From the IMG/VR virus record IMGVR_UViG_3300021400_000397: 64,000 nucleotides of DNA. One strand, given 5' to 3'. The notes below the pieces were generated by a model that was given only the letters and a program-made list of their open reading frames with translations, was not told the DNA's origin and did not search any database. This document shows, piece after piece, positions 1 to 64,000 of the stretch (position 1 is its first letter; every line of letters starts with the position of its first letter). Origin of the DNA: an uncultured virus (IMG/VR IMGVR_UViG_3300021400_000397). Its lineage: Duplodnaviria > Heunggongvirae > Uroviricota > Caudoviricetes. A program made the position numbers and the translations under genes.

Positions 1-1
1 G

Positions 2-265
2 CCGCGGGGGGCGGGGGGGGGGCGGCGGGGGCCCTTGTGCTGGGCGGCGGACGCGGCGGGGGCCGAGGGGGCCCGGCCCCGGGCGGAGTCGGGGGTGGCC
101 GCCGCCGAGGCCGCGTGCGCGGCGGCGCTGTCCGCCGCCGACGCCCTGTGGGGGGACTCCCGGGCCGCGGGCCCGTTCGCCGCGCTGGAGGACGCCGTCG
201 CCGCGGCGTCCGCGGCGCTGCGCGCCGCCGAGGCCGCCGTGTGGGCGTACGCCCGCGGGGCCTAG
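2..265 (+). CDS. 3' end of an Ala-rich hypothetical protein (probably truncated by the window edge)
   Basis: Frame is open from position 2; its TAG overlaps the stop of the convergent minus gene (CTAG at 262-265). Confidence 0.35.
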   Translation, partial: PRGAGGGRRGPLCWAADAAGAEGARPRAESGVAAAEAACAAALSAADALWGDSRAAGPFAALEDAVAAASAALRAAEAAVWAYARGA

Positions 266-675
266 TCCAGCGCCACCACCGTGACCGCGGCCCGGTAGTC
301 GGCCCAGTACTTCCCGCCCTCCGGCCCCTCGGCCCTGTACAGGAGGCGGTTTGTCACGTCCAGCCCGTTTTCCGGCAGCTCCGCCGCGTGCTTCACCGAC
401 AGGCTTGGGGTCGCCGAGCCGTCGTGCGCCACGGACGCGTATATGGCGCCGGACGGCGCCCTGCCCGCCGCAAGCGCGGCGAGCGCGGTGTCGGAGCACG
501 TCAGCCACTTCCTCCCGAACGAGAGCCCGCACCTGACGACCTTGTCCCCCTCGATGTCGAACGCCCCCGGCGCGCCACCTCCTCCCCCGCCTCCGACGCC
601 GACGGCGTCCCCGCCGCCGAGCATCCCGTTGAAGAACCCCACTGCGCTTAGCTGCGCGTTCCCCTCGTCTACCAT
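262..675 (-). CDS. Hypothetical protein (137 aa), Gly-rich linker, possibly virion/tail-associated
   Basis: Strong RBS (AAAGGAGG) before the ATG; lies directly downstream of the 1210-aa gene. Confidence 0.7.
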   Translation of the reverse strand: MVDEGNAQLSAVGFFNGMLGGGDAVGVGGGGGGGAPGAFDIEGDKVVRCGLSFGRKWLTCSDTALAALAAGRAPSGAIYASVAHDGSATPSLSVKHAAELPENGLDVTNRLLYRAEGPEGGKYWADYRAAVTVVALD

Positions 676-693
676 TCCGACCTCCTTTCGCCG

Positions 694-3600
694 CTACAGC
701 GCGGTCCCGTTCCACATGTCGGCGGCGGCCGCGCCCGGCATGTCCATCACGACGCCCTTCGTCTCCACCTTCGTTATGAGGTCGTACGAGTACGACTGCC
801 CGCTCGGGTGGTACGCGAACTGCGACCCCTTTATGACGCCGCCGGCGAGGGCCTCCTCCATCCGGTCCTTGCCCACGCCGCCGCCCTTCACGTGCGTCTC
901 CTTCGTGACCACCTTGAGCAGCTTGGCCTGGCTGATCGGGATGAAGTTGACGGACACGACCTCGATCGGGCCGGACTCCCAGTAGTCCTCCTTGGTGTTC
1001 CCGCCCGCCGCCCACGACTTCGGCGTGAACGTCGTGGTCAGGGAGATCGCCCCGTCCCACAGCCGGAACCTGTTGGGGCTTATGTTCAGGGACGGGTGGT
1101 TGGCGAAGCTGCCCTCCCAGCCCTCGTACTTCAGTGTCTGGATGTGCCCTATCCACCCCTTGACCTGCGTCATCGTCGCGTTCCTGAACACGATGAAGTC
1201 GTAGAACACGGCGAGGCCCTTGCTGGTGGTCTTCTCGAAGTGGAGCCAGCCGGAGTCCACCTCCGTCGGGGTCTCCTCCTTCGTGCGGACCGTGTACCTG
1301 CGGCCGTTGGTCAGCTGCGCCTCGACGGACTGGATCAGCTCCTCCTCGTCGAAGATCTTGCCCCCCTGCCCGCCGTCTTCCCCGTTGTGGGAGAACTCCT
1401 CCGTGACGGTGGTCGCCCCGAACGCGTCCTCGTATTTCTGGATCTTGAGGTCGGGCTGCAGCTCGTTGTGCGTCGTCTTGCGCTGCTCCCACGTCCCGAT
1501 GTCCGTCAGCGTCCAGGCGTCCTCCCTGTAGACCCCGTTCCCCGCGTCGTCCACGTGCGTGTCCCGCGGCTTCTGCCCCCGCGACCAGGTCTCGGCGTCC
1601 GTGTGCAGGAACGCCGTCTTCTCGCAGGCCTCGGCGGTCTTCAGGTTGTTGAACGGCGTTATCTCGACGGTGGTCAGGTTGCGCCTCTTTCCGCGGGTCT
1701 TCTCGACGACGCGCTCCTTGCCCATGTCCGCCTGGTTCGCGCGCAGGGCGTTCCCCTCCCGCGTCACCTGGACCGCGGTGGTGCGCTTCACCAGCCCGTG
1801 CCTCGTCACGCGCTCGTCGATGCGCTGGCTCTCGACGGCGTTCTCCTGGTTCTCCGTGGACTCTATGTCCCACAGGCCGTCGTCCCCCAGGCGCTGGCGG
1901 ACGGAGGCGTACAGGCCGGACATGTCGGCCGCGGGCTCGAGGTGCTCGTTGTCGAGCGCCTCCTCCGCCGTGCGGCCGGTGACGTCCGTGTGCAGGAACA
2001 GGTCCCTCGCGCAGGCCTTCGCGGTGTCCCCCTCGATGGCCCTGATCTCCGTGTCCTCGACGTTCCACAGGCCGCCGCGGGTCTTCGAGCGGACGAGCCT
2101 CCGTCCGACGTCCCTGGCCACCGGCTCCGGGTCCCTGCCCCCGTCGCCCGTGTTCCTGGTCACGGTCGTCTTGGCCCACATGCGCGACGTGACCGTGAAC
2201 CTCTCCTCGCTCTTCTCGACCAGCCGCTCCTCGTGGGTGTTCTCCGTCACCTCCCACAGCCCGTCGTCGCCGAGCCTCGCCGCGCGTTCGCGGTATTTTC
2301 CGCCGGAACCGCCGTCCACGTGGTCGGCGGGCTTGCTGTCGCGCATGTTCGTCGTGCCGTCGGAGTGCAGGAACAGGTCCTTCTCGCAGGTGGCCCCGTT
2401 TTCCTGCGCCCTCGGCGCGGTGGTCGTCCGCGTGACGTTGTAGCGTCCCCCGGGGGTCACCTCCCATTCGGTCTCCTGCCCCGGGTTGGCCGCGTCCGGC
2501 GGCCTTGCCGCGGCGTTGGACTCCGTCGACCGCACCACGGTCCCGCGCGCGGTGACCCGGACGGTCCGCCGGGACTCAGGGACGTGCAGCTCCGTGGTGT
2601 CCCGGTCGCGCCGCGTGATCGCCCCCGTGGTGGTGTCCACGACGAACGTCCTCTGGTACGTGTGCCCGCCGCCCGCGTCCTGCGCCTCGGCGCCGACCGC
2701 GTCCGCCGACGTGACGTCCTCGTGCATGTGCTGGTACACGGTCTTGGCGCACTCGAACCCGAGGCGCAGGCCCGTGACGCGCAGGAACGTCTGCACGTCC
2801 ACGTCGTACATCCCCCCGTTCGTGAGCTTGACCTCCACGCTCGTCCCCGTATTCCCGCTGGAGTACAGCTGGTCGGCGTACGCGGCCGACACGCTCCTGT
2901 GCAGGTACCCGGAGGTCGTGCCCAGGTAGCCCCACGTACGGCGCCGCACCGCGTACTCGACGGTGTGCTCCTGCTCCGTCCTCACGCGCCGCGTCACGAA
3001 GCCCTCGCCGTCCGTGTCGTAGTGCCACGTCGTCACGAGCCCGTTTCCGGCCGGGGGCACGTGGGCCCCCGCGGGCACCTCCCCCACGCTCGCCTGGGTT
3101 TCGTGCGTCTTCATGAACGCGGTGTCGTTGCACACCAGCCCGAGGTTGTCTACGAGCTGCTTCGTGTACTCGCTGTACTCGTTCGTGAACAGCCCGCCGG
3201 GGGTCTTCGTGGACTTCCAGGAGCCGAACTGCGTCGATATGCCGGACGCCGCGCGGGGCTGGTTGGTGTCCACCCACGACGACAGGACGCCCCGCGGGGT
3301 CCGGCGCACCTCCACCGTGGACGACGGGACGGGGCGCTCCGTCTCGACCTCGGTCGCGTTGTTCCACGTCCCGTCCTCGTTGTGCTCGGACGTGTACCTG
3401 GTCATGACGCCGCCCGAGTACTCCACCCCGGTCCTGGGCAGCGGGGAGAACGCGTTCAGCACGCGCTCCGAGGCGTTGATCTTGTACTGGTCGCGGTATA
3501 TCGAGTACTGGGCCGCCGGGTCCGTCACGGCGTCGACCGTCTGCACGGTGACCCTGTACGTGCAGTCCGGGTTCCTGTAGACGTCGACCTTCACGGACCG

Positions 3601-4326
3601 CCCGTCCGGCTGCTCGCAGGGGGCCGGGATGGGCAGGGCGGCGCCCCCTCCCCGCACCGAGTCCCACCGGAACGCCCCCGGCTCCCCGTAGACGTTGTCC
3701 CAGGACTCCGTCGTCACGCGGCGCCTCGCGTCGCAGTTGTCGACGTGCGGCGCCACGTGGACCGTCAGCGCCTGCACCTTCCTCACCCGGTACGAGAACA
3801 GGTCCGTCTCCCGGTCGCGGCTCACGTCGGTCACCTGGTAGCTTATCCCCTGCGCGCCGTCCGGGCAGTCCGCCACCGACGGCTCGTCCCAGTGGTACTC
3901 GGTCTCCCCGACCTGGGCGCAGCTCGACTCGTCCCCGAACATGAACGTGTCGCCGAGCTCGTCGTCGAGCAGCAGGTCCTGTATGATCGTGTACGTGGGG
4001 TCCTTGCCCCCGGTCGTGTGCTCGATCCCGTCCTTCCTGATGAACGTGTTGGTCGGGCGGTACAGCAGGTCGTCCGTCTCGCAGTCGAAGACCGGCGACT
4101 TGTACGGGGCCGACTCCTTCAGGAGCGACAGCACGAGGGTCTTCATCCCCACCGGGGTTCCGTTGAGGAACCGGCGGATGCGCGTCGGGAGCTGCCGGTA
4201 CACCCCGGTCTTCGGGTTGTACCTGGAGCGGTGCTGGAGGGTCTGGAGCCTCCACTTGGATTGGGCCATGTCGAGCCACGCCTTGGCGCGCGCGACCTCG
4301 GCCAGGTCCTTGGTTGTGTCTGCCAT
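694..4326 (-). CDS. 1210-aa Thr/Glu/Arg/Val-rich repeat protein, probable tail/virion structural protein
   Basis: RBS AGGAG, upstream promoter, GC3-biased codons; ~125-aa repeats with CxKxxFxHxD and TxGGx(W/Y)xV motifs. Function is inferred. Confidence 0.7.
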   Translation of the reverse strand: MADTTKDLAEVARAKAWLDMAQSKWRLQTLQHRSRYNPKTGVYRQLPTRIRRFLNGTPVGMKTLVLSLLKESAPYKSPVFDCETDDLLYRPTNTFIRKDGIEHTTGGKDPTYTIIQDLLLDDELGDTFMFGDESSCAQVGETEYHWDEPSVADCPDGAQGISYQVTDVSRDRETDLFSYRVRKVQALTVHVAPHVDNCDARRRVTTESWDNVYGEPGAFRWDSVRGGGAALPIPAPCEQPDGRSVKVDVYRNPDCTYRVTVQTVDAVTDPAAQYSIYRDQYKINASERVLNAFSPLPRTGVEYSGGVMTRYTSEHNEDGTWNNATEVETERPVPSSTVEVRRTPRGVLSSWVDTNQPRAASGISTQFGSWKSTKTPGGLFTNEYSEYTKQLVDNLGLVCNDTAFMKTHETQASVGEVPAGAHVPPAGNGLVTTWHYDTDGEGFVTRRVRTEQEHTVEYAVRRRTWGYLGTTSGYLHRSVSAAYADQLYSSGNTGTSVEVKLTNGGMYDVDVQTFLRVTGLRLGFECAKTVYQHMHEDVTSADAVGAEAQDAGGGHTYQRTFVVDTTTGAITRRDRDTTELHVPESRRTVRVTARGTVVRSTESNAAARPPDAANPGQETEWEVTPGGRYNVTRTTTAPRAQENGATCEKDLFLHSDGTTNMRDSKPADHVDGGSGGKYRERAARLGDDGLWEVTENTHEERLVEKSEERFTVTSRMWAKTTVTRNTGDGGRDPEPVARDVGRRLVRSKTRGGLWNVEDTEIRAIEGDTAKACARDLFLHTDVTGRTAEEALDNEHLEPAADMSGLYASVRQRLGDDGLWDIESTENQENAVESQRIDERVTRHGLVKRTTAVQVTREGNALRANQADMGKERVVEKTRGKRRNLTTVEITPFNNLKTAEACEKTAFLHTDAETWSRGQKPRDTHVDDAGNGVYREDAWTLTDIGTWEQRKTTHNELQPDLKIQKYEDAFGATTVTEEFSHNGEDGGQGGKIFDEEELIQSVEAQLTNGRRYTVRTKEETPTEVDSGWLHFEKTTSKGLAVFYDFIVFRNATMTQVKGWIGHIQTLKYEGWEGSFANHPSLNISPNRFRLWDGAISLTTTFTPKSWAAGGNTKEDYWESGPIEVVSVNFIPISQAKLLKVVTKETHVKGGGVGKDRMEEALAGGVIKGSQFAYHPSGQSYSYDLITKVETKGVVMDMPGAAAADMWNGTAL

Positions 4327-4366
4327 GTCTGGTCTCCTGTTCTGGAGGGAGGGTTTACATGGTGGT

Positions 4367-4396
4367 ATTATACCACAAAGGGGGCCGCCCCCACAA
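4367..4396 (-). promoter_or_regulatory. sigma70-like promoter for the 1210-aa gene
   Basis: Minus strand TTGTGG-18 nt-TATAAT with TGTG extended -10. Confidence 0.65.
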
Positions 4397-4402
4397 TCCC
4401 GC

Positions 4403-4432
4403 TTGCGCGCCGCCCGAGGGTTGTGCTATAAT
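4403..4432 (+). promoter_or_regulatory. sigma70-like promoter for the adhesin/tail-fibre operon (divergent pair)
   Basis: TTGCGC-18 nt-TATAAT with TGTGC extended -10. Confidence 0.7.
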
Positions 4433-4475
4433 ATCCTCGACATCTGGAGGGGATGTCTTGCGAAAGGAACCTGCC

Positions 4476-7400
4476 GTGGAAGAGAAGCATAGACCCGTCC
4501 ATCCGTTTGCGCACCCCAGCCCAGTGCCGCGAATAACCCCTGCTGCGCCGCCGCACTCGCGGTGGTTCCTCCCCGTCATGTCCGTGGAACACGTGCGCCC
4601 CGGGCCCGACGGCGACGTCCGGCTGGACCTGGAACAGAGGTTCGCGTCGCGCGAGGTCGTGCAGGGCATCGTGTCCAAGATGCCCTCCGCCGCCTCGCCG
4701 TCCAACCTCCTCGCGGACAGGCAGTGGGTGAGAGACCACGCGTCCCAGGCCGTGAAGGACAAGGCCGACAAGGTCTCCGGCGCGGCCGACGGCGATTTCG
4801 CGGGGCTCGACGGGAGCGGGAACCTGACGGACAGCGGGAAGAAGCCGTCCGACTACGAGTTCGAGTCCGGCGCGTCCGGGAAGGTCTCCGACCCCTGGGC
4901 GTGCGTTCCGCCCACGACGCCGTACGGCACCCCGTTCTCCGTGAAGTGGACCGCGGACCCGGCGGAGGGCGAGGGCTGGGCGCTGTTCGCGGGCGGCACG
5001 AAGCAGGGGAGGGTCCTGGGGAACGAGGGGTCCACGGAGCTGTCGTGGTCCCCGGCGGCCCAGACGTCCGGATTCACCGTGTCCGCGGCGCGCCAGCTCT
5101 CGGGAACCGAGTACCACCTGAAGGGCCAGCCGAACGCGAAGCTCCAGCCGGCGGGCGACTACGCCTCCGGCAGGCAGGGCGCAAGGGCCGACACCGCGGT
5201 GCAGCCCCCGGACCTGCTCGGGTTCGTGGACGGTGCGGACTACGACGCGGCGTACGGCAATCCGCCGAAGCCCACCATCCTCCTGAAGCACGGGTCCACG
5301 GTCGTGGCGTCGGTCGACGCGACCGCTTTCGTCATAGACGGAATGGTGGAGGACGTGAGGATCGAGGGTGGAAACCTCGTCATCGTGTTCAACACCGCTG
5401 CCGGCGGCAGGGAGATAGACATCCCGCTGACCGACATCTTCGACCCCGCGAACTACTACGACAAGGACGCGGTGGACGAGAAGCTGGGCAAGAAGCGCGA
5501 CAAGACGGACCTCAACGTCTACCCCCCTGTATACTCCGATTGGGTGATCGTCGTCGGTGGTGCTGCGCTTACCGATGGACATAGACTCGCATGGCGATCC
5601 GACGTGAATGTGTGGCAGGTCTATGACAAGAACGGCCTCGGGGCGGGAATGAGCAGCACGTCCACGGAGGATGCTCTTTCCTGTTCTGGATTCATCACTG
5701 GCGTGAGCGCGGGGTCGACATTCACGGCGACGCGCTCGCGCAGCAGCGACACCCTCGTCAAAGCATCGCAGATACCCCCGGCGACTGTCGGCAAGATAGT
5801 CTATGCTACCTGCCACACCGACCAATCCAATGCCAATAAGGTGGCCGGGACAGCGGCGGGGGGTTTCAGCCCCACGGCGGGGGCCGTTGTGTGCGTTCAT
5901 TTTGACAGGTTCCCGTCGGGTGAGTCTACTCTTTCGGTAGATGATTCGGATGCTTACCCGATATGGCTAAGACTTTTTGCCGATGGCACCGGGTTACGCG
6001 CCGGAGAGAGCTCATGGGGTAACAATGACAATGTACTGGTGCTTTTCATGGGCGACAAGTGGCTTATGCTAGGTGCAGTTCCAGCGACGCCCGACGAGTA
6101 TGGTACTGTCCATCTTAAGCATAGTCTCGATGACAATGATTCGCGGGCCACGGTCAACCAGCCCACGCTCAAGGCAGCGTTCGACAGGAAGCTCGACGCC
6201 ACGGAAGGCGTTCTCAATGCGCTGGGCTATGTCTACTCGGACTGGGATATGTCCGCGTTCCCCGCGACATTCCAGAGTTCCCAGCCGCAGACATACTACA
6301 ATGATGTTGTCAACAAATATGAGTGGATCATCCTCACCGGCAGCGTAGTGGTCAGCGACGAGAAATACGACACCGAGGCCGACGCGCTCGCGGCTTTGTC
6401 GATCACCCTGCGCGGACCGCAGTTGCCGGACGGAGCCGTGGCGACCCGCGCGCGGACGGCGACATCGTACCGCCTCGGCACGGCGGGAGGACCAAATGCC
6501 GGCAAGCCGCTCCAGCCAGCTGGCGACTACGCAACCAAAGTCTCGCCCGCGACAGCGGGCAACCTCGCACAGCTGACGCAGGACGGCGGGATAGAGGACA
6601 GTGGCGTGAAGGTGTCCGCCAAGCTCGACTCGTCCGCAACGGGGTTCGCCGAGTTCGACGCGACGAGGACCTATGTGGCCGGGGTCGCCGTGGTGTACAA
6701 GGGCCACGCATACATAAGCACCACGACGCACTCGGGGGCATGGGACCCCGGCCACTTCGACGAGATGCCAGTGGTCGTCAACCGCACCACCGCGACCGGC
6801 GGGGTCGCGGTCGGCGAGGGGGCGAAGGCGACCAACGACGGGACCGCCGCCGGCCGGGGCGCCGAGGCTAACGCCACCGGGTCCGTGGCCACGGGGGCAA
6901 GCGCCTTCGTGGGCAACACCTCGGACAAGGGCGTCGCGGTGGGCTCCGACGCCAAGGTGTACGCCCAGCACGGCACGGCGGTCGGCCACGGGGCGGAAGT
7001 CAGCGCCGAGAAGGCGGCGGCCTTCGGGTACAACGCCAAGGTGGCGGCCAGCAAGACGGGCGCCGTCCAGCTGGGGGCGGGGACGAACCAGCATGCGTAC
7101 TCCCTCCAGTTCAGGAGCACGACCGTCGTCGACACCAACGGCAAGATCCCGGCGGCCAACCTGGACGACAGCTTCAAGATCGCCGGCGACGCGGCGTACA
7201 AGACATGGGAGATCTCCGGCGGCACCGGGGACGACGGGCACGGCGGGGACAACCAGGCGATCTACTCCAGGGGCACCTACACCTACGACGCGGCGAGCGG
7301 CACGTGGGTGCGCGACGCCAGCCGCCTCATCCGCCGCAAGGCCGGCACGACCAATTTCTTCGAGCTCGTCGCGGACCCGGGCTCGTCGAACCCGGGCGTC

Positions 7401-7658
7401 ATTACGACGTTCGAGGGGTTCGGGTCTCACGTCATCGAGAGCATGACCTACTCCGACTACACGTCGACCGGCGTATCCATCGCCAGCTCGGCGCCGGACA
7501 CCCTCGCGCGCAACAGCGACGTCCAGAACAACGCGGGCGCGATTGAGTACCTGCGCCGCATGTTCTCGGGGCAGATGCTTCCGCAGAACCCGACGCAGAA
7601 CCAGATGGCCAAGGTCGTGAAGACGATCTTCACCCAGCTCGGAGGGACAATACAGTAA
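4476..7658 (+). CDS. Mosaic tail-fibre/adhesin-like protein with YadA-head-like repeats and a small CBM5/12-like motif
   Basis: GTG start after AAAGGA, downstream of the promoter; GVAVG/GTAVG/AAAFG repeats at 6800-7090; FDATRTYVAGVAVVYKGHAY motif; internal duplicated segments. Confidence 0.7.
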   Translation: MEEKHRPVHPFAHPSPVPRITPAAPPHSRWFLPVMSVEHVRPGPDGDVRLDLEQRFASREVVQGIVSKMPSAASPSNLLADRQWVRDHASQAVKDKADKVSGAADGDFAGLDGSGNLTDSGKKPSDYEFESGASGKVSDPWACVPPTTPYGTPFSVKWTADPAEGEGWALFAGGTKQGRVLGNEGSTELSWSPAAQTSGFTVSAARQLSGTEYHLKGQPNAKLQPAGDYASGRQGARADTAVQPPDLLGFVDGADYDAAYGNPPKPTILLKHGSTVVASVDATAFVIDGMVEDVRIEGGNLVIVFNTAAGGREIDIPLTDIFDPANYYDKDAVDEKLGKKRDKTDLNVYPPVYSDWVIVVGGAALTDGHRLAWRSDVNVWQVYDKNGLGAGMSSTSTEDALSCSGFITGVSAGSTFTATRSRSSDTLVKASQIPPATVGKIVYATCHTDQSNANKVAGTAAGGFSPTAGAVVCVHFDRFPSGESTLSVDDSDAYPIWLRLFADGTGLRAGESSWGNNDNVLVLFMGDKWLMLGAVPATPDEYGTVHLKHSLDDNDSRATVNQPTLKAAFDRKLDATEGVLNALGYVYSDWDMSAFPATFQSSQPQTYYNDVVNKYEWIILTGSVVVSDEKYDTEADALAALSITLRGPQLPDGAVATRARTATSYRLGTAGGPNAGKPLQPAGDYATKVSPATAGNLAQLTQDGGIEDSGVKVSAKLDSSATGFAEFDATRTYVAGVAVVYKGHAYISTTTHSGAWDPGHFDEMPVVVNRTTATGGVAVGEGAKATNDGTAAGRGAEANATGSVATGASAFVGNTSDKGVAVGSDAKVYAQHGTAVGHGAEVSAEKAAAFGYNAKVAASKTGAVQLGAGTNQHAYSLQFRSTTVVDTNGKIPAANLDDSFKIAGDAAYKTWEISGGTGDDGHGGDNQAIYSRGTYTYDAASGTWVRDASRLIRRKAGTTNFFELVADPGSSNPGVITTFEGFGSHVIESMTYSDYTSTGVSIASSAPDTLARNSDVQNNAGAIEYLRRMFSGQMLPQNPTQNQMAKVVKTIFTQLGGTIQ

Positions 7659-7674
7659 CTAGGAGGTCAATACA

Positions 7675-8526
7675 ATGAAGAAATACAGACTCGCATTTAT
7701 GTCCTTTGTTTTTGTCGCCATCACTGCGTATGCTCTCTCCCCTGCTACGCAGTGGGGCGACGTTTCTCCGACCAACACCCTTGCGGAGGTGGCGGCGGAC
7801 GCGGGGCTGGCCACGAGCAACGCGGTGAATGCAAAGCTAGACAAGACGGGCGGGACCGCGAGCGGTCTTACCATCACCCCTAGGCTGAAAATAGAGGATG
7901 ATGATTCCTGGTGTACGATCCGTTGGAGTGTCCACGGGTGGTATATTGAGACTGACGAGTCCGCTGATAAGATGTATCTGCCGACGGGCGACGGTACATT
8001 TGCGCTGACATGCGACATCGCCTCTGCCACCAACGCGCTTGCGCTGACTGGGAAAGCCGCCGTCTCGGCGGCGGCGATTGCCGCGACCAACTACACCGAC
8101 GCCGCGATAGGCGGGAGGCTCGATGGCGACAGCATACACATAGGGCGGTATTCTTCAACAGGGAGTGCGCAGTATGCCACGGCTGTCGGGCAAAACGCTT
8201 TTTCCGAATACAACGGCGTGGCGGTCGGTTCAACCGCCAAGGCCGCATCAGGCGAAACAGTTGCGGTAGGAGCGGACACAGTTGCCGCAGAATGGGGAAG
8301 TGCGGCTTTTGGCAAAGGTGCGGAATCCAGAGCGGCGGGGGCGATTCAGATAGGGCAGGGCACAAACAACTCCAACAACACGTTCAAGGTGTTCAACACG
8401 ATGCTGCTCGACGTTGACGGGCACGTGCCTCTGCTTGCGGGCAAGTCCTACGACCTGTCGCTTTCATCGGACGTGACGCGGGTGCTAGGAGACATCATAA
8501 CGGCCCTCGGCGGGACGGTGGAGTAG
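7675..8526 (+). CDS. Signal-peptide-bearing protein with YadA-head-like repeats
   Basis: RBS AGGAGG; N-terminus MKKYRLAFMSFVFVAITAYA; ATAVG/GVAVG/TVAVG/SAAFG repeats. Confidence 0.7.
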   Translation: MKKYRLAFMSFVFVAITAYALSPATQWGDVSPTNTLAEVAADAGLATSNAVNAKLDKTGGTASGLTITPRLKIEDDDSWCTIRWSVHGWYIETDESADKMYLPTGDGTFALTCDIASATNALALTGKAAVSAAAIAATNYTDAAIGGRLDGDSIHIGRYSSTGSAQYATAVGQNAFSEYNGVAVGSTAKAASGETVAVGADTVAAEWGSAAFGKGAESRAAGAIQIGQGTNNSNNTFKVFNTMLLDVDGHVPLLAGKSYDLSLSSDVTRVLGDIITALGGTVE

Positions 8527-8537
8527 GGAGGACTCAA

Positions 8538-8879
8538 ATGGGATTCCAAGACGAGCTTGATAAGGTGTACGGCAGGGTGAACGCCATCGAGTCGAAGGTC
8601 GACGAGACCAACGGCTACCTGCGCGGCGTCGTGGAGTTCAACGAGAAGCTGACCGTGCAGAACGACAAGCTCATCAGGCAGAACACGCGCAACACATACC
8701 TGTTCTTCCTGCTTGGGCTCGTCGGCTGGCTCGTCGTGGCATACGGGGCGGTCGGACGCGACGGGCTGAAGTCCGTGAGGCAGACCCTGCCGTCCGTGCC
8801 CATTCAGGCGGACGCACTCCCGGCGCACAACGATTTCGACAAGTATGCAAACAACCAAAGAAAGGAACCGGCAAAATGA
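8538..8879 (+). CDS. Membrane protein (coiled coil plus one TM segment), holin-like candidate
   Basis: RBS GGAGG; hydrophobic YLFFLLGLVGWLVVAYGAV; position after fibre genes. Confidence 0.5.
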   Translation: MGFQDELDKVYGRVNAIESKVDETNGYLRGVVEFNEKLTVQNDKLIRQNTRNTYLFFLLGLVGWLVVAYGAVGRDGLKSVRQTLPSVPIQADALPAHNDFDKYANNQRKEPAK

Positions 8880-9217
8880 ACATACTCAAGCTGTTCACGC
8901 AGAGCGGACGCCGCGACATCGTGCGCGGACTCCTCAAGGAGTACATCACACCCGAGAACGCCGCGAGGTACGGCGTGCAGGGCGTCAACTCGCTCCTCGG
9001 CAGGATTAACGACAAGGAGAAGCTGGGCGCCGTCGCGCTCAACCTTGAGCAGGGGGCGGACCTCGTGTCGAGCGTCTCCGCCGCGATCAAGGACGGAGAG
9101 GTCACCGCCGTCGAGGCGGCGGGCATCGTCGAGAAGACGAACGCGCTCCTCGGGGCGACGGTCACGCAGGAGAAGCTGGACGCGCTCATCGAGTGCCTCG
9201 TCGAGAAGGTGAAGTGA
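8876..9217 (+). CDS. Hypothetical protein (113 aa)
   Basis: ATGA overlap with the upstream stop; RBS AAAGGA. Confidence 0.7.
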   Translation: MNILKLFTQSGRRDIVRGLLKEYITPENAARYGVQGVNSLLGRINDKEKLGAVALNLEQGADLVSSVSAAIKDGEVTAVEAAGIVEKTNALLGATVTQEKLDALIECLVEKVK

Positions 9218-9328
9218 CTTCGTTTTCGGGCGGGTGCCCGGAACCGCGCGGGACGGGGTTATAGCGGTTGTTTTACCTGGCCCGCGCGGTAGTTCAGAAG
9301 ACACAAGGCAGCCGAAAGGACAACAGAC

Positions 9329-9874
9329 ATGAAGATAGGTACGATCAAGGCAAAGGTCGCGGCGAAGGTCGCGAAGGCCAAGCTCCAGACCGCCGCGAAG
9401 GTGGCGAAGGCGAAGGCGAAGGTCACGGCGAAGACCAAGAAGTGCGCTGGCGGCAAGTGCAGTCCCTGCTCTGACGGAGACTGCTCCGACGGCTCGTGCT
9501 CCCCGTGTTCGGGCGGCAGGTGCAAGCCGTGCGCAGTCGCCCTCGCGCTGGCCCTCGCGGCGGCCCTGTGCGGATGCGGGACGACGACCCCCAGCCGCTC
9601 GCAGACCATCAACATCCGCGACTGCACCGTCAACGTCATCGGCTCGGGCGACAACGGCGCGACGAACGAGGTCCCACGCGTTGACATCATCTCGCAGGGA
9701 ATGCAGATCGAGACGAGCGGCACGGAGACGCAGACCGCCTCCCCGAGCTACACGACCGACGTCAAGCCGGACGTGGACCTCAACTACAACGACCCCGCAA
9801 AGGTCGCCGCGGACAGCGCAGGCGGAGCCGCGGAGAGCGCAGTCGAGCTGTACAAGGCGATCAAGGCCGAGTAG
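9329..9874 (+). CDS. Putative lipoprotein with Lys/Ala-rich and Cys-rich N-terminal extension
   Basis: RBS AAAGGA; hydrophobic stretch ending in the lipobox-like AAALCGC. Confidence 0.6.
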   Translation: MKIGTIKAKVAAKVAKAKLQTAAKVAKAKAKVTAKTKKCAGGKCSPCSDGDCSDGSCSPCSGGRCKPCAVALALALAAALCGCGTTTPSRSQTINIRDCTVNVIGSGDNGATNEVPRVDIISQGMQIETSGTETQTASPSYTTDVKPDVDLNYNDPAKVAADSAGGAAESAVELYKAIKAE

Positions 9875-9907
9875 CCCCGGCGACCCCGATCCTGTGGTGG
9901 AGGCAAG

Positions 9908-10624
9908 ATGAATAACATCACCCTGAGCAAGCGCACGGACTCGTTTGCGTGGTTTACGGAAGGACAGCGGCTGTTCACCGGGTCGACCTACGCGGTCGCC
10001 GTGGACGCCCCGGAGTTCCGCGGCGACACGGAATCCCCCGCCAGCTTCGCCGTAAAGTTCGGCGGCGAGGTGCAGGCCACGTGCGCGCTGGTCCCCGACC
10101 CGCTTCGGCGCGGCCTGCGCCGGGGGGTCATCACCGCCCCCGCCGGGGGCGACGGGGCCATCGTGGTCGAGCTCGCCGGAGACACGATCCTGATGGTCGA
10201 CGTCGCCGTGGTCGACCCGGCCGTTGCGCACACTCCGTCGCGGTGGACGGTCGTCGACCTCGGGACCGTGGCCTCCGGCGCCGTGTCGGTCGCGGACCTG
10301 ACGCAGGTGAAGCTCGCGGCCGCGCCCATGGACGACGTGCTCGGGGTGTCCCCCGCCGACCCGGCAGGGGCGTTCGACGCGTTCATCGTCGTGTCGGCCG
10401 CGGGGGCGCAGGCCACGAGGTTCCCGTTCTCCGGGGTTCTCGTCGACGGCCGCGCCCCGGTGTGGAGCCACCAGGATTCGCTTGTGATGCCGGCCCGCAC
10501 GTGGATCCTGCATATCATAAAGGTCGCCGGGGACTACTACGCCGACCTGCGCTCCGGGAGGCCGGCCGGCGCCGAGGTCGACCCCGACGGGGCCGTCGTG
10601 GTGAGCGCGGAGGTGAACACATGA
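9908..10624 (+). CDS. Hypothetical virion-associated protein (238 aa)
   Basis: RBS GGAGG; ATGA coupling to the collagen gene. Confidence 0.65.
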   Translation: MNNITLSKRTDSFAWFTEGQRLFTGSTYAVAVDAPEFRGDTESPASFAVKFGGEVQATCALVPDPLRRGLRRGVITAPAGGDGAIVVELAGDTILMVDVAVVDPAVAHTPSRWTVVDLGTVASGAVSVADLTQVKLAAAPMDDVLGVSPADPAGAFDAFIVVSAAGAQATRFPFSGVLVDGRAPVWSHQDSLVMPARTWILHIIKVAGDYYADLRSGRPAGAEVDPDGAVVVSAEVNT

Positions 10625-12000
10625 GCGAGCACGAGACAACTGCGACCCGCGCGTTCGTGCAGCGGCTTGTGGACGGACTGTCCAGGCTGCTGTCGACGCA
10701 CACGGAGGACGCGTCCGCCCACGTTTCCGCGGGCGACCGCGCCCGCTGGGACGCCGGCGTCCCCGGCGACAAGGGGGACAAGGGCGACAAGGGCGACAAA
10801 GGCGACAAGGGGGACCCCGGCGAGCGCGGCGACCCCGGGTCCCCCGGCGCCAAGGGGGACAAGGGCGACAAGGGGGACAAGGGCGACAAGGGCGACAAGG
10901 GCGACAAGGGCGACCCCCTTGTCTTCAGCGACCTCACCGAGGAGCAGCGCGAGTCCCTGAGGGGTGACAAGGGCGACCCCGGCGAGCCCGGCGAGCCCGG
11001 CCGCGACGGCACGGTGTCCTTCGACGAGCTCACCCCCGAGCAGCGCGCTTCCCTCCGCGGTGAAGACGGCGACAGCGTGTACATCGCGGAGTCGACGCTC
11101 ACGGACGAGCCGGGAGGGGTCTCCCTCGTGACGCTCCACGACGAGCGCACCGGCGAGGACGTCGTCATCCGCGTGCGCAACGGGTTCAACGGCGAGCCCG
11201 GCGAGCCCGGCCGTCCGCTTACGTGGGACGACCTCACCCCGGCGCAGAAGGAGTCGCTGAGGGGGCTCCCCGGGCGGGACGGGACGATGTCCTTCGACGA
11301 GCTCACCCCCGCGCAGCGGGAGTCGCTCCGGGGCCCCAGGGGCTACAAGGGGGACGACGGCGACCCGGGCAGGGACGGGGCCAGGTGGTTCGCCTCGCAG
11401 ACCGGGGTGTTCTCCGGCGACGAGACCCACCCGGGCCACCTCACGGAGACCGAGTTCAGCCCCGTGGCCGTGGCCGGGGACATGTGCCTCGTGGCCGGCC
11501 TCCACGTCGTCTTCGAGTGCCTTGCGGGGAGCGGGGAGGAGTACGACGGGGAGGTGCAGGACCAGCCGCTGTGGAGGTACATGCTGACGGTCGTCGGGGA
11601 GAAGGGCGACAAGGGCGACAAGGGAGACGACGGGGCCCCGGGGCCGATGTCGACGTTTGTCCCGGCTGACACGCTTTCCGGCATGGTCAACCAGTCGTCC
11701 GTATGGCTTGCCACCGGGGGCACCCTTGTGTTCCCGTGCCCCGAGGTGGCGGACGGTCAGCTCCTGGAATACGTGTTGTACGTGAGGGCGTCCACTGCGG
11801 TGACCGTCGATCGTGCGACGTCGTTCGCCAACTTGACCTCGGCGGGTTTCTACGTGCACTCGAACAACGAGAACCTCTTTGACCAGCTGCCCGCGGGGAC
11901 GGTCGCCGCTTTCACAGTGTCGCAGATGGGCAACAGCAACAGGGTGTCAGTCATGCGGGTGCTGTTCGGCGATATAATCGCCACGCCCGCCCAGAACTAG
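10621..12000 (+). CDS. Collagen-like tail fibre protein
   Basis: Start at ATG 10621 (ATGA overlap); (GDK)n and GEP Gly-X-Y repeats; four LT(P/E)xQ(R/K)xSLRG spacers typical of phage collagen fibres. Confidence 0.75.
   Translation: MSEHETTATRAFVQRLVDGLSRLLSTHTEDASAHVSAGDRARWDAGVPGDKGDKGDKGDKGDKGDPGERGDPGSPGAKGDKGDKGDKGDKGDKGDKGDPLVFSDLTEEQRESLRGDKGDPGEPGEPGRDGTVSFDELTPEQRASLRGEDGDSVYIAESTLTDEPGGVSLVTLHDERTGEDVVIRVRNGFNGEPGEPGRPLTWDDLTPAQKESLRGLPGRDGTMSFDELTPAQRESLRGPRGYKGDDGDPGRDGARWFASQTGVFSGDETHPGHLTETEFSPVAVAGDMCLVAGLHVVFECLAGSGEEYDGEVQDQPLWRYMLTVVGEKGDKGDKGDDGAPGPMSTFVPADTLSGMVNQSSVWLATGGTLVFPCPEVADGQLLEYVLYVRASTAVTVDRATSFANLTSAGFYVHSNNENLFDQLPAGTVAAFTVSQMGNSNRVSVMRVLFGDIIATPAQN
10765..10916 (+). 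repeat. 9-bp tandem repeats GG(C/G)GACAAG encoding (GDK)n collagen
   Basis: Directly visible in two blocks. Confidence 0.9.
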
Positions 12001-12009
12001 AGGTGCGCC

Positions 12010-12651
12010 ATGGGGCTGTCCATTGCAAATACCATGACGCCGTTTATGGGCCGGGGGGCCCCGATGACGGTCATAAAAGGGGGTTTTGCCCTGGGCTTGA
12101 CCCGGCGGGCGGAGGACTGGTTCACGCTGTATTTTGCCTCGGGCATCAGGTTGTCCGGGCTGGCCACGTCCTCCACCGGGTTCTACTACAAGGTCCTCGG
12201 GAGGGACGGGCTGGGGGACTACGTCTCCCCCACGGGGCTTACCAGCATCACCGCTCCGGCTACAGTCAGCGCGGGGCGTGACTACAATGGCTTTGTCCGC
12301 ATATCCTCCGCTCCGGGCACCGGTTATTACAATGGGTCCTCGGGGGACGGGATGAAAGCCGCGGAGGAGGCCGCCCACTCTGCGCGGGGGGACCTGGGCA
12401 CAGTCATCGCGCCCGAGGTTCGCATTGTGCTGTACGGGAGGCTGGACAGCCTGTCTGTGGGGCAGGTAGTGGCGGCGGGCGCGGCAGTCAACACGATAGC
12501 CACTGGTATATGGTCCAACAAGTACGAGCATCGCTGGCCTAGCGGTGCGATCAACGGCTGGTACGCGTCTGAAGTCCATGTCTTCGACAACCCGCAGCTG
12601 CGCGGGCATGTGTCTGTGGGGTCGTCCACCAAGTTGTTCTGGGACTGTTGA
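12010..12651 (+). CDS. Hypothetical protein (213 aa), lower GC3
   Basis: RBS GAGGTG; fills the gap between fibre and terminase genes. Confidence 0.6.
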   Translation: MGLSIANTMTPFMGRGAPMTVIKGGFALGLTRRAEDWFTLYFASGIRLSGLATSSTGFYYKVLGRDGLGDYVSPTGLTSITAPATVSAGRDYNGFVRISSAPGTGYYNGSSGDGMKAAEEAAHSARGDLGTVIAPEVRIVLYGRLDSLSVGQVVAAGAAVNTIATGIWSNKYEHRWPSGAINGWYASEVHVFDNPQLRGHVSVGSSTKLFWDC

Positions 12652-12652
12652 C

Positions 12653-14491
12653 ATGGACGCGGGGTACAAGAGGCGGCACGGAGTCGACTGGCCCGCGGGC
12701 ATGCACGACATCTTCATCGACCTCACGGTCGCGAAGAAGTGGCGCGAGTACAAGTCCGTGTACGGCATCGAGTTCCGGGACCCGTGGGTCCCGCTCATCG
12801 ACGCGGCGAAGGCGCTCATCCCCGAGCAGTACTTCAAGGTCCCGCCGTGGACCGAGGAGCACTTCCACGACTGGGTGATGGCGGAGAAGGGCTGCATAAC
12901 GTGGGGCTGCGGCAGCTGCGGCAAGTCCAACGACTACGGCCTCCTGATGCTGCTCGACTGGATCACCGACCCGTACGACACCGTGATCCGGCTCGGCTCC
13001 ACGGACAAGCAGTCGCTCAAGTCCCGCTCCTGGAACGCGGTCGTGACGTACTTCGCGGCCCTGAAGGCCTGGTCGAGGAAGAACGGGATCCCGATACCCG
13101 GGAAGTTCTCGAAGTCGGGGTACGCCATACTCAACGACGACGCGGACGACTCGCCCGAGGCGGTGGGTGAGAAGGCAGGGATCGTGGGGGTGGCGGTGAA
13201 CGACTCCGAGGACTCCGGCAAGCTGCAGGGCGCGCACACGAAGTACGTGCGCATCGTCATCGACGAGCTCGCGACCATCACGCACCACGAGAACATCCGC
13301 ACGGCGATGCAGAACCTCCGCATCGGTGCGAAGGACTTCAGGTTCTTCGCGCTCGCCAACCCGGAGTCGTGGGAGAACGAGTCCTGCCAGTACTGCATAC
13401 CGAAGGGCGGCATCGCCAGCGTCAACGTGAACACGGGCACCTGGACGTCCACGAGGGGGTTCCTCGTCAGGCACCACGACGGGCTGAAGTGCATCACGGT
13501 GACCAACCCTGAGACCGAGGCCGAGTTCCCGTTCCTCATCACCAAGGCCGTGATCGAGGACAATCTCTCCGACTGCGACGGGAACGAGGACGCGCCGCTC
13601 TTCTGGAAGATGGTGCGCGGGTTCCCGCCCCCGACGGGGGTGAACATACCCACGGTCCTGGACCCGGCGATCGCGAAGGAGCAGCGCATCATGGACCCGG
13701 CGCCCAACGCCCCGGTCGTGGCCGTCGGGGCGGGCATCGACCCCGCGTGGTCCGAGGGCGGCGACGGCGCGTGCTATTCCAAGGTGCTCGTGCGCCAGCC
13801 GGCGGCGGGCAGCCCCATCCTCGACTTCTCGCAGTTCCACAAGCTGGCGATCAAGGCGTCGGACCCGCGGCCCGTGACGCAGCAGCTCCTCGACCAGGTG
13901 CGCGTCCTGTCGTCCGACCCCGGCGGGTACCCGGCCCCGCTGTTCGCCACGGCCGTCGACGCATCCGCGAACCAGGGGCTCGCCGACGACATCGACATCT
14001 ACATCGGGCAGGGCACGGCGTGCGTGCTGCACGTCAACAACTCGCAGCGCGCGTCCGAGCTCCCCATCCGCGCCAACACCGACGTCAAGGGGCACGAGGA
14101 GTACGGCGACAGGGCCGCCGAGGCGTGGTGCACCCTCGCCGCCTTCTGCAAGGCCGGGATGGTGCGCGGGCTCCCCCGGGCCGCCGTGGAGGCGCTCGTC
14201 AAGCGCAGGTACCTGACGCCGAAGAACTCGATGACGCCGAGGAAGCCGCTGAAGCTCGAGCCGAAGGAGGACTTCAAGAAGCGCGTGTTCAAGCGCTCGC
14301 CCGACGAGGCGGACGCGTGCGCGCTCGGGGCGCTGGCCGTGAAGGAGAGGCTGGGCATCCTGCCCTACGGATGGGTTCCGGTGGCGAAGCCCCTGTACGA
14401 CCAGGGCCCCACCCAGGCGCAGGCGTCGCTCCCCCCGTCCGCCGTCATAGCCGAAGGAGACGGCCAGGACGGGATAGACGTGCTCGATTGA
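12653..14491 (+). CDS. terL: Terminase large subunit
   Basis: Walker A GCGSCGKS, Walker B IVIDE, coupling motif ANP, nuclease GIDPA and C-terminal SPDEADA. Confidence 0.9.
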   Translation: MDAGYKRRHGVDWPAGMHDIFIDLTVAKKWREYKSVYGIEFRDPWVPLIDAAKALIPEQYFKVPPWTEEHFHDWVMAEKGCITWGCGSCGKSNDYGLLMLLDWITDPYDTVIRLGSTDKQSLKSRSWNAVVTYFAALKAWSRKNGIPIPGKFSKSGYAILNDDADDSPEAVGEKAGIVGVAVNDSEDSGKLQGAHTKYVRIVIDELATITHHENIRTAMQNLRIGAKDFRFFALANPESWENESCQYCIPKGGIASVNVNTGTWTSTRGFLVRHHDGLKCITVTNPETEAEFPFLITKAVIEDNLSDCDGNEDAPLFWKMVRGFPPPTGVNIPTVLDPAIAKEQRIMDPAPNAPVVAVGAGIDPAWSEGGDGACYSKVLVRQPAAGSPILDFSQFHKLAIKASDPRPVTQQLLDQVRVLSSDPGGYPAPLFATAVDASANQGLADDIDIYIGQGTACVLHVNNSQRASELPIRANTDVKGHEEYGDRAAEAWCTLAAFCKAGMVRGLPRAAVEALVKRRYLTPKNSMTPRKPLKLEPKEDFKKRVFKRSPDEADACALGALAVKERLGILPYGWVPVAKPLYDQGPTQAQASLPPSAVIAEGDGQDGIDVLD

Positions 14492-14517
14492 CGCGGAAGC
14501 GGCTGTTTTGGTATAAT
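14488..14517 (+). promoter_or_regulatory. sigma70-like promoter for the head operon
   Basis: TTGACG-18 nt-TATAAT with TG extended -10. Confidence 0.75.
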
Positions 14518-14545
14518 GTCGGAGGTATTGCAGGAGGAGGACCCA

Positions 14546-15133
14546 ATGACCAACAAGGTGACAGTTCCGCGGGCGCTCGGAATCAAGTGCGCCTACACGG
14601 GCAGCATCGTCGACATCTATCTCACGGTGGCCGGCGGCCATGTGCTTTACAGCTGTCCGAAGGCCTTTACGCTCGCGGAGCCCGTGGGCACGCTGCAGGA
14701 GCTGCAGGACCGGGCTTCGATGCGCAACGGCGTGGCGGGCGCGGCCCGCACCGGAGACCCGGTGGACGCGTATACCGGGAAGCCCCTGCGGCTGCGCGCC
14801 TATCCGGACGGCCGGTTCTCGTACGCCGGCGGCTTCAACCCACGCCGCGCGTTTACGGACCTGGACGAGCTCCTCTACTACCTTACGATGCGCAACGGCG
14901 TGGCGTCGCGCGCCAAGCCGGCGCCGAAGCCCGCGGTCGCGGCGGCCAAGGCGGACACCGCCGCGAGGCCGGACGCGCGGACGACCCCGTCGGATGCCAC
15001 GCTCGAGGAGATGGAGCGGGTCGCGGCCGGCCACATGCAGCGCGGCACCGTGGTGTCGATGGCCCCCTCCGCGCGGAAGCCCCCGGCGCCGAGGGGCCCG
15101 GCGAACAGGCATGCGCGGACGGGAGGGAAGTGA
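14546..15133 (+). CDS. Hypothetical protein with duplicated MRNGVA motif
   Basis: RBS GGAGGAGG before ATG 14546; the ATG at 14516 lies inside the -10 box. Confidence 0.7.
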   Translation: MTNKVTVPRALGIKCAYTGSIVDIYLTVAGGHVLYSCPKAFTLAEPVGTLQELQDRASMRNGVAGAARTGDPVDAYTGKPLRLRAYPDGRFSYAGGFNPRRAFTDLDELLYYLTMRNGVASRAKPAPKPAVAAAKADTAARPDARTTPSDATLEEMERVAAGHMQRGTVVSMAPSARKPPAPRGPANRHARTGGK

Positions 15134-15134
15134 C

Positions 15135-15704
15135 GTGAGCAGGCAGAAGCCCAGGTTCCGCGACTCCAACCCCTATGCCGTCCCGCCGGGCGGGGTCTGG
15201 TTCTTCCAGGTGGGGGACGACCGCGTGGCCACCCCTTCGTACGAACACGCCCTGCGGCAGGTGGCCGCGGTCCTGGCGAAGCACGGCATGGACGACCTGA
15301 ACCCCGTCGACGAGCTGGCCAAGTTCATGTGCCCCCACATGCCCGCGTGGTTCTGCGTCGGGTCCGACGAGCACTCGCCGGTCATCACGGGCAGGGCTGC
15401 GGCGGAGAAGGCGCTGCCTTTCTTTAGGAAGCCCCTCGTCACGTCCGACGTCATCACCAGGCGGATGGAGAGATGCCAGGCCTGCCCGAAGCACCGGCGC
15501 GACTTCTGCCTGCACTGCACGGGCTACGACACGTGGATTATCGACAATTTCGGCGGCAGGCGCCCGAAGCTTCCCGTAGACGAGGCTTCCGGGTGCTGCA
15601 GCTGCGCCGGGACGATGGAGGCGGTGATCGCCTCCGTGGACTACGCAAAGGACGAACCGGGGTTTGAGGGAGCCCCCGACACATGCTGGAGGAACGACAG
15701 ATGA
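15135..15704 (+). CDS. Cys-rich (putative Zn-binding) protein between terminase and portal
   Basis: GTG start after GGAGG; CQACPKH, CLHC, CCSC and C-terminal CW. Confidence 0.65.
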   Translation: MSRQKPRFRDSNPYAVPPGGVWFFQVGDDRVATPSYEHALRQVAAVLAKHGMDDLNPVDELAKFMCPHMPAWFCVGSDEHSPVITGRAAAEKALPFFRKPLVTSDVITRRMERCQACPKHRRDFCLHCTGYDTWIIDNFGGRRPKLPVDEASGCCSCAGTMEAVIASVDYAKDEPGFEGAPDTCWRNDR

Positions 15705-18385
15705 CTGGCATAAAGGGCTTCCACACCACGGCAGGCGAACGCACGGCGAAGCCGGCGAAGCGCAGGTTCACCGACCCGCAGGCGGTGTACGACGTGTACG
15801 ACGAGTTCCGCACGGACGACATGGACGACGCGAGGCGGCGCACGAAGATAAAGATCGCGTACGAGGGAGGGCTCCCGTACTCCCAGGACCAGCTGAAGGC
15901 CAAGGGCCTCGCCCACATGACCAACCTCTCGTTCAACGCGCTGAAGAACACGATCGACGCGCGCTGCGAGTCCATCACGAAGCTGACCGCCGACACGTGC
16001 AGCCTCGTCACGGTGGCGCCGAAGCGCAACGGCGAGGCCGGACCGGACGACGCCCGGGTCGGCGCGATCCTCGCGGAGGCGTTCTCGGACGCCATCCGCA
16101 AGGACGGCCACACCATCGCGGCGCTTGCGACGGCCCGCCGCGAGGTGGACCTGTACGGCATCGGCCCGGTTACGTGGCCCAACGACGAGGCCTTCTACCC
16201 GCTGGCGCTGGAGCGCGGGCAGCTGAAGTTCCGGGGCGACGGCCCGTCTGTGTCGTCCGACCACGAGATATTCATGTTCGAGTCGGAGCTCCCCGCGGAG
16301 TACGTGTTCATGCTCCTCGACAACGAGGGCATAGCGGAGGACGCCGGGTGGGACGTCTCGTCGCTGAAGCGGCTGGTCGTGGAGGTGTTCGGCAGGCACA
16401 TCGACAAGGACCACGACTCGTCCTCCGAGAACGGGCTCTCCCCGGACGAGACGTTCCTCACGTACATGAAGATGAACTCGTTCTACGAACGCCACCAGTT
16501 CGACAAGTTCAGCGTGCTCCACGTGTACTGCCGCGAGGTCAGCGCCCCGCGCAAGGTGTCGCACATAATCGTCCCGGGGTCCGACTCCGCGACGAAGTCG
16601 TTCCTGTTCTACAAGGAGAACGCCTACGACACGATGGACCAGTGCATGATGTGGCTGTCCGCGTCCACCAGCGAGCGCTACGCCAGGTCCGTGCGCGGGC
16701 TCGCCACCTACCTCGTCCCGGTCGAGCGGGTCGCCGACCGCATGACCTGCTCCATCATCGACGCCACGTTCCGCGCCGCGCGGCTCACGCTGCAGCAGAC
16801 CGCGCCCGGGGTGCAGCCCGCGGTGTCCCTCTCCGAGAACGGCAACACGGCCATCGTGGCCGCCGGCCTCGAGCCCGTCCCGAACACCGCGGCGGCGGGG
16901 ACGCTCCAGGCGCTGACCCAGGCCCGCCAGTTCATCGCGCAGCTCGGCACGGCCTCCGTGGCCGGCACCGACAACGCCCCGCTGTCCACCGGCGTGAAGG
17001 TGCAGGAGGGCGGTGTGCAGATGTCGAAGGCGGAGGCCGAGATCCAGGAGCGCCGCCGCACCCTCCGCGACGAGAACCTGTTCAACAGCTGCGTCATCGT
17101 CCACGACAAGATATTCCGCGAGATATTCCGCAGGTTCATGAACCTCGTGAACGGCCCCAAGCCGCTCCGCGACGAGTACCCCGTCGTCGGCGAGTTCATC
17201 GAGTACTGCGCGGACAAGGGCATAACCCCGGAGATGCTGAAGGAGGTGCCGGACCGCTTCACGGTGGAGATGTGCCGCGACCTCGCCCTCGGCGCGGACG
17301 GCATGTACCAGCTCCTCTCCGCGACGCTGCAGACCACGGCCGGCAACCTGGACGAGTCCGGCCGCCGGGCCGTGGTGCACGACATGTACCGGCTCAAGTT
17401 CGGCCGCGCCGCCGCCGACCGGTACTGCCCGCTCGTGTCCCGCGACCAGTCCCCCTCGGACCAGGCGTCCTTCGCGACGCTGGAGAACTCCTTCATCAGG
17501 GAGCTCAAGCCAGTGATGGTCGGCCCGGAGCAGTGGCACTGGTCGCACATCCCGGTGCACGCCCAGGTGCTGCAGGAGGTCCAGCAGGCCGTCCAGCAGG
17601 GCCTCGCCGAGGCGCAGAGCATGGCCGAGCAGGGCGGCGACGTCCAGCAGTCCCCCGACGGCGAGCTCGCCCCGCAGGTCGAGGAGCCCGAGCGCCTCGC
17701 GCAGGTCCTCGAGGCCGCGTCCGCCCACATCCAGGAGCACCTGCAGTTCGGCCAGACGCAGCTCGGCATGAAGGACGCCGCGCAGCAGGTCAGGGACATG
17801 CTCAAGGGGCTGGCCCCGACGACCAAGGCCCTCAACCTCGCGATCGCCACGCAGCGCCGCGTGCGCGAGGCGGAGCAGGAGCGCCAGCAGCGCGAGATGG
17901 AGGCCCTGCAGAAGCAGGCGTCCGAGGCCGAGATGCAGAAGGCGCTGGCGAAGGTCCAGGCCGACAAGGAGGTCGGGCTCGCCAAGGTCCAGGCCGACAA
18001 GGAGGTCGGGCTCGCCAAGGTCCAGGTGGACCGCGAGCTGTCCGCGGGCAAGCTGCAGATCGAGCGCGAGGGCGCGATGGGCCGGCTCGGCGTCGAGACG
18101 GAGGCCGCGAGGGCGCGCGCCGCGAACGAGGCCGCCGCCACCCGCGCCGGGATCGAGAACAGGCGCGCCGAGTCCGAGGCGGGCATCGAGGCCGCCCGCC
18201 GCACCCAGGAGACCAGGGACGAGCTCGCCCGGCTGCAGAGCAGCGGGCAGCAGGCCGCGCGCCTCCTCGAGAACTACGACAGGCTTAGCAACGTGACCGG
18301 CAGGAATCTGACGCCCCCGTCGGCCATCACCGCGCAGGCGCCAGGAAACATACAGGAGCCCCCGTCGGACATGATCCCGATGTAG
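15701..18385 (+). CDS. Probable portal protein with long Gln/Ala-rich coiled-coil C-terminus
   Basis: About 890 aa, located after terL and before scaffold/capsid; helical barrel-like C-terminus as in podovirus portals; 33-bp repeat at about 17951-18025. Confidence 0.65.
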   Translation: MTGIKGFHTTAGERTAKPAKRRFTDPQAVYDVYDEFRTDDMDDARRRTKIKIAYEGGLPYSQDQLKAKGLAHMTNLSFNALKNTIDARCESITKLTADTCSLVTVAPKRNGEAGPDDARVGAILAEAFSDAIRKDGHTIAALATARREVDLYGIGPVTWPNDEAFYPLALERGQLKFRGDGPSVSSDHEIFMFESELPAEYVFMLLDNEGIAEDAGWDVSSLKRLVVEVFGRHIDKDHDSSSENGLSPDETFLTYMKMNSFYERHQFDKFSVLHVYCREVSAPRKVSHIIVPGSDSATKSFLFYKENAYDTMDQCMMWLSASTSERYARSVRGLATYLVPVERVADRMTCSIIDATFRAARLTLQQTAPGVQPAVSLSENGNTAIVAAGLEPVPNTAAAGTLQALTQARQFIAQLGTASVAGTDNAPLSTGVKVQEGGVQMSKAEAEIQERRRTLRDENLFNSCVIVHDKIFREIFRRFMNLVNGPKPLRDEYPVVGEFIEYCADKGITPEMLKEVPDRFTVEMCRDLALGADGMYQLLSATLQTTAGNLDESGRRAVVHDMYRLKFGRAAADRYCPLVSRDQSPSDQASFATLENSFIRELKPVMVGPEQWHWSHIPVHAQVLQEVQQAVQQGLAEAQSMAEQGGDVQQSPDGELAPQVEEPERLAQVLEAASAHIQEHLQFGQTQLGMKDAAQQVRDMLKGLAPTTKALNLAIATQRRVREAEQERQQREMEALQKQASEAEMQKALAKVQADKEVGLAKVQADKEVGLAKVQVDRELSAGKLQIEREGAMGRLGVETEAARARAANEAAATRAGIENRRAESEAGIEAARRTQETRDELARLQSSGQQAARLLENYDRLSNVTGRNLTPPSAITAQAPGNIQEPPSDMIPM

Positions 18386-18408
18386 GCCCGTGCAGGAGGG
18401 ACCCAGAA

Positions 18409-18690
18409 ATGGAAGACACCAAGAAGAACGACAAGAAGAACGACAAGATGGAGCCCGAGGAGGCCTCCAGGATCCGCATCCTCGTCAGCGAGGACATCCG
18501 CAAGTACGAGCTCGAGATCGCCCGCCACGAGGCCGCGATCAGCACGCTCCGCGTCTACATCGCGGAATGCCGCGCGACCATCTCCGACATCGACCGCCGC
18601 GAGGCCGGCGTCGAGTACCCGGAGGCGCCCGCGGCCAAGGAGCCCGCCAAGCCCGCGATGGGCGAGCCGGTCGGCGGAGAGGGGAAATGA
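18409..18690 (+). CDS. Hypothetical coiled-coil protein (93 aa)
   Basis: RBS AGGAGG. Confidence 0.65.
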   Translation: MEDTKKNDKKNDKMEPEEASRIRILVSEDIRKYELEIARHEAAISTLRVYIAECRATISDIDRREAGVEYPEAPAAKEPAKPAMGEPVGGEGK

Positions 18691-19070
18691 GCAGGCTCAC
18701 GCCCGAGCAGGTGCGCGTCCGCTCCCATGCGGACGCGTCCGCCTACCCGGCCATAGCCGAGCTCCGCGCCCTGCTTACGTCGGGCGCGGACAGCGAGGCC
18801 GGGTTCTGGGCGTGGCTTGCCGATCCGTATACCCAGCGGATGACCCGCGCGCTCGAGGAGCTCGCCGACAACCCGCCCCCGTATCCCGCGGACACGAAGG
18901 ACTCGCTCCTCGTGCAGTACGGCATTACCACCGGGCTGCAGCTCGCGGTGAAACTGCTCACGAACCCGCGACGGGTGTACCCCGAGGTCTTCAGGGACCC
19001 CGGAAACAAGAACGACGAGCCGCTGCAGTCGTACACCGAGACCGCAGACCAGGTGCTCGACAGAATGTAA
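18687..19070 (+). CDS. Hypothetical protein (127 aa)
   Basis: ATGA overlap with the upstream stop; RBS GGAGAGG. Confidence 0.65.
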   Translation: MSRLTPEQVRVRSHADASAYPAIAELRALLTSGADSEAGFWAWLADPYTQRMTRALEELADNPPPYPADTKDSLLVQYGITTGLQLAVKLLTNPRRVYPEVFRDPGNKNDEPLQSYTETADQVLDRM

Positions 19071-19082
19071 GGAGGGAACCAG

Positions 19083-20405
19083 ATGAACTCAGACAGCCAG
19101 AGCGCCACGTTTACCGGCGCGGCGGCCGACATGATCGCGCAGACGATGCGCGAGGTGGCGGCAGGACAGAGGACGACCCCGGACGGCCCCGGCGTCCTCC
19201 CGGCGCAGCCGGCTCCGCAGCCGGCTCCGCAGCCGGCTCCGCAGCCGGCCCCGCAGCAGGTACCGACGGACCCGCAGCCGGCCCCGCAGCCGGCCCCGCA
19301 GCAGCCCCAGCAGGTGTCGACGGACCCCGTCGGCGACATCGCCGGCAGGTTCCGCACCCCGGTGACCCCGGTCCCGGAGCAGAACATGGACCTCCCGCCG
19401 GACACGCCGGTGGAGGCGCCGCCGGAGATCGAGGACAACGAAAAGGCGAAGAGCGCGTGGGAGATCCTCCGCAACCGTGAGCGCGAGTCGCGCCATCTCG
19501 CGGAGTCCCTGAGGGCCAGGCTCGAGGAGACCTCGAGGCAGGCCGGCGCCGTGGCCGAGGAGCGCCAGCAGTTCGCGGACGAGCTCAAGAGCCGCGACGA
19601 GCGGATCGCGCAGCTCGAGGACGAGCTCGGCAAGCTGGACCTCTCGCACCGGCCGGAGTTCCGCCACCAGTACGACGAGCCGATGGCGGGCGTGAAGGAA
19701 GAGTTCAGGGCGGCGCTCGACGCCGCCGCGGAGATGACCCCCGAGACGCTCGACGGCATGGCGGAGAAGCTGCTCGCGGTCGACGACGCGGAGTTCAACC
19801 GCATGGTCGCCCGGCTGGACGCCTCCGCGCAGGGCTCGCTGTGGGACAAGCGGCGCAGGTTCCGCGAGCTCGACCTGGCCAGGAGCCACGCGGTGCAGGA
19901 GTGGAAGTCCACGCAGGCCGGCCTCGCCGCGGTCGACCAGCAGGAGCAGGTCGCCAAGCGCGCGCAGCGCATGGCCGCGCTCGCCGACAACGCGATCAAC
20001 TTCACGCAGAGGCTGATGCCCGCCGACCAGCGCCCGTCCGTGCTTGCGGAGTCCACGTACGCCGACGACGTGCGCAGCGCCGACGGCCAGTTCAAGAGCT
20101 TCATGCAGGTCGCGAACGAGGAGGAGATCGCGAGGGTCGCCTACCAGGGCTTCCTGGTGCCGGTCATGCAGCGGCAGGTCGCGTACCTCGTCGAGGCGCT
20201 CGAGACCATGCAGGACGCGTACTACAGGCTCCGCGGCGCCGGGGCGCCCCCCGCGCTCCCGATGAGGGCCAAGGCCCCGCCGGCCCCGCAGCCGACTCCG
20301 CCGCCCAACCCAGTCGTCGACCGCGGGGGCAGCTTCTCCTCCACCGTGGAGAACACGATGATGAACGTGCTCAACCAGACGCTCGCCCCGCGCCCCCGCG
20401 CCTGA
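19083..20405 (+). CDS. Probable capsid scaffolding protein
   Basis: PAPQ low-complexity repeats plus acidic coiled coil, immediately upstream of the capsid gene; RBS AAGGAGG. Confidence 0.6.
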   Translation: MNSDSQSATFTGAAADMIAQTMREVAAGQRTTPDGPGVLPAQPAPQPAPQPAPQPAPQQVPTDPQPAPQPAPQQPQQVSTDPVGDIAGRFRTPVTPVPEQNMDLPPDTPVEAPPEIEDNEKAKSAWEILRNRERESRHLAESLRARLEETSRQAGAVAEERQQFADELKSRDERIAQLEDELGKLDLSHRPEFRHQYDEPMAGVKEEFRAALDAAAEMTPETLDGMAEKLLAVDDAEFNRMVARLDASAQGSLWDKRRRFRELDLARSHAVQEWKSTQAGLAAVDQQEQVAKRAQRMAALADNAINFTQRLMPADQRPSVLAESTYADDVRSADGQFKSFMQVANEEEIARVAYQGFLVPVMQRQVAYLVEALETMQDAYYRLRGAGAPPALPMRAKAPPAPQPTPPPNPVVDRGGSFSSTVENTMMNVLNQTLAPRPRA

Positions 20406-20434
20406 CCCCGCGAAATAAAGTTGCACGTGACCCC

Positions 20435-20464
20435 TTGCGCTTGCATGGGGTCATGTGCTATAAT
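20435..20464 (+). promoter_or_regulatory. sigma70-like promoter for the major capsid gene, overlapped by a 12-bp inverted repeat
   Basis: TTGCGC-18 nt-TATAAT; inverted repeat GCACGTGACCCC/GGGGTCATGTGC at 20423-20458. Confidence 0.7.
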
Positions 20465-20470
20465 ACCAAC

Positions 20471-20595
20471 CAGCGGATCAAGATACCCACTGCCGCTGTG
20501 GGAGCAAGCTCGGGATATTTCGTGTGCCCGCACGACATGACACGGACGATTTTGCCGCGTGCCACAACACCCCAATAACTAGCAAGCTCCCACAG
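20471..20595 (+). ncRNA. Candidate structured 5' leader of the capsid mRNA
   Basis: CTGTGGGAGC (20496-20505) is complementary to GCTCCCACAG (20586-20595); inner hairpins; CAGCGG/CCGCTG alternative stem. Confidence 0.45.
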
Positions 20596-20614
20596 GAGCA
20601 GAAAGAAGGTTAAC

Positions 20615-22705
20615 ATGGATCCGAAAGATCTGAACCCCAACGGAGGTTTCGTCACCCCCATCAGCCCCGCGGGCACCGGCTTTGACAACGGCGTCCAGGG
20701 CGCGAACACGAACTGGCCGACCCAGACCGGCGCGCAGGCCGGCACCCCTGGCCACCAGGTCCTCCCCAAGGCCACCGACATCCCCGGCATCACCAAGCCG
20801 ATCGTCAAGGTCAACCCGTACATCGCCGACGTGACCCGCACCGAGCAGGCGCGCCTCGGCATGCTCGACCCCAACCCCTCGCGCCGCGGCGCCGGAGTCA
20901 ACGACCTCGGCCCTTTGCCGCACATGTACGACTACCAGTTCGGGGCCCAGGGCACCGATCCGGTGGCGACGAACATGCTCGGCTTCTCGCAGGTCATGTG
21001 GTCGGCGGTGCAGACGGTCGACCCCCTCATCCTCAAGAAGACCATGATGACGCCCCGCTTCTGGCATGACCGCATCCCGCGCGGACAGTTCCAGCTGCAC
21101 AACGGCCTCGTCCAGCAGCGCCGCATCTTCCGCGGCTCGATCTACAAGACCGTGGGCCTCGACGACTGGGAGGCGATCGACCCGATCCCGTCCCTCTCGA
21201 ACGACCCCTGCCGCTTCCCGAAGCACGGCTCGGTCGACTACGCGTGGGACCAGCTCGCGTGGAGCGGCATGCGCTCGGCGTGGGGCTCCGACCCCATCTG
21301 CGCCAACGCGTTCCGCTACATCCAGGACGCGGCGCAGCAGCTCGCGCTCATCCTCGAGGCCGGCATGGAGGTCGGCATCATCAAGCAGGAGACGTTCAAC
21401 CGCGACATGTACATCGCGCAGTCGACCAACTTCGGCCGCTCGTTCATCATGTGCTCGGTCATGCACGGCCAGGAGGATTCGCCCCGCTACTTCTACGACC
21501 CGTTCGTGAAGTTCGGCGCGACCGGCAGCGCCGCGAACAAGGTCGCCAAGGCGTCGCTCGTCACCGGAAAGGACGGCAAGCCGCACGCGTTCTGCGTCCT
21601 TGACGCGTCCGTCGAGCCCGAGCCCGTCAACTGGTACGCGCTCGACCGCTTCCACGAGATGCTGAAGATCCGCTGCCCCGACGCCGCCCTCGGCAACGAC
21701 GCGGGCGAGCCCACCTTCGGCATCATGATCAACAACGACGACGTCGTCAAGTCGATCGAGGGCGACGAGAAGGTCTACCGCGAGTGGCTCGAGGCCAAGC
21801 CCCAGGCGCTCATCGACAACTACAAGATGACGTTCAAGACGTTCCGCAACTGGGCGGTCATCAGCGACCCGAACCAGCTCCGCTTCAAGATCCACCGCTA
21901 CGTCGCGCAGTACAACTCCGCCGACTACGGCGGCGTCGCGGCGGAGCTCGACGGCAAGGAGGTCTACATCGCGCTCGCGGTGGAGCCCATCGTCCCCGAG
22001 GCACGCCGCAAGGGCATCAACGGAGGCGACATCCCGCACGAGAACATCGACTGGGTGGACGCCGAGCTCGCGATCGCGCCGGTGTTCATGAACAACGTGT
22101 TCACGAACGAGTTCGAGACCCAGGGCACGGTGCAGCTCGGCAGCGGCACGCACTTCGGCGCGTTCCCCGCGCTCAACGGCCAGTGGGGATGGGTCCGCGG
22201 TCCGCAGACCGAGGCCGACCCGTTCCAGCAGACCGGCAAGTTCTACGGGCTGTTCCTCATCCACCCGCGTCCGGAGGCCCGTGTCTACGACACGACGTCC
22301 TTCATCTACCGCAGGTGCCGCGAGTCCCTCCGCGCGAGGTGCCCGATCGAGAACAAGCGCGTCAACCCCGACGCCTCCAAGAGGGGCACCGACGCCGAGA
22401 TCGGCGCCGACGCGCCCATCGCGGCGGACCTCGCGGCCGGCGAGACGCTCGAGCTCCTGCTCAAGGCCGGCTACGGCCCGCTCGCGATCGGCGACCGCCG
22501 CTACATCACCGTCGGCGAGTCCTCCGTGGAGGTCATCGTCGTCGACGTGGCGTCCGCGCCCTACATCACGGTCGCGGTGCTCTCCACCGTCACGGGCGGC
22601 GAGTCGGTCAAGGTCGCCGAGGGCAGCAAGCTCGCCGTCGCGGCGGCTGCCGCCGCGGAGCCCGCGGCTCCGGCCGGGGAGGACGCCGGCAACGGAGAGG
22701 GCTAA
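20615..22705 (+). CDS. Probable major capsid protein (with N- and C-terminal extensions)
   Basis: Own promoter, very strong codon bias, position after scaffold, downstream GC hairpin. Fold not verified. Confidence 0.7.
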   Translation: MDPKDLNPNGGFVTPISPAGTGFDNGVQGANTNWPTQTGAQAGTPGHQVLPKATDIPGITKPIVKVNPYIADVTRTEQARLGMLDPNPSRRGAGVNDLGPLPHMYDYQFGAQGTDPVATNMLGFSQVMWSAVQTVDPLILKKTMMTPRFWHDRIPRGQFQLHNGLVQQRRIFRGSIYKTVGLDDWEAIDPIPSLSNDPCRFPKHGSVDYAWDQLAWSGMRSAWGSDPICANAFRYIQDAAQQLALILEAGMEVGIIKQETFNRDMYIAQSTNFGRSFIMCSVMHGQEDSPRYFYDPFVKFGATGSAANKVAKASLVTGKDGKPHAFCVLDASVEPEPVNWYALDRFHEMLKIRCPDAALGNDAGEPTFGIMINNDDVVKSIEGDEKVYREWLEAKPQALIDNYKMTFKTFRNWAVISDPNQLRFKIHRYVAQYNSADYGGVAAELDGKEVYIALAVEPIVPEARRKGINGGDIPHENIDWVDAELAIAPVFMNNVFTNEFETQGTVQLGSGTHFGAFPALNGQWGWVRGPQTEADPFQQTGKFYGLFLIHPRPEARVYDTTSFIYRRCRESLRARCPIENKRVNPDASKRGTDAEIGADAPIAADLAAGETLELLLKAGYGPLAIGDRRYITVGESSVEVIVVDVASAPYITVAVLSTVTGGESVKVAEGSKLAVAAAAAAEPAAPAGEDAGNGEG

Positions 22706-22717
22706 CGGCCCGGAGGG

Positions 22718-22742
22718 GGCCCCGGCCTGCGGGCCGGGGCCG
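22718..22742 (+). terminator. GC-rich hairpin after the capsid gene (terminator or stabiliser; no U-tract)
   Basis: GGCCCGGCC-TGCG-GGCCGGGGCC. Confidence 0.4.
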
Positions 22743-22759
22743 CGAAAGGAGACGAGACG

Positions 22760-23746
22760 GTGAAGGACTACACGTTCGGACAGGCCAAGAAGCTGCTCTC
22801 CAAGGCGCCGTACCTGCACGGTACGACCGACGTCGGCGAGCAGATCAACAACGCGGTCTCCGCGCTGGCCGGGCTGAACGGCTGGGAGTGCCTCCGCCGT
22901 CTCGTCCGTCTATTTTCCGCCACTCCTGTGTTCTCCCTCCCGCAGGGCGTGGCGGGTTTGGTCAGGGTCTGCGTGAACGGGACGCCGGCGTCCCTGCGCG
23001 GGACCGACTACCAGTTTCTTCATTCGGGGCCCGGCGACCTCGACAACTACCTCAAGCAGGGGTTCAGCCTGCTCCGCACGGCCGAAGTGGCGGACCTGGG
23101 CTTTTCGCCGGTGATGCACCAGCCCGAGGACGCCATGGTGCTCGTGGCCACCGCGATGCACGTGGACGACGGCCACCCGCAGGCGCCTCTGACGGTGGCC
23201 GGAGTGTCCCCGACGGGCGAGCGCGTGTCGACCAGGCTCGACGTGCTGCAGGGGGAGGCCGGCGCGCCGGGGTACGAGGCGTTCTACCAGGGCCAGGAGC
23301 AGCCCTTCATGAGCATCGAGTCCGTCGTGCTGGACCCGTTCGCCGACGACTACATCACCCTCTGGGGCATGAGCAGGCGCGGGCGCATCGTCATGCTCGG
23401 GCACTACCACCCGTCCGTGTCCGTGCCCAAGTTCCGGCAGTACCGCATAAAGGGCACGCGCCGCGGCCCGTTCGACATCCTGGCGGAGGTGCGGGTCGAC
23501 CCGCTCCCCCTCGTCAACGACGACGACGTGATACCGCTCCCGTCGCTCGAGCCCGTCCGCCTCATGATGCTCTACGAGCACCAGGTCGCGATGAACGAGC
23601 TCCAGTCGGCGCAGCAGTACATGCAGCAGGCCATGCAGTGGCTGCAGCAGATGCAGGTCGCCGACAACACCGTGCAGGCCCCCGTCGTCCAGAATGTGCT
23701 GTTCGAGGGGTCCGGCGGAGACATTGAACCAAGCTGGAATCTTTAA
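22760..23746 (+). CDS. Probable head-tail adaptor / tail tubular protein
   Basis: GTG start after AAAGGAG; 328 aa directly after the capsid gene. Function is inferred from position. Confidence 0.5.
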   Translation: MKDYTFGQAKKLLSKAPYLHGTTDVGEQINNAVSALAGLNGWECLRRLVRLFSATPVFSLPQGVAGLVRVCVNGTPASLRGTDYQFLHSGPGDLDNYLKQGFSLLRTAEVADLGFSPVMHQPEDAMVLVATAMHVDDGHPQAPLTVAGVSPTGERVSTRLDVLQGEAGAPGYEAFYQGQEQPFMSIESVVLDPFADDYITLWGMSRRGRIVMLGHYHPSVSVPKFRQYRIKGTRRGPFDILAEVRVDPLPLVNDDDVIPLPSLEPVRLMMLYEHQVAMNELQSAQQYMQQAMQWLQQMQVADNTVQAPVVQNVLFEGSGGDIEPSWNL

Positions 23747-23758
23747 GGAGGTGTTACC

Positions 23759-25831
23759 ATGGCGGTAAAGACACGTTGGGACCAGAAGACATACAGGCGC
23801 CACATGTTCGACCGGGGGCGAGGTGTCAGGTCCCCCCATGAGGTGACCAACACGAAGATGGGCACTGGTGAGTTCATTGACAGCCAGCTTAAGAATGGAG
23901 GCTGGTGGGAGTCTGTGTGGAGGAGCGCTGGAGCAGGGGAACTTTCCGCCGAGAAGGAATACGAACAGTATAACAACCCGGCTTCGATGTCTTGGTCTCC
24001 CTTTAAGTCAGATAGCGCAGAGCGAAAGCAGTTTCGTGAGCAGGATCGTAAAGAGGTCCGGAGGTTGTTCGCCGAGGCCATGGGTTCCCATCATTTTATT
24101 AAAAGCAAGAACCTGAGCAGAGAGCGGCTGGGTAATATCGTGGATGCCTATATGTCCCAGAACGAGGATGCGTTCCAGAAGACGCTCCGTTCGATGGGCG
24201 TTAATGACCGGGATGCCGCAAGGTTCACCCGGGCCGCGCAGGAGTCTGCGGACCAGGCCATCGAGGGGAGGGCATACGGTACTTCCTGGGAAGACGACGA
24301 CTATGCCAGGCCCGCCGCAACGACCGGTGTCAAGAAGGGGGATGACAAGACCGGCACCACTGGGCAGGAGCAGAAGGGGGAGACCTCCGTTCAGCTGGCC
24401 AACGGGAAAAGGGTCACGTCCGACACCCCGCTAGCCCCCAGGCCCAAGCCCGGTTCCGGCGCTTCCCCTGCACAGCCCCTGTCCGTCGGAACCACTACGG
24501 AGCACGGCGGCACCGGGCTCCCCACCGACTCGCGCGTCCGGGTGAACGGGGCCCCGCTTGACATCCGCAACACGCCCGCCAACAATTCGCTCGCCCACCT
24601 GCAGAACGAGCAGCTGAAGGCCGCCGAGATCCAGGCTGCGGAGAACCGCAGGGACGCCCAGAGCGACGCCGCGACGTCCGAAGTGTCGCGCCTGCAGAGG
24701 CGCCGGGCGGAGAGGCTCCGCCAGGACAAGACCCGCTACGCGCTTGAGCAGGAGGCCGCGCAGTTCAGGGAGCAGCAGCGCGCGGACATGATGGAGAGGC
24801 GCTACAAGAACCGCTCGTTCCGCAACGCGGACGACTGGGCGAACCTCGGCCGGCTCCGCGAGGGCGAGAAGATGCTCGATCAGAAGGACTACGACGCGAG
24901 GGTCGGCGACCTCGTAAAACGCGCGAGGAAGCTCCGTACAGCCGAAGGGCGCGCGGGGCTCGGATCTACCGACCTCCAGGACATGGACATGGTGTTCAAG
25001 ACCGTGGGCAAGCTGTCGACATCGAAGGACGCCGATGGTAACGTCAGCTACGGCGGGAACCTCACCCCCGCGCAGATCGAGGCGCTCGGCAAGCGCATCA
25101 GCGGGTTTGAGTTGCGTGCAAAGTCCAACCAGGCCTACGCGGCCGCACAGGCCGAGGCGTTTAACCGACGCGCTGCCGACAAGTACCGCCAGCAGTACGG
25201 GCTGCAGGGGTTCAGCGACGAGGACGTGCTGGGCTTTCATAAGGCGCGCACCGCAAAAACTGCGAACGACGCGCTTGACCGCATGCTGAATTATGGCAAG
25301 GGCTTGAGTGACTCCTCCGAGTTTAAGGGAGGGGATCCGGAGGCCCTCAGGCGGTACGAGAAAGACTGGGACGTGATTCGCGGGAACGTGGATACCGCCA
25401 GCATATTTAACCGGGCGATGGAGGACAAGGCCACAAAGGACAAGTTCATGTCGGACATCGCCGACATAGGGACCGGCCCCGGCGCGGACATAAAGCAGGC
25501 CAACCTCCGTAGGGATACAATACTGAGGCAGATGATCAAGGAGCGCACCCAGGGGGTGACTGCTCCGGGGGACCAGACGGGCGCAGGCCCTGTTACCGGC
25601 GCCGCGCGGGCTACCCCTACCCCTACCCCCCAGCTCGGCGTATCCTCTCCGGCTGAACCCGCTGTGGCTCAGCCGGCCCAGCCGGCCCAGCCGGCTGCTC
25701 AGGTCGCGGCGCCCGGGCTGCCTAATCCACCAGCGTCTGCGACACCGCCGGTGACCCCCAAAAAGAAACCAGAGGACGTCCAGGCGACCATGCTCGCCGG
25801 CGTCCCGCTCCGCCCGAGGGCGAGGAGGTAG
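23759..25831 (+). CDS. Probable internal virion (ejection) protein, 690 aa
   Basis: RBS AAGGAGG; charged helical composition; upstream of the giant virion gene. Confidence 0.55.
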   Translation: MAVKTRWDQKTYRRHMFDRGRGVRSPHEVTNTKMGTGEFIDSQLKNGGWWESVWRSAGAGELSAEKEYEQYNNPASMSWSPFKSDSAERKQFREQDRKEVRRLFAEAMGSHHFIKSKNLSRERLGNIVDAYMSQNEDAFQKTLRSMGVNDRDAARFTRAAQESADQAIEGRAYGTSWEDDDYARPAATTGVKKGDDKTGTTGQEQKGETSVQLANGKRVTSDTPLAPRPKPGSGASPAQPLSVGTTTEHGGTGLPTDSRVRVNGAPLDIRNTPANNSLAHLQNEQLKAAEIQAAENRRDAQSDAATSEVSRLQRRRAERLRQDKTRYALEQEAAQFREQQRADMMERRYKNRSFRNADDWANLGRLREGEKMLDQKDYDARVGDLVKRARKLRTAEGRAGLGSTDLQDMDMVFKTVGKLSTSKDADGNVSYGGNLTPAQIEALGKRISGFELRAKSNQAYAAAQAEAFNRRAADKYRQQYGLQGFSDEDVLGFHKARTAKTANDALDRMLNYGKGLSDSSEFKGGDPEALRRYEKDWDVIRGNVDTASIFNRAMEDKATKDKFMSDIADIGTGPGADIKQANLRRDTILRQMIKERTQGVTAPGDQTGAGPVTGAARATPTPTPQLGVSSPAEPAVAQPAQPAQPAAQVAAPGLPNPPASATPPVTPKKKPEDVQATMLAGVPLRPRARR

Positions 25832-25834
25832 GCC

Positions 25835-26209
25835 ATGCCGGACTTCGCGCCCTTCTCCAGCAAGTACGAGGCACCGGACGCCGAGCGCATGGACGCGCTC
25901 GCCCTGCAGGCGTCGCTGCCGTCGGACTACACCAGCCCCGCCGACGCGCTCGGCGACGAGGCCTGGGCCGAGCTCGAGCACCGCGACATGGTCGAGGGCA
26001 CCGACTCGCTTTCGCAGTTCCGGTTCGAGTGGGACTGGAACATGACCCCGGCCCAGCGCGCGGACGCGCTCGCGAACGTCGCGCTGCAGCGGGAGATGGC
26101 CGCTTTCGTCGACAGGGCGTCGGACCTCGCGGTGAAGCCCCCCGTCGACCCGGTGGAGTACGCAGGCCGCGTGCGCGAGGCGCGCGCCGCGAGGGCGAGG
26201 AGGATGTGA
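25835..26209 (+). CDS. Hypothetical protein (124 aa)
   Basis: RBS AGGAGG; same operon. Confidence 0.65.
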   Translation: MPDFAPFSSKYEAPDAERMDALALQASLPSDYTSPADALGDEAWAELEHRDMVEGTDSLSQFRFEWDWNMTPAQRADALANVALQREMAAFVDRASDLAVKPPVDPVEYAGRVREARAARARRM

Positions 26210-26210
26210 C

Positions 26211-27929
26211 ATGGCGGTGAACGATCTGCTCAGCGAGGACAACCTCGACCTGCTGCCCGGCCCGGAGGCCACGGCCTTCAGGTCCGAGGTGGTGAGCCCC
26301 CAGCACCAGTGGCGCGGCGACCCGATGCGCGGCGCGGAGTACACCTACGGCCCGACGGTCCCGTCGCGCGAGCCGATTAACGACATCCAGCTCACCGGGC
26401 TCTTCACGCACGACGCCGCCGGCGTCGCGTCCCGCTACGGCGTGCATCCGTCGATCGCCCCGTTCCCGTCCGCGGGCGCGGAGGACGACAACGGCATGCG
26501 CATGGGCCGCGCGCACATGCAGGGGCTCCTGAGGGCGCAGAAGGCGTACGCGATGAACCTCGCGACGAGGGACCCCCAGGCGGCCGGAGTCGCGCTCGCC
26601 GACATGGACGGCATGCGCGACGGGTTCAACGCGCTCGTCGCCGAGGGCTGGAACGGCCGCGACGCGGCGCACACGATCGGCATGGTCGGGCGCGTGTTCG
26701 GCGGCTACGGGAACACGGCGGAGAACGCGAGGCTCCTGAAGCGCTTCGCGGACTCCCGCGGCGTCGACATGCAGACGGCGGGCAACGAGCTCTGGAGCCT
26801 CCAGAAGAACTTCGGCGCGGGCTACCTCACGGACTATGGGTTCACCGGGAAGGTGACCCCCGACTCCGCGCACTATGAGAACATCCGCGACAACTTCACC
26901 GACTTCCTCTCCGCGATGTGGAAGGTCGAGCAGCAGTACGACTGGCAGTTCAACCAGGCTACGTACCGCGACGTCTTCAACCGCTGCCGCGGGATCGCCG
27001 CGGACCTCGACCTCGCGGGGCTCTCCGTGAAGGGCGTCGGCGCCGAGGCCATCGTGCGCGCGGCCCTCAAGGAGAACGGCTCGCTCAACGACGACGCAAT
27101 GCTCTCCGCCCCCGTCACGCAGCTCATGCAGTCGAGGGCGCGCGACAGGGCGCTCGTGTCGCTCGCCCCCGGGCTCACGATGGACACCGCGAGCAACCCG
27201 TTCGGCACGGGGTCCGCCGGGACCACGGCGAAGGAGCGGGCGGAGCAGGACGCCGACGACCACGACTTCGGGCTCGTCCGCTCGCTCCGCCAGGCGCTCT
27301 TCCGCCACCGCGCGCACTCCGTCAACGAGGGCCTCGGCGCGGACGACTTCAAGGACTTCTCCACGCTCAGGAAGGACTTCGCCAATTCGTTCCGCATGTT
27401 CTCGACGGGGTCGGCCCGCGTGAACGACGACACGTTCCTGAAGCTCGCCGACGGCGTCATCCGCCATGTCGCGGCTGGGGAGGCCACGAGCGTGGTCGAG
27501 GCCGCGAAGGAGCTCGCCGAGAGCGGCGGGGTGGACCAGGACCAGGCCGACGCCCTCGCCACGTGGTCGCGCGCCCTCGTCATGGACACCGCCGAGGGGG
27601 ACAGGGCGCTCCGCGAGACCGCATACCCGTTCGTCGAGGAGATCGCCATGAACGCGGGCGTCAGCATGAAGGACCCCGCGATCGCGCCGTTCGTCGCAAG
27701 GGCGTACAGCATGGTGCGGAGGACCCTCCTCGACCGCAGGGTCGTCGCCGACCTCAACGGCCTCGGCGACGAGGTCTCGGACGAAATGCTGTGGAAGGAC
27801 GTCCGGGACCGCCTCGCCCCCATGACGAGGCAGCTGCAGCTGGCCGCGAGGCACAAGAACGAGCAGGCGCAGCTGCAGGCCCAGGCGATGACGGAGGCGC
27901 GCCAGCGGGCCAAGGAAGAGGGCAACTAG
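26211..27929 (+). CDS. Probable internal virion protein, 572 aa
   Basis: RBS AGGAGG; helical; adjacent to the giant gene. Confidence 0.55.
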   Translation: MAVNDLLSEDNLDLLPGPEATAFRSEVVSPQHQWRGDPMRGAEYTYGPTVPSREPINDIQLTGLFTHDAAGVASRYGVHPSIAPFPSAGAEDDNGMRMGRAHMQGLLRAQKAYAMNLATRDPQAAGVALADMDGMRDGFNALVAEGWNGRDAAHTIGMVGRVFGGYGNTAENARLLKRFADSRGVDMQTAGNELWSLQKNFGAGYLTDYGFTGKVTPDSAHYENIRDNFTDFLSAMWKVEQQYDWQFNQATYRDVFNRCRGIAADLDLAGLSVKGVGAEAIVRAALKENGSLNDDAMLSAPVTQLMQSRARDRALVSLAPGLTMDTASNPFGTGSAGTTAKERAEQDADDHDFGLVRSLRQALFRHRAHSVNEGLGADDFKDFSTLRKDFANSFRMFSTGSARVNDDTFLKLADGVIRHVAAGEATSVVEAAKELAESGGVDQDQADALATWSRALVMDTAEGDRALRETAYPFVEEIAMNAGVSMKDPAIAPFVARAYSMVRRTLLDRRVVADLNGLGDEVSDEMLWKDVRDRLAPMTRQLQLAARHKNEQAQLQAQAMTEARQRAKEEGN

Positions 27930-27931
27930 GC

Positions 27932-27961
27932 TTGATTTGGCGAAAGGCAGTGTGGTATAAT
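27932..27961 (+). promoter_or_regulatory. sigma70-like promoter for the giant gene
   Basis: TTGATT-18 nt-TATAAT with TGTGG extended -10; RBS AAGGAG follows. Confidence 0.75.
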
Positions 27962-27986
27962 ATCTCCCGACAAGGAGAATTGAGCC

Positions 27987-30900
27987 ATGCCGACATTCGA
28001 GCCCCTACGCCCACGCACTACAGAGCCCGTCGATCCGTTTGAGGACATTGAGAACCAGGCGTTCCAGCCTCTGCTCCCGGAACAGGCGCCAGGCGGCATA
28101 CACCAGCCGGTGGTCGGCAACGTCGGCGAGCCCCCTGCGTCGCCGCTGGCCGGCGACCTCGGGGCTCTCACCCCCACGGAGTTCGCGGAGCCCCGGGACG
28201 GGGCCAGGGCCAGCGCCCTCCACCGCCAGGGCGTGAACTGGGCCGAGGATACGTCCGGCGAAGCCCGCCCGTTCCAGTCGAGGCTCGGGTTCTACGACCT
28301 CGACTACGACACGAAGGGCAGGCGTGGCGTCGAGCTCGGGAAGGGCACCGACTACATCGAGGCCGCCAACGTGTTCGGACGGCAGTTCACCAGGGCCGAG
28401 CTCGAGAAGGACGACGAGGGCCGCAAGCTCATCAAGCTCATGGAGGCGCAGAGGACGGGCTCGCACCAGGAGGCCGGCTTCTGGAAGGGTCTGACCGACT
28501 GGAACCTCGGGAACACCCCGTGGCTCGGCTGGATGATGGACCTCGGCTCCACCGTCTCCGAGACCATCGCCATATCGAAGGCGATGAGGAAGATGCAGAA
28601 CGGGGAGGCCGTGTCCAACCACGAGGCCATCGCCGTCCGCCGCTTCATGCTCCAGCAGGAGCTCGAGTCCCAGCGCAGCACGTCGTACCAGATCGGCTCC
28701 ACCATCCGCGCGTCCACCCCGTTTGTCGTGGAGATCATGGGTGCGACGGCCATGTCGGCGGCCGCCGCGAAGGTCGGCGCATGGGTCGGAGGCGCCATTG
28801 CTGGCATCGGCAGCGGCGGTGCGCTTGCACCTGTCGGCGCGGCGGTGGGTGGGGCGATCGGCGCAATCGGCGGATTTATATTCGGGGGCGGCGCGATCCT
28901 CTCCAAGGCCCTCAAGGGCGGGGGCAAGAAGCTTGCCACCAAGATGGCCGAGAACCAGATCCTCGCGGGGCTCGCGAAGAAGACGTTCGCCGAGGGCATC
29001 ACCCGCGCCGCGCGGAAGGAGGCCATCGGGATCGCCGCGGGGGCGGTCGGCAAGACCACCAAGGAGATCTCCAAGCTGGCCCTGCAGGCCGGGCAGGCGC
29101 GGGCGGCGGAGGCCGTCGGAAGGGAGCTTGCCGGAAAGGCGCTCGGCGAGGCCGCCGTCAAGAACTGGACGGCGGAGCAGTTCGCGGCGTACGCGGTCAA
29201 GAACGCCTCCACGAAGGAGATGCGCAAGCGCGCCGTGTTCGAGGCGTCGAAGTGGGTGGGCGAGACGTTCAAGGACGTCGCGGACATCTCGATGGACGCG
29301 AAGCTCGCGCGCACGTTCCTCGTCAACGGCGACGTCGTCAACATGGTCGAGCAGGGATGGGTCGGCACGCTCGAGAAGGCCGCGCTCTCGAAGGTCTACG
29401 GGCAGGCGCCGAAGGCCGAAGAGGGGCTCTTCAGGGGGATGGTCAGCTACTGGAAGGACCGCGCCGCCGTGCGCAGGGGCCTCGACAAGCTGACCGACGA
29501 GGACATAGCCGGCCTCAGGAAGACGTTCCTGACGTCCATGATGGACAAGGCCGCCGGGCGCCCGTCGGCCGTCAACGCGGTCACGGCGTCCATAAGCGAG
29601 TCGCTCGGCGGGGCGGCCGTGGACCGGGGGTACGCGTCGAAGGTGGCGGAGCACCTCGTGAACAACGCGACGCGGAGCTTCATGCTGAAGTACCAGGGGA
29701 AGGGCTTCGTGAACGGCGCGACGCGCGTCGCCCGCTGGGTCGGCGACGGCATACTGGACGGCATGCTGCGCTGGGACACGTCGATCTACCACGGCGCGGG
29801 GACCATCGCGAGGAACGGGTCCGTGCTGGGCGGGAAGATGCTGGCCCTGAAGGAGGCCATGAAGGCCTCGTTCGTCGAGGCCCCGCTGCGGGGGGCGATG
29901 CAGCTCGGGATGCAGATGCCGCTGTGGCCGGTCGTGTCCATGGCGACCGGGAACGACGCCGGCGACTTCGTCGTGCGCGGGCAGCTCGGCACGCAGGCGA
30001 CGGCCCTGCAGACGGGCGACCGCGAGCTGATGGACAACGCCCGCGCGATAGCGATCGGGTCCGGGCTCGTCGAGTACATCTCCGAGTCGTCCGGCCGCGG
30101 GTTCAACATAGCGGCCGAGGGGATCGCCGCCCCCATGCTGAAGAACGCCCCGTTCCTGAAGGCCACCAGGGAGGTCGGGTCCTACATGTCCCGCAAGCTG
30201 GAGTCCGTGTTCGGGACCCAGGCGATGATGAAGGCGGCCAACCGGGACAAGCTCGCCGGGGCCGTCGTGAGCTACCTCGGCGCCAAGGCGGGGGAGGGCG
30301 TGAAGCTGCCCGGCATCACGAAGACCCAGGTGGCGCAGCTCGTGGCGGGGGTGAAGAACGTCGCGAACGTCCCGGAGGTCCTCCGGGCCCTCGGGCTGAA
30401 GAGCGAGAAGGAGCTCATAAAGGACGCCATCTCCAGCCAGTTCAACCTGTCGAGGATGCGCGCCGGCATGACGTACTTCGTCGCGCACAACATGCTCGAG
30501 CGCGGGCTCACACCGCAGAAGATGGCCGCGTGGCTGCAGCGCGTCGGCTACGACGGCGTGCTCGCCGAGATGGCCGAGGAGCGCTACGGCGGGTTCTTCC
30601 AGGGGCTCCTGGGACTGGACGACTCCCCGTCCGACTCCACGATGCGCGACCGCTGGGCCGCCGCGATGCGCGGGCTGTTCCCGGACCCGCACCAGCTCCT
30701 CGTCGAGGCCGTGTCGTTCTCGTTCCCGGCGATGACGCAGCTCACGATGAACTCGCTCTACAGCCACCTCGGGCGGGGCATCGTCCAGGAGACCCTCGAC
30801 GACGCCAAGGTGGTCAGCATGCACCACAGCCTGACGCCGGAGATCACCATCCCCGTCATGTCGGCCGAGGGGGCCAAGGCCTACGCCGACTACCACGCCG

Positions 30901-33900
30901 GCGCGCAGGCGCTGTACGAGAAGGCGACCGTCGGCGAGGGCGGCGAGGAGAAGGCGTGGAACGACGTTCTGGGCCGCTCCGGGACGACGGCGGAAGCGGA
31001 CGGCGAGGTCGTGGAGGGTGCCCGCGCCCCGACGCGTGCGCAGGCAGTAAAGGCGGCCGTCGCGGACGGGTCGCTCAAGCTCAACGACAAGAACAAGGAC
31101 ATCTCGAACCCGAACGTATCCGACGAGGAGATGGAGGCGCTGCTCCGCGAGAAGGCGCAGCGCATCATCGACCTGTCGAACAACGAGGAGGACCTGAACA
31201 AGCAGCTCGCGGACCACCAAGCCGAGGAGGTGTTCGGCAAGGACGGCGTCGAGGCGATCCGGCGCCTGAAGCGCAAGGACCCGGGATACATGGACGCCGC
31301 GAAGCAGGCGGCGCTCGGGGAAGGCAGCGAGTACGCCGAGTTCGTGAAGAACGCCCCGGCCATAGAGCTCAAGGAGGACGCCGACGCGGACTCCGTCGCG
31401 GCGGAGATCACGGCGGCGCTCCCGTTCGTCTCGAACGACTCCGCCATGACCGCCGAGGTGCGCGAGCGCCTCTCCGCGAGGCAGGGGGTCGAGATCAACA
31501 AGTACTCCGGGGACTACGTGGGCGAGGTCGCGGGCAGCCTCGGCCGGCTCGGCGACAAGTGGATCGACTTCAAGTACCAGCTCGGCAAGGACCACTGGTG
31601 GGGCCGCAGGGCCCTCATGCGCGTCACGGGAATCCTCGACGCGGTGACGACGGGCAGGCTGGAGCTCGCGGCGAGGAACCCCGTCCAGTGGGCGATGGAG
31701 GAGGCACAGCTCCCGCGCCAGCTGATGAACGCCGTCGGGCAGCTGCGCGAGCGCTCGATCCAGGAGGGGCGCGAGATATGGCTCCGCAGGAAGTTCGGCG
31801 GGGACTACCTCTCCGCCGAGGCCGCGCAGAAGATCCGCAGCACGCCGCTCGCCGACGCGTCCGCCGACATGCTCGCGGAGTTCAGGAAGGCCGGCGAGGA
31901 GAGCTACCAGACCAGCCTCCGCGAGTACGCCCAGATGTTCCTCACCGCGAGGAACGTGGTCGCCGTGTCCAGGGGCGACATCGAGGACGCGGCGCTCCGC
32001 GTCGTCGCGCACAGGCACCGGGACGAGGTCGGCGGCAGGGTCGTCTACCGCTACGGCGACAAGACGACCGACGACTTCAGGAGCGCGGAGTTCCGCGCCG
32101 CCGTCGCCGGCGAGGAGATGGCCAGGGCGAAGTCCGACATCGTGAAGGGCCTCGCCCAGATCGCCGTCAGCGACGCCGTCGCGGTGAACTCGCACGCCCG
32201 GTTCGGGAACGTCAACACGACGAGCATCACGTTCAGCTACGACCGCGCCATGCGCTTCGGCGACAACGCCGAGGTCGTGGCGGCGATCCGCGCCATGCCG
32301 GCGTTCCGGAACATGCGGGCGGTGTACGACGTCTCGGACGGCGGGCACGTCAAGGACTACGCGCTCGGGAGGACGGTGGACGTCGGCGAGCTCCTCGACA
32401 TGAGGACCGACGGGCAACTCGAGCCCGCGGACCTGCGGCGCGTCATGTTCGCGATGGGCCGCTACTACGGGGAGTTCACCGAGGCGCAGAACCAGCAGGC
32501 CGCCGCGCAGTACCTCGCGAGGCTGAAGCTGGCCGTGGAGAACTCGGAGCCCCTGTCGTTCGAGTACCGCGACGGGACGACCGCGGAGGTCCAGACCTCG
32601 TACGGGCTCGACAAGGACGGGAACCGCGTCGTGACGCTGACGTGCAACGGCGTCTCCGTGACCGGGCGCACCACCCTGGAGGCGACGAAGCTCCTGGAGG
32701 AGGCCCGCGTCGCCAAGCCCGACGGCACGTTCCCGGAGGCCGACGTGGTCGACCCCGCGACCGGGCTCGCCGTGAAGAAGGGCGGCGTGCTCGCCAACTG
32801 GCGCCAGTTCGCCGTCCTGCAAAACGACAGCATCTCCTCGCGCGACGCGACCTCGCTGGTCCTCCTCATGCACGGGAGCCGCGAGAAGGCCCGCGAGGCG
32901 TACGAGAGGTTCTACGGCCACAAGGTGGACGAGGCGCTCTACCCGCCCCAGCTCCGCCGCGTGAGGCGCGACGGGGTGGACACGTGGCTCTACGAGGACG
33001 ACGAGGAGGCCGCGCGCGGGCTCGCCGCGGAGCTCCGCTCCACCGACGAGGGGGTGAGGAACGCGGTCCGCGGCACCGGAAAGGACGGCGACGCCTACGC
33101 CGTGGGGTACGAGCGCGCCGCCGAGCTCATGCTCGAGCGCTACGGGATCACCCGGAGCAAGCAGGACGCCGCCGCGACGGACGTCTACCGCGGGGAGGCG
33201 AGCTACTCGATACGCCCGAACGGCATCGCGTTCGGCGACACGATCTACCTCCAGAGCGACTACTACTCGGGGGGCGACGCGGAGATGATGCTCCGCTCCG
33301 CGTTCGCGAGGGCGATCTTCGACGCCGCGACCAAGCCCGGCAAGGCGTTCGACGACCCCTCCGCGTTCGTCGGCATCCTGCAGGAGATGGACAAGGCGTT
33401 CTCCAGGGCCGCCGACGAGTGCGTCGCGGAGCTCGAGGACCGCAACCCCGACATGGCGCAGCGCGTCAGGGACGCCATGGCGTCCCTGCCGTCCTCGCCG
33501 GGCCGCGTCGACCCCGCCAGGATGGCCGCCATAGCGGCCGCCGTCGGCGTGTTCAGCGACGAGCGCGGGCTCAACGAGTACGGCAACGGGTTCCTCTTCG
33601 GGCCGGAGCTCGCCTACGTCGCGGACCGCGCCCGCAGGAGCCCGTGGGCCACGCTGTTCCTCTCCGCGATGGACGAGGCGCTCGGCGGGCGCGGGTTCTT
33701 CGCGGAGTCCGCGGACCCGCTGCAGGGCCTCGGCCGGTTCCTCGACGCGTTCGCGCCGAGCGGCCGCGAGCTGATGGCGTCCAGGTCGTCCGCCATGTTC
33801 ACCAACGGCGGCGAGGGCGCGAAGAAGTCCGGCATCGTGTTCCAGTGGTACGGCGTGCCGAAGGACATCAGCGCCGCGGGGCTCGCGTCCGGCGTGGCCC

Positions 33901-36900
33901 CGGTCATCGACGACACGACCCTGTCGAACTTCACGGGCGTCGAGAACGACACCGTCCGCGGGCTCCTCCTCAAGGGCGTCGCGAGGCACTGCCGCGAGTT
34001 CGGCGACGCGTACCGCAAGGCGGGCGGGACGCCGACCACGGCGGAGATGTACCGCATGCTCAAGCACGCGCTCGACTCCGGCGGCGACACCGCGGGCGGC
34101 GAGGCGAAGCCGAGCATCGGGTCCGGGTTCGGCGGCGTCAGCATCGCGACGGACGCCAGGGTCCGCCAGCCCCTCTCGTCCGAGGTCGTCCCGGACGACG
34201 TGGCGTTCGGCATCGGGAGGAACCTCCAGTTCCTCGCCCCGGGGGCGTCCGTCGGCGGCGTCGGCGGGCGCGCCCAGGCGCTGAAGGCGCGCAGCACGGT
34301 CCGCCGCTTCCTGTTCGAGCGCGGGTGCTACAGCTCCAACGCGGAGCGCATCGTCGCGAAGTTCATCGACGCGGCGGGCGCGGAGGGCTCGGACTCCGCT
34401 TCGGACGCCGCGCTGGACGAGGAGGAGTGGACCTCGCTCGCCGACGTCCTCTCGGAGGGCTCCGGGAACCAGGACATCTTCTTCGACGCGAAGCGCGCGA
34501 ACGCCGCGATCGAGAACAGGGACCTCATGGACCTCGGGCGTCAGTGGAGCTACGTCTACCCGTCGGAGGGCGGCGCGTTCACGCAGGTCCTCGCGAGGTT
34601 CTCGAACGAGATCCTCAGGCTCGCGGAAAAGGACGGGGCCGCCGACGAGCTGAAGACGCTCGCCGGGCTCTTCAACGTGCTCCGGTCGCGGAGGAGCGGG
34701 CGCTCCGGCGGAAGCATAGCGGCCGCCACCGGCGTGTGGAACGACTCGTCGCGGGTGGCGAAGGACGCCAAGGTCACCGACGCGCTCCTCGCGAGGGCCG
34801 TCGCCTCCCTGCACGCGTCCGGGCACGACGAGCTCGCGTTCGTCCTCAACGGCATCCGCAACATACCGGCGGACGGGAAGCGCCGCGCCCAGGCCCTCGC
34901 CCTCGTCGGCTACATGACGCCGCTCGACGTGAACCGCGTCACCGTCGGCGACTCGGGCGTCGGGACGATAGACACGATGGGAAGCGCCTCGCTTGCGGCC
35001 GTCTCGTCGGTGAGGGCCTCGATGTCGCACGCGCTCTCGAGGCTGTTCCCCCGCGTCATGGACGGACGCCGCACGACCCCGGAGGAGCTCTACCGGAACA
35101 TCTCGGTGCTCGACAACCTGCTGCTCCTGTCCGGGTCGGAGAAGTTCTTCGAGCGCGACAAGGCCGGGACGCCCTTCGCGAAGAAGACGATAGCGGAGTA
35201 CGAGGCCCTGCTTGCCGGGGCGAGGGCGGGCGCGGACGCGAGGGCCGCGTTCGAGAAGAACCCGTCCGACGACGCGGCGCTGGTCGCGTTCGCGAACGCG
35301 CTGTCGTCCAGGATGTCCGCGGTCGCGGACGCGCTGGACTACGTGCTCGGCCCGGGGAACGAGCTCACCTACGCGCTCCGCAGCCCCGACGTCGTCGGCG
35401 GCGTCGTGCGCAGCGTGCGCAACGCGAAGGGCGACGCGCTGAAGACGGCCAAGGAGAGGCTCCTCCAGCTGTTCGACTCCTGCGAGGAGAGCAAGGTGGC
35501 CAACTCCCGCTGCCCCCTGATCAGCCACGCCGTGCTCAACCCGGCGATCGCCGCCATACAGAGGGCCGTGGCGTCGAAGGGCGGGCAGCCCCTCCGCGGC
35601 GGGCGCCAGTACGCCGACATAAAGTCGCACGGCCTCTCCGCCGTGGACATCCTGAACGCGCTCTCCGACGACCACATCGCGAGGCTGTTCTCCCGTGGCG
35701 ACCCGACGCCGCAGGGCGCGCCGCGCTCCCTGTGGTTCAGGAACAAGCTCCCCGGCGGGGTCGTCAACTCCTTCATGGGCCGCGTGTTCGGTCTGTACGC
35801 CGCGTCCGCGCCGCGCTCCGTCGCGAGGATGTCCGGCCTCCGCGAGGAGTCGCTCGACGCGTCCTCGCAGGTCACGGCGACCCCGGCGTCCGAGCCGGTC
35901 ATGATGGCCGCGGTGGAGGACAGGCTCCTCGCCCCGCTTGGCGTCCTCGACGGCTACCTCCAGCGCGGCGGCAGGTTCGAGGACGGCTCGCGCCTCGTCA
36001 CCGTCACCGCTGGCGCGAAGCTCGAGGACGGCACGATCGTCGACAAGGCACAGCTTTCGGTCATCGTGGCCGCCGCCAACATCGACAGGTTCGTGAAGGG
36101 CGACGTCAGGAACGGCTACTTCGAGGTGTACCACGGCGAGAAGCCGTCCGTGTACTCCATAAGCCTCCCGCGCGACGTGATGCAGAAGATCCTCGACGGC
36201 ATACACTCGGGCGCCGACTGGGCCATGAACCGCGTGACGCGCAAGATGGTCGAGGACGGCGTCCTCCCGAAGACGATCGACGCCCCCGACCACAGGGGCG
36301 AGCTCTACGATGCGCTCTTTTCCGTCGTCGCCGCCGCGGCCCGCTGCGACCAGATCGAGTCCAAGCGCACGCAGGTCCTGCTCGCGCAGGGCGTCCCGTT
36401 CTCCACGCACCGCGACAGGATGCTGCGCACTGTGGACGGCAAGGTCGAGGAAGTCTCTGCCGCCGTCTCCACGATGGACGGCAAGGCTAAGGTGACGCCC
36501 GGCCTCTACTGCGACATCATCGTCTCCGGCACGGACGCCGCGCAGAACCTCGGCATGTACCTGAACCACGGGTTCCTCATCGAGTCCCAGCGGGCGCAGG
36601 CCACCAATCCGGCGTCGGTGTCCTTCAAGAACCACCTCATCGACTGGTTCGGCTCCGCGCTCTTCAAGGGGCAGGGCCACGACTTCGGCCTCGGCATGTA
36701 CGAGACCGACGCGGTTCCGGTAAGCGGCACGCTCGCCGAGGCGTGCCGCGTCCAGCGCCGCAGGCTCGAGGAGGTCCTCGGGATCAAGGAGGGGACGCTC
36801 GACCTCCCCGACCCGGAGAAGCCGCCGACCGACGAGGAGAGGGCCTACCGCGAGTCGGCGATCGGTCTCGTCGAGGAGTTCCTCCTTTCGTCCACGACGC

Positions 36901-39900
36901 TCTGCACCGACACGGAGACCCTCAAGTCCGGCGCGTTCAGCTCCCGCTGCGGGTTCAAGGCGGAGCCCGGGAAGCCGTTCACCGTGAAGGCGGGGGGCAA
37001 GGAGATCGTATTCCAGCTCGAGGAGAAGGACGGGCAGCCCCCGAAGCTCCTGATGACGGTCGACGGGCAGAAGGTCCGCATGTTCGGCCGCACGATGGTG
37101 ACGCCCGAGTTCAAGAACGGCGGCGCCCCGCTCGCCACCATGCTGCCGGCCGTCGCGTTCGCGCTCGGGAAGAAGGAGCTCTCCGACGAGGACGTCGGCT
37201 CCATCGAGGCCGAGTGGCTGCTCCCGACGGGCGAGGCCACGGAGGCCAAGGCGCTCAGGGACTCCGGCATCTTCCAGTCCTACGGGACCGAGGAGGGCGA
37301 CAAGGTGTCCGTCGTCGAGAGCGCGTCCGGCGGCTACCGCGTCCGCTACTTCACGCGCTCGATGAACGCGCAGGTAATGGCGAACTCCGACGCGAGCGCG
37401 AAGCCGTCGTCCGAGCACCCCGCCGCGACCAACTGGGCGCGCGACGTCGTGGCCAACTCGGGGCGCGTCCGCCAGGCCCTCCCCGGGCAGGCCGACTTCA
37501 CGTGGTACGCCACCAAGGCGCTCAATGTGTCGAGGGCGGTCCCGTACGCCATCCTCCGCTCCCAGCCAGACTTCGTGCGTTCGCTCATCGAGAGCGACCC
37601 CGACCTCTACGCCGAGTGGATGGCGCACCCGAACAGCCAGGAGGTGCAGGAGCAGATCGTCCGCCGGGCCAACACGGCGTACGCCAAGGCGATGAAGGCG
37701 TACGTCAGCTCGATGCACGCGGTTCTCATGGGCTCCGGCATCAAGGCGACGAAGACGGCCAGGCGCGGCGACGGCACGTACGACGTGGAGTACTCGTACT
37801 CCGCCGGGGTGACCGACTACGACAAGGACTGCTTCCGCGACGCCCGCGTCCTTTCGCAGGAGGAGAAGGAGGCGTTCGGGGTCGGGCGCTCCTACTCGTC
37901 CGGGCAGGTGAACGTGCAGAGCGCGAGCTTCCGCTACGGCTGGCACGTGAAGGCGGATGCGGACTTCTCCGCGGTCGACGCATATGCGCAGGGCGCGGGG
38001 AGGGAGACGTACGAAGCGAACCTCGCGCGCCTCGAGCAGGCGTACGGCGACGCCGACGAGGACGTGAAGCGCGTCGCGTCGCTCGCCGCGTACATCGAGT
38101 ACTTCGACGGACTCCGCAGGGGCGAGGAAAAGGAGAAGGCCGCAAAGGTCCTCGGCTCCGTGTTCACCGACTACACCGGCAAGGCCGTGGGCGAGAACGC
38201 GTCGTGCAACCTGATGAAGCTCTCGTTCTCCGACCTGTTTCTCGGGCAGAGGTACGGTGGGGACCGCTTCGACCTCGCGGCCTTCGAGTTCCGCGGGGAC
38301 ACCCACGGCAAGAAGCTCGACAGGAACGGGAACCGCACGATCTACCTCGGCGGCGCGTTCTTCGCGGGCGACCGCCGCCCGTCCGGGAACTTCGAGGCGG
38401 CGGGCGGGCTCATCCGCGTGCAGGCGCCGGTCCTCTTCGACAAGGCCACCGGCAAGGTGGACGGCCACGCGCTCTACATCCTCCCGCCCCTCATGAACAC
38501 GACGCAGGGCTCCGACACGGACGGCGACTCCGCGACGGGCACCGTCATGTCCGGGAAGGGGCTCACCGCGGACGACCGCCGCATACTCGACCAGATACAC
38601 GACACCGTGATGGCGAGGATGAAGGACATGGGGGCCGACGAGTGGGAGAGGACCCTCCGCTGCGAAGACCTCGTCCACACGCTCCGCACCAGGTTCCCCG
38701 ACTACTTCGAGGAGGAGACGGACGAGGACGGCGTCAGGTTCGTGAAGCCCTCGGAGAGGCTCCACCAGCTCATCGGAAACGTCCTCCTGCAGGAGGAGAT
38801 CGACAACTACCGCCTCATGCCGAACGAGACGCAGGGCGCGTACGGGACGATGGACGTCAACAAGGCGGCGTCGTCGCGCACGATATACGACTTCGGGCTC
38901 GTCGGCAGGAGCCCCGTCGGGACGCAGGCCGTGTCCGACGACATAGACATCCAGGTCGGCGGGGCCGCATCGGCGATGGCCGCCGGCGTCCTCGGGGTCT
39001 CCGAGGACAGCCTCGCCGGAAAGTCGTACTACAAGGTGTTCAAGAAGTGCATCGACAAGCTGTCGCTGCAGACGATGCCGAAGCTCGACCTCCTGAACCC
39101 GCGTGTCGCCGCGTATCTGTCCGGGGCGGCCGCCGACGCGAACGGAGCCCGCGGCGTCATGGTGTCGCTGCAGGCGGCGCTCGAGCACCTGAAGGGGTAC
39201 GCCGACGTCGACCCGCGCATCAGGGCCCTGGCCCCCGCGCTCTTCGAGGACCGCGACGGATACCGGCCCGCCGAGGACTTCATAGGGCACCTCGACAAGA
39301 TCTCGAACGCGCTCTTCGACGTCGTGAAGGACCTCTTCGCGCCGCGCGCCGGCTGGCAGAAGGGCCTCCTCAACTGCCTCATGGCGAAGCTCCTCTCCGA
39401 CGCCAACGCGGAGTACAGGTCCTGGAGCGACGGCGGCAGGAAGGGGACCGGCCCGCAATGGGACGACGAGTGGTTCTTCACCGAGCTCATCGGGTTCGCG
39501 AAGGACCTGCACTCGTCGGACGCCAGCCTGCCCGCGCTCGTCGCCAAGGGGAACGCGTTCTACGACCACGGCGCCGAGGACGCGTTCCTGCCGGGCCAGC
39601 CGAGGCAGACCCTGCTCGGGGCCTACAACACCATGATCCTCGGCCGCAAGGACTGCGTGGCCAAGACCGCGTTCCTCGGGATGTACATGGTGCGCGACGG
39701 GCGCCTGGACCTCACGTCCTTCGGACGCCCCAAGGACGTGTCGAGGCAGTACCGCCTCCGCAGCGGCCTCAATGTCCGCGACGACGCGCGCGGCGAGATG
39801 GTGCCGGCCCACGGCGCCGACGTGCAGAAGGGCATCGCGGGCCTCATGTCCAGCATAGCCCGCGCCCTCCGCATGCGGGAGTCCGACTTCGCCGACGCAG

Positions 39901-42900
39901 AGGCGCGCAAGCGCGCAATCGGCCTCGGGTGGAGGCCGGCGACCGACTTCATGGACGAGGGCACGGCCAACGCGATCGCCGACGTCATGGAGGGCAAGGT
40001 GGACGGGCGGACCGCCGTGCGCGACCGCGCGACGAAGATCGCGGTCGGCATGCGCCTCCTCGCCGCGTCCGACCTCCCGTCCGCGCTCGCCGAGGCGCAG
40101 AGGGACCTCCGCGCGCTCCAGGCGCTCAACGACGTGATGGAGGCCGAGGACGGGCTGTCCCCCGACGCGGCGCTCCGCAACGGCGGGTCGAAGGCCATGG
40201 GGCACCTCGGGAAGATGGAGCGCGCCCGGCAGGCCGGCGCCGCCGTCGCGAACGAGATGGAGTCCGTGTACCTCGGGTCGAAGCTCAGGTTCGAGGACAT
40301 CGCGTCCGGGCGCGACCCGCTCGCCTCGGACCGCAGCGTGCGCGGGGACCTCGACGCCATAGAGGGGTCGCCGTCCGACTGGAGCTCGTACCTCTCCCGG
40401 ACGGGGCAGAAGCCCATGTCCGCCGCGGACTCGCGGGGGAACCCGGCGAACGACGAGGCGCTCCTCTTCATGGCCGCGTCGCTCTTCGCCGACGACTACG
40501 CGGACACCGGGGTCGTGCAGGCGAACCGCCTCAACCTCTCGCACCTCCTCGGCTGCGTCCACGCGGGGGTGCAGAAGTTCGGCGGGGCCCAGTACTCCGG
40601 TCTCGTGAACGGGATGTACGGCAGGTTCGCCGCCGCCCTCAACACGCTCGTCGAGGAGGCGCTCAACCACGGGACCGCGTCCGGCATGTCGCAGAACGTC
40701 GTCGACATGCTGACGATGCTCCGCCCGAACGTGAGGCGGAACACCGTCGACCTCGTCCTCCGCGCAAGCCCGGACGCCGCCAGGGTCCTCCGCACCGGGT
40801 TCCAGGAGCTCGAGGCGAACCAGAACGCCGTCGGCGGCGGGTTCTCCGGGGCCGGCCTCGCCGCGTGCATCAAGCTCTCGATGTGCGCCAACTCGCAGTT
40901 CGACCCCGCGCGGGACTCCAACGTCCGCGCCAACGTCTCCGCGATGTTCGGGGAGGAGGTCGACGAATGGGAGCGCTGGGGCGCGGCGGTCCCGCAGAAC
41001 CCCGTGCTCCGGCAGCTATGCAGGGTGCCGCGCACACGGGACAACGGCTACAACCTGTTTGCGGAGGCGGACCCGCTCAAGTACGACCCGTCCGTGGCTA
41101 GGAAGGTCGCCGCGGTCTCCGGCATGCCCGAGGTGACCGACAAGGACCTCGAGGACGCGGCCACGCTGTCGACCCCGTTCGCCGTGCTCAAGTACATAGC
41201 GATGACGGACTACACGTCCCCGCACAGGCTGCACGACGAGGCGGCGGAGGCCGACCCGCGCTTCCTCCCCGGAGGCGAGCAGCGCAGGAGGGTGACGTCC
41301 GTGTACGCCGAAGGCGAAAGCCACGTGCTGCGCCCGCAGACGTCCGTGCCGAACGTCAGGTTCCGCGGCCCGTCCGGCGAGTTCCAGACCGTCGAGGAGG
41401 CGGTGAACGACGTCATGCGCGAGCGCCTCGCGTCCTATGCGTCCGACAAGCGCATGGCCGCGTGGCTCGCCGACCCGCGCAACCTCACGAGGTCGTTCAA
41501 CCAGGCGAGGCTGTCGACGAGGTTCGCGGACGAGTCCGACCGCGAGATGTACGCGGCGACCGGGCGCGCGCCGCGCGGGGCCGTGCGCAAGGTGCCGCTC
41601 AGCTTCGACAACGTGATAGACGAGGTCCTGGAGCGCGCCTGGTCCGACTACGGCGAGCAGTTCGCCGAGTGGGCGAGGAGCGCGGCGTTCGACGGGGGCG
41701 AGACGTTCTCGGAGATAGCGAGCCCCCTGATGCGCGGCAGGCTGAAGGCCTTCGTGCAGGCGCACGCCGAGACGGCGCTCGAGTCGCCTTCGATCGGGTC
41801 GGGGTCCCTGGACCCCTCGTTCGCCGTGCAGCGCATGAAGCGCGGCGGGCTCTTCGACTTCCTCGAGGGGAAGCACCCCGAGGACAGGGACCGCTTCATC
41901 CACGACCCGGAGGCCAACATCCGCGGCGCCCTGGAGGCCGTGTTCGGCGACTGGTCGAAGGAGACCGGGTGCAAGGTCGAGCGCGTGACCGGCGAGGGCG
42001 GCGTCCCGATGAACCTCATCCGGGTGACGCGCAAGGTCAAGGACGCGCGGGAGACCCACGAGGTCACGACGTACATCTCGTACGGCGACTACCTCTCGAT
42101 GAAGGCGAACAACGCCAACTACAACCAGGCGATCCTGAACGCCATCAACGAGCGCGCGAACCGGAAGATGACGATGGGCGAGCTCATGTCCCTCACCGAG
42201 GAGGAGCGCGTCGCGATGGCGAACGCCGCGGGGCTGCGCGTCAAGGGCGAGTCCGTCGCGGCGGAGAAGTGCCTGGGCACGAAGGCGCTCATGGCGCTCA
42301 CGGGCCTCGTGCGCCTCTCGGACGTCTCCGACTACCACACGCTCTTCCACGAGTACTTCCACCAGATGCTCGACTTCTACAGGAAGACCGGCGTCTGCAC
42401 GGCGGAGGACGAGGCGGCGCTCCTGAAGAAGTACAGGACGGCCGACGGGCGCTTCGACGAGGAGGCCGCCGCGGACGCCTTCGCGAACTACGTGACCGGC
42501 GACTCCGCGAGGAGCCTCCGCGGGAGGCCCCTCGCCGCCGGGTTCGGCGGGGACGAGGACAGGGTGTTCGCCAAGTTCAAGCGCACCGCGCAGGCGTACC
42601 TGGCGGGCCTGATGGCCTACGACTCCAGGGGCGTCCCCGCGTTCATGAAGATGGTGATCTCCGGCGACTTCTCGAAGCGCGACATGAAGGACATGCAGGA
42701 CTTCGACGACGCGCAGAGGGAGAGGCTGGAGAAGGCGCTCCTCGGGGAGGAGGTCGACTTCGGCGCGCCGAACCGCTGGGAGAGCGTCGACGGGCAGCTG
42801 AAGGACGACGGGTACGCGCTCGCCAACGCGCTCGCCGTGTACAGGGACGGGCTGGTGGACGTCGACCAGGTGAAGGCCGTGGCGAGGAAGTTCGTCGAGG

Positions 42901-45900
42901 ACGGCAGGAAGCCCGAGAACCGCGTCACGTTCGACGCGATCATGGGGTACAGGCTGACGCAGGCCGAGCCGAGGGGCGTGGAGCCCTATTCGCCGGACGA
43001 GGTGTTCACGGCCGCCGCGCCGGACACGCTGGACGTGCCGGTCACGTCGCTCCGCACGTACAAGACCGAGCCCGAGTCCTCGCTCGCGAACGCCCGGACG
43101 CGCATGGACGACGCACGCGCCGGACGGGGGCCGAAACGGGGGCCGATCCTCGTGGTGGCCAACGCGGACGGCACGTACACGATCGTGGACGGCACCAGCA
43201 CCGCGACGACGCTGGCCAGCACCGGGAGCCCGACCGCCAGGGTGAGGATCCTGGGCGTCGCCCGGTCCAGCCGGATCTCGGACTCGCTCTACCTGGTCAA
43301 GAACGAGACCCCGGGCGCCGACAAGGACGGCGTCCTGAGGAGCCACGGCGCCGGCAGGGACGCAGGTTCGCTGGACCAGCACTACAGGAACGCCGAGGAG
43401 AACGCTCCCATCCTGAAGGACATCGCCGAGAAGACCGCGAAGGACGTCGGCGGCAAGGCCCTGCACAGGAAATCGCTCAAGAAGCGGGCCCGGGTCGAGG
43501 AGAAGGCCAAGGAGTACGGAGGGGACTACTCCCGGGTGATAGACCTCATCGGGAGCACGGTCACGCTTCCGGGCTCCGCCTACATCCCGGACGTGCTTGC
43601 GGCGCTGAGGAGGCGGCTGGCCGAAACCGGGCTGGGCGAGGTGACGAGGGTGAAGACGCTGGCCAAGGTCCACAAGGACCTGACCGGCATCGTCGGCGTC
43701 GAGAAGCAGGGCGAGATCGAGGGGTACTGGGACGTGAAGGTGTCCATCCGGTTCAGGAACGGGGGGATCGGAGAGCTCATCCTGGTGGACGGGAACGTGC
43801 TGGACGCGAAGAACAACCGCGGCGGGCACGACCTCTACGACTACCAGCGCGTCCTCGAGGCCGCGATGCAGCGCGGCGACGGATGGGAGCACCTCGGCGA
43901 CCTGGCGACCCTCTTGTCCGGAATGGAGCACGCCGTGTACTCGCACGGGACGCCGGCCGCCATGCAGTACCAGGGCGACTACCTGGAGAAGCTGCGCAAG
44001 GAGGCGCTGGCCGAGCTCGAGGCGTACCTGGCGGAGCAGAAGGGGGCCGGGGAGGGGCCGCTGACGGACGAGTTCGTCAACGAGCTCCGCGGCCTCCTGA
44101 CCTCGTCCGACGCCCTGAAGACGCCGGAGCTTCCGGCCGCCGACGCGGCGACGCCCCACGAGCTCGACGCCACGCCGGGCCCCGCCACGGACGGCGCCGA
44201 CACCGGGCCCACGCTCGCCCAGCGCCTGTCCGACCCGGCGACGCCGGTCGGCGACCGCGTGTCGCTGCTCTTCAAGGAGGCGCTGAAGCGCCTCGGCGAC
44301 GGCACCTCGGAGAGCGCGGACCTCACGGCGGCCATGAACCGCTTCCGCGACCTCTCCGACGTCGGGGGGGCGGCCGGGCCGGACTTCGACCTCGCCACCT
44401 ACACCGCCCGCCGCGCCCTCAACCACGTCTGCGAGATGCTCGGCGTGAACATCTGGAACTACGCGGAGGACGGAACGAAGTCCCTGAACGACCTCGGCAG
44501 GCAGCTGATGTCCGACGAGAAGATCTCCGGGTTCGTCGTCCGCCTCGTCCACGAGTACTCCGTGAAGAGGGCGGAGGAGAACGCGTACGAGACCCCCGCC
44601 GGGGTCGGGTCCCCGGCGCAGTTCGCGTCGGCCGACTACGTGATGGGCAGCATGCTCGCCGGAGTCGTCCCGTCGAAGTGGACGGAGTTCTGCCGCGGGC
44701 GCGCGGACACGGCGCGCGACTACTTCCTGAAGGCCGCCGAGGACCTCGAGGCCCGCGCGGCCGCCATGCGCGCGAAGTTCGCCGGCGACGTCCCGGCCGA
44801 CGCCGAGGAGGACGCGAAGAGGCTCGAGCTGCAGGCGGCGGACGCGAGGCACAGGGCCCAGGACGTCGTGAGGTTCACGGCGGCCGTCATGAACGGGGAG
44901 CCGCTGAAGCGCCTCATCCCGACGATGAACATGCTCCAGAACCGGAAGGGCTGGACCGCGAAGCAGGAGGCCTCCAACTACTACGGGTACCTGCTCCAGT
45001 ACATCACCGGGGCGGCCCGCATGGAGCGCCAGGCCGACGGATCCGTGAAGTACGTCCCCGGCGACGCCTTCGGGTTCAGCAACGCGACGCTCGACTTCTC
45101 GTCCCGGTTCGTGCAGGAGGCCATAGACGCCGCCGCGAAGGCCCTCGGCGTCGCCCAGGTCGTCCGCCGCTACGTGAAGGAGAACGGGGTGGACCAGCCC
45201 GCCCCGGGCGAGAGCGTCTCGATCCCGACGGTGCCCGCCGGGGACGGCGGGGCGGAGGCCCCGCTCGCCACGCCGCCCGCGGAGGGCGTGATGGAGCCGG
45301 ACCTCCACCCGCAGCTCATCCTCCAGCTCCCGGGCTCGTGGCAGGCGTCCGACCTCCAGAAGCAGTTCTACGGCGGGTCGTTCCGCGACATGATGACGGA
45401 CGTCTCGCTCAACGCCGCCGCCGAGGAGACGAACCGCCTAGCGAACCGCATCGACTTCTACCTCGCGGCGAACTGCATGCCGGGCGAGAGCCCCAACGAG
45501 ATCGAGGAGGCGACGTCCGACCTCGGGATCGAGGACGGGCTGTTCACGGCGGACGAGAAGAACCGGCACTTCGCCCGCCGCGTGGCCGGCGTCCGCGGCT
45601 ACATGCTCGGCCTCGTGAACCGGGCGGCCAGGACCAGGGGCCGCCCGATGACGCAGGAGGACGTGAACCTCGTCCACTTCGTGCTCCAGGCCGCGGCGTG
45701 CGCCGCCAACGGGCACGACGTCTACACGGGGTACGACATCCCGTACGTGAACCGGAGGATACTGGACCAGCTGCTCTCCGACGTGGGGAGCGCCGCCGAG
45801 CTCGAGGCGGCCACGCGCGAGGGGCCCGGCCACTCCGGCGTGTACTCCCCGGAGGCGGTCTTCGGCCGCGTCTACGGGCACGTCTCGAGCGCCGGGCGCC

Positions 45901-48900
45901 CGTCCAACCTCGACCAGCTCCTCTGCCGCATCCTCGAGGGCGTGCCGCGCTCCGTGCTCGGCTGGGAGGACATGGGGATGGACGGCGGGTACTTCAGGAG
46001 GGACGGCGTCTACTGCCGGCTCCTGGAGGCGTTCTACATCACGGGGCGCAACAGGACGGAGGGCGTCGCCGTCGGCGACGCGGACTTCCACCAGCGCGTC
46101 ACCGCGCTCCTCATGGAGGCGGGGCTTGCGGACAAGTCCGCCGCCACCGGGCGCGTGGTCCTCACGATCCCCGTCTCCGAGGTGAAGAAGGCGTGGGAGT
46201 CCCCCTGGTCCTACCGGCAGGAGCTCATAGACAACGGCGGACGCCGCGCCGAGCTCCTCGACATCGACTACATCGCGGAGGTCGTCGCCGCCGAGGCCAA
46301 CAGGCTCAACAAGGTCGCCGGACGCTCCAGGTGGCTCTCGGACTCCGCGGTCGGCTCCGCGCTCGCGGGCCGCGCGCAGGGCCTCTGGTTCGAGGCCGGG
46401 ACCGGCCACCACCAGGCGATAGTCGACCACCTCAAGAACGCGCGGGAGCTGTTCCGCGGGGAGGTCTCGCCCGACGAGCGCCTCCGCAACGCGTACGGCG
46501 CGCTGCAGGACACCCTCCGCAGCCACACGCGCGAGGTCACGCACCGCAGGCTGGTGCCGGGCCCGGACGGGCGCCTCGTCGAGAAGCCGGAGAGGGTGAT
46601 CGAGGGCAACCTCCCCGCGTTCGAGAAGGGCCGGGACGGCCAGCTCGCCAACATCTCCAACAGGCAGCTCCTGTACCTCGGGCGCCTGCTCGGCCTCGGC
46701 CGCCGCGTCGCGAACGTGAACGAGTTCCTGAACGACATCCTCGCCGGGTACTACACCAAGGCCCACACGAGCAGCATATTCGGGTTCGACATACGCCCCG
46801 ACATGACGGTGTTCGAGTTCGACAGGCTGGTCTTCGACGTCATCTCCGCGCACGTCGCCACCGAGGCGCAGCACCCGGACGACCCCGGGCACACCCCGCT
46901 CACGAAGGCGTACGACGAGGGCGGCTGCGGGTACGGGCACCAGGACCTCGTGGACGTCTACTACCTCCACGGGCAGCTGCAGCAGAAGCTCATGGACGAC
47001 GCAAGCGCGGACGGGGCGGTACGCGGGCGCATCTGCTCCATGTCCGAGCGCGACATGTTCAGGACGCAGGGCAAGCTCGGCTCGTCCAAGACGGCGACGG
47101 AGCGCCTGCGCTCCATGGCCGGGTCGATCACGCACGCGGAGCGCTTCCGCGGGTGCCTCGCCCAGATGCTCACGACGGTCGGCACGGACGGCGCGCCGAA
47201 CTTCGTGGTGAAGCCGTCCGAGCACGCCCAGGACCTCATGCCCGACGAGTTCTGGCAGGCGACGTCGCGGTTCGTCCTCGACCGCCTGCGCTCCGTGGGC
47301 GACATGGTCCGCTACGACTCCGCGAAGTCCGGCTTCGAGAACATGCGCGAGGTCGCCAAGGCGGCCGCCGCGCTGGCCCGCGGCAAGTCGAAGGAGAACG
47401 CCAGGGCGCGCTACCACATGCTCCCGCCGAACGAGATCGGCGCCGAGATGCTGTTCGAGGAGGTGTGGTGCGCGGACGACAGCGCGAACGACGACGTGAA
47501 CGTGCTGTCCAAGTTCTCCAACGAGAGGCTCCTCCACCCGAACGGAAGCGAGGCGGAGGGGTACATGCGCCAGCTGTTCGGCTCCGTGACGAAGCCGACG
47601 GTGTGGGCCGGCCACCGCGTGCTCGACCGCGTGATGTCCTACTCCAAGGCGGCGTCCGTGGGGCTCTCGGCGTTCTTCGCCGTCGCCACGCGCTTCGAGT
47701 CGCCGGTCGCCGCATGCGGGTTCTGGAACACCGCGATGGGCTACCGCAAGGGCACGGCCGAGCTCGCCAGGCGCCTCGCGAAGTCCAAGCTCGGGGAGGC
47801 GCTCGGGTTCCGGAAGAACCTCCCGTACCTCGCGGACTACCTGGAGGCGATCACGTCGGACGACCCGTACATCCAGTACATGCGCGAGCTCTGCGACATG
47901 ATCAACATGCCGCTCACCGACTCCGTGATGAACCCGCTCACCGAGAAGCAGGGCGCCATCGACGCGGACATCGACCGCATCAGCCGCTGGCTCCTCGCGG
48001 AGGGGCACCCGAGGATGGCGAGGGAGCTCCGCTCCGCGATGAAGGCCGCGTTCCACAACCCCGGCGAGTACGCGTTCTCCAACGTCCTCAACGGCGTCAA
48101 GATGGCCGTCGTCGCGCAGACGATGTTCCGCCTCCGCGAGGAGTGCGAGAGGGCCGGGCGGCCATTCGACCCCGTACGCGAGCTCAGGAGGCACTCCGCG
48201 TACATCAACGCGGAGATCGGCGGCATCCAGCCGGAGCGGTACGCGTTCCTGACCCCCGGCATGCAGCAGCTCCTCCGGCTCGGGATGTTCTCGTACCAGT
48301 GGACGCTCGGCGCGTGGGTCGCCGGCTCCGGCGAGGTCGTCTCCGACCTCCTGTTCGGAGGGCACCACACGAACGCGGCGACGAGGCAGCGCGCGTTCAT
48401 CCGCTGGCTGAGGATGCTCGGCGTCGTCAAGATCGGCGTCCCGGTGTTCATGCAGCTGGCGATAAAGGCGCTCGCCACGGCGCTGGTCAAGTCCGGCATC
48501 GTCGGGGACCCCGACGACCCGGACGACAAGGACCCGCTCGGCATCGACGACATGCCGTGGCTCTGCTTCTTCAACGAGTCCAAGGTCGGCTCGCTCGCGT
48601 TCGACGTGACGCCGATCACGAAGCTTCTCGGAAGGAGCGAGACGCTCGTCGACATAAAGAACAAGCGGGGGGCTTACCCGTTCATCACGTCTGTCGCCGG
48701 CGCCGTCGCGGGGGCCGCCCTCACCCGCAGGTGGTGGGGCGCCCTGGCCGGCGGGTTCGCCGGACGCAACATCGGAGCCGTCATACCGGCGTCGGAGGGC
48801 GTCGGGCGCGGGGCCAACACGACCGGGCGCCGCCGCCAGTACATGCACTTCGGCAAGCAGAACGACGAGTTCTGGCGCTGGTTCACGGACGGCTGGGCGC

Positions 48901-51044
48901 AGGCGACCAACAAGATGTCGATACCGCTGCAGAAGGTGGTGGAGGCGTTCTTCGGGTCGACGAACGGGTCCAACTTCGGGAAGAAGTTCTCCGAGAAGTC
49001 CCTCACGGAGCGCTTCCTGACGACGAGCCTCGACCCGAACGAGAGCGCGCTCGCCAACTTCGTGACCGGGTTCGCGCCGTTCTCGGTGGCGTCCGTGGGC
49101 GGACACCCGGACACGGGCGTCCTCGGCATGGTGGGCCCGGTGAACCAGGGCACGTCCAAGACGCGGTCGCAGAAGGAGATCCGGAGGATCCTCACCGAGT
49201 TCGCGAGGAAGGACCAGTACGACGCATGGTCGTTCCCGGCCAACAGGAAGAAGCTGACCCAGCTGTGCACGCTCGTCATGAAGGAGGCGAGGATGAACGG
49301 ACTCGACCCCGACGAGCTGCTGACGTCCGCGCTCGGCCAGGTCACGTCGCAGGAGTACATCCGGCTCTTCGAGGCCCTCCCGCGCACGGCGAGGGACGGA
49401 GTGCACGCGAAGGAGGCCAAGGCGGCCCTGCGCGCCCTGTACCGCGTGAACCGCAAGCGCAGCGACATCCTCCAGTCCGTCAAGAAGAAGTACATGAACG
49501 CGGGCGTGGACTGGTCCCAGCAGAGGAACGCGGCCGTCCGCGCCGCCGTGAAGGAGTTCCTCGGCGAGACGCGGGCGGACCCGTGGCTGTCGGACGAGGC
49601 GGTCGACGAGATCTTCGAGAGGCACTTCGCCGAGCCGTCGTTCCAGGCGCTCCGCTCCGTCGACGTCCAGCAGGACCGCAAGGGCGGCGAGGCGCTCGCC
49701 AACTTCCTGGCGACCGACGACGTCCCGGAGACCCTGTTCGGCATCCCGGTCGTATCGAAGGACTACACGGAAGAAGACCTCGAGTTCTTCAAACGGAACC
49801 CGAAGGCCGCAGGCTTCTACGACCTCGGCGACGGCGGGGAGCCACCGGACGAGCCCCCGCCGGAGGAACCACCGCCGGACGAGCCCCCGCCGGAGGAACC
49901 ACCGCCGAACGAGCCCCCGCCCGTAATGGACGAAAAGGGCGGGGAGGCCTACACGGTCCCCTCGGACACCTTCGGCGCGGACGACTTCGACCCCAACGAG
50001 ATATGGAAGGGCGTGCTCGACCGCAAGGGAACGATGATGGACGGCCTGCGCGAGTTCTACGGGGACAAGACGGACGAAATCGTGAACCAGGCGGTGGCCG
50101 CGCGGATGAAGGCCGCCGGGTCCACGGTCGACGAGGCCCGCGCCTCCGTGCTGGACCCCCGGGCCATTCCGGTGGTGTTCGACCCGTCGCGGGAGTCCGG
50201 CCAGCAGTACGGCAACCTCCCGAACGACCCGGGGTCGTCGCCGTTCTCGAGGAGCGACCCGCTGCTCTACTCCGGCACAAAGGCCCCGGAGGGCAAAAAC
50301 CCGTACATGAACGACCGCGTGGCCGCCGTGTACACCCAGCTCCTCAAGAACCCGCGTCTGGGGACCACCGAGCTGATCGGGGAGGACCGCAGCCCGCAGG
50401 CCCTCAGGGACCTCGCCGTGGCGCGCGCCTACTCGCGCGCCTACGAGCTCATCAAGGCCTACGACGGAAAGGTCGCGGAGGGATCGGCCCGCCCGAACGG
50501 GTCCCCGCGCGTCCGCAGCCATGTGGACGGGTACAACACGTACGTAAACATCGCGAACACGAAGTCCCTGAACCACGAGATGGGCCACCACGCCGGAAAA
50601 CCGCGCGGGCACAGGGTAAACCCGGATGTGCGGGACAGCGTCGCGGCCCCGGAGAACTGGTACTACGTCTCCGACAACGCGGAGCTGTCCGCCGCAATGG
50701 CCTCGCTCCGGCGGTCCGTGTACAGGAGGTCCGGCGGAAAGGTGGACACAGCCGATCCGGAGCACCTCCGCGCAGTCCTACGCGAATACGCCGCGGAGAA
50801 CGCCAAGGACTACAAGGGCCCCAGGCACTACGACGGAAAGTGGCTGTCCAGCGACGCCAGGCAGTTCATGGACGCCTACTGGGCCCTCCGGGAGTCGGAC
50901 ACGAGGAAGCTCCCCGAGGGGTCTCCGTGGAAGACCCGCGGCGAACGCGCCGCGGAGGTCAACAAGATCGTAAAGGACCCTACGCGGACGGGCCAGGTCG
51001 TCGAGGTGGCCAGGCCCCGCAGGCGTGGAAAGGGGGTGGCGTGA
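27987..51044 (+). CDS. Giant (7685 aa) polyvalent virion protein with putative two-barrel RNA polymerase, zincin peptidase, ParB-like and RelA/SpoT-like domains
   Basis: Uninterrupted ORF with promoter and RBS; RRP (38373) ... ILPP ... GSDTDGD (38508-38528); HEYFH (42348); PILV...YTIVDG (43143-43193); RelA/SpoT-like motifs (43470-43850); HEMGH (50574). Confidence 0.85.
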   Translation: MPTFEPLRPRTTEPVDPFEDIENQAFQPLLPEQAPGGIHQPVVGNVGEPPASPLAGDLGALTPTEFAEPRDGARASALHRQGVNWAEDTSGEARPFQSRLGFYDLDYDTKGRRGVELGKGTDYIEAANVFGRQFTRAELEKDDEGRKLIKLMEAQRTGSHQEAGFWKGLTDWNLGNTPWLGWMMDLGSTVSETIAISKAMRKMQNGEAVSNHEAIAVRRFMLQQELESQRSTSYQIGSTIRASTPFVVEIMGATAMSAAAAKVGAWVGGAIAGIGSGGALAPVGAAVGGAIGAIGGFIFGGGAILSKALKGGGKKLATKMAENQILAGLAKKTFAEGITRAARKEAIGIAAGAVGKTTKEISKLALQAGQARAAEAVGRELAGKALGEAAVKNWTAEQFAAYAVKNASTKEMRKRAVFEASKWVGETFKDVADISMDAKLARTFLVNGDVVNMVEQGWVGTLEKAALSKVYGQAPKAEEGLFRGMVSYWKDRAAVRRGLDKLTDEDIAGLRKTFLTSMMDKAAGRPSAVNAVTASISESLGGAAVDRGYASKVAEHLVNNATRSFMLKYQGKGFVNGATRVARWVGDGILDGMLRWDTSIYHGAGTIARNGSVLGGKMLALKEAMKASFVEAPLRGAMQLGMQMPLWPVVSMATGNDAGDFVVRGQLGTQATALQTGDRELMDNARAIAIGSGLVEYISESSGRGFNIAAEGIAAPMLKNAPFLKATREVGSYMSRKLESVFGTQAMMKAANRDKLAGAVVSYLGAKAGEGVKLPGITKTQVAQLVAGVKNVANVPEVLRALGLKSEKELIKDAISSQFNLSRMRAGMTYFVAHNMLERGLTPQKMAAWLQRVGYDGVLAEMAEERYGGFFQGLLGLDDSPSDSTMRDRWAAAMRGLFPDPHQLLVEAVSFSFPAMTQLTMNSLYSHLGRGIVQETLDDAKVVSMHHSLTPEITIPVMSAEGAKAYADYHAGAQALYEKATVGEGGEEKAWNDVLGRSGTTAEADGEVVEGARAPTRAQAVKAAVADGSLKLNDKNKDISNPNVSDEEMEALLREKAQRIIDLSNNEEDLNKQLADHQAEEVFGKDGVEAIRRLKRKDPGYMDAAKQAALGEGSEYAEFVKNAPAIELKEDADADSVAAEITAALPFVSNDSAMTAEVRERLSARQGVEINKYSGDYVGEVAGSLGRLGDKWIDFKYQLGKDHWWGRRALMRVTGILDAVTTGRLELAARNPVQWAMEEAQLPRQLMNAVGQLRERSIQEGREIWLRRKFGGDYLSAEAAQKIRSTPLADASADMLAEFRKAGEESYQTSLREYAQMFLTARNVVAVSRGDIEDAALRVVAHRHRDEVGGRVVYRYGDKTTDDFRSAEFRAAVAGEEMARAKSDIVKGLAQIAVSDAVAVNSHARFGNVNTTSITFSYDRAMRFGDNAEVVAAIRAMPAFRNMRAVYDVSDGGHVKDYALGRTVDVGELLDMRTDGQLEPADLRRVMFAMGRYYGEFTEAQNQQAAAQYLARLKLAVENSEPLSFEYRDGTTAEVQTSYGLDKDGNRVVTLTCNGVSVTGRTTLEATKLLEEARVAKPDGTFPEADVVDPATGLAVKKGGVLANWRQFAVLQNDSISSRDATSLVLLMHGSREKAREAYERFYGHKVDEALYPPQLRRVRRDGVDTWLYEDDEEAARGLAAELRSTDEGVRNAVRGTGKDGDAYAVGYERAAELMLERYGITRSKQDAAATDVYRGEASYSIRPNGIAFGDTIYLQSDYYSGGDAEMMLRSAFARAIFDAATKPGKAFDDPSAFVGILQEMDKAFSRAADECVAELEDRNPDMAQRVRDAMASLPSSPGRVDPARMAAIAAAVGVFSDERGLNEYGNGFLFGPELAYVADRARRSPWATLFLSAMDEALGGRGFFAESADPLQGLGRFLDAFAPSGRELMASRSSAMFTNGGEGAKKSGIVFQWYGVPKDISAAGLASGVAPVIDDTTLSNFTGVENDTVRGLLLKGVARHCREFGDAYRKAGGTPTTAEMYRMLKHALDSGGDTAGGEAKPSIGSGFGGVSIATDARVRQPLSSEVVPDDVAFGIGRNLQFLAPGASVGGVGGRAQALKARSTVRRFLFERGCYSSNAERIVAKFIDAAGAEGSDSASDAALDEEEWTSLADVLSEGSGNQDIFFDAKRANAAIENRDLMDLGRQWSYVYPSEGGAFTQVLARFSNEILRLAEKDGAADELKTLAGLFNVLRSRRSGRSGGSIAAATGVWNDSSRVAKDAKVTDALLARAVASLHASGHDELAFVLNGIRNIPADGKRRAQALALVGYMTPLDVNRVTVGDSGVGTIDTMGSASLAAVSSVRASMSHALSRLFPRVMDGRRTTPEELYRNISVLDNLLLLSGSEKFFERDKAGTPFAKKTIAEYEALLAGARAGADARAAFEKNPSDDAALVAFANALSSRMSAVADALDYVLGPGNELTYALRSPDVVGGVVRSVRNAKGDALKTAKERLLQLFDSCEESKVANSRCPLISHAVLNPAIAAIQRAVASKGGQPLRGGRQYADIKSHGLSAVDILNALSDDHIARLFSRGDPTPQGAPRSLWFRNKLPGGVVNSFMGRVFGLYAASAPRSVARMSGLREESLDASSQVTATPASEPVMMAAVEDRLLAPLGVLDGYLQRGGRFEDGSRLVTVTAGAKLEDGTIVDKAQLSVIVAAANIDRFVKGDVRNGYFEVYHGEKPSVYSISLPRDVMQKILDGIHSGADWAMNRVTRKMVEDGVLPKTIDAPDHRGELYDALFSVVAAAARCDQIESKRTQVLLAQGVPFSTHRDRMLRTVDGKVEEVSAAVSTMDGKAKVTPGLYCDIIVSGTDAAQNLGMYLNHGFLIESQRAQATNPASVSFKNHLIDWFGSALFKGQGHDFGLGMYETDAVPVSGTLAEACRVQRRRLEEVLGIKEGTLDLPDPEKPPTDEERAYRESAIGLVEEFLLSSTTLCTDTETLKSGAFSSRCGFKAEPGKPFTVKAGGKEIVFQLEEKDGQPPKLLMTVDGQKVRMFGRTMVTPEFKNGGAPLATMLPAVAFALGKKELSDEDVGSIEAEWLLPTGEATEAKALRDSGIFQSYGTEEGDKVSVVESASGGYRVRYFTRSMNAQVMANSDASAKPSSEHPAATNWARDVVANSGRVRQALPGQADFTWYATKALNVSRAVPYAILRSQPDFVRSLIESDPDLYAEWMAHPNSQEVQEQIVRRANTAYAKAMKAYVSSMHAVLMGSGIKATKTARRGDGTYDVEYSYSAGVTDYDKDCFRDARVLSQEEKEAFGVGRSYSSGQVNVQSASFRYGWHVKADADFSAVDAYAQGAGRETYEANLARLEQAYGDADEDVKRVASLAAYIEYFDGLRRGEEKEKAAKVLGSVFTDYTGKAVGENASCNLMKLSFSDLFLGQRYGGDRFDLAAFEFRGDTHGKKLDRNGNRTIYLGGAFFAGDRRPSGNFEAAGGLIRVQAPVLFDKATGKVDGHALYILPPLMNTTQGSDTDGDSATGTVMSGKGLTADDRRILDQIHDTVMARMKDMGADEWERTLRCEDLVHTLRTRFPDYFEEETDEDGVRFVKPSERLHQLIGNVLLQEEIDNYRLMPNETQGAYGTMDVNKAASSRTIYDFGLVGRSPVGTQAVSDDIDIQVGGAASAMAAGVLGVSEDSLAGKSYYKVFKKCIDKLSLQTMPKLDLLNPRVAAYLSGAAADANGARGVMVSLQAALEHLKGYADVDPRIRALAPALFEDRDGYRPAEDFIGHLDKISNALFDVVKDLFAPRAGWQKGLLNCLMAKLLSDANAEYRSWSDGGRKGTGPQWDDEWFFTELIGFAKDLHSSDASLPALVAKGNAFYDHGAEDAFLPGQPRQTLLGAYNTMILGRKDCVAKTAFLGMYMVRDGRLDLTSFGRPKDVSRQYRLRSGLNVRDDARGEMVPAHGADVQKGIAGLMSSIARALRMRESDFADAEARKRAIGLGWRPATDFMDEGTANAIADVMEGKVDGRTAVRDRATKIAVGMRLLAASDLPSALAEAQRDLRALQALNDVMEAEDGLSPDAALRNGGSKAMGHLGKMERARQAGAAVANEMESVYLGSKLRFEDIASGRDPLASDRSVRGDLDAIEGSPSDWSSYLSRTGQKPMSAADSRGNPANDEALLFMAASLFADDYADTGVVQANRLNLSHLLGCVHAGVQKFGGAQYSGLVNGMYGRFAAALNTLVEEALNHGTASGMSQNVVDMLTMLRPNVRRNTVDLVLRASPDAARVLRTGFQELEANQNAVGGGFSGAGLAACIKLSMCANSQFDPARDSNVRANVSAMFGEEVDEWERWGAAVPQNPVLRQLCRVPRTRDNGYNLFAEADPLKYDPSVARKVAAVSGMPEVTDKDLEDAATLSTPFAVLKYIAMTDYTSPHRLHDEAAEADPRFLPGGEQRRRVTSVYAEGESHVLRPQTSVPNVRFRGPSGEFQTVEEAVNDVMRERLASYASDKRMAAWLADPRNLTRSFNQARLSTRFADESDREMYAATGRAPRGAVRKVPLSFDNVIDEVLERAWSDYGEQFAEWARSAAFDGGETFSEIASPLMRGRLKAFVQAHAETALESPSIGSGSLDPSFAVQRMKRGGLFDFLEGKHPEDRDRFIHDPEANIRGALEAVFGDWSKETGCKVERVTGEGGVPMNLIRVTRKVKDARETHEVTTYISYGDYLSMKANNANYNQAILNAINERANRKMTMGELMSLTEEERVAMANAAGLRVKGESVAAEKCLGTKALMALTGLVRLSDVSDYHTLFHEYFHQMLDFYRKTGVCTAEDEAALLKKYRTADGRFDEEAAADAFANYVTGDSARSLRGRPLAAGFGGDEDRVFAKFKRTAQAYLAGLMAYDSRGVPAFMKMVISGDFSKRDMKDMQDFDDAQRERLEKALLGEEVDFGAPNRWESVDGQLKDDGYALANALAVYRDGLVDVDQVKAVARKFVEDGRKPENRVTFDAIMGYRLTQAEPRGVEPYSPDEVFTAAAPDTLDVPVTSLRTYKTEPESSLANARTRMDDARAGRGPKRGPILVVANADGTYTIVDGTSTATTLASTGSPTARVRILGVARSSRISDSLYLVKNETPGADKDGVLRSHGAGRDAGSLDQHYRNAEENAPILKDIAEKTAKDVGGKALHRKSLKKRARVEEKAKEYGGDYSRVIDLIGSTVTLPGSAYIPDVLAALRRRLAETGLGEVTRVKTLAKVHKDLTGIVGVEKQGEIEGYWDVKVSIRFRNGGIGELILVDGNVLDAKNNRGGHDLYDYQRVLEAAMQRGDGWEHLGDLATLLSGMEHAVYSHGTPAAMQYQGDYLEKLRKEALAELEAYLAEQKGAGEGPLTDEFVNELRGLLTSSDALKTPELPAADAATPHELDATPGPATDGADTGPTLAQRLSDPATPVGDRVSLLFKEALKRLGDGTSESADLTAAMNRFRDLSDVGGAAGPDFDLATYTARRALNHVCEMLGVNIWNYAEDGTKSLNDLGRQLMSDEKISGFVVRLVHEYSVKRAEENAYETPAGVGSPAQFASADYVMGSMLAGVVPSKWTEFCRGRADTARDYFLKAAEDLEARAAAMRAKFAGDVPADAEEDAKRLELQAADARHRAQDVVRFTAAVMNGEPLKRLIPTMNMLQNRKGWTAKQEASNYYGYLLQYITGAARMERQADGSVKYVPGDAFGFSNATLDFSSRFVQEAIDAAAKALGVAQVVRRYVKENGVDQPAPGESVSIPTVPAGDGGAEAPLATPPAEGVMEPDLHPQLILQLPGSWQASDLQKQFYGGSFRDMMTDVSLNAAAEETNRLANRIDFYLAANCMPGESPNEIEEATSDLGIEDGLFTADEKNRHFARRVAGVRGYMLGLVNRAARTRGRPMTQEDVNLVHFVLQAAACAANGHDVYTGYDIPYVNRRILDQLLSDVGSAAELEAATREGPGHSGVYSPEAVFGRVYGHVSSAGRPSNLDQLLCRILEGVPRSVLGWEDMGMDGGYFRRDGVYCRLLEAFYITGRNRTEGVAVGDADFHQRVTALLMEAGLADKSAATGRVVLTIPVSEVKKAWESPWSYRQELIDNGGRRAELLDIDYIAEVVAAEANRLNKVAGRSRWLSDSAVGSALAGRAQGLWFEAGTGHHQAIVDHLKNARELFRGEVSPDERLRNAYGALQDTLRSHTREVTHRRLVPGPDGRLVEKPERVIEGNLPAFEKGRDGQLANISNRQLLYLGRLLGLGRRVANVNEFLNDILAGYYTKAHTSSIFGFDIRPDMTVFEFDRLVFDVISAHVATEAQHPDDPGHTPLTKAYDEGGCGYGHQDLVDVYYLHGQLQQKLMDDASADGAVRGRICSMSERDMFRTQGKLGSSKTATERLRSMAGSITHAERFRGCLAQMLTTVGTDGAPNFVVKPSEHAQDLMPDEFWQATSRFVLDRLRSVGDMVRYDSAKSGFENMREVAKAAAALARGKSKENARARYHMLPPNEIGAEMLFEEVWCADDSANDDVNVLSKFSNERLLHPNGSEAEGYMRQLFGSVTKPTVWAGHRVLDRVMSYSKAASVGLSAFFAVATRFESPVAACGFWNTAMGYRKGTAELARRLAKSKLGEALGFRKNLPYLADYLEAITSDDPYIQYMRELCDMINMPLTDSVMNPLTEKQGAIDADIDRISRWLLAEGHPRMARELRSAMKAAFHNPGEYAFSNVLNGVKMAVVAQTMFRLREECERAGRPFDPVRELRRHSAYINAEIGGIQPERYAFLTPGMQQLLRLGMFSYQWTLGAWVAGSGEVVSDLLFGGHHTNAATRQRAFIRWLRMLGVVKIGVPVFMQLAIKALATALVKSGIVGDPDDPDDKDPLGIDDMPWLCFFNESKVGSLAFDVTPITKLLGRSETLVDIKNKRGAYPFITSVAGAVAGAALTRRWWGALAGGFAGRNIGAVIPASEGVGRGANTTGRRRQYMHFGKQNDEFWRWFTDGWAQATNKMSIPLQKVVEAFFGSTNGSNFGKKFSEKSLTERFLTTSLDPNESALANFVTGFAPFSVASVGGHPDTGVLGMVGPVNQGTSKTRSQKEIRRILTEFARKDQYDAWSFPANRKKLTQLCTLVMKEARMNGLDPDELLTSALGQVTSQEYIRLFEALPRTARDGVHAKEAKAALRALYRVNRKRSDILQSVKKKYMNAGVDWSQQRNAAVRAAVKEFLGETRADPWLSDEAVDEIFERHFAEPSFQALRSVDVQQDRKGGEALANFLATDDVPETLFGIPVVSKDYTEEDLEFFKRNPKAAGFYDLGDGGEPPDEPPPEEPPPDEPPPEEPPPNEPPPVMDEKGGEAYTVPSDTFGADDFDPNEIWKGVLDRKGTMMDGLREFYGDKTDEIVNQAVAARMKAAGSTVDEARASVLDPRAIPVVFDPSRESGQQYGNLPNDPGSSPFSRSDPLLYSGTKAPEGKNPYMNDRVAAVYTQLLKNPRLGTTELIGEDRSPQALRDLAVARAYSRAYELIKAYDGKVAEGSARPNGSPRVRSHVDGYNTYVNIANTKSLNHEMGHHAGKPRGHRVNPDVRDSVAAPENWYYVSDNAELSAAMASLRRSVYRRSGGKVDTADPEHLRAVLREYAAENAKDYKGPRHYDGKWLSSDARQFMDAYWALRESDTRKLPEGSPWKTRGERAAEVNKIVKDPTRTGQVVEVARPRRRGKGVA
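49839..49921 (+). repeat. 30-bp tandem repeat encoding a Pro/Glu linker (DEPPPEEPPP)
   Basis: Directly visible. Confidence 0.85.
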
Positions 51045-51352
51045 TGCTCGGGTTCCTGGGGAGCCTCTGGAAGAAGAGGAAGGTCAACCGCACGCAGTCC
51101 GCCGTCCTCGGCGACTGCGACGAGATGCTCATGTGCCTGCCGAGCGACACGGCGGCGTGGGTGGTCGCGAAGTTCAACGAGATGGGGGCGTCGATCCAGG
51201 CGAAGAACGCGGAGCTCGACCTCTCCAGGAAGCGCATACTGCTGCTGTCGCACGCGCTCGACGAGGTCACGGAGGCGGTCCGCCCGTATGTGCCGGACCT
51301 CGGGCTGGCGAAGAAGGTGTTCTCCATTTCAACAAACGCAGTCAGGGTATAG
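51044..51352 (+). CDS. Hypothetical protein (102 aa)
   Basis: TGATG coupling with the giant gene stop. Confidence 0.6.
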   Translation: MLGFLGSLWKKRKVNRTQSAVLGDCDEMLMCLPSDTAAWVVAKFNEMGASIQAKNAELDLSRKRILLLSHALDEVTEAVRPYVPDLGLAKKVFSISTNAVRV

Positions 51353-51361
51353 GAGGCTGGC

Positions 51362-53218
51362 ATGGCAAGGCACGAGATAAGGGCGGCGAAGCCGCGGCCG
51401 CAGGAACCGAGGGCGCAGATAAAGGCGGCCCCCACGCTGTACGACAAAATCCACCCCGTGGGGAGCGCGGAGCGGTTCCTCGACGACGCGGCCAAGGAGG
51501 CGCTCGCCTCCGCGGCGGCCGGGGGGCTGCCCACCCCCAAGCAGCTCATGCCCGCCGCCGTCAAGGCGATGATCAAGGAGACCGGCCGGTACCCGGATCC
51601 GCTCCTCGAGCGCATTGCGAGGCTCCCGGACAAGGAGCTGCTGGCGCGCGCGGCCAGGGCGGAGGCGTACCAGCGGGCCATGGAGGCCCAGAACGCCGCG
51701 GTCGACGCCCTGTCGGCCACCATGTCCCCCGTCGCCGACATCGCAAGGACCCAGGCTGCCGCCGCGATCGCCGTGCACCAGGACGCCAAGGGCGGCGATT
51801 CCGTTTCCGAAAACCCCGAAGCCGTTTCCGAAAACCCCGAAACCGTTTCCGAAAACCCCGAAACCGTTTCCAGGGGCCCGAGGATCGTGATCAACCCGAC
51901 GACCTTCGCCAACAAGAAGGACGCCCTGTGCGTCGCCTTCAACGAGGGCTTCCGCCTGTGGATGGAGTCGGCGGGGGTCGAGCCGCAGTCGGAGCCGACG
52001 GACGCGCAGCGCAGGTTCTTCTCCGACACGGCCTACGCGGACGACGAAGTGCAGCTCCGGCGCACGATCCTCGCGCGCATAGCGACGTTCGACACGTCGG
52101 TCAAGGACCCGACGGACGACCAGCTCTCCGAGACGGCCTCGTTCCTGAACGAGATCCTGGAGTCGGACTGGTGCAGGAACGACTGGGAGCGCGACTGCGT
52201 GGCGAGGCTCGCCAACGCCGTGCAGGCCGCCGTGGGGGCCGAGCCGGTCGAGCCGAGGCAGGAGCCCCTGGAGCCCAGGGAGCCCGAGCCCCTGCAGAAG
52301 CGCGCGGCGCTGGGCGCAGGCGAGACGGAGGACGACGAGGAGAAGAAAAACCCCGCGCCGGTCCCGCAGGACCAGGGGGGCGAGACCCAGGAAGGCGCGG
52401 AGACCACCCTGACGAGCGGGTCGGGGGCCGAGGTCCGGTACAACGAGGACGGCACGTTCGCGGGGCAGACAAACCCGGACGGGTCGTATTCCGTCGCCAG
52501 CGCCTCGGGGGACGTCGCGAACTACAACCCCGACGGGACCCTCCAGGGCGACAGGAGCCGGTTCGAGGCGGAGGGCACCACGGCGGCGGAGTCCGCGGTC
52601 GCGCGGGCGGACCGGCTGCTCGAAAAGCTGAAGGGCATAAAAGAGCAGGTCGACGCGGTCGACGCGAAGTACGGGATATCGGAACGCCTGGCCCCGGCCA
52701 GCGTAGCCGAGGACAAGCCGGCGGACGCCCCGGAGGGGCAGCCCGGAGACGGCGGAAGCGGCTACACCCCTCCGGCCGGGGTGGCCATAGTGGCCGTCCC
52801 CGCGGCGAAGAAGCCCGCCGCCGAGGCCCCGGCGCAGGACAACGGGCCCGCCGCCGGCACCGCGCAGACGGCGGCGCCCGCGGCAGCGGCGCCTGCGGCT
52901 GCGGCGGGGCGGCAGATCGGCGACATCGGCGCCAAGTCGTTCACCGACACGAAGCACATGAACGGCCCGTCCATACAGCCCGCGCAGCAGATCGGCGACG
53001 TCGGCGCGAAGTCGTTCACCGACACGAAGCACATGAACGGCCCGTCCATACAGCCCGCGCAGCAGATCGGCGACGTCGGCGCGAAGTCGTTCACCGACAC
53101 GCAGACGATGAACGGCCCGTCCATCGAACCGGCGCGCCCCATCGGGACCATCGACACGGCGGACGGCAGCGGCGGGTCCACGCTCCGGCGGAAGAAGAGG
53201 CGGCATAGCAGAATCTGA
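51362..53218 (+). CDS. 618-aa probable virion protein with internal repeats
   Basis: RBS AGGAGG; central globular domain (INP...NEGFRL...RTILARI) and low-complexity tails. Confidence 0.7.
   Translation: MARHEIRAAKPRPQEPRAQIKAAPTLYDKIHPVGSAERFLDDAAKEALASAAAGGLPTPKQLMPAAVKAMIKETGRYPDPLLERIARLPDKELLARAARAEAYQRAMEAQNAAVDALSATMSPVADIARTQAAAAIAVHQDAKGGDSVSENPEAVSENPETVSENPETVSRGPRIVINPTTFANKKDALCVAFNEGFRLWMESAGVEPQSEPTDAQRRFFSDTAYADDEVQLRRTILARIATFDTSVKDPTDDQLSETASFLNEILESDWCRNDWERDCVARLANAVQAAVGAEPVEPRQEPLEPREPEPLQKRAALGAGETEDDEEKKNPAPVPQDQGGETQEGAETTLTSGSGAEVRYNEDGTFAGQTNPDGSYSVASASGDVANYNPDGTLQGDRSRFEAEGTTAAESAVARADRLLEKLKGIKEQVDAVDAKYGISERLAPASVAEDKPADAPEGQPGDGGSGYTPPAGVAIVAVPAAKKPAAEAPAQDNGPAAGTAQTAAPAAAAPAAAAGRQIGDIGAKSFTDTKHMNGPSIQPAQQIGDVGAKSFTDTKHMNGPSIQPAQQIGDVGAKSFTDTQTMNGPSIEPARPIGTIDTADGSGGSTLRRKKRRHSRI
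51801..51870 (+). repeat. 21-bp tandem repeat x3 (VSENPE(A/T))
   Basis: CCGTTTCCGAAAACCCCGAA(G/A). Confidence 0.9.
52913..53137 (+). repeat. 75-bp tandem repeat x3 (QIGDVGAKSFTDTKHMNGPSIQPAQ)
   Basis: Units start at 52913, 52988 and 53063. Confidence 0.9.
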
Positions 53219-53254
53219 CGCCGGAGTCAAGCCAAAAACTTGTGTTTATTTTCC

Positions 53255-53284
53255 GGGAGACGCCTTGACGGCGCCTCCCTTTTT
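53255..53284 (+). terminator. Intrinsic terminator-like hairpin overlapping a possible promoter
   Basis: GGGAGACGCC-TTGAC-GGCGCCTCCC followed by TTTTT; TATAAT at 53286-53291. Confidence 0.55.
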
Positions 53285-53344
53285 CTATAATGGCCGCGTA
53301 TACCGGAGGGATGGTCCCTACGGCAAGCAGAAAGGAACGCAGCC

Positions 53345-53620
53345 ATGACTAAGGAACAGAAGATGATGGCCTGGCACTACGCCAAGGTACGCGAGGAGGC
53401 CGTCGACGTGCTCGCCGAGATCCTCGGGGAGAAGGTCGAGGACACGAAGGCCGGGGTGTGCAACGCCCTCGCCCTCGTGATGCACAAGTGCGATTCCAAG
53501 GACAAGTCGCGGGCGGTGCTCGCGGCGTCCTCGTGGATCTGGGGTGTGCACGAGGCAAACGCCCTCGAGGCGGAGGCCATCGACTCCGCGGAGACCGCGA
53601 AGACCGTAGCCGCCAAGTGA
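53345..53620 (+). CDS. Hypothetical protein (91 aa)
   Basis: RBS AAAGGA. Confidence 0.65.
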   Translation: MTKEQKMMAWHYAKVREEAVDVLAEILGEKVEDTKAGVCNALALVMHKCDSKDKSRAVLAASSWIWGVHEANALEAEAIDSAETAKTVAAK

Positions 53621-53711
53621 CGGCGAGCCCCGCGGGGCGCGGGGACGTCCGTCAGCGGACGCGCTCCGCGGGGCATACACGGTTCCGCAGACGGAGAAAG
53701 GAAGGCCAGAA

Positions 53712-54137
53712 ATGGCAATGGAAAGCGAAATCACGGAGACCAAGCCGCACTCCACCGGTGCGCAGTGGTGGACCGCCGCGGTCCTCTCGGCCCTCGTCGC
53801 GCAGAACGCCGGCGGGAACGGGGGGCTGCTCGGCGGCATCCTCGGCGGGAACCGCCCGCCTGCCCCCGGCATGGAGCCGGTCAGCCAGAAGATCCTCGAC
53901 CTCACGGCCGAGAACCAGAGGCTCCGCTCCGAGCAGTACACCGACCGCATCGCGGCCGCGCAGGGGGTGGTGAACGCCACGCAGACCGCGCAGATCGCGT
54001 GCCTCGAGAAGCAGGTGGACCGCCTGTACGGACTGACGAAGCTCGTCGTCCCGAACGGCAACGTCTCGCCCGGCTGGGGCCCCGTCGACGTGGCCCCGTA
54101 CTCGGCGCCGGCGACCGCCGCCGCGGCCAACGGCTAA
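53712..54137 (+). CDS. Hypothetical protein, Gly-rich N-terminus, coiled coil, C-terminal LTKLVVP...PGWG
   Basis: RBS AAAGGAAGG; flanked by strong hairpins. Confidence 0.7.
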   Translation: MAMESEITETKPHSTGAQWWTAAVLSALVAQNAGGNGGLLGGILGGNRPPAPGMEPVSQKILDLTAENQRLRSEQYTDRIAAAQGVVNATQTAQIACLEKQVDRLYGLTKLVVPNGNVSPGWGPVDVAPYSAPATAAAANG

Positions 54138-54194
54138 ACCCGTCGCCCCGCCGGCCGGGCAATGGCCGGCGGGGCGGCTCAAGGAGACCATGAA

Positions 54195-54602
54195 ATGGAA
54201 AGATCGTCTGTACTGAAGGGGCTCGGGTCCTGGGCCCGCGCCAACGTCGTGTCCGAGCTCGGGTTCACGTCGCCGCTGTGGGGCGTCGCCAACGCGTTCT
54301 GCGTGCTCGCCGCCGCGTCCCCGGACGCCGCGTACGGGGCGCTCGCGAAGATGCGCCCGGAGCTCGCGGCCGCCGTGGACGTCCTGGCGTCGGAGCACTT
54401 CGACGAGATAGTGAAGGCCTACCGCGCGTCGCTCGCCGAGCACCCGCTGCAGTTCAAGCTGCGCACCGAGACGAAGCTCGACGGGACCCAGGTCTACAAG
54501 ACCTTCTACTTCCGGCCGGAGAACCTCGACAAGCTCGCGTCGGAGATCCGCGGGGGCGGCGCCCCGGCAGCGGCGGAGAAGGCCGCGGCTACGGCCCAAT
54601 GA
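54195..54602 (+). CDS. Hypothetical protein (135 aa)
   Basis: RBS AAGGAG; last plus-strand gene before the convergent block. Confidence 0.65.
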   Translation: MERSSVLKGLGSWARANVVSELGFTSPLWGVANAFCVLAAASPDAAYGALAKMRPELAAAVDVLASEHFDEIVKAYRASLAEHPLQFKLRTETKLDGTQVYKTFYFRPENLDKLASEIRGGGAPAAAEKAAATAQ

Positions 54603-54858
54603 CGGCCAGCAGCTTCGACGAGGGGACGCTCCTCAGGGGCGGGCAGCCGTCCAGGGACACCGGAAGGCCGTCGAAGAGGTTCGCCACCACGACGTCGCCG
54701 ACGCCGACCCCCAGGGACTCCGGGACCTCGGGGCCGGCGGCGACGACCGTCGCGTCCATCCACCCCGCCGGATCGCCGGGCTGGACGTAGACGCCCCCCT
54801 CCCGCCGTTCGCCGGAGGCGAACAGGAGCCACACGTTGTCATGCAGGGGACGGGGCAC
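54589..54858 (-). CDS. groES: Co-chaperonin GroES-like protein
   Basis: RPLHDNV...GGVYV...VVAAGP...VGVGDVV...DG...LLAVI follows the Cpn10 pattern. Confidence 0.8.
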   Translation of the reverse strand: MPRPLHDNVWLLFASGERREGGVYVQPGDPAGWMDATVVAAGPEVPESLGVGVGDVVVANLFDGLPVSLDGCPPLRSVPSSKLLAVIGP

Positions 54859-55201
54859 CTGGGGCCTCCTTGGGCTCGGGCTGGGCGGAGGGGTCCTCCG
54901 GGGCCGGGGCGGCCTCGGGGTCCGCGGGCCCCTCGGGCGAGGCCGGCTCGGCCTGGTACATCCGGTCCGTGAGCTCCACGACGGTGTTCACGCCCGATAT
55001 GATCCCGCGGAAATGCTCCGCGCGGAACGCCTCGTGCTCCTCCTTGGCGGCGCGCAGGATGACCCTGCGCGTCTCCGGGTCTATGTCGTCCCTGTCGCCG
55101 TCCCTGAGGATGGCGAAGAGGACGTTGCTCAGGCGGATCACCGCCGCGATGTGGTTCGCAAGCGCCGTCGAGGCGTGCGCAAGCGTCTCTATGTCGTTCA
55201 T
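54839..55201 (-). CDS. Hypothetical protein
   Basis: ORF in a tightly packed minus operon. Confidence 0.55.
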   Translation of the reverse strand: MNDIETLAHASTALANHIAAVIRLSNVLFAILRDGDRDDIDPETRRVILRAAKEEHEAFRAEHFRGIISGVNTVVELTDRMYQAEPASPEGPADPEAAPAPEDPSAQPEPKEAPGAPSPA

Positions 55202-55202
55202 G

Positions 55203-55394
55203 TCATCTCGCCTTTCCAAAGTCGTTCTTGGCCCTCAGTGCGAAGTTGACGCGCTTGAGGCGCTTGGACTCCGCGGCGGTGCGCGTCTTCTTGGCGCGCA
55301 GCCTCGACTGCTCCGACCGGAGCGACGCCTTGGTCCTCCCGTCGAACATCCCCTTCGCCGACTCCGGCGTGTGCATCTTCTTTCCCCAGCTCAT
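55203..55394 (-). CDS. Small basic hypothetical protein (63 aa)
   Basis: RBS AAGGAGG; ATGA coupling. Confidence 0.6.
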   Translation of the reverse strand: MSWGKKMHTPESAKGMFDGRTKASLRSEQSRLRAKKTRTAAESKRLKRVNFALRAKNDFGKAR

Positions 55395-55594
55395 TTGCCG
55401 TCCTCCTTCTTTGCCTTGTGGAAATGGTCCTCGTGCCGTGTGCACGGCAGCGACCCCATGTTCTCGCACCAGTAGTCGCCGCGCATCATGTGCAGGAGGC
55501 GCCTCCACCACGGGAGGTGCGCCTCCGAGTCCCGCGCCAGGCGGCACTCCAGCTCCTGCGGGATGTACCCGTACGCGAACGGGCACACGCTCAC
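55391..55594 (-). CDS. Small Cys/His-containing hypothetical protein
   Basis: GTGA coupling; RBS GGAGG. Confidence 0.5.
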   Translation of the reverse strand: MSVCPFAYGYIPQELECRLARDSEAHLPWWRRLLHMMRGDYWCENMGSLPCTRHEDHFHKAKKEDGK

Positions 55595-56250
55595 GGCAGC
55601 GCCTCCCCGGAGCTGATGTACTCCGTGAGTGCGTCGCGCAGCTTCCGCTCGGCCACGCCCTTGTTGGGGTGGACGGTCGCGCCCAGCAGCGTGATGAGCA
55701 GCACCGCGGTGACCATGCCGAGCAGGAGCCACTGGATGCGGCTCGCCCACCTGATGTCGACGAGGTCGTGCTTCACGATCGTCGTCTCCCTTATCTGCCG
55801 CTTCGACATCGCGATGTCCTCGACGAGCCAGCCCTCGTTTGGGACGACCTGCTTCACGCGGTCGTCGTAGAGCTCGAGCATGAGGTGGTCCTTCTGGTAG
55901 GCGATGTCTGGGACGAACCCGAGGAACCTGTAGCACCAGTCCTGGATGAACTCCCGCGGGGTCCACGCCTCCGCATGGACCGCCCACGGCATGTCGTCCG
56001 GGGACTCGATGACCCAGTGGTTTTCCAGATACGGGTTCGGCTTGACCTCGGGCTTCTCCTTCGGCGCGACGCGGGCCGTCATGATCTTGACGACCTTGCC
56101 CTCGTCGTGCATCCGCTTGATGAGTTCGACCATCGGCTTCACGGGCTCGCCGATGTGGTCGATGCCCTTCCAGCCGTCGTACTTCGCAAGCGTGCCGTCC
56201 AGGTCGAACCCGTACCAGCCCTTGCCCGTCTCTCCATGCGTGTCGTTCAT
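55591..56250 (-). CDS. HAD-superfamily phosphatase (phage PNKP-phosphatase-like) with C-terminal hydrophobic helix
   Basis: FDLDGTL (motif I), MTAR (motif II), K...LYDDR (motifs III/IV). Confidence 0.8.
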   Translation of the reverse strand: MNDTHGETGKGWYGFDLDGTLAKYDGWKGIDHIGEPVKPMVELIKRMHDEGKVVKIMTARVAPKEKPEVKPNPYLENHWVIESPDDMPWAVHAEAWTPREFIQDWCYRFLGFVPDIAYQKDHLMLELYDDRVKQVVPNEGWLVEDIAMSKRQIRETTIVKHDLVDIRWASRIQWLLLGMVTAVLLITLLGATVHPNKGVAERKLRDALTEYISSGEALP

Positions 56251-56912
56251 TTGTCCTCCTTCTCGTACGGGTACTCGGTGATGAACTCCGAGTACGGCAG
56301 CTTGGCGATGAACTTCTCGCAGAACTCGTGCCACGCCGGGAGCCTGTGGTTCCTGCGCCAGCGCCAAATCTCGATCAGGTTCTCGTAGCTGCACGTCCAC
56401 GTGATGCGCTCGTACAGGTACGAGTGCGGGAGCATGCGTTTCATCGAGCGGAAGACGCGCTCGGCCTCCTCCGCGTCGCCGTTGGCCTTGGAGCGCTGGT
56501 AGATATCCCTCGCCGCGTTCAGCACGGCTATCGTATTGCCGAGGTGAACGCGCTCGAGAGCCGTCTCGGGGGCCTCGAAGTCGTCACCTGTAAGGTCACG
56601 GCTCGTGATTCGGTGCATTGTGCTCGATGAATCCGCAGTCGTCCCGACCTTGTACGTCGCGAACTCGTGCATGAGGTACGCCGGCATCTTGCAGATGTCG
56701 ACGATGACACTGATCTGCCGCATGAACTTGCGGTGCGGCGCACCGGCCTTGATGAGCCTGTGCGCGAGCTCGCGGTCGGACTTGCCCACGACAACCAACC
56801 ACCCGTCGTTGTCGCGCGTGTCGGACTTGTCCCATCCGCTCATCGCGTTGCGCATCCCGCGGAGCGCATGCTGCATGTGCGAAACCTCTATGTTTATGAA
56901 CTCCATTGTCAT
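56247..56912 (-). CDS. Divergent ThyX-like (flavin-dependent thymidylate synthase fold) protein
   Basis: ALRGMRN, HRKFMRQI, EFATYKVGT..SSSTMH, LPHSY, RRNHRLPAW pattern of phage ThyX-like proteins (recognised from memory). Confidence 0.65.
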   Translation of the reverse strand: MTMEFINIEVSHMQHALRGMRNAMSGWDKSDTRDNDGWLVVVGKSDRELAHRLIKAGAPHRKFMRQISVIVDICKMPAYLMHEFATYKVGTTADSSSTMHRITSRDLTGDDFEAPETALERVHLGNTIAVLNAARDIYQRSKANGDAEEAERVFRSMKRMLPHSYLYERITWTCSYENLIEIWRWRRNHRLPAWHEFCEKFIAKLPYSEFITEYPYEKEDK

Positions 56913-57217
56913 CCCTCCTTGTGTTTCTCGTACCGTTCGCACGGGAGCCGTCCGCGGTTCGGGCAGGGCGTGGAAAACCCGTCCTTGTCCCTGGCCACGC
57001 CGCATCCCAAGTACCACCGATCGGTCCTGAATACGCGGCGTTGGTGCGGGCACAAGCCGATGTTCTCGTCGTATGCTAGCTCCAGCCGGTATGTGTTCGT
57101 ATCCTTGTCGAGGACGAGCTGCACCTCGCCCTCCCAGTGCCCCGAGTCGCACGCGGAGTGCAGGGCGTTCTCGAGGTCCTGCGCCTTCGCAGGCAGCGCC
57201 GTGAGAACCCTCCTCAT
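56909..57217 (-). CDS. Hypothetical Cys-containing protein
   Basis: ATGA-coupled ORF. Confidence 0.55.
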   Translation of the reverse strand: MRRVLTALPAKAQDLENALHSACDSGHWEGEVQLVLDKDTNTYRLELAYDENIGLCPHQRRVFRTDRWYLGCGVARDKDGFSTPCPNRGRLPCERYEKHKEG

Positions 57218-57513
57218 CTCCGCTCTCCCCATATCCAGTAGCGCGCCGTCTTCAGCACGTTGGTCTGCGAGACGTCCGCCCCGGGGCCGTACATGACGAC
57301 CTCGATGCGGTGGCAGACGTTCGTCCCGTACCGCGTCCTGGCGCCCCACCCGTAGTGGCGCGCCCTCGCCTCGAGGTCCGCGCACCGCTCCTCCTGCCTC
57401 GACTGCCACGCCCACGTCCTGTAGCCGTAGGCGTCCCCGTTGTACATGTCAACCGTCATGTTGCTCGTGCACCCGCACAGAGCCACTGCCGCAATCGCCG
57501 TCAACTTCTTCAT
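57214..57513 (-). CDS. Small lipoprotein
   Basis: MKKLTAIAAVALCGC signal peptide II / lipobox. Confidence 0.7.
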   Translation of the reverse strand: MKKLTAIAAVALCGCTSNMTVDMYNGDAYGYRTWAWQSRQEERCADLEARARHYGWGARTRYGTNVCHRIEVVMYGPGADVSQTNVLKTARYWIWGERR

Positions 57514-57935
57514 GTCCGCTTGCCTCCTTTGCCTGTCTTGTCGTGCATGGTCCAGTACATCCGCTCGTACAGCCACTCGATGATGTACGCGCCGAACTCC
57601 TCGTCGTCCGTGTTCATTATGCGCAGGGCCTCGTGCGTCGCGTGGAACGCCTCGTGCACGAACACGGAGAAGTCCCACTTGGGCATGAGTATGAACACGT
57701 CGCCCATGTACTGGGCGGTCGCCCCGAGCGCCGGGTTGTCCCCGTTGCCGATCGTCCGGTCCCAGTAGTCCGACAGGAACGCCCAGGTCTCCTGGACCGC
57801 CCTGTGGTCCGCCGTGAACCCATCGAACGTCTTCGGGTCGAGGAACAGCCGGCGGACCTCGTCCTTGGCCCCGCAGCACACCACGAAGCCACGGCGCATT
57901 AGGCCGCCGTCGAACGCCTTCACGAACGGCTTCAT
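57510..57935 (-). CDS. Zincin-like (HExxH) phage protein
   Basis: VHEAFHA followed by DEEFGAY. Confidence 0.65.
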   Translation of the reverse strand: MKPFVKAFDGGLMRRGFVVCCGAKDEVRRLFLDPKTFDGFTADHRAVQETWAFLSDYWDRTIGNGDNPALGATAQYMGDVFILMPKWDFSVFVHEAFHATHEALRIMNTDDEEFGAYIIEWLYERMYWTMHDKTGKGGKRT

Positions 57936-58186
57936 CACCGGCCCCTCCCGTAGCACGCCTTCACCTCGGCCTTCGTGCCGGTGCAGACGAGCACGCCGTC
58001 GGCCTCGACGCCGTAGACGTGCCGTCCGCCGTCCTCCTCGTCCTCGAAGAGGACGAACGCGAGCCTGCACCCGCCGGCGGTCTTCTCGTGGATCGTCTTC
58101 AGGGGTTTCAGCCCTCTCCTCCGGACGGTGTCGCCCATGAGGCGCAGGGCCTCCCGCTTGGACTCCATGATCTCGGTGTCCGTCAT
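57935..58186 (-). CDS. Hypothetical protein (83 aa)
   Basis: Coupled ORF. Confidence 0.55.
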   Translation of the reverse strand: MTDTEIMESKREALRLMGDTVRRRGLKPLKTIHEKTAGGCRLAFVLFEDEEDGGRHVYGVEADGVLVCTGTKAEVKACYGRGR

Positions 58187-58797
58187 GATGCTCCGGCCTC
58201 GTCGTACTGCGACGCAAGCATGTCGGCCGTGTGCGTCGCGATGACCTCGAGCGGGAACTCGGATATGGCGGCGTCGAGGTGTCGGACGTCATACTCCTCG
58301 CCTATGCGCCACGCGCCCATGTGGTACACGATGCACACCTGCTCGACGTGCGAGATCGGATGCCCGAGGAACTCGGGAGCGAGCATCGCCGAGAGCGTCC
58401 CGTGCCCAGGGAAAAGTGGCGTCGCCTTGCGGAACGAGTTCGTGTACTCCGGGTTTTCCTCGTACGCGTGCACCTTGCACAGGTCGTGGCACATGCCGAT
58501 TGTGTAGGGCGACCCCGAGTTAGACCACGCGATCTTGAGATCTCCGGACAGCTGCAGGAGCCGGTCGGTCACGTTCATCGAGTGTATCGCGAGCCCGCCC
58601 TTCACGGCAAGGTGGTGGCCCGCCGAGGCGGGCGCGGCCAGGAAGCTCGCCACGTGTCCGCTGTAGTTCAGGAGGAGCGCCGGGTTCGCGTCGGCGAGCA
58701 CGAGGTACTCCGCCGCCCTGTCGACCTGCTCGTCCGTAAACCACGACAGCCCGTACAGTTCGCGCAGGCGCCTCTTGACCTCTTCGATGTCTACCAT
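58183..58797 (-). CDS. HD-domain phosphohydrolase
   Basis: APAS..HH...GGLAIHS, CHDLCK, GHG, YHMG, HTAD. Confidence 0.85.
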   Translation of the reverse strand: MVDIEEVKRRLRELYGLSWFTDEQVDRAAEYLVLADANPALLLNYSGHVASFLAAPASAGHHLAVKGGLAIHSMNVTDRLLQLSGDLKIAWSNSGSPYTIGMCHDLCKVHAYEENPEYTNSFRKATPLFPGHGTLSAMLAPEFLGHPISHVEQVCIVYHMGAWRIGEEYDVRHLDAAISEFPLEVIATHTADMLASQYDEAGAS

Positions 58798-59006
58798 CAC
58801 TTCACCTCCTTGTTCTTCGCGCACTGGCGGAAGAGCTCCGCCGCTATCCTTACCTGCGGGATCAGCTGCTCGAGGCAGTCCCTCTCGCCCTGCGTCAGCC
58901 ACCCGGACGTTTCCTTGAACCTGTCCCAGTCCAGCATCCCCGCGGCCGCCGTGGCAATCTCCTCGCACTTGATCGTCAGCGCCTCCTTGGCGAACGCGCT
59001 ACCCAT
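58797..59006 (-). CDS. Hypothetical protein (69 aa)
   Basis: Coupled ORF with RBS GGAGG. Confidence 0.5.
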   Translation of the reverse strand: MGSAFAKEALTIKCEEIATAAAGMLDWDRFKETSGWLTQGERDCLEQLIPQVRIAAELFRQCAKNKEVK

Positions 59007-59334
59007 TGGCCACCCCCTCCAGTCCCGGGAGCATCTGCTGACCCTCGGCGTCCTTGGGCTTCTTCGCCCTCGGCCCGAGCTTCTCCCTGTACGCCAGGTT
59101 CACGCCGTTCAGCTTCTCGGCTGCCTCCTCCGCATGCTGAAGCTGCCCACGGATGTACTGCGACTTCTCGAGGCAAAGGGACAGCAGCGACCGCAGGGAC
59201 TCCTGGCTGTTCGTGTGCGACGCGTCCATGAGGACGTCGTGCAGCGAGTCGAACCCGCGGAGCGCGCTCCGGGTGCAGGACTCGACTACGGGAGCGTGCT
59301 CCCGTAGCCGGACGATGACTTCCTGCATCTTCAT
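58999..59334 (-). CDS. Hypothetical protein
   Basis: ATGA coupling; RBS AAGGAG. Confidence 0.55.
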   Translation of the reverse strand: MKMQEVIVRLREHAPVVESCTRSALRGFDSLHDVLMDASHTNSQESLRSLLSLCLEKSQYIRGQLQHAEEAAEKLNGVNLAYREKLGPRAKKPKDAEGQQMLPGLEGVANG

Positions 59335-59732
59335 TTCGCGGGCTCCTTCTTCAGCACGTCCGCGCAGCTGACGAGCACGTCGACGAGGTCGTCCACGGCG
59401 TCGACCCATGCGTCGAATATCCGCATCTCCACCGTCTTGCACGTGACGAGCCGGCGCATCGCGGCGAGGTAGTCCTCCTGCCTGCCGGGGCCGTTGAGCC
59501 CGATCGCGATGTGCGCGACGTAGCCCCTGCGGGGCTTTCCGTCGCATGTGCCCGTCGTCAGCAGGACCCGGTGCACGTGCATGTTGTCCTTTTCCGTCGA
59601 CAGCCCCCTGACCGTCTCCTTTATCAGCTTGGCCATCGCGGACTTCTCCGAGACGGTGGCCTTGTCGACGTCGTCGAACTTGTTCACGAGGTAGCTCGGG
59701 TCCCCGAACGCTCCGATGTCCTTCTTGCTCAT
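59331..59732 (-). CDS. Hypothetical protein
   Basis: RBS GGAGGGAG; alternative start at 59750. Confidence 0.55.
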   Translation of the reverse strand: MSKKDIGAFGDPSYLVNKFDDVDKATVSEKSAMAKLIKETVRGLSTEKDNMHVHRVLLTTGTCDGKPRRGYVAHIAIGLNGPGRQEDYLAAMRRLVTCKTVEMRIFDAWVDAVDDLVDVLVSCADVLKKEPAK

Positions 59733-59746
59733 GGCTCCCTCCCCCT

Positions 59747-60076
59747 TCATACCTCGAGTCCCCAGACCTGGGCGAGCTTCGCCGCGAACACGGCATCGTA
59801 CACCACGGCCTCGTAGTCCGACACGGCGACGAGCGCCTTCTCGAACTTGGCCCGGTCGGCCTTGGCGAACCCGACGCCGTACTTGGTCATGAGCCTGTCG
59901 AGCTTGTCGAGGAGGCAGCACGTGCGCGGCCCCTCCGTGAACTCCTCCATGAACTCCGGGCCGACGGCCTTCTTCGCCCTCGCCCTGCGCTTGCGGTCCA
60001 TCGTCGAGTACGGATAGGCCGCGAGCCACTCCTTGGTGCCCCACTTCGGGGCGTTAGCTTCCTTCTTCGCTTCCAT
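59747..60076 (-). CDS. Hypothetical protein
   Basis: RBS AAGGAGG. Confidence 0.6.
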   Translation of the reverse strand: MEAKKEANAPKWGTKEWLAAYPYSTMDRKRRARAKKAVGPEFMEEFTEGPRTCCLLDKLDRLMTKYGVGFAKADRAKFEKALVAVSDYEAVVYDAVFAAKLAQVWGLEV

Positions 60077-60144
60077 CTTGCTTACCCTCCTTGTCGGTTG
60101 TAAAGGCCCCCGGCGGGCAGCAGCGTCCGCCGGGGACGCGGTTG

Positions 60145-60822
60145 TCACTTCTTGCCGGGCTTGCACTTGCCGCCCTTGCATGCCGCATGCGTGGCCTTGG
60201 CGGCGGTCGCCGCCGGGACCTTGGTCTTGCCCGTCTTCTTCACGACGGGGGATTTCTTGGTAGCCATTTCTGGTTCTCCTTGTTTTGTTGTGGTTTCCCC
60301 CTCGGCCACCATGGCCTCGGGCAGATCGAAATACTCCTTGCGGATGCGCTCGACGGCACCCGCGTAGTCGAGGAAGTCCCCGTCGTCCCCGGGGAGCTCG
60401 CGCCTGGCCTCCTCGAAATGGGCGGCCTCCATGTAGGCCGGCTCGAGCAGGACGCCCTCGCCGATGATCTGCATGGCGTGGCGGACGCCGGCGCGCCCGT
60501 CCTTCTCCAGGACGAGCCTCGCCTCCCTCGCTTTCTCCGAGCACTCCCGCGGCGCGTTCAGGCACAGCGCCCCCTCCTCGGCCCTCTGCAGGAGCCCGAC
60601 GGCGAACCACAGGTGCGACTCGTAGCCGATCAGCACCTCGCCGAGGTTTATGTACGCACGGGCCAGGAGGACCTTGGACTCCAGCGGGGACAGGTGCAGA
60701 GCGCCATACCGCTTCGACAGGGCGAACGCCTCCGCGGAATAGCTCAGCGCCGCGCTGAGGTGCTTCACCGCGCACTGCGGGCACCCCGGCGTCATCAGCT
60801 CGTCGACGATCTCGAGGCTCAT
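60145..60822 (-). CDS. Hypothetical protein with CPQC motif and Lys-rich C-terminal tail (possible separate internal product)
   Basis: RBS AGGAGG; internal AAGGAG+ATG at 60267. Confidence 0.6.
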   Translation of the reverse strand: MSLEIVDELMTPGCPQCAVKHLSAALSYSAEAFALSKRYGALHLSPLESKVLLARAYINLGEVLIGYESHLWFAVGLLQRAEEGALCLNAPRECSEKAREARLVLEKDGRAGVRHAMQIIGEGVLLEPAYMEAAHFEEARRELPGDDGDFLDYAGAVERIRKEYFDLPEAMVAEGETTTKQGEPEMATKKSPVVKKTGKTKVPAATAAKATHAACKGGKCKPGKK

Positions 60823-61175
60823 TTCGCCCTCCTCTCGAACAGGACAAGCGCGTCCCAGTCCCCGGTCGCCGGGTCGCTCGTGTAGAGCGGCACGGAAACG
60901 GTCACCGCCCCGTGCAGGAAGTGCAGGTCCTCCGCGAACGCCTCGGCCTTGCCGAGCCCTGCGTACGATATCCCCGCGGCGACCGTTCCGGACACCCAGG
61001 CGGCGAAGCCGCCGGCGTCCGCGCGGAACACCTTGCGCACCTGGCCGAAGCCCTCGGCGGACTTCGCAAGCGCCCACGCCTTCGTCCTGCGCTGGCACTC
61101 AAACACCTCGCCCTTGCCCGCCAGCACGTTCTGCTCGAGCCACTCAACGTTGGCCCATGTCGGCTTTGCTCTCAT
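60819..61175 (-). CDS. Hypothetical protein (118 aa)
   Basis: RBS GGAGGAG. Confidence 0.55.
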   Translation of the reverse strand: MRAKPTWANVEWLEQNVLAGKGEVFECQRRTKAWALAKSAEGFGQVRKVFRADAGGFAAWVSGTVAAGISYAGLGKAEAFAEDLHFLHGAVTVSVPLYTSDPATGDWDALVLFERRAK

Positions 61176-61491
61176 TGCTCTCCTCCATCTTCAGTTCGTT
61201 CACCCTTCCAGTCGCCGGGACCGTCCTCGCGGGGGCCGGCAGGTACCTGCTCACCTCGACCGTCAGGCGGCGCGTGGCGACCCTGGCGCCCGTGGGGATC
61301 GTGCACCTGTAGGGCTTCCACGCGAACGTGGCGAGCCCCACGAGGCTCGTCCTCACGTTCCCGCAGACGACCCCGAACAGGGCGTCGAGCACCCTGTCGA
61401 GCGTCTCCGCGTCGACCCCCGCCGCGGCGCGCACCTTCTCGCGGTCGTCGCACAGCGGGTTCCACTTCTTCGTCGGGGGCGCCGGGTTCAC
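61144..61491 (-). CDS. HU/IHF-like DNA-binding protein (divergent)
   Basis: Helix-helix (EKVRAAAGVDAETLDRVLDALF), then LVGLATF and PTG arm. Confidence 0.5.
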   Translation of the reverse strand: MNPAPPTKKWNPLCDDREKVRAAAGVDAETLDRVLDALFGVVCGNVRTSLVGLATFAWKPYRCTIPTGARVATRRLTVEVSRYLPAPARTVPATGRVNELKMEESNESKADMGQR

Positions 61492-62180
61492 GGGGCCCTC
61501 CTCACCGGCGGCAGCCCGCCGTTGGCTATCACCATGACGAGCGGCTGCCTGCCGCCCTTCTTGTCGTCGCCCTCGCCGCCCTCGCCGCCGTCGGCGGCGG
61601 CGACCTTCCCCGCCTCGGAGAGGCCGAGGATGGTCTGCTCGGTCTTGGACGCGGCGGCCCAGGCCTCCGCGCCGGACTTGACGGACGCCTCCCCGCGCTC
61701 CATCGCGTCCATCGACTTGTTGCGTATGCGCCGCGCCTGGTCGAGCTGCTCGTTGAACACCTCGTTGCGCTTGCGGATCCGCGTCTCGGCCAGCTCGAGG
61801 CGGGACATCTCGTCCTTGGCCGCCACCTCCTTGCGCCTCGCGTCCGCCCAGCGGAAGTTCGAGGCCCACATCAGGACCGTGCGCTCGGGGACCTTCACGG
61901 CCCTTGCGACGTCGGCCACCTCGCGGCCCTCGATGATCACGAGGCGCTTGGCCCTGTCGCGCTTCCGGTCGTCGTCGTAGCCCGGGTAGTACTCCGCTAT
62001 CTCCTGCGGGGCGATGCCGGGCAGCTCCGCCGCGTTGTCCTCGAGGGCGCGGTCCTGGGCGACCGCCACGGTCGTGTCGGCGACGTGCAGGGCCTCGACC
62101 TCGCGGCCGCCGCCCATGTTGACGGTCAGCTGCCCGATGGGGTTCCCGTACTCGTCGAGCATGGTCTCGTCGGCCGTCAT
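61488..62180 (-). CDS. HTH protein, terminase small subunit-like candidate
   Basis: AKRLVIIEGREVADVARAVKVPERTVLMW....W HTH followed by coiled coil. Confidence 0.5.
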   Translation of the reverse strand: MTADETMLDEYGNPIGQLTVNMGGGREVEALHVADTTVAVAQDRALEDNAAELPGIAPQEIAEYYPGYDDDRKRDRAKRLVIIEGREVADVARAVKVPERTVLMWASNFRWADARRKEVAAKDEMSRLELAETRIRKRNEVFNEQLDQARRIRNKSMDAMERGEASVKSGAEAWAAASKTEQTILGLSEAGKVAAADGGEGGEGDDKKGGRQPLVMVIANGGLPPVRRAP

Positions 62181-62668
62181 GCCACCCTCCTGCGGCAGTA
62201 CTCCGCCATCAAAAGCGCCTCCGCCTTGCCATCGTGCGGCTTCGAGCACCTCGGCGTCCTCCGTAGGTCCACGCCGGGGAATATCCTCTGCGCGACCTCG
62301 ATGGACGTGTTCTTGTCAGACGTGCAGCTGAACTCCTTCTTCCACTTCTGCGGGCGCACGAGTTCGTACGGAATGCGGAACGCCGTCAGCAGCCCGAGTA
62401 TGAACCCGAAGTTCCTGCCGAACGAGAAGCAACTCGTCACGCCCTGGCCGGGCATGGCGTTCACGTGCTCGACCACGCAGAAAACCTCGACCTTCGGCTC
62501 GTCCGCAGTCGTGGACGGCGACACGAACCTCTGCGCAGAGTCTATCCTGCGCAGCTGGTTCGCGTACTCCGTCTCGTCGAACGGAACCAGTATCGGGGCG
62601 TCGCGGTACCCGAGTATCGCAAGGCAGCCGTCCTTCCCCGGGTCAATTCCTATCGAGACCTTCATCAT
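62177..62668 (-). CDS. RuvC-like Holliday junction resolvase
   Basis: IGIDPG, VVE, PGQGVTSCFSFG, PQKWKK, DGKAEALL. Confidence 0.85.
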   Translation of the reverse strand: MMKVSIGIDPGKDGCLAILGYRDAPILVPFDETEYANQLRRIDSAQRFVSPSTTADEPKVEVFCVVEHVNAMPGQGVTSCFSFGRNFGFILGLLTAFRIPYELVRPQKWKKEFSCTSDKNTSIEVAQRIFPGVDLRRTPRCSKPHDGKAEALLMAEYCRRRVA

Positions 62669-62677
62669 TTCGCTCAT

Positions 62678-62707
62678 AGTATATCACATCTCCTTGTGCG
62701 GTGTCAA
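62678..62707 (-). promoter_or_regulatory. sigma70-like promoter immediately upstream of the resolvase
   Basis: Minus strand TTGACA-18 nt-TATACT with TGTGA extended -10. Confidence 0.7.
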
Positions 62708-63036
62708 TGGGTAGCTTTGCGCTTTCTTTTCGCCGGCAGGAACTCGTCGGGGTCCAGGTCGTTCATCACGACCGGCGCCCGGGCCCCTATGTACGGAAGC
62801 GAGCGGATGGTGTTGAACTCGATCCAGTCGATGGCGTCCTCCCGGCTCCACCTGTTCGCCTCGCACAGCGCCTCCGCCAGCTTGTCGTAGGAGTACACCA
62901 GCCTCCCGTCGGTCGTCACGCCGACGAGCCCGCCGTCGAACTCCGGGCCGTCCAGCAGGACGGTGTCGTCGCCGTACAGCTCGGCCAGGTACTCCCTGAG
63001 CGCCTTCCGGCGCGCGTTCATCTGCCTCTTAGTCAT
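62704..63036 (-). CDS. Phage hypothetical protein (110 aa)
   Basis: LLDG..FD..LVGV...VYSY...EDAIDWIEFN...YIG..P pattern, which I recall as common in phages. Confidence 0.65.
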   Translation of the reverse strand: MTKRQMNARRKALREYLAELYGDDTVLLDGPEFDGGLVGVTTDGRLVYSYDKLAEALCEANRWSREDAIDWIEFNTIRSLPYIGARAPVVMNDLDPDEFLPAKRKRKATH

Positions 63037-63247
63037 TTTCGCTCCCCGGTTTCTCCTCTATGGTAAGCTCGACGAGGTGCAGGCTTCCAAGGTCGCCGTA
63101 GGCCCCCTGCTCCTCGTGGTCGCGTTCGTATTTGGACGTGAAGTCCTGGTGCATGCTGGCCGACTTGTACTCGACGTCGTCGGGGAGGCCCCGTATCGCC
63201 TTCGACAGGAGCGAGCGCAGCTCCTTCGCGATTTCCCTCTTGGTCAT
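63029..63247 (-). CDS. Hypothetical protein (72 aa)
   Basis: RBS AAAGGAG. Confidence 0.55.
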   Translation of the reverse strand: MTKREIAKELRSLLSKAIRGLPDDVEYKSASMHQDFTSKYERDHEEQGAYGDLGSLHLVELTIEEKPGSEND

Positions 63248-63285
63248 GTTCCGTTCTCCTTTCCGCAAAAATAAGCCCCGGCGGC

Positions 63286-64000
63286 TCAGGCGTGCGCCTG
63301 TGCCGTCGGGGTGTCGTCCCTCCTGAGGAAGTCGTAGGCTATCCGCCACACGCGCCCCTCCTCGGAGTACTCCAGGTTGTAGGCGTCCTTCGAGAGCATC
63401 GTCTTGAGCGCGACGCCGAGGTCCTGCCTGTTGAACTCCCGCTGCAGGGTGGGGTCGATGGACGTCAGCCACCGGTACAGCGAGTTGAGCGTCCCCTCGA
63501 ACGCCCACTCCCCGTCGCCCGCCTCCTGGACGGCCCTCGCCTGGCCCACCCGGTCGAATATGGCCTCCAGGATGACCGGGGTCGTCCCGTTCTCCAGGGA
63601 CGCCCTCCTCAGCTCGGGGTGCTGCCACGCCTTCACGCCGAAGCGCCCGTCGCGGATGTCCCCCGGGATCGAGTAGTTCCTCAGGAACCACGCGAAGTGC
63701 GGCAGCTCCTCGTGGAGCCACCTCAGGTTCTCCGCCCAGTGCGGGGCCGGGGAGAACTCGAACTGCGCGTCCGAGAGCTTCAGCATCATGAACTTGTCCT
63801 CGGTGGACTGCTCGAGCGACGGTATGACGCTGAGCGACTGCGGGTCCAGGTTCGACAGGATCACGACGCGGCCGTGCCACGGGAGCGCGTTCACCGCCGA
63901 GCCGAACTTCGCCTCGTAGCGTATGGTCTGCAGCGACACCGCCTGCTTGAGCCGCTCGGTGAACCCCTTGAAGCCCTGCTTCGTCAGCGTGCCGAGGCAG
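63286..64000 (-). CDS. C-terminal part of a primase-associated SF3/DUF5906-like helicase (truncated by the window)
   Basis: LKQAV...RYEAKF...RVVILSN...EDKF...ELPHF follows SF3 helicase motif C and downstream elements. Confidence 0.6.
   Translation of the reverse strand, partial: CLGTLTKQGFKGFTERLKQAVSLQTIRYEAKFGSAVNALPWHGRVVILSNLDPQSLSVIPSLEQSTEDKFMMLKLSDAQFEFSPAPHWAENLRWLHEELPHFAWFLRNYSIPGDIRDGRFGVKAWQHPELRRASLENGTTPVILEAIFDRVGQARAVQEAGDGEWAFEGTLNSLYRWLTSIDPTLQREFNRQDLGVALKTMLSKDAYNLEYSEEGRVWRIAYDFLRRDDTPTAQAHA

Follow-up and report, generated by a model that had tools for sequence, protein, structure and literature searches.

A ParB/Srx-like and Tas1-like cassette in a giant phage protein, a probable injected effector with an altered donor site

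Introduction

What might a RelA/SpoT-like domain with a remodelled donor pocket do inside a phage protein of some 7,700 residues? Alarmone-type pyrophosphokinases serve as stress enzymes, as secreted toxins and as toxins in defence; that phages inject them as cargo is so far a prediction. Iyer et al. 2017 (PMC5512222) reported RelA/SpoT nucleotidyltransferase domains in phage polyvalent proteins, beside DdrB-ParB, ART, LPD3 and InPase domains, predicted their injection and an effect on signalling in the host, and called RelA/SpoT 'not very widespread'. For Apk2, a MuF-fused (p)ppApp synthetase from a Bacteroides caccae temperate phage that comes with Aph1 and Tis1 immunity, co-injection with DNA was raised as a possibility (PMC10083569).

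The locus studied here lies in the window, the whole 64,000-nucleotide stretch of DNA analysed, which derives from an uncultured virus (IMG/VR record IMGVR_UViG_3300021400_000397). A sequence-only reading had pointed to an inserted ParB-like plus RelA/SpoT-like cassette, and all the peptides it quoted are present in one frame of one open reading frame: PILVV..DGTST (aa 5053-5072, 43143-43202), LKKRARVEE.. (aa 5164-5190), GYWDVKV (from aa 5246), NGGIGELIL (from aa 5258) and GGHDLYDYQR. We asked what this cassette is, how it came to lie where it does, and which activity its active site could support.

Results

The scaffold of the cassette is a single open frame of 7,685 aa with a GC3 of 0.97 (27987-51044, + strand, as are all of its features given below). 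Its relatives, of which 56 were found, make up a phage protein family of 6,679-7,925 aa; a 100,129-bp viral contig has a related open frame of 7,437 aa, and a metagenome scan with flank alignment recovered only this same contig. According to precomputed Pfam annotation, ART-PolyVal, RadC, lysozyme and PF08719 domains are spread over different giants, and the family shows the pattern that characterizes polyvalent proteins, with unrelated effector domains in one huge polypeptide, shuffled among relatives. Nearly all neighbouring genes are devoid of annotation and the sole match is to a collagen-like tail-fibre protein, so that a structural context is at most suggested. The HExxH motif HEYFHQ (42348-42365), recognized by motif only, precedes the cassette by some 200 aa; the HExxH motifs of the giant, at aa 4788 and aa 7530, match no Pfam family. 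By the role given to such domains in PMC5512222, the HEYFHQ region may be a putative zincin-type processing peptidase. Comparison of aa 3150-3950 of the giant with the Atlas gave sub-threshold leads throughout, with a top score of 0.86.

Flank mapping, an identity trough and outlying codon usage together delimit the cassette to 42948-44204 (aa 4988-5406, 419 aa, in frame). It is present in 2 of 57 related giants, and in 32 of the 35 relatives with mappable flanks its site is occupied by a linker of 3-26 aa, 17 aa long in relative L002. One further giant, P0288, holds an ART-PolyVal domain (47.3 bits) in the very same slot. A metagenome contig without the cassette (run X7) joins 42966 to 44203, with 33 other letters in place of the 1,236 nt at 42967-44202, and its flanks are about 98% identical to ours (11 differences in 567 nt and 13 in 598 nt), while cassette-bearing contigs of a second study span the junctions (X4 record 9; X6 records 19 and 24). 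The cassette shares 65% identity with that of P0002, against some 93% in the flanks, the trough extending over aa 4981-5420 at 50-74% per 100 aa, and it contains no stop and no frameshift. Direct repeats were sought at the boundaries and none was found, the only matches being GC-rich and of low identity. A tblastn search of phage and plasmid collections with the cassette returned no match, and a single-protein scan of viral contigs for relatives returned one weak locus, L001. The cassette is thus a discrete in-frame insert that is polymorphic in the population. Its distribution over the giants, the L002 linker and the X7 contig bear out the insertion, and the distribution, the identity trough and the X7 contig the separate and recent in-frame history proposed from the sequence. 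Phage genomes that are near-identical but for the cassette, and the ADP-ribosyltransferase that occupies its slot in P0288, show effector swapping in giant phage proteins.

To assess codon usage, aa 4981-5420 were set against 363 windows of the same length slid along the same frame. The CTG share, CTG/(CTG+CTC), is 0.61 in the cassette against a mean of 0.30, with 7 of the 363 windows as high, and the CGG share, CGG/(CGG+CGC), is 0.53 against 0.18 (8/363). The proposed shift toward CTG and CGG is therefore upheld; its third component, GGA, proved weak, with GGA/(GGA+GGC) at 0.185 against 0.094 and 50 of the 363 windows as high. Overall, the cassette has a synonymous chi-square of 78.8, where the windows average 35.5 (sd 22; 14/363 as high), and GC3 is alike (0.96 against 0.97). 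Other loci that carry the two-domain module described below have CTG shares between 0.25 and 0.81.

The first domain (42987-43331, aa 5001-5115, with a confidently folded core at about aa 5010-5096) has, in the predicted structure, the alpha+beta fold of the ParB/Srx superfamily. The fold and an HMMER alignment to Noc agree with the earlier assignment as ParB/Srx-like, the alignment placing DGTST (43188-43202, aa 5068-5072) where ParB has its arginine-containing GERR motif. Among 107 family members the consensus at this place is DGNxT, again without arginine (D 103/107, G 107/107, N 94/107, T 103/107), the threonine that the window's protein has at the Asn position being found in 4 of 107, and a K-R-x-P motif ahead of strand 2 is conserved. 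In this the family differs from the ParB/Srx superfamily (SerK, SbnI, sulfiredoxin, ParB/Noc/KorB, Osa and DdrB-ParB, PF18763), since its DG[N/T]xT lacks the active-site arginine of GERR or DGHHR-type motifs. The Pfam models ParB_N and ddrB-ParB do not match the window's own sequence, and ParB_N was seen in 1 of 71 homologues scanned (P0048, 22.7 bits, E 1e-4, below the cut-off of 26.3).

For the second domain (43332-44021, aa 5116-5345) structure prediction gives the central antiparallel sheet and flanking helices of a SYNTH fold, closest to solved RSH synthetases, with helices running to model residue 229. Its closest solved relative, by sequence profile (E 1e-26) as well as by structure, is Tas1 (PDB 6OX6), and on these grounds we assign the predicted fold as that of a RelA/SpoT-type, Tas1/Apk1-like pyrophosphokinase, in line with the fold and motif order first proposed. 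A helical tail and a Pro/Ala/Thr-rich linker (44022-44204, aa 5346-5406), 45-60% identical to P0002, close the cassette. The window's own sequence has no match in Pfam (RelA_SpoT, PF04607: none at E<=1), NCBIfam or PHROGs, so that family membership rests on profiles and predicted structure; phmmer against PDB sequences likewise gave no useful match. Of 71 homologues scanned, 10 have a Pfam RelA_SpoT match on the homologous stretch and one more has it directly after an N domain; the match attains the gathering score of 27 bits in seven of these 11.

The two domains recur together. Both are present in 94 of 152 matches, in the order seen here in 85 of the 94, and the module is common to otherwise unrelated proteins of 2,000-5,600 aa. 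Seven of ten module-bearing frames at other loci carry LPD3, ART-PolyVal, PBECR5, LPD38, ddrB-ParB or RadC domains, and the top viral structural matches are polyvalent-type proteins. We thus describe a two-domain family, ParB/Srx-like plus Tas1-like, that is recurrent in phage polyvalent proteins and missed by Pfam except in a few relatives.

Mapped onto the family alignment, the active site of the C domain combines retained catalytic positions with a replaced donor side. The basic helix K5165-R5169-K5173 (43479-43505; K 133/134, R 116/135, K 135/136) is the predicted triphosphate-binding motif, by analogy with K66/S70/K74 of FaRel2 (PMC11782079). It is followed by DLIGST (43542-43559, aa 5186-5191) with the predicted Mg-binding Asp5186 (D 137/137) and by the G-loop GYWD (43722-43733, aa 5246-5249), in which Tyr5247 (Y 133/135) would stack on the acceptor base, as described for the G-loop tyrosine in PMC7229694 and PMC11782079. 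The Asp of GYWD (D 133/135) is family-specific, Tas1 having Gly there. NGGIGELI (43758-43781, aa 5258-5265) keeps the catalytic Glu5263 (E 133/133), which, like Asp5186, aligns with its counterpart in Tas1, and GGHDLYDYQR (43821-43850, aa 5279-5288) provides the H..Y..R helix after the catalytic strand (H 129/132, Y 130/132, R 118/132). All 15 near-invariant C-domain columns listed are retained. Between the two cassette copies, P0001 and P0002, the family-conserved columns are identical throughout (17/17 in the C domain and 14/14 in the N domain), the remaining columns being 64% identical.

Two positions depart from the canonical pattern, as the sequence-only reading had noticed and as the family columns and the alignment to Tas1 confirm. 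Residue 5189 is Gly where Tas1 DLARNT has Arg, the canonical +5 place also being without Arg, and the Gln of the ExQ motif is Ile at 5265. Of the 137 filled cells that the family alignment has at position 5189, 77 hold R, 47 G and 12 A; at position 5265 the counts are 81 Q, 44 I and 6 L out of 133. In a quick IQ-TREE run on 124 sequences, the 32 that combine Gly with Ile (G/I) are split from the rest by a single branch (SH-aLRT 88), so that the trait takes a single change on the tree, a value as low being reached in 0 of 500 shuffles. Members of this G/I subclade are 30-45% identical, and the glycine-rich signature NGGIGELI marks them, its N, G, G, G, E and I being invariant in 12 subclade sequences; none of the 18 members among the homologues scanned matches Pfam RelA_SpoT. 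Judged from alignment and tree, replacement of Arg and Gln defines a conserved subclade of single origin and is not peculiar to the window's gene. The N domain is optional in the subclade (11 of 31 relatives have it), and no obligatory joint mechanism of the two domains can therefore be claimed.

Both replaced residues have counterparts in characterized donor sites. FaRel2 holds the adenine of the donor through R64, R95, Q147 and G93 (PMC11782079), and the ATP-binding residues of Apk1 include R330 and the Gln after E382, in addition to E382, N370 and K353 (PMC12691689). The Apk1 set is incomplete here: Arg and Gln are replaced, K5251 stands at the place of the Asn in Tas1 GYSGVN, and the Glu is kept. 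A subclade that has replaced its donor-adenine clamp and kept its catalytic machinery poses a sharp question on substrate choice.

The HD gene at 58183-58797 had been put forward, as a speculation, as a hydrolytic counterpart of the cassette, and this candidate was rejected. It has 179 homologue clusters against two cassette-bearing giants, and its homologues apparently co-occur with six cassette-less giants. Searched with a profile of 15 of its homologues, the PDB gave no chain at E<=1, hence no solved alarmone hydrolase, and the window's own HD sequence has no Pfam match; a generic HD domain (PF01966, precomputed) appears in 4 of 120 HD-gene homologues listed. In the relative L002/L004 cassette and HD gene are both absent, with a different 120-aa frame at the HD place, and this single joint absence (n=1) is outweighed by the six HD homologues apparently paired with cassette-less giants.

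Discussion

Taken from motif, fold and polyvalent setting, the cassette is probably an injected effector within a polyvalent protein, a nucleotide-modifying enzyme with an altered donor site or chemistry. A more specific version, to which we give about an even chance, is that of a mobile effector cassette in a linker slot, which delivers an injected Tas1/Apk1-like pyrophosphokinase with a remodelled donor pocket and a (p)ppApp-like product. By this account the giant protein would ride in the virion and enter the host along with the DNA, as its polyvalent setting suggests, and the neighbouring putative peptidase may release the domain. The latter would then move pyrophosphate from a nucleoside triphosphate onto the 3'-OH of a purine nucleotide, and the (p)ppApp-like product could upset the nucleotide pools or the signalling of the host at the onset of infection. 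The remodelled pocket might bring a different donor preference or a different control of donor binding. A very fast, Tas1-like drain of ATP would hurt replication of the phage itself, so the enzyme would have to work slowly, be regulated or have another target.

Compared with known systems, the cassette is closest to Tas1/Apk1, the (p)ppApp synthetase toxin that Pseudomonas aeruginosa delivers by type VI secretion (6OX6), with DLIGST and GELI in place of DLARNT and GEIQ; Tas1 travels as a PAAR/T6SS effector, whereas the cassette is a domain inside a phage giant. Like Apk2 (PMC10083569), it is a Tas1-like synthetase domain of a phage, joined to a carrier that is presumably virion-associated. 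The Apk2 carrier is MuF; here it is the 7,685-aa polyvalent scaffold, the active site is that of the G/I subclade, and the HD gene is not specifically linked to the cassette. The polyvalent RelA/SpoT proteins of PMC5512222 are of the same general kind, although the Arg-less ParB/Srx partner, the G/I subclade and the swap slot do not figure in the extracts of that paper drawn on here.

There are other readings of the C domain. It could be catalytically silent and work by binding, for example by soaking up host alarmones or immune nucleotides or by luring a host factor that senses RelA/SpoT-type enzymes, given that two residues which bind ATP in Apk1 and FaRel2 are now Gly and Ile and that the canonical +5 Arg is missing; with all adenine-clamping side chains lost, the donor site may no longer bind nucleotide productively. 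We nevertheless consider this unlikely. As read from the alignment, the domain keeps the phosphoryl-transfer set, namely the triphosphate-binding lysines and arginine, Asp5186, Glu5263 and Tyr5247, and the invariant Asp and Glu, both lysines, the Tyr and the His persist in a subclade of low overall identity and in two copies that differ by 36% over the rest of the cassette. Metal-binding and catalytic residues would be superfluous for a pure binder, and the retained columns favour an active enzyme over an inert decoy. That enzyme could instead act on RNA in the manner of CapRel and FaRel2, adding pyrophosphate to tRNA 3' ends, or to other ends of RNA or DNA, and so halting host translation, with the ParB/Srx-like domain possibly holding the nucleic acid. 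This, too, has little to recommend it, as the family lies far closer to Tas1 than to any other solved chain, and these tRNA-pyrophosphorylating toxSAS enzymes keep R64, R95 and Q147, for which the cassette has no corresponding side chains by a motif mapping that the alignment to Tas1 supports. Since FaRel2 retains the donor-adenine Arg and Gln lost here (PMC11782079), the substitutions do not mimic known tRNA enzymes. A doubtful, if somewhat less so, proposal is that the G/I subclade represents a new RelA/SpoT specificity, its donor pocket no longer adenine-selective and using another NTP or pyrophosphate donor, or its acceptor being new, for instance a signalling nucleotide of host immunity; the cassette would then be an injected counter-defence device, traded as a plug-in among polyvalent proteins, with the Arg-less ParB/Srx-like domain as a partner that presents nucleotide or substrate.

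What the insert does for its carrier can be questioned as well. The cassette is rare and varies between near-identical genomes, and is hence dispensable for the phage, as would fit if it acted within the producing cell or on competing phages, for example in superinfection exclusion, or if it were a selfish passenger in a permissive linker; some RelA/SpoT toxins carried by phages act in exclusion (PMC7229694). The in-frame fusion speaks against these options, as do the lysozyme, ART-PolyVal, RadC and NADAR-type domains of the relatives, which follow the injected polyvalent pattern (PMC5512222), and the constraint on the functional columns; we regard them as quite improbable. That the insert is decaying and non-functional seems far-fetched: the identity trough against well-conserved flanks, and codon usage unlike that of the carrier gene, would fit such a fate, but the frame is intact, none of the 31 family-conserved columns differs between the copies, and both folds are predicted with high confidence. 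The injected pyrophosphokinase with a remodelled donor site is the reading we prefer, and the matched phages with and without the cassette are usable for fitness tests.

Results and Discussion

The giant open reading frame (27987–51044, + strand) lies in a window of about 69% G+C, and its 7,685-residue product, P0001, is encoded uninterrupted; all peptides quoted in the sequence-only reading were found in its frame. Direct scans of Pfam, NCBIfam, PHROGs and PDB sequences gave no family match for the cassette stretch (aa 4988–5406) or for the whole giant, and tblastn against phage and plasmid collections gave no match. Searching with the conserved flank (aa 4701–4990) yielded 56 related giants of 6,679–7,925 aa, and the stretch occurs in sequencing runs from animal gut metagenomes (20 rows, 13 studies). 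Local phmmer places both cassette domains in just two of the 57 giants, P0001 and P0002, which are about 93% identical per 100-aa window across the giant, with a drop to 50–74% over aa 4981–5420. Among the 35 giants in which both flanks could be mapped, the flank-to-flank distance is 3–26 aa in 32, 419 aa in P0001, 423 aa in P0002 and 199 aa in the related giant P0288, whose slot (aa 5262–5462) holds an ART-PolyVal ADP-ribosyltransferase domain (E 4.7e-12, 47.3 bits against a cut-off of 31.2). In L002, a viral contig of 100,129 bp, a 17-aa linker joins the matches to P0001 aa 1460–4987 and aa 5406–7282.

Public contigs were then aligned onto window positions 42400–44800. An 18,783-nt contig from sequencing run X7 shows 11 differences over 42400–42966 and 13 over 44203–44800 and is missing 1,236 nt of the window, with 33 other letters instead, both lengths being multiples of three. 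Contigs from runs X2, X4 and X6 (the latter two from a second study) contain the cassette with bridged junctions. The X7 contig skips the cassette and the X2, X4 and X6 contigs carry it, so that genomes with flanks about 98% identical differ in its presence. No direct repeats flank the cassette at its boundaries. The cassette is a recent insert, as the sequence-only reading had suggested, and the comparison of related giants that it called for bears this out. The codon shift claimed in the same place stands in part: over aa 4981–5420, the share of CTG versus CTC is 0.61 against 0.30 (as high in 7/363 windows) and that of CGG versus CGC is 0.53 against 0.18 (8/363); GGA is a weak outlier, 50 of 363 windows being as high, and GC3 is unchanged. 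Pairwise alignments with five relatives revealed further indels of 43–130 aa at giant aa ~1014, ~2650, ~6885 and ~7303, and such recurring places are possibly additional cassette slots.

The C domain (aa 5116–5345, + strand) is of the RelA/SpoT type and Tas1-like by profile and predicted structure. Of 71 homologues scanned, 11 have a Pfam RelA_SpoT match, which reaches the gathering score in 7 and lies on the homologous stretch in 10. Searched against PDB chains, a profile built from the query and 57 homologues reaches Tas1 (6OX6, E 1.1e-26) and an exported Streptomyces synthetase (8VX3, 1.4e-6), and more weakly RelSeq (2e-4) and YwaC (7e-4). The AlphaFold model (pLDDT 87.3, pTM 0.82) retrieves Tas1 as top Foldseek match (E 1.6e-6), followed, among the matches listed at E ≤ 1e-3, by RSH synthetases only, so that the original RelA/SpoT-like call is confirmed. 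Compared with a viral structure library, the C domain is closest to uncultured-phage proteins of ~1,000 aa named ART-PolyVal-like, DdrB-like, RelA/SpoT or Tas1.

The N domain (aa 5001–5115, + strand), read as ParB/Srx-like with an aberrant motif, proved to have that fold: the profile from the query and 57 homologues that reaches Tas1 also matches Noc (1.8e-4), Spo0J, SbnI and ParB, and the N-domain model (pLDDT 87.1) has only ParB/Srx members among the listed Foldseek matches (SbnI, free serine kinase, ParB, PadC, sulfiredoxin and Noc). Whereas ParB has GERR, the family has DGNxT at that position (D 103/107, G 107/107, N 94/107, T 103/107; DGTST in the window), and what is conserved instead is a K-R-x-P motif ahead of strand 2.

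At E ≤ 1e-3, 295 proteins were retrieved in an exhaustive representative search using aa 5001–5400. Among the best 150 of these plus P0002 and the homologue P0003, the N part occurs in 105/152, the C part in 141 and both in 94, in N-then-C order in 85. The N domain accompanies 11 of 31 relatives with G and I at positions 5189 and 5265, 43 of 60 with R and Q, and 11 of 11 with R and I; it is not obligatory alongside the C domain. Homologues P0055 and P0097 each have two tandem kinase-domain copies.

The module's setting is that of polyvalent proteins. Apart from P0002, 31 proteins of at least 2,000 aa have only the cassette in common with P0001 at E < 1e-5; P0003, 41% identical over the cassette, has ART-PolyVal, LPD3, LPD23 and ddrB-ParB elsewhere, and other homologues carry MuF_C, LPD23, InPase, Zeta toxin, FtsK or a 2'-5' RNA ligase-type domain. 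Scans with the G/I-subclade alignment yielded a single viral contig plus ten MAG contigs from animal guts (Kiritimatiellae, Akkermansia, Lentisphaerae and other Verrucomicrobiota), and LPD3, ART-PolyVal, PBECR5, LPD38, ddrB-ParB or RadC is present in 7/10 module-bearing ORFs scanned from these contigs. The giant scaffold was not found in the module-bearing MAG genomes, the same search being positive in a control contig. Three module-bearing contigs without it (L009, 99,448 bp; L014, 96,272 bp; L016, 97,857 bp; binned into MAGs of Akkermansia, Kiritimatiellaeota and Lentisphaeraceae, respectively) may represent phage genomes and not parts of chromosomes. Iyer et al. (2017, PMC5512222) list RelA/SpoT, DdrB-ParB, InPase and an N4-like virion polymerase in phage-type polyvalent proteins, and propose injection of such proteins and alarmone-like interference. 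Synthesis of (p)ppApp was shown by Ahmad et al. (2023, PMC10083569) for Apk2, a relative of Tas1 that is fused to MuF in a phage.

Across 144 aligned C-domain sequences, the window keeps all near-invariant columns: K5165 (133/134), R5169 (116/135), K5173 (135/136), D5186 (137/137), Y5247 and D5249 (133/135 each), E5263 (133/133), K5275, H5281, Y5284 and R5288. Two positions split the family, 5189 (R 77, G 47, A 12) and 5265 (Q 81, I 44, L 6), paired as R/Q 60, G/I 32, R/I 11, G/Q 8 and A/Q 7. The Arg and the ExQ Gln noted as missing are thus G5189 and I5265, a pair found in 32 family members. A quick maximum-likelihood tree was built from 124 rows (20 of the 144 being left out for a gap at 5189 or 5265 or coverage below 60%). 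A single branch separates all 32 G/I sequences from the rest (SH-aLRT 88; 1 change, with 0/500 label shuffles as low), and the cassette of P0002 is sister to that of the window (support 100). The subclade has an invariant set of residues at the catalytic Glu (N, G, G, G, E and I, in 12/12 G/I sequences), and the subclade profile still matches Tas1 (E 2.3e-9), with DliGgT aligned to DLARNT and GEvI to GEIQ.

FaRel2 bound to an ATP analogue coordinates the donor adenine through R64, R95, Q147 and G93; its E145 is in contact with the amino group, and its D90 is the Mg ligand (PMC11782079); the ATP-binding list for SaEAS/Apk1 comprises Arg (R124/R330), Glu, Gln, an Asn and a Lys (PMC12691689). From motif spacing, we infer that G5189, T5191 and I5265 take the places of G93, R95 and Q147. 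On this mapping the cassette lacks every donor-base-clamping side chain but retains its elements for the triphosphate, the metal and catalysis, as well as the acceptor Tyr. Our preferred reading, to which we give an even chance, is an injected polyvalent effector, in which a 3'-pyrophosphokinase of the Tas1 type, its donor pocket remodelled, would be paired with an Arg-less ParB/Srx domain and would occupy a slot of the giant where effectors are swapped. That the cassette instead pyrophosphorylates RNA ends seems unlikely to us, and we rate just as low the prospect that it is a catalytically silent binder; slightly less likely still is that it acts in the producing cell or in exclusion. Decay is very improbable: 17 C-domain and 14 N-domain family-conserved columns are all identical between P0001 and P0002, whose other columns are 64% identical, and the subclade spans proteins with mutual identity as low as 30–45%, on which grounds we argue that the donor-site change reflects a functional shift. 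An effector of this kind is known already; what is new is the module, its G/I subclade, a defined slot and presence or absence at the population level.

Elsewhere in the giant, the last ~400 residues (aa 7300–7685, window 49886–51044) are 17–25% identical to P0002, are the strongest codon-usage outlier of the ORF and contain a HEMGHH motif (50574–50591, + strand); this C-terminal block resembles another swapped module. A DxDGD-type motif, GSDTDGDSATG, lies at 38508–38540 (aa 3508–3518). For aa 3150–3950 the ESM Atlas returned sub-threshold viral clusters only (best 0.86), one of which, at 0.83, carries Pfam RdRP PF05183, a lead towards a candidate two-barrel virion RNA polymerase. A collagen-repeat, tail-fibre-like protein is encoded upstream (9949–12000, + strand; Pfam Collagen 1.8e-9 and matches to many tail-fibre families of PHROGs). 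No other neighbour could be annotated, and for 14 of the 16 other upstream ORFs tested there was no PHROG match.

The HD gene (58183–58797, − strand; 204 aa from an inner ATG, pattern H..HD..H..H..D) had been put forward, speculatively, as a counterpart of the cassette, a proposal that we abandon. Its homologues form 179 clusters of metagenomic proteins (48–90% identity), with a precomputed HD match in 4 of the 120 listed; the gene itself has no Pfam match, and a profile of 15 homologues retrieves no PDB chain at E ≤ 1. For six cassette-less giants and HD homologues the longest contigs are equal in length (29,742; 88,081; 59,691; 56,170; 72,775; 88,865) and so probably the same. We read the HD gene as belonging to the accessory genes of this phage group, not as a dedicated partner of the cassette. 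An HD homologue was not found in the phage of L002, which has a different 120-aa ORF at the syntenic place. A further ORF (57510–58292, − strand), with a HEAFH motif in its C-terminal part, is conserved in the related viral contig L004 (15373–15744; 39% identity over 130 aa).
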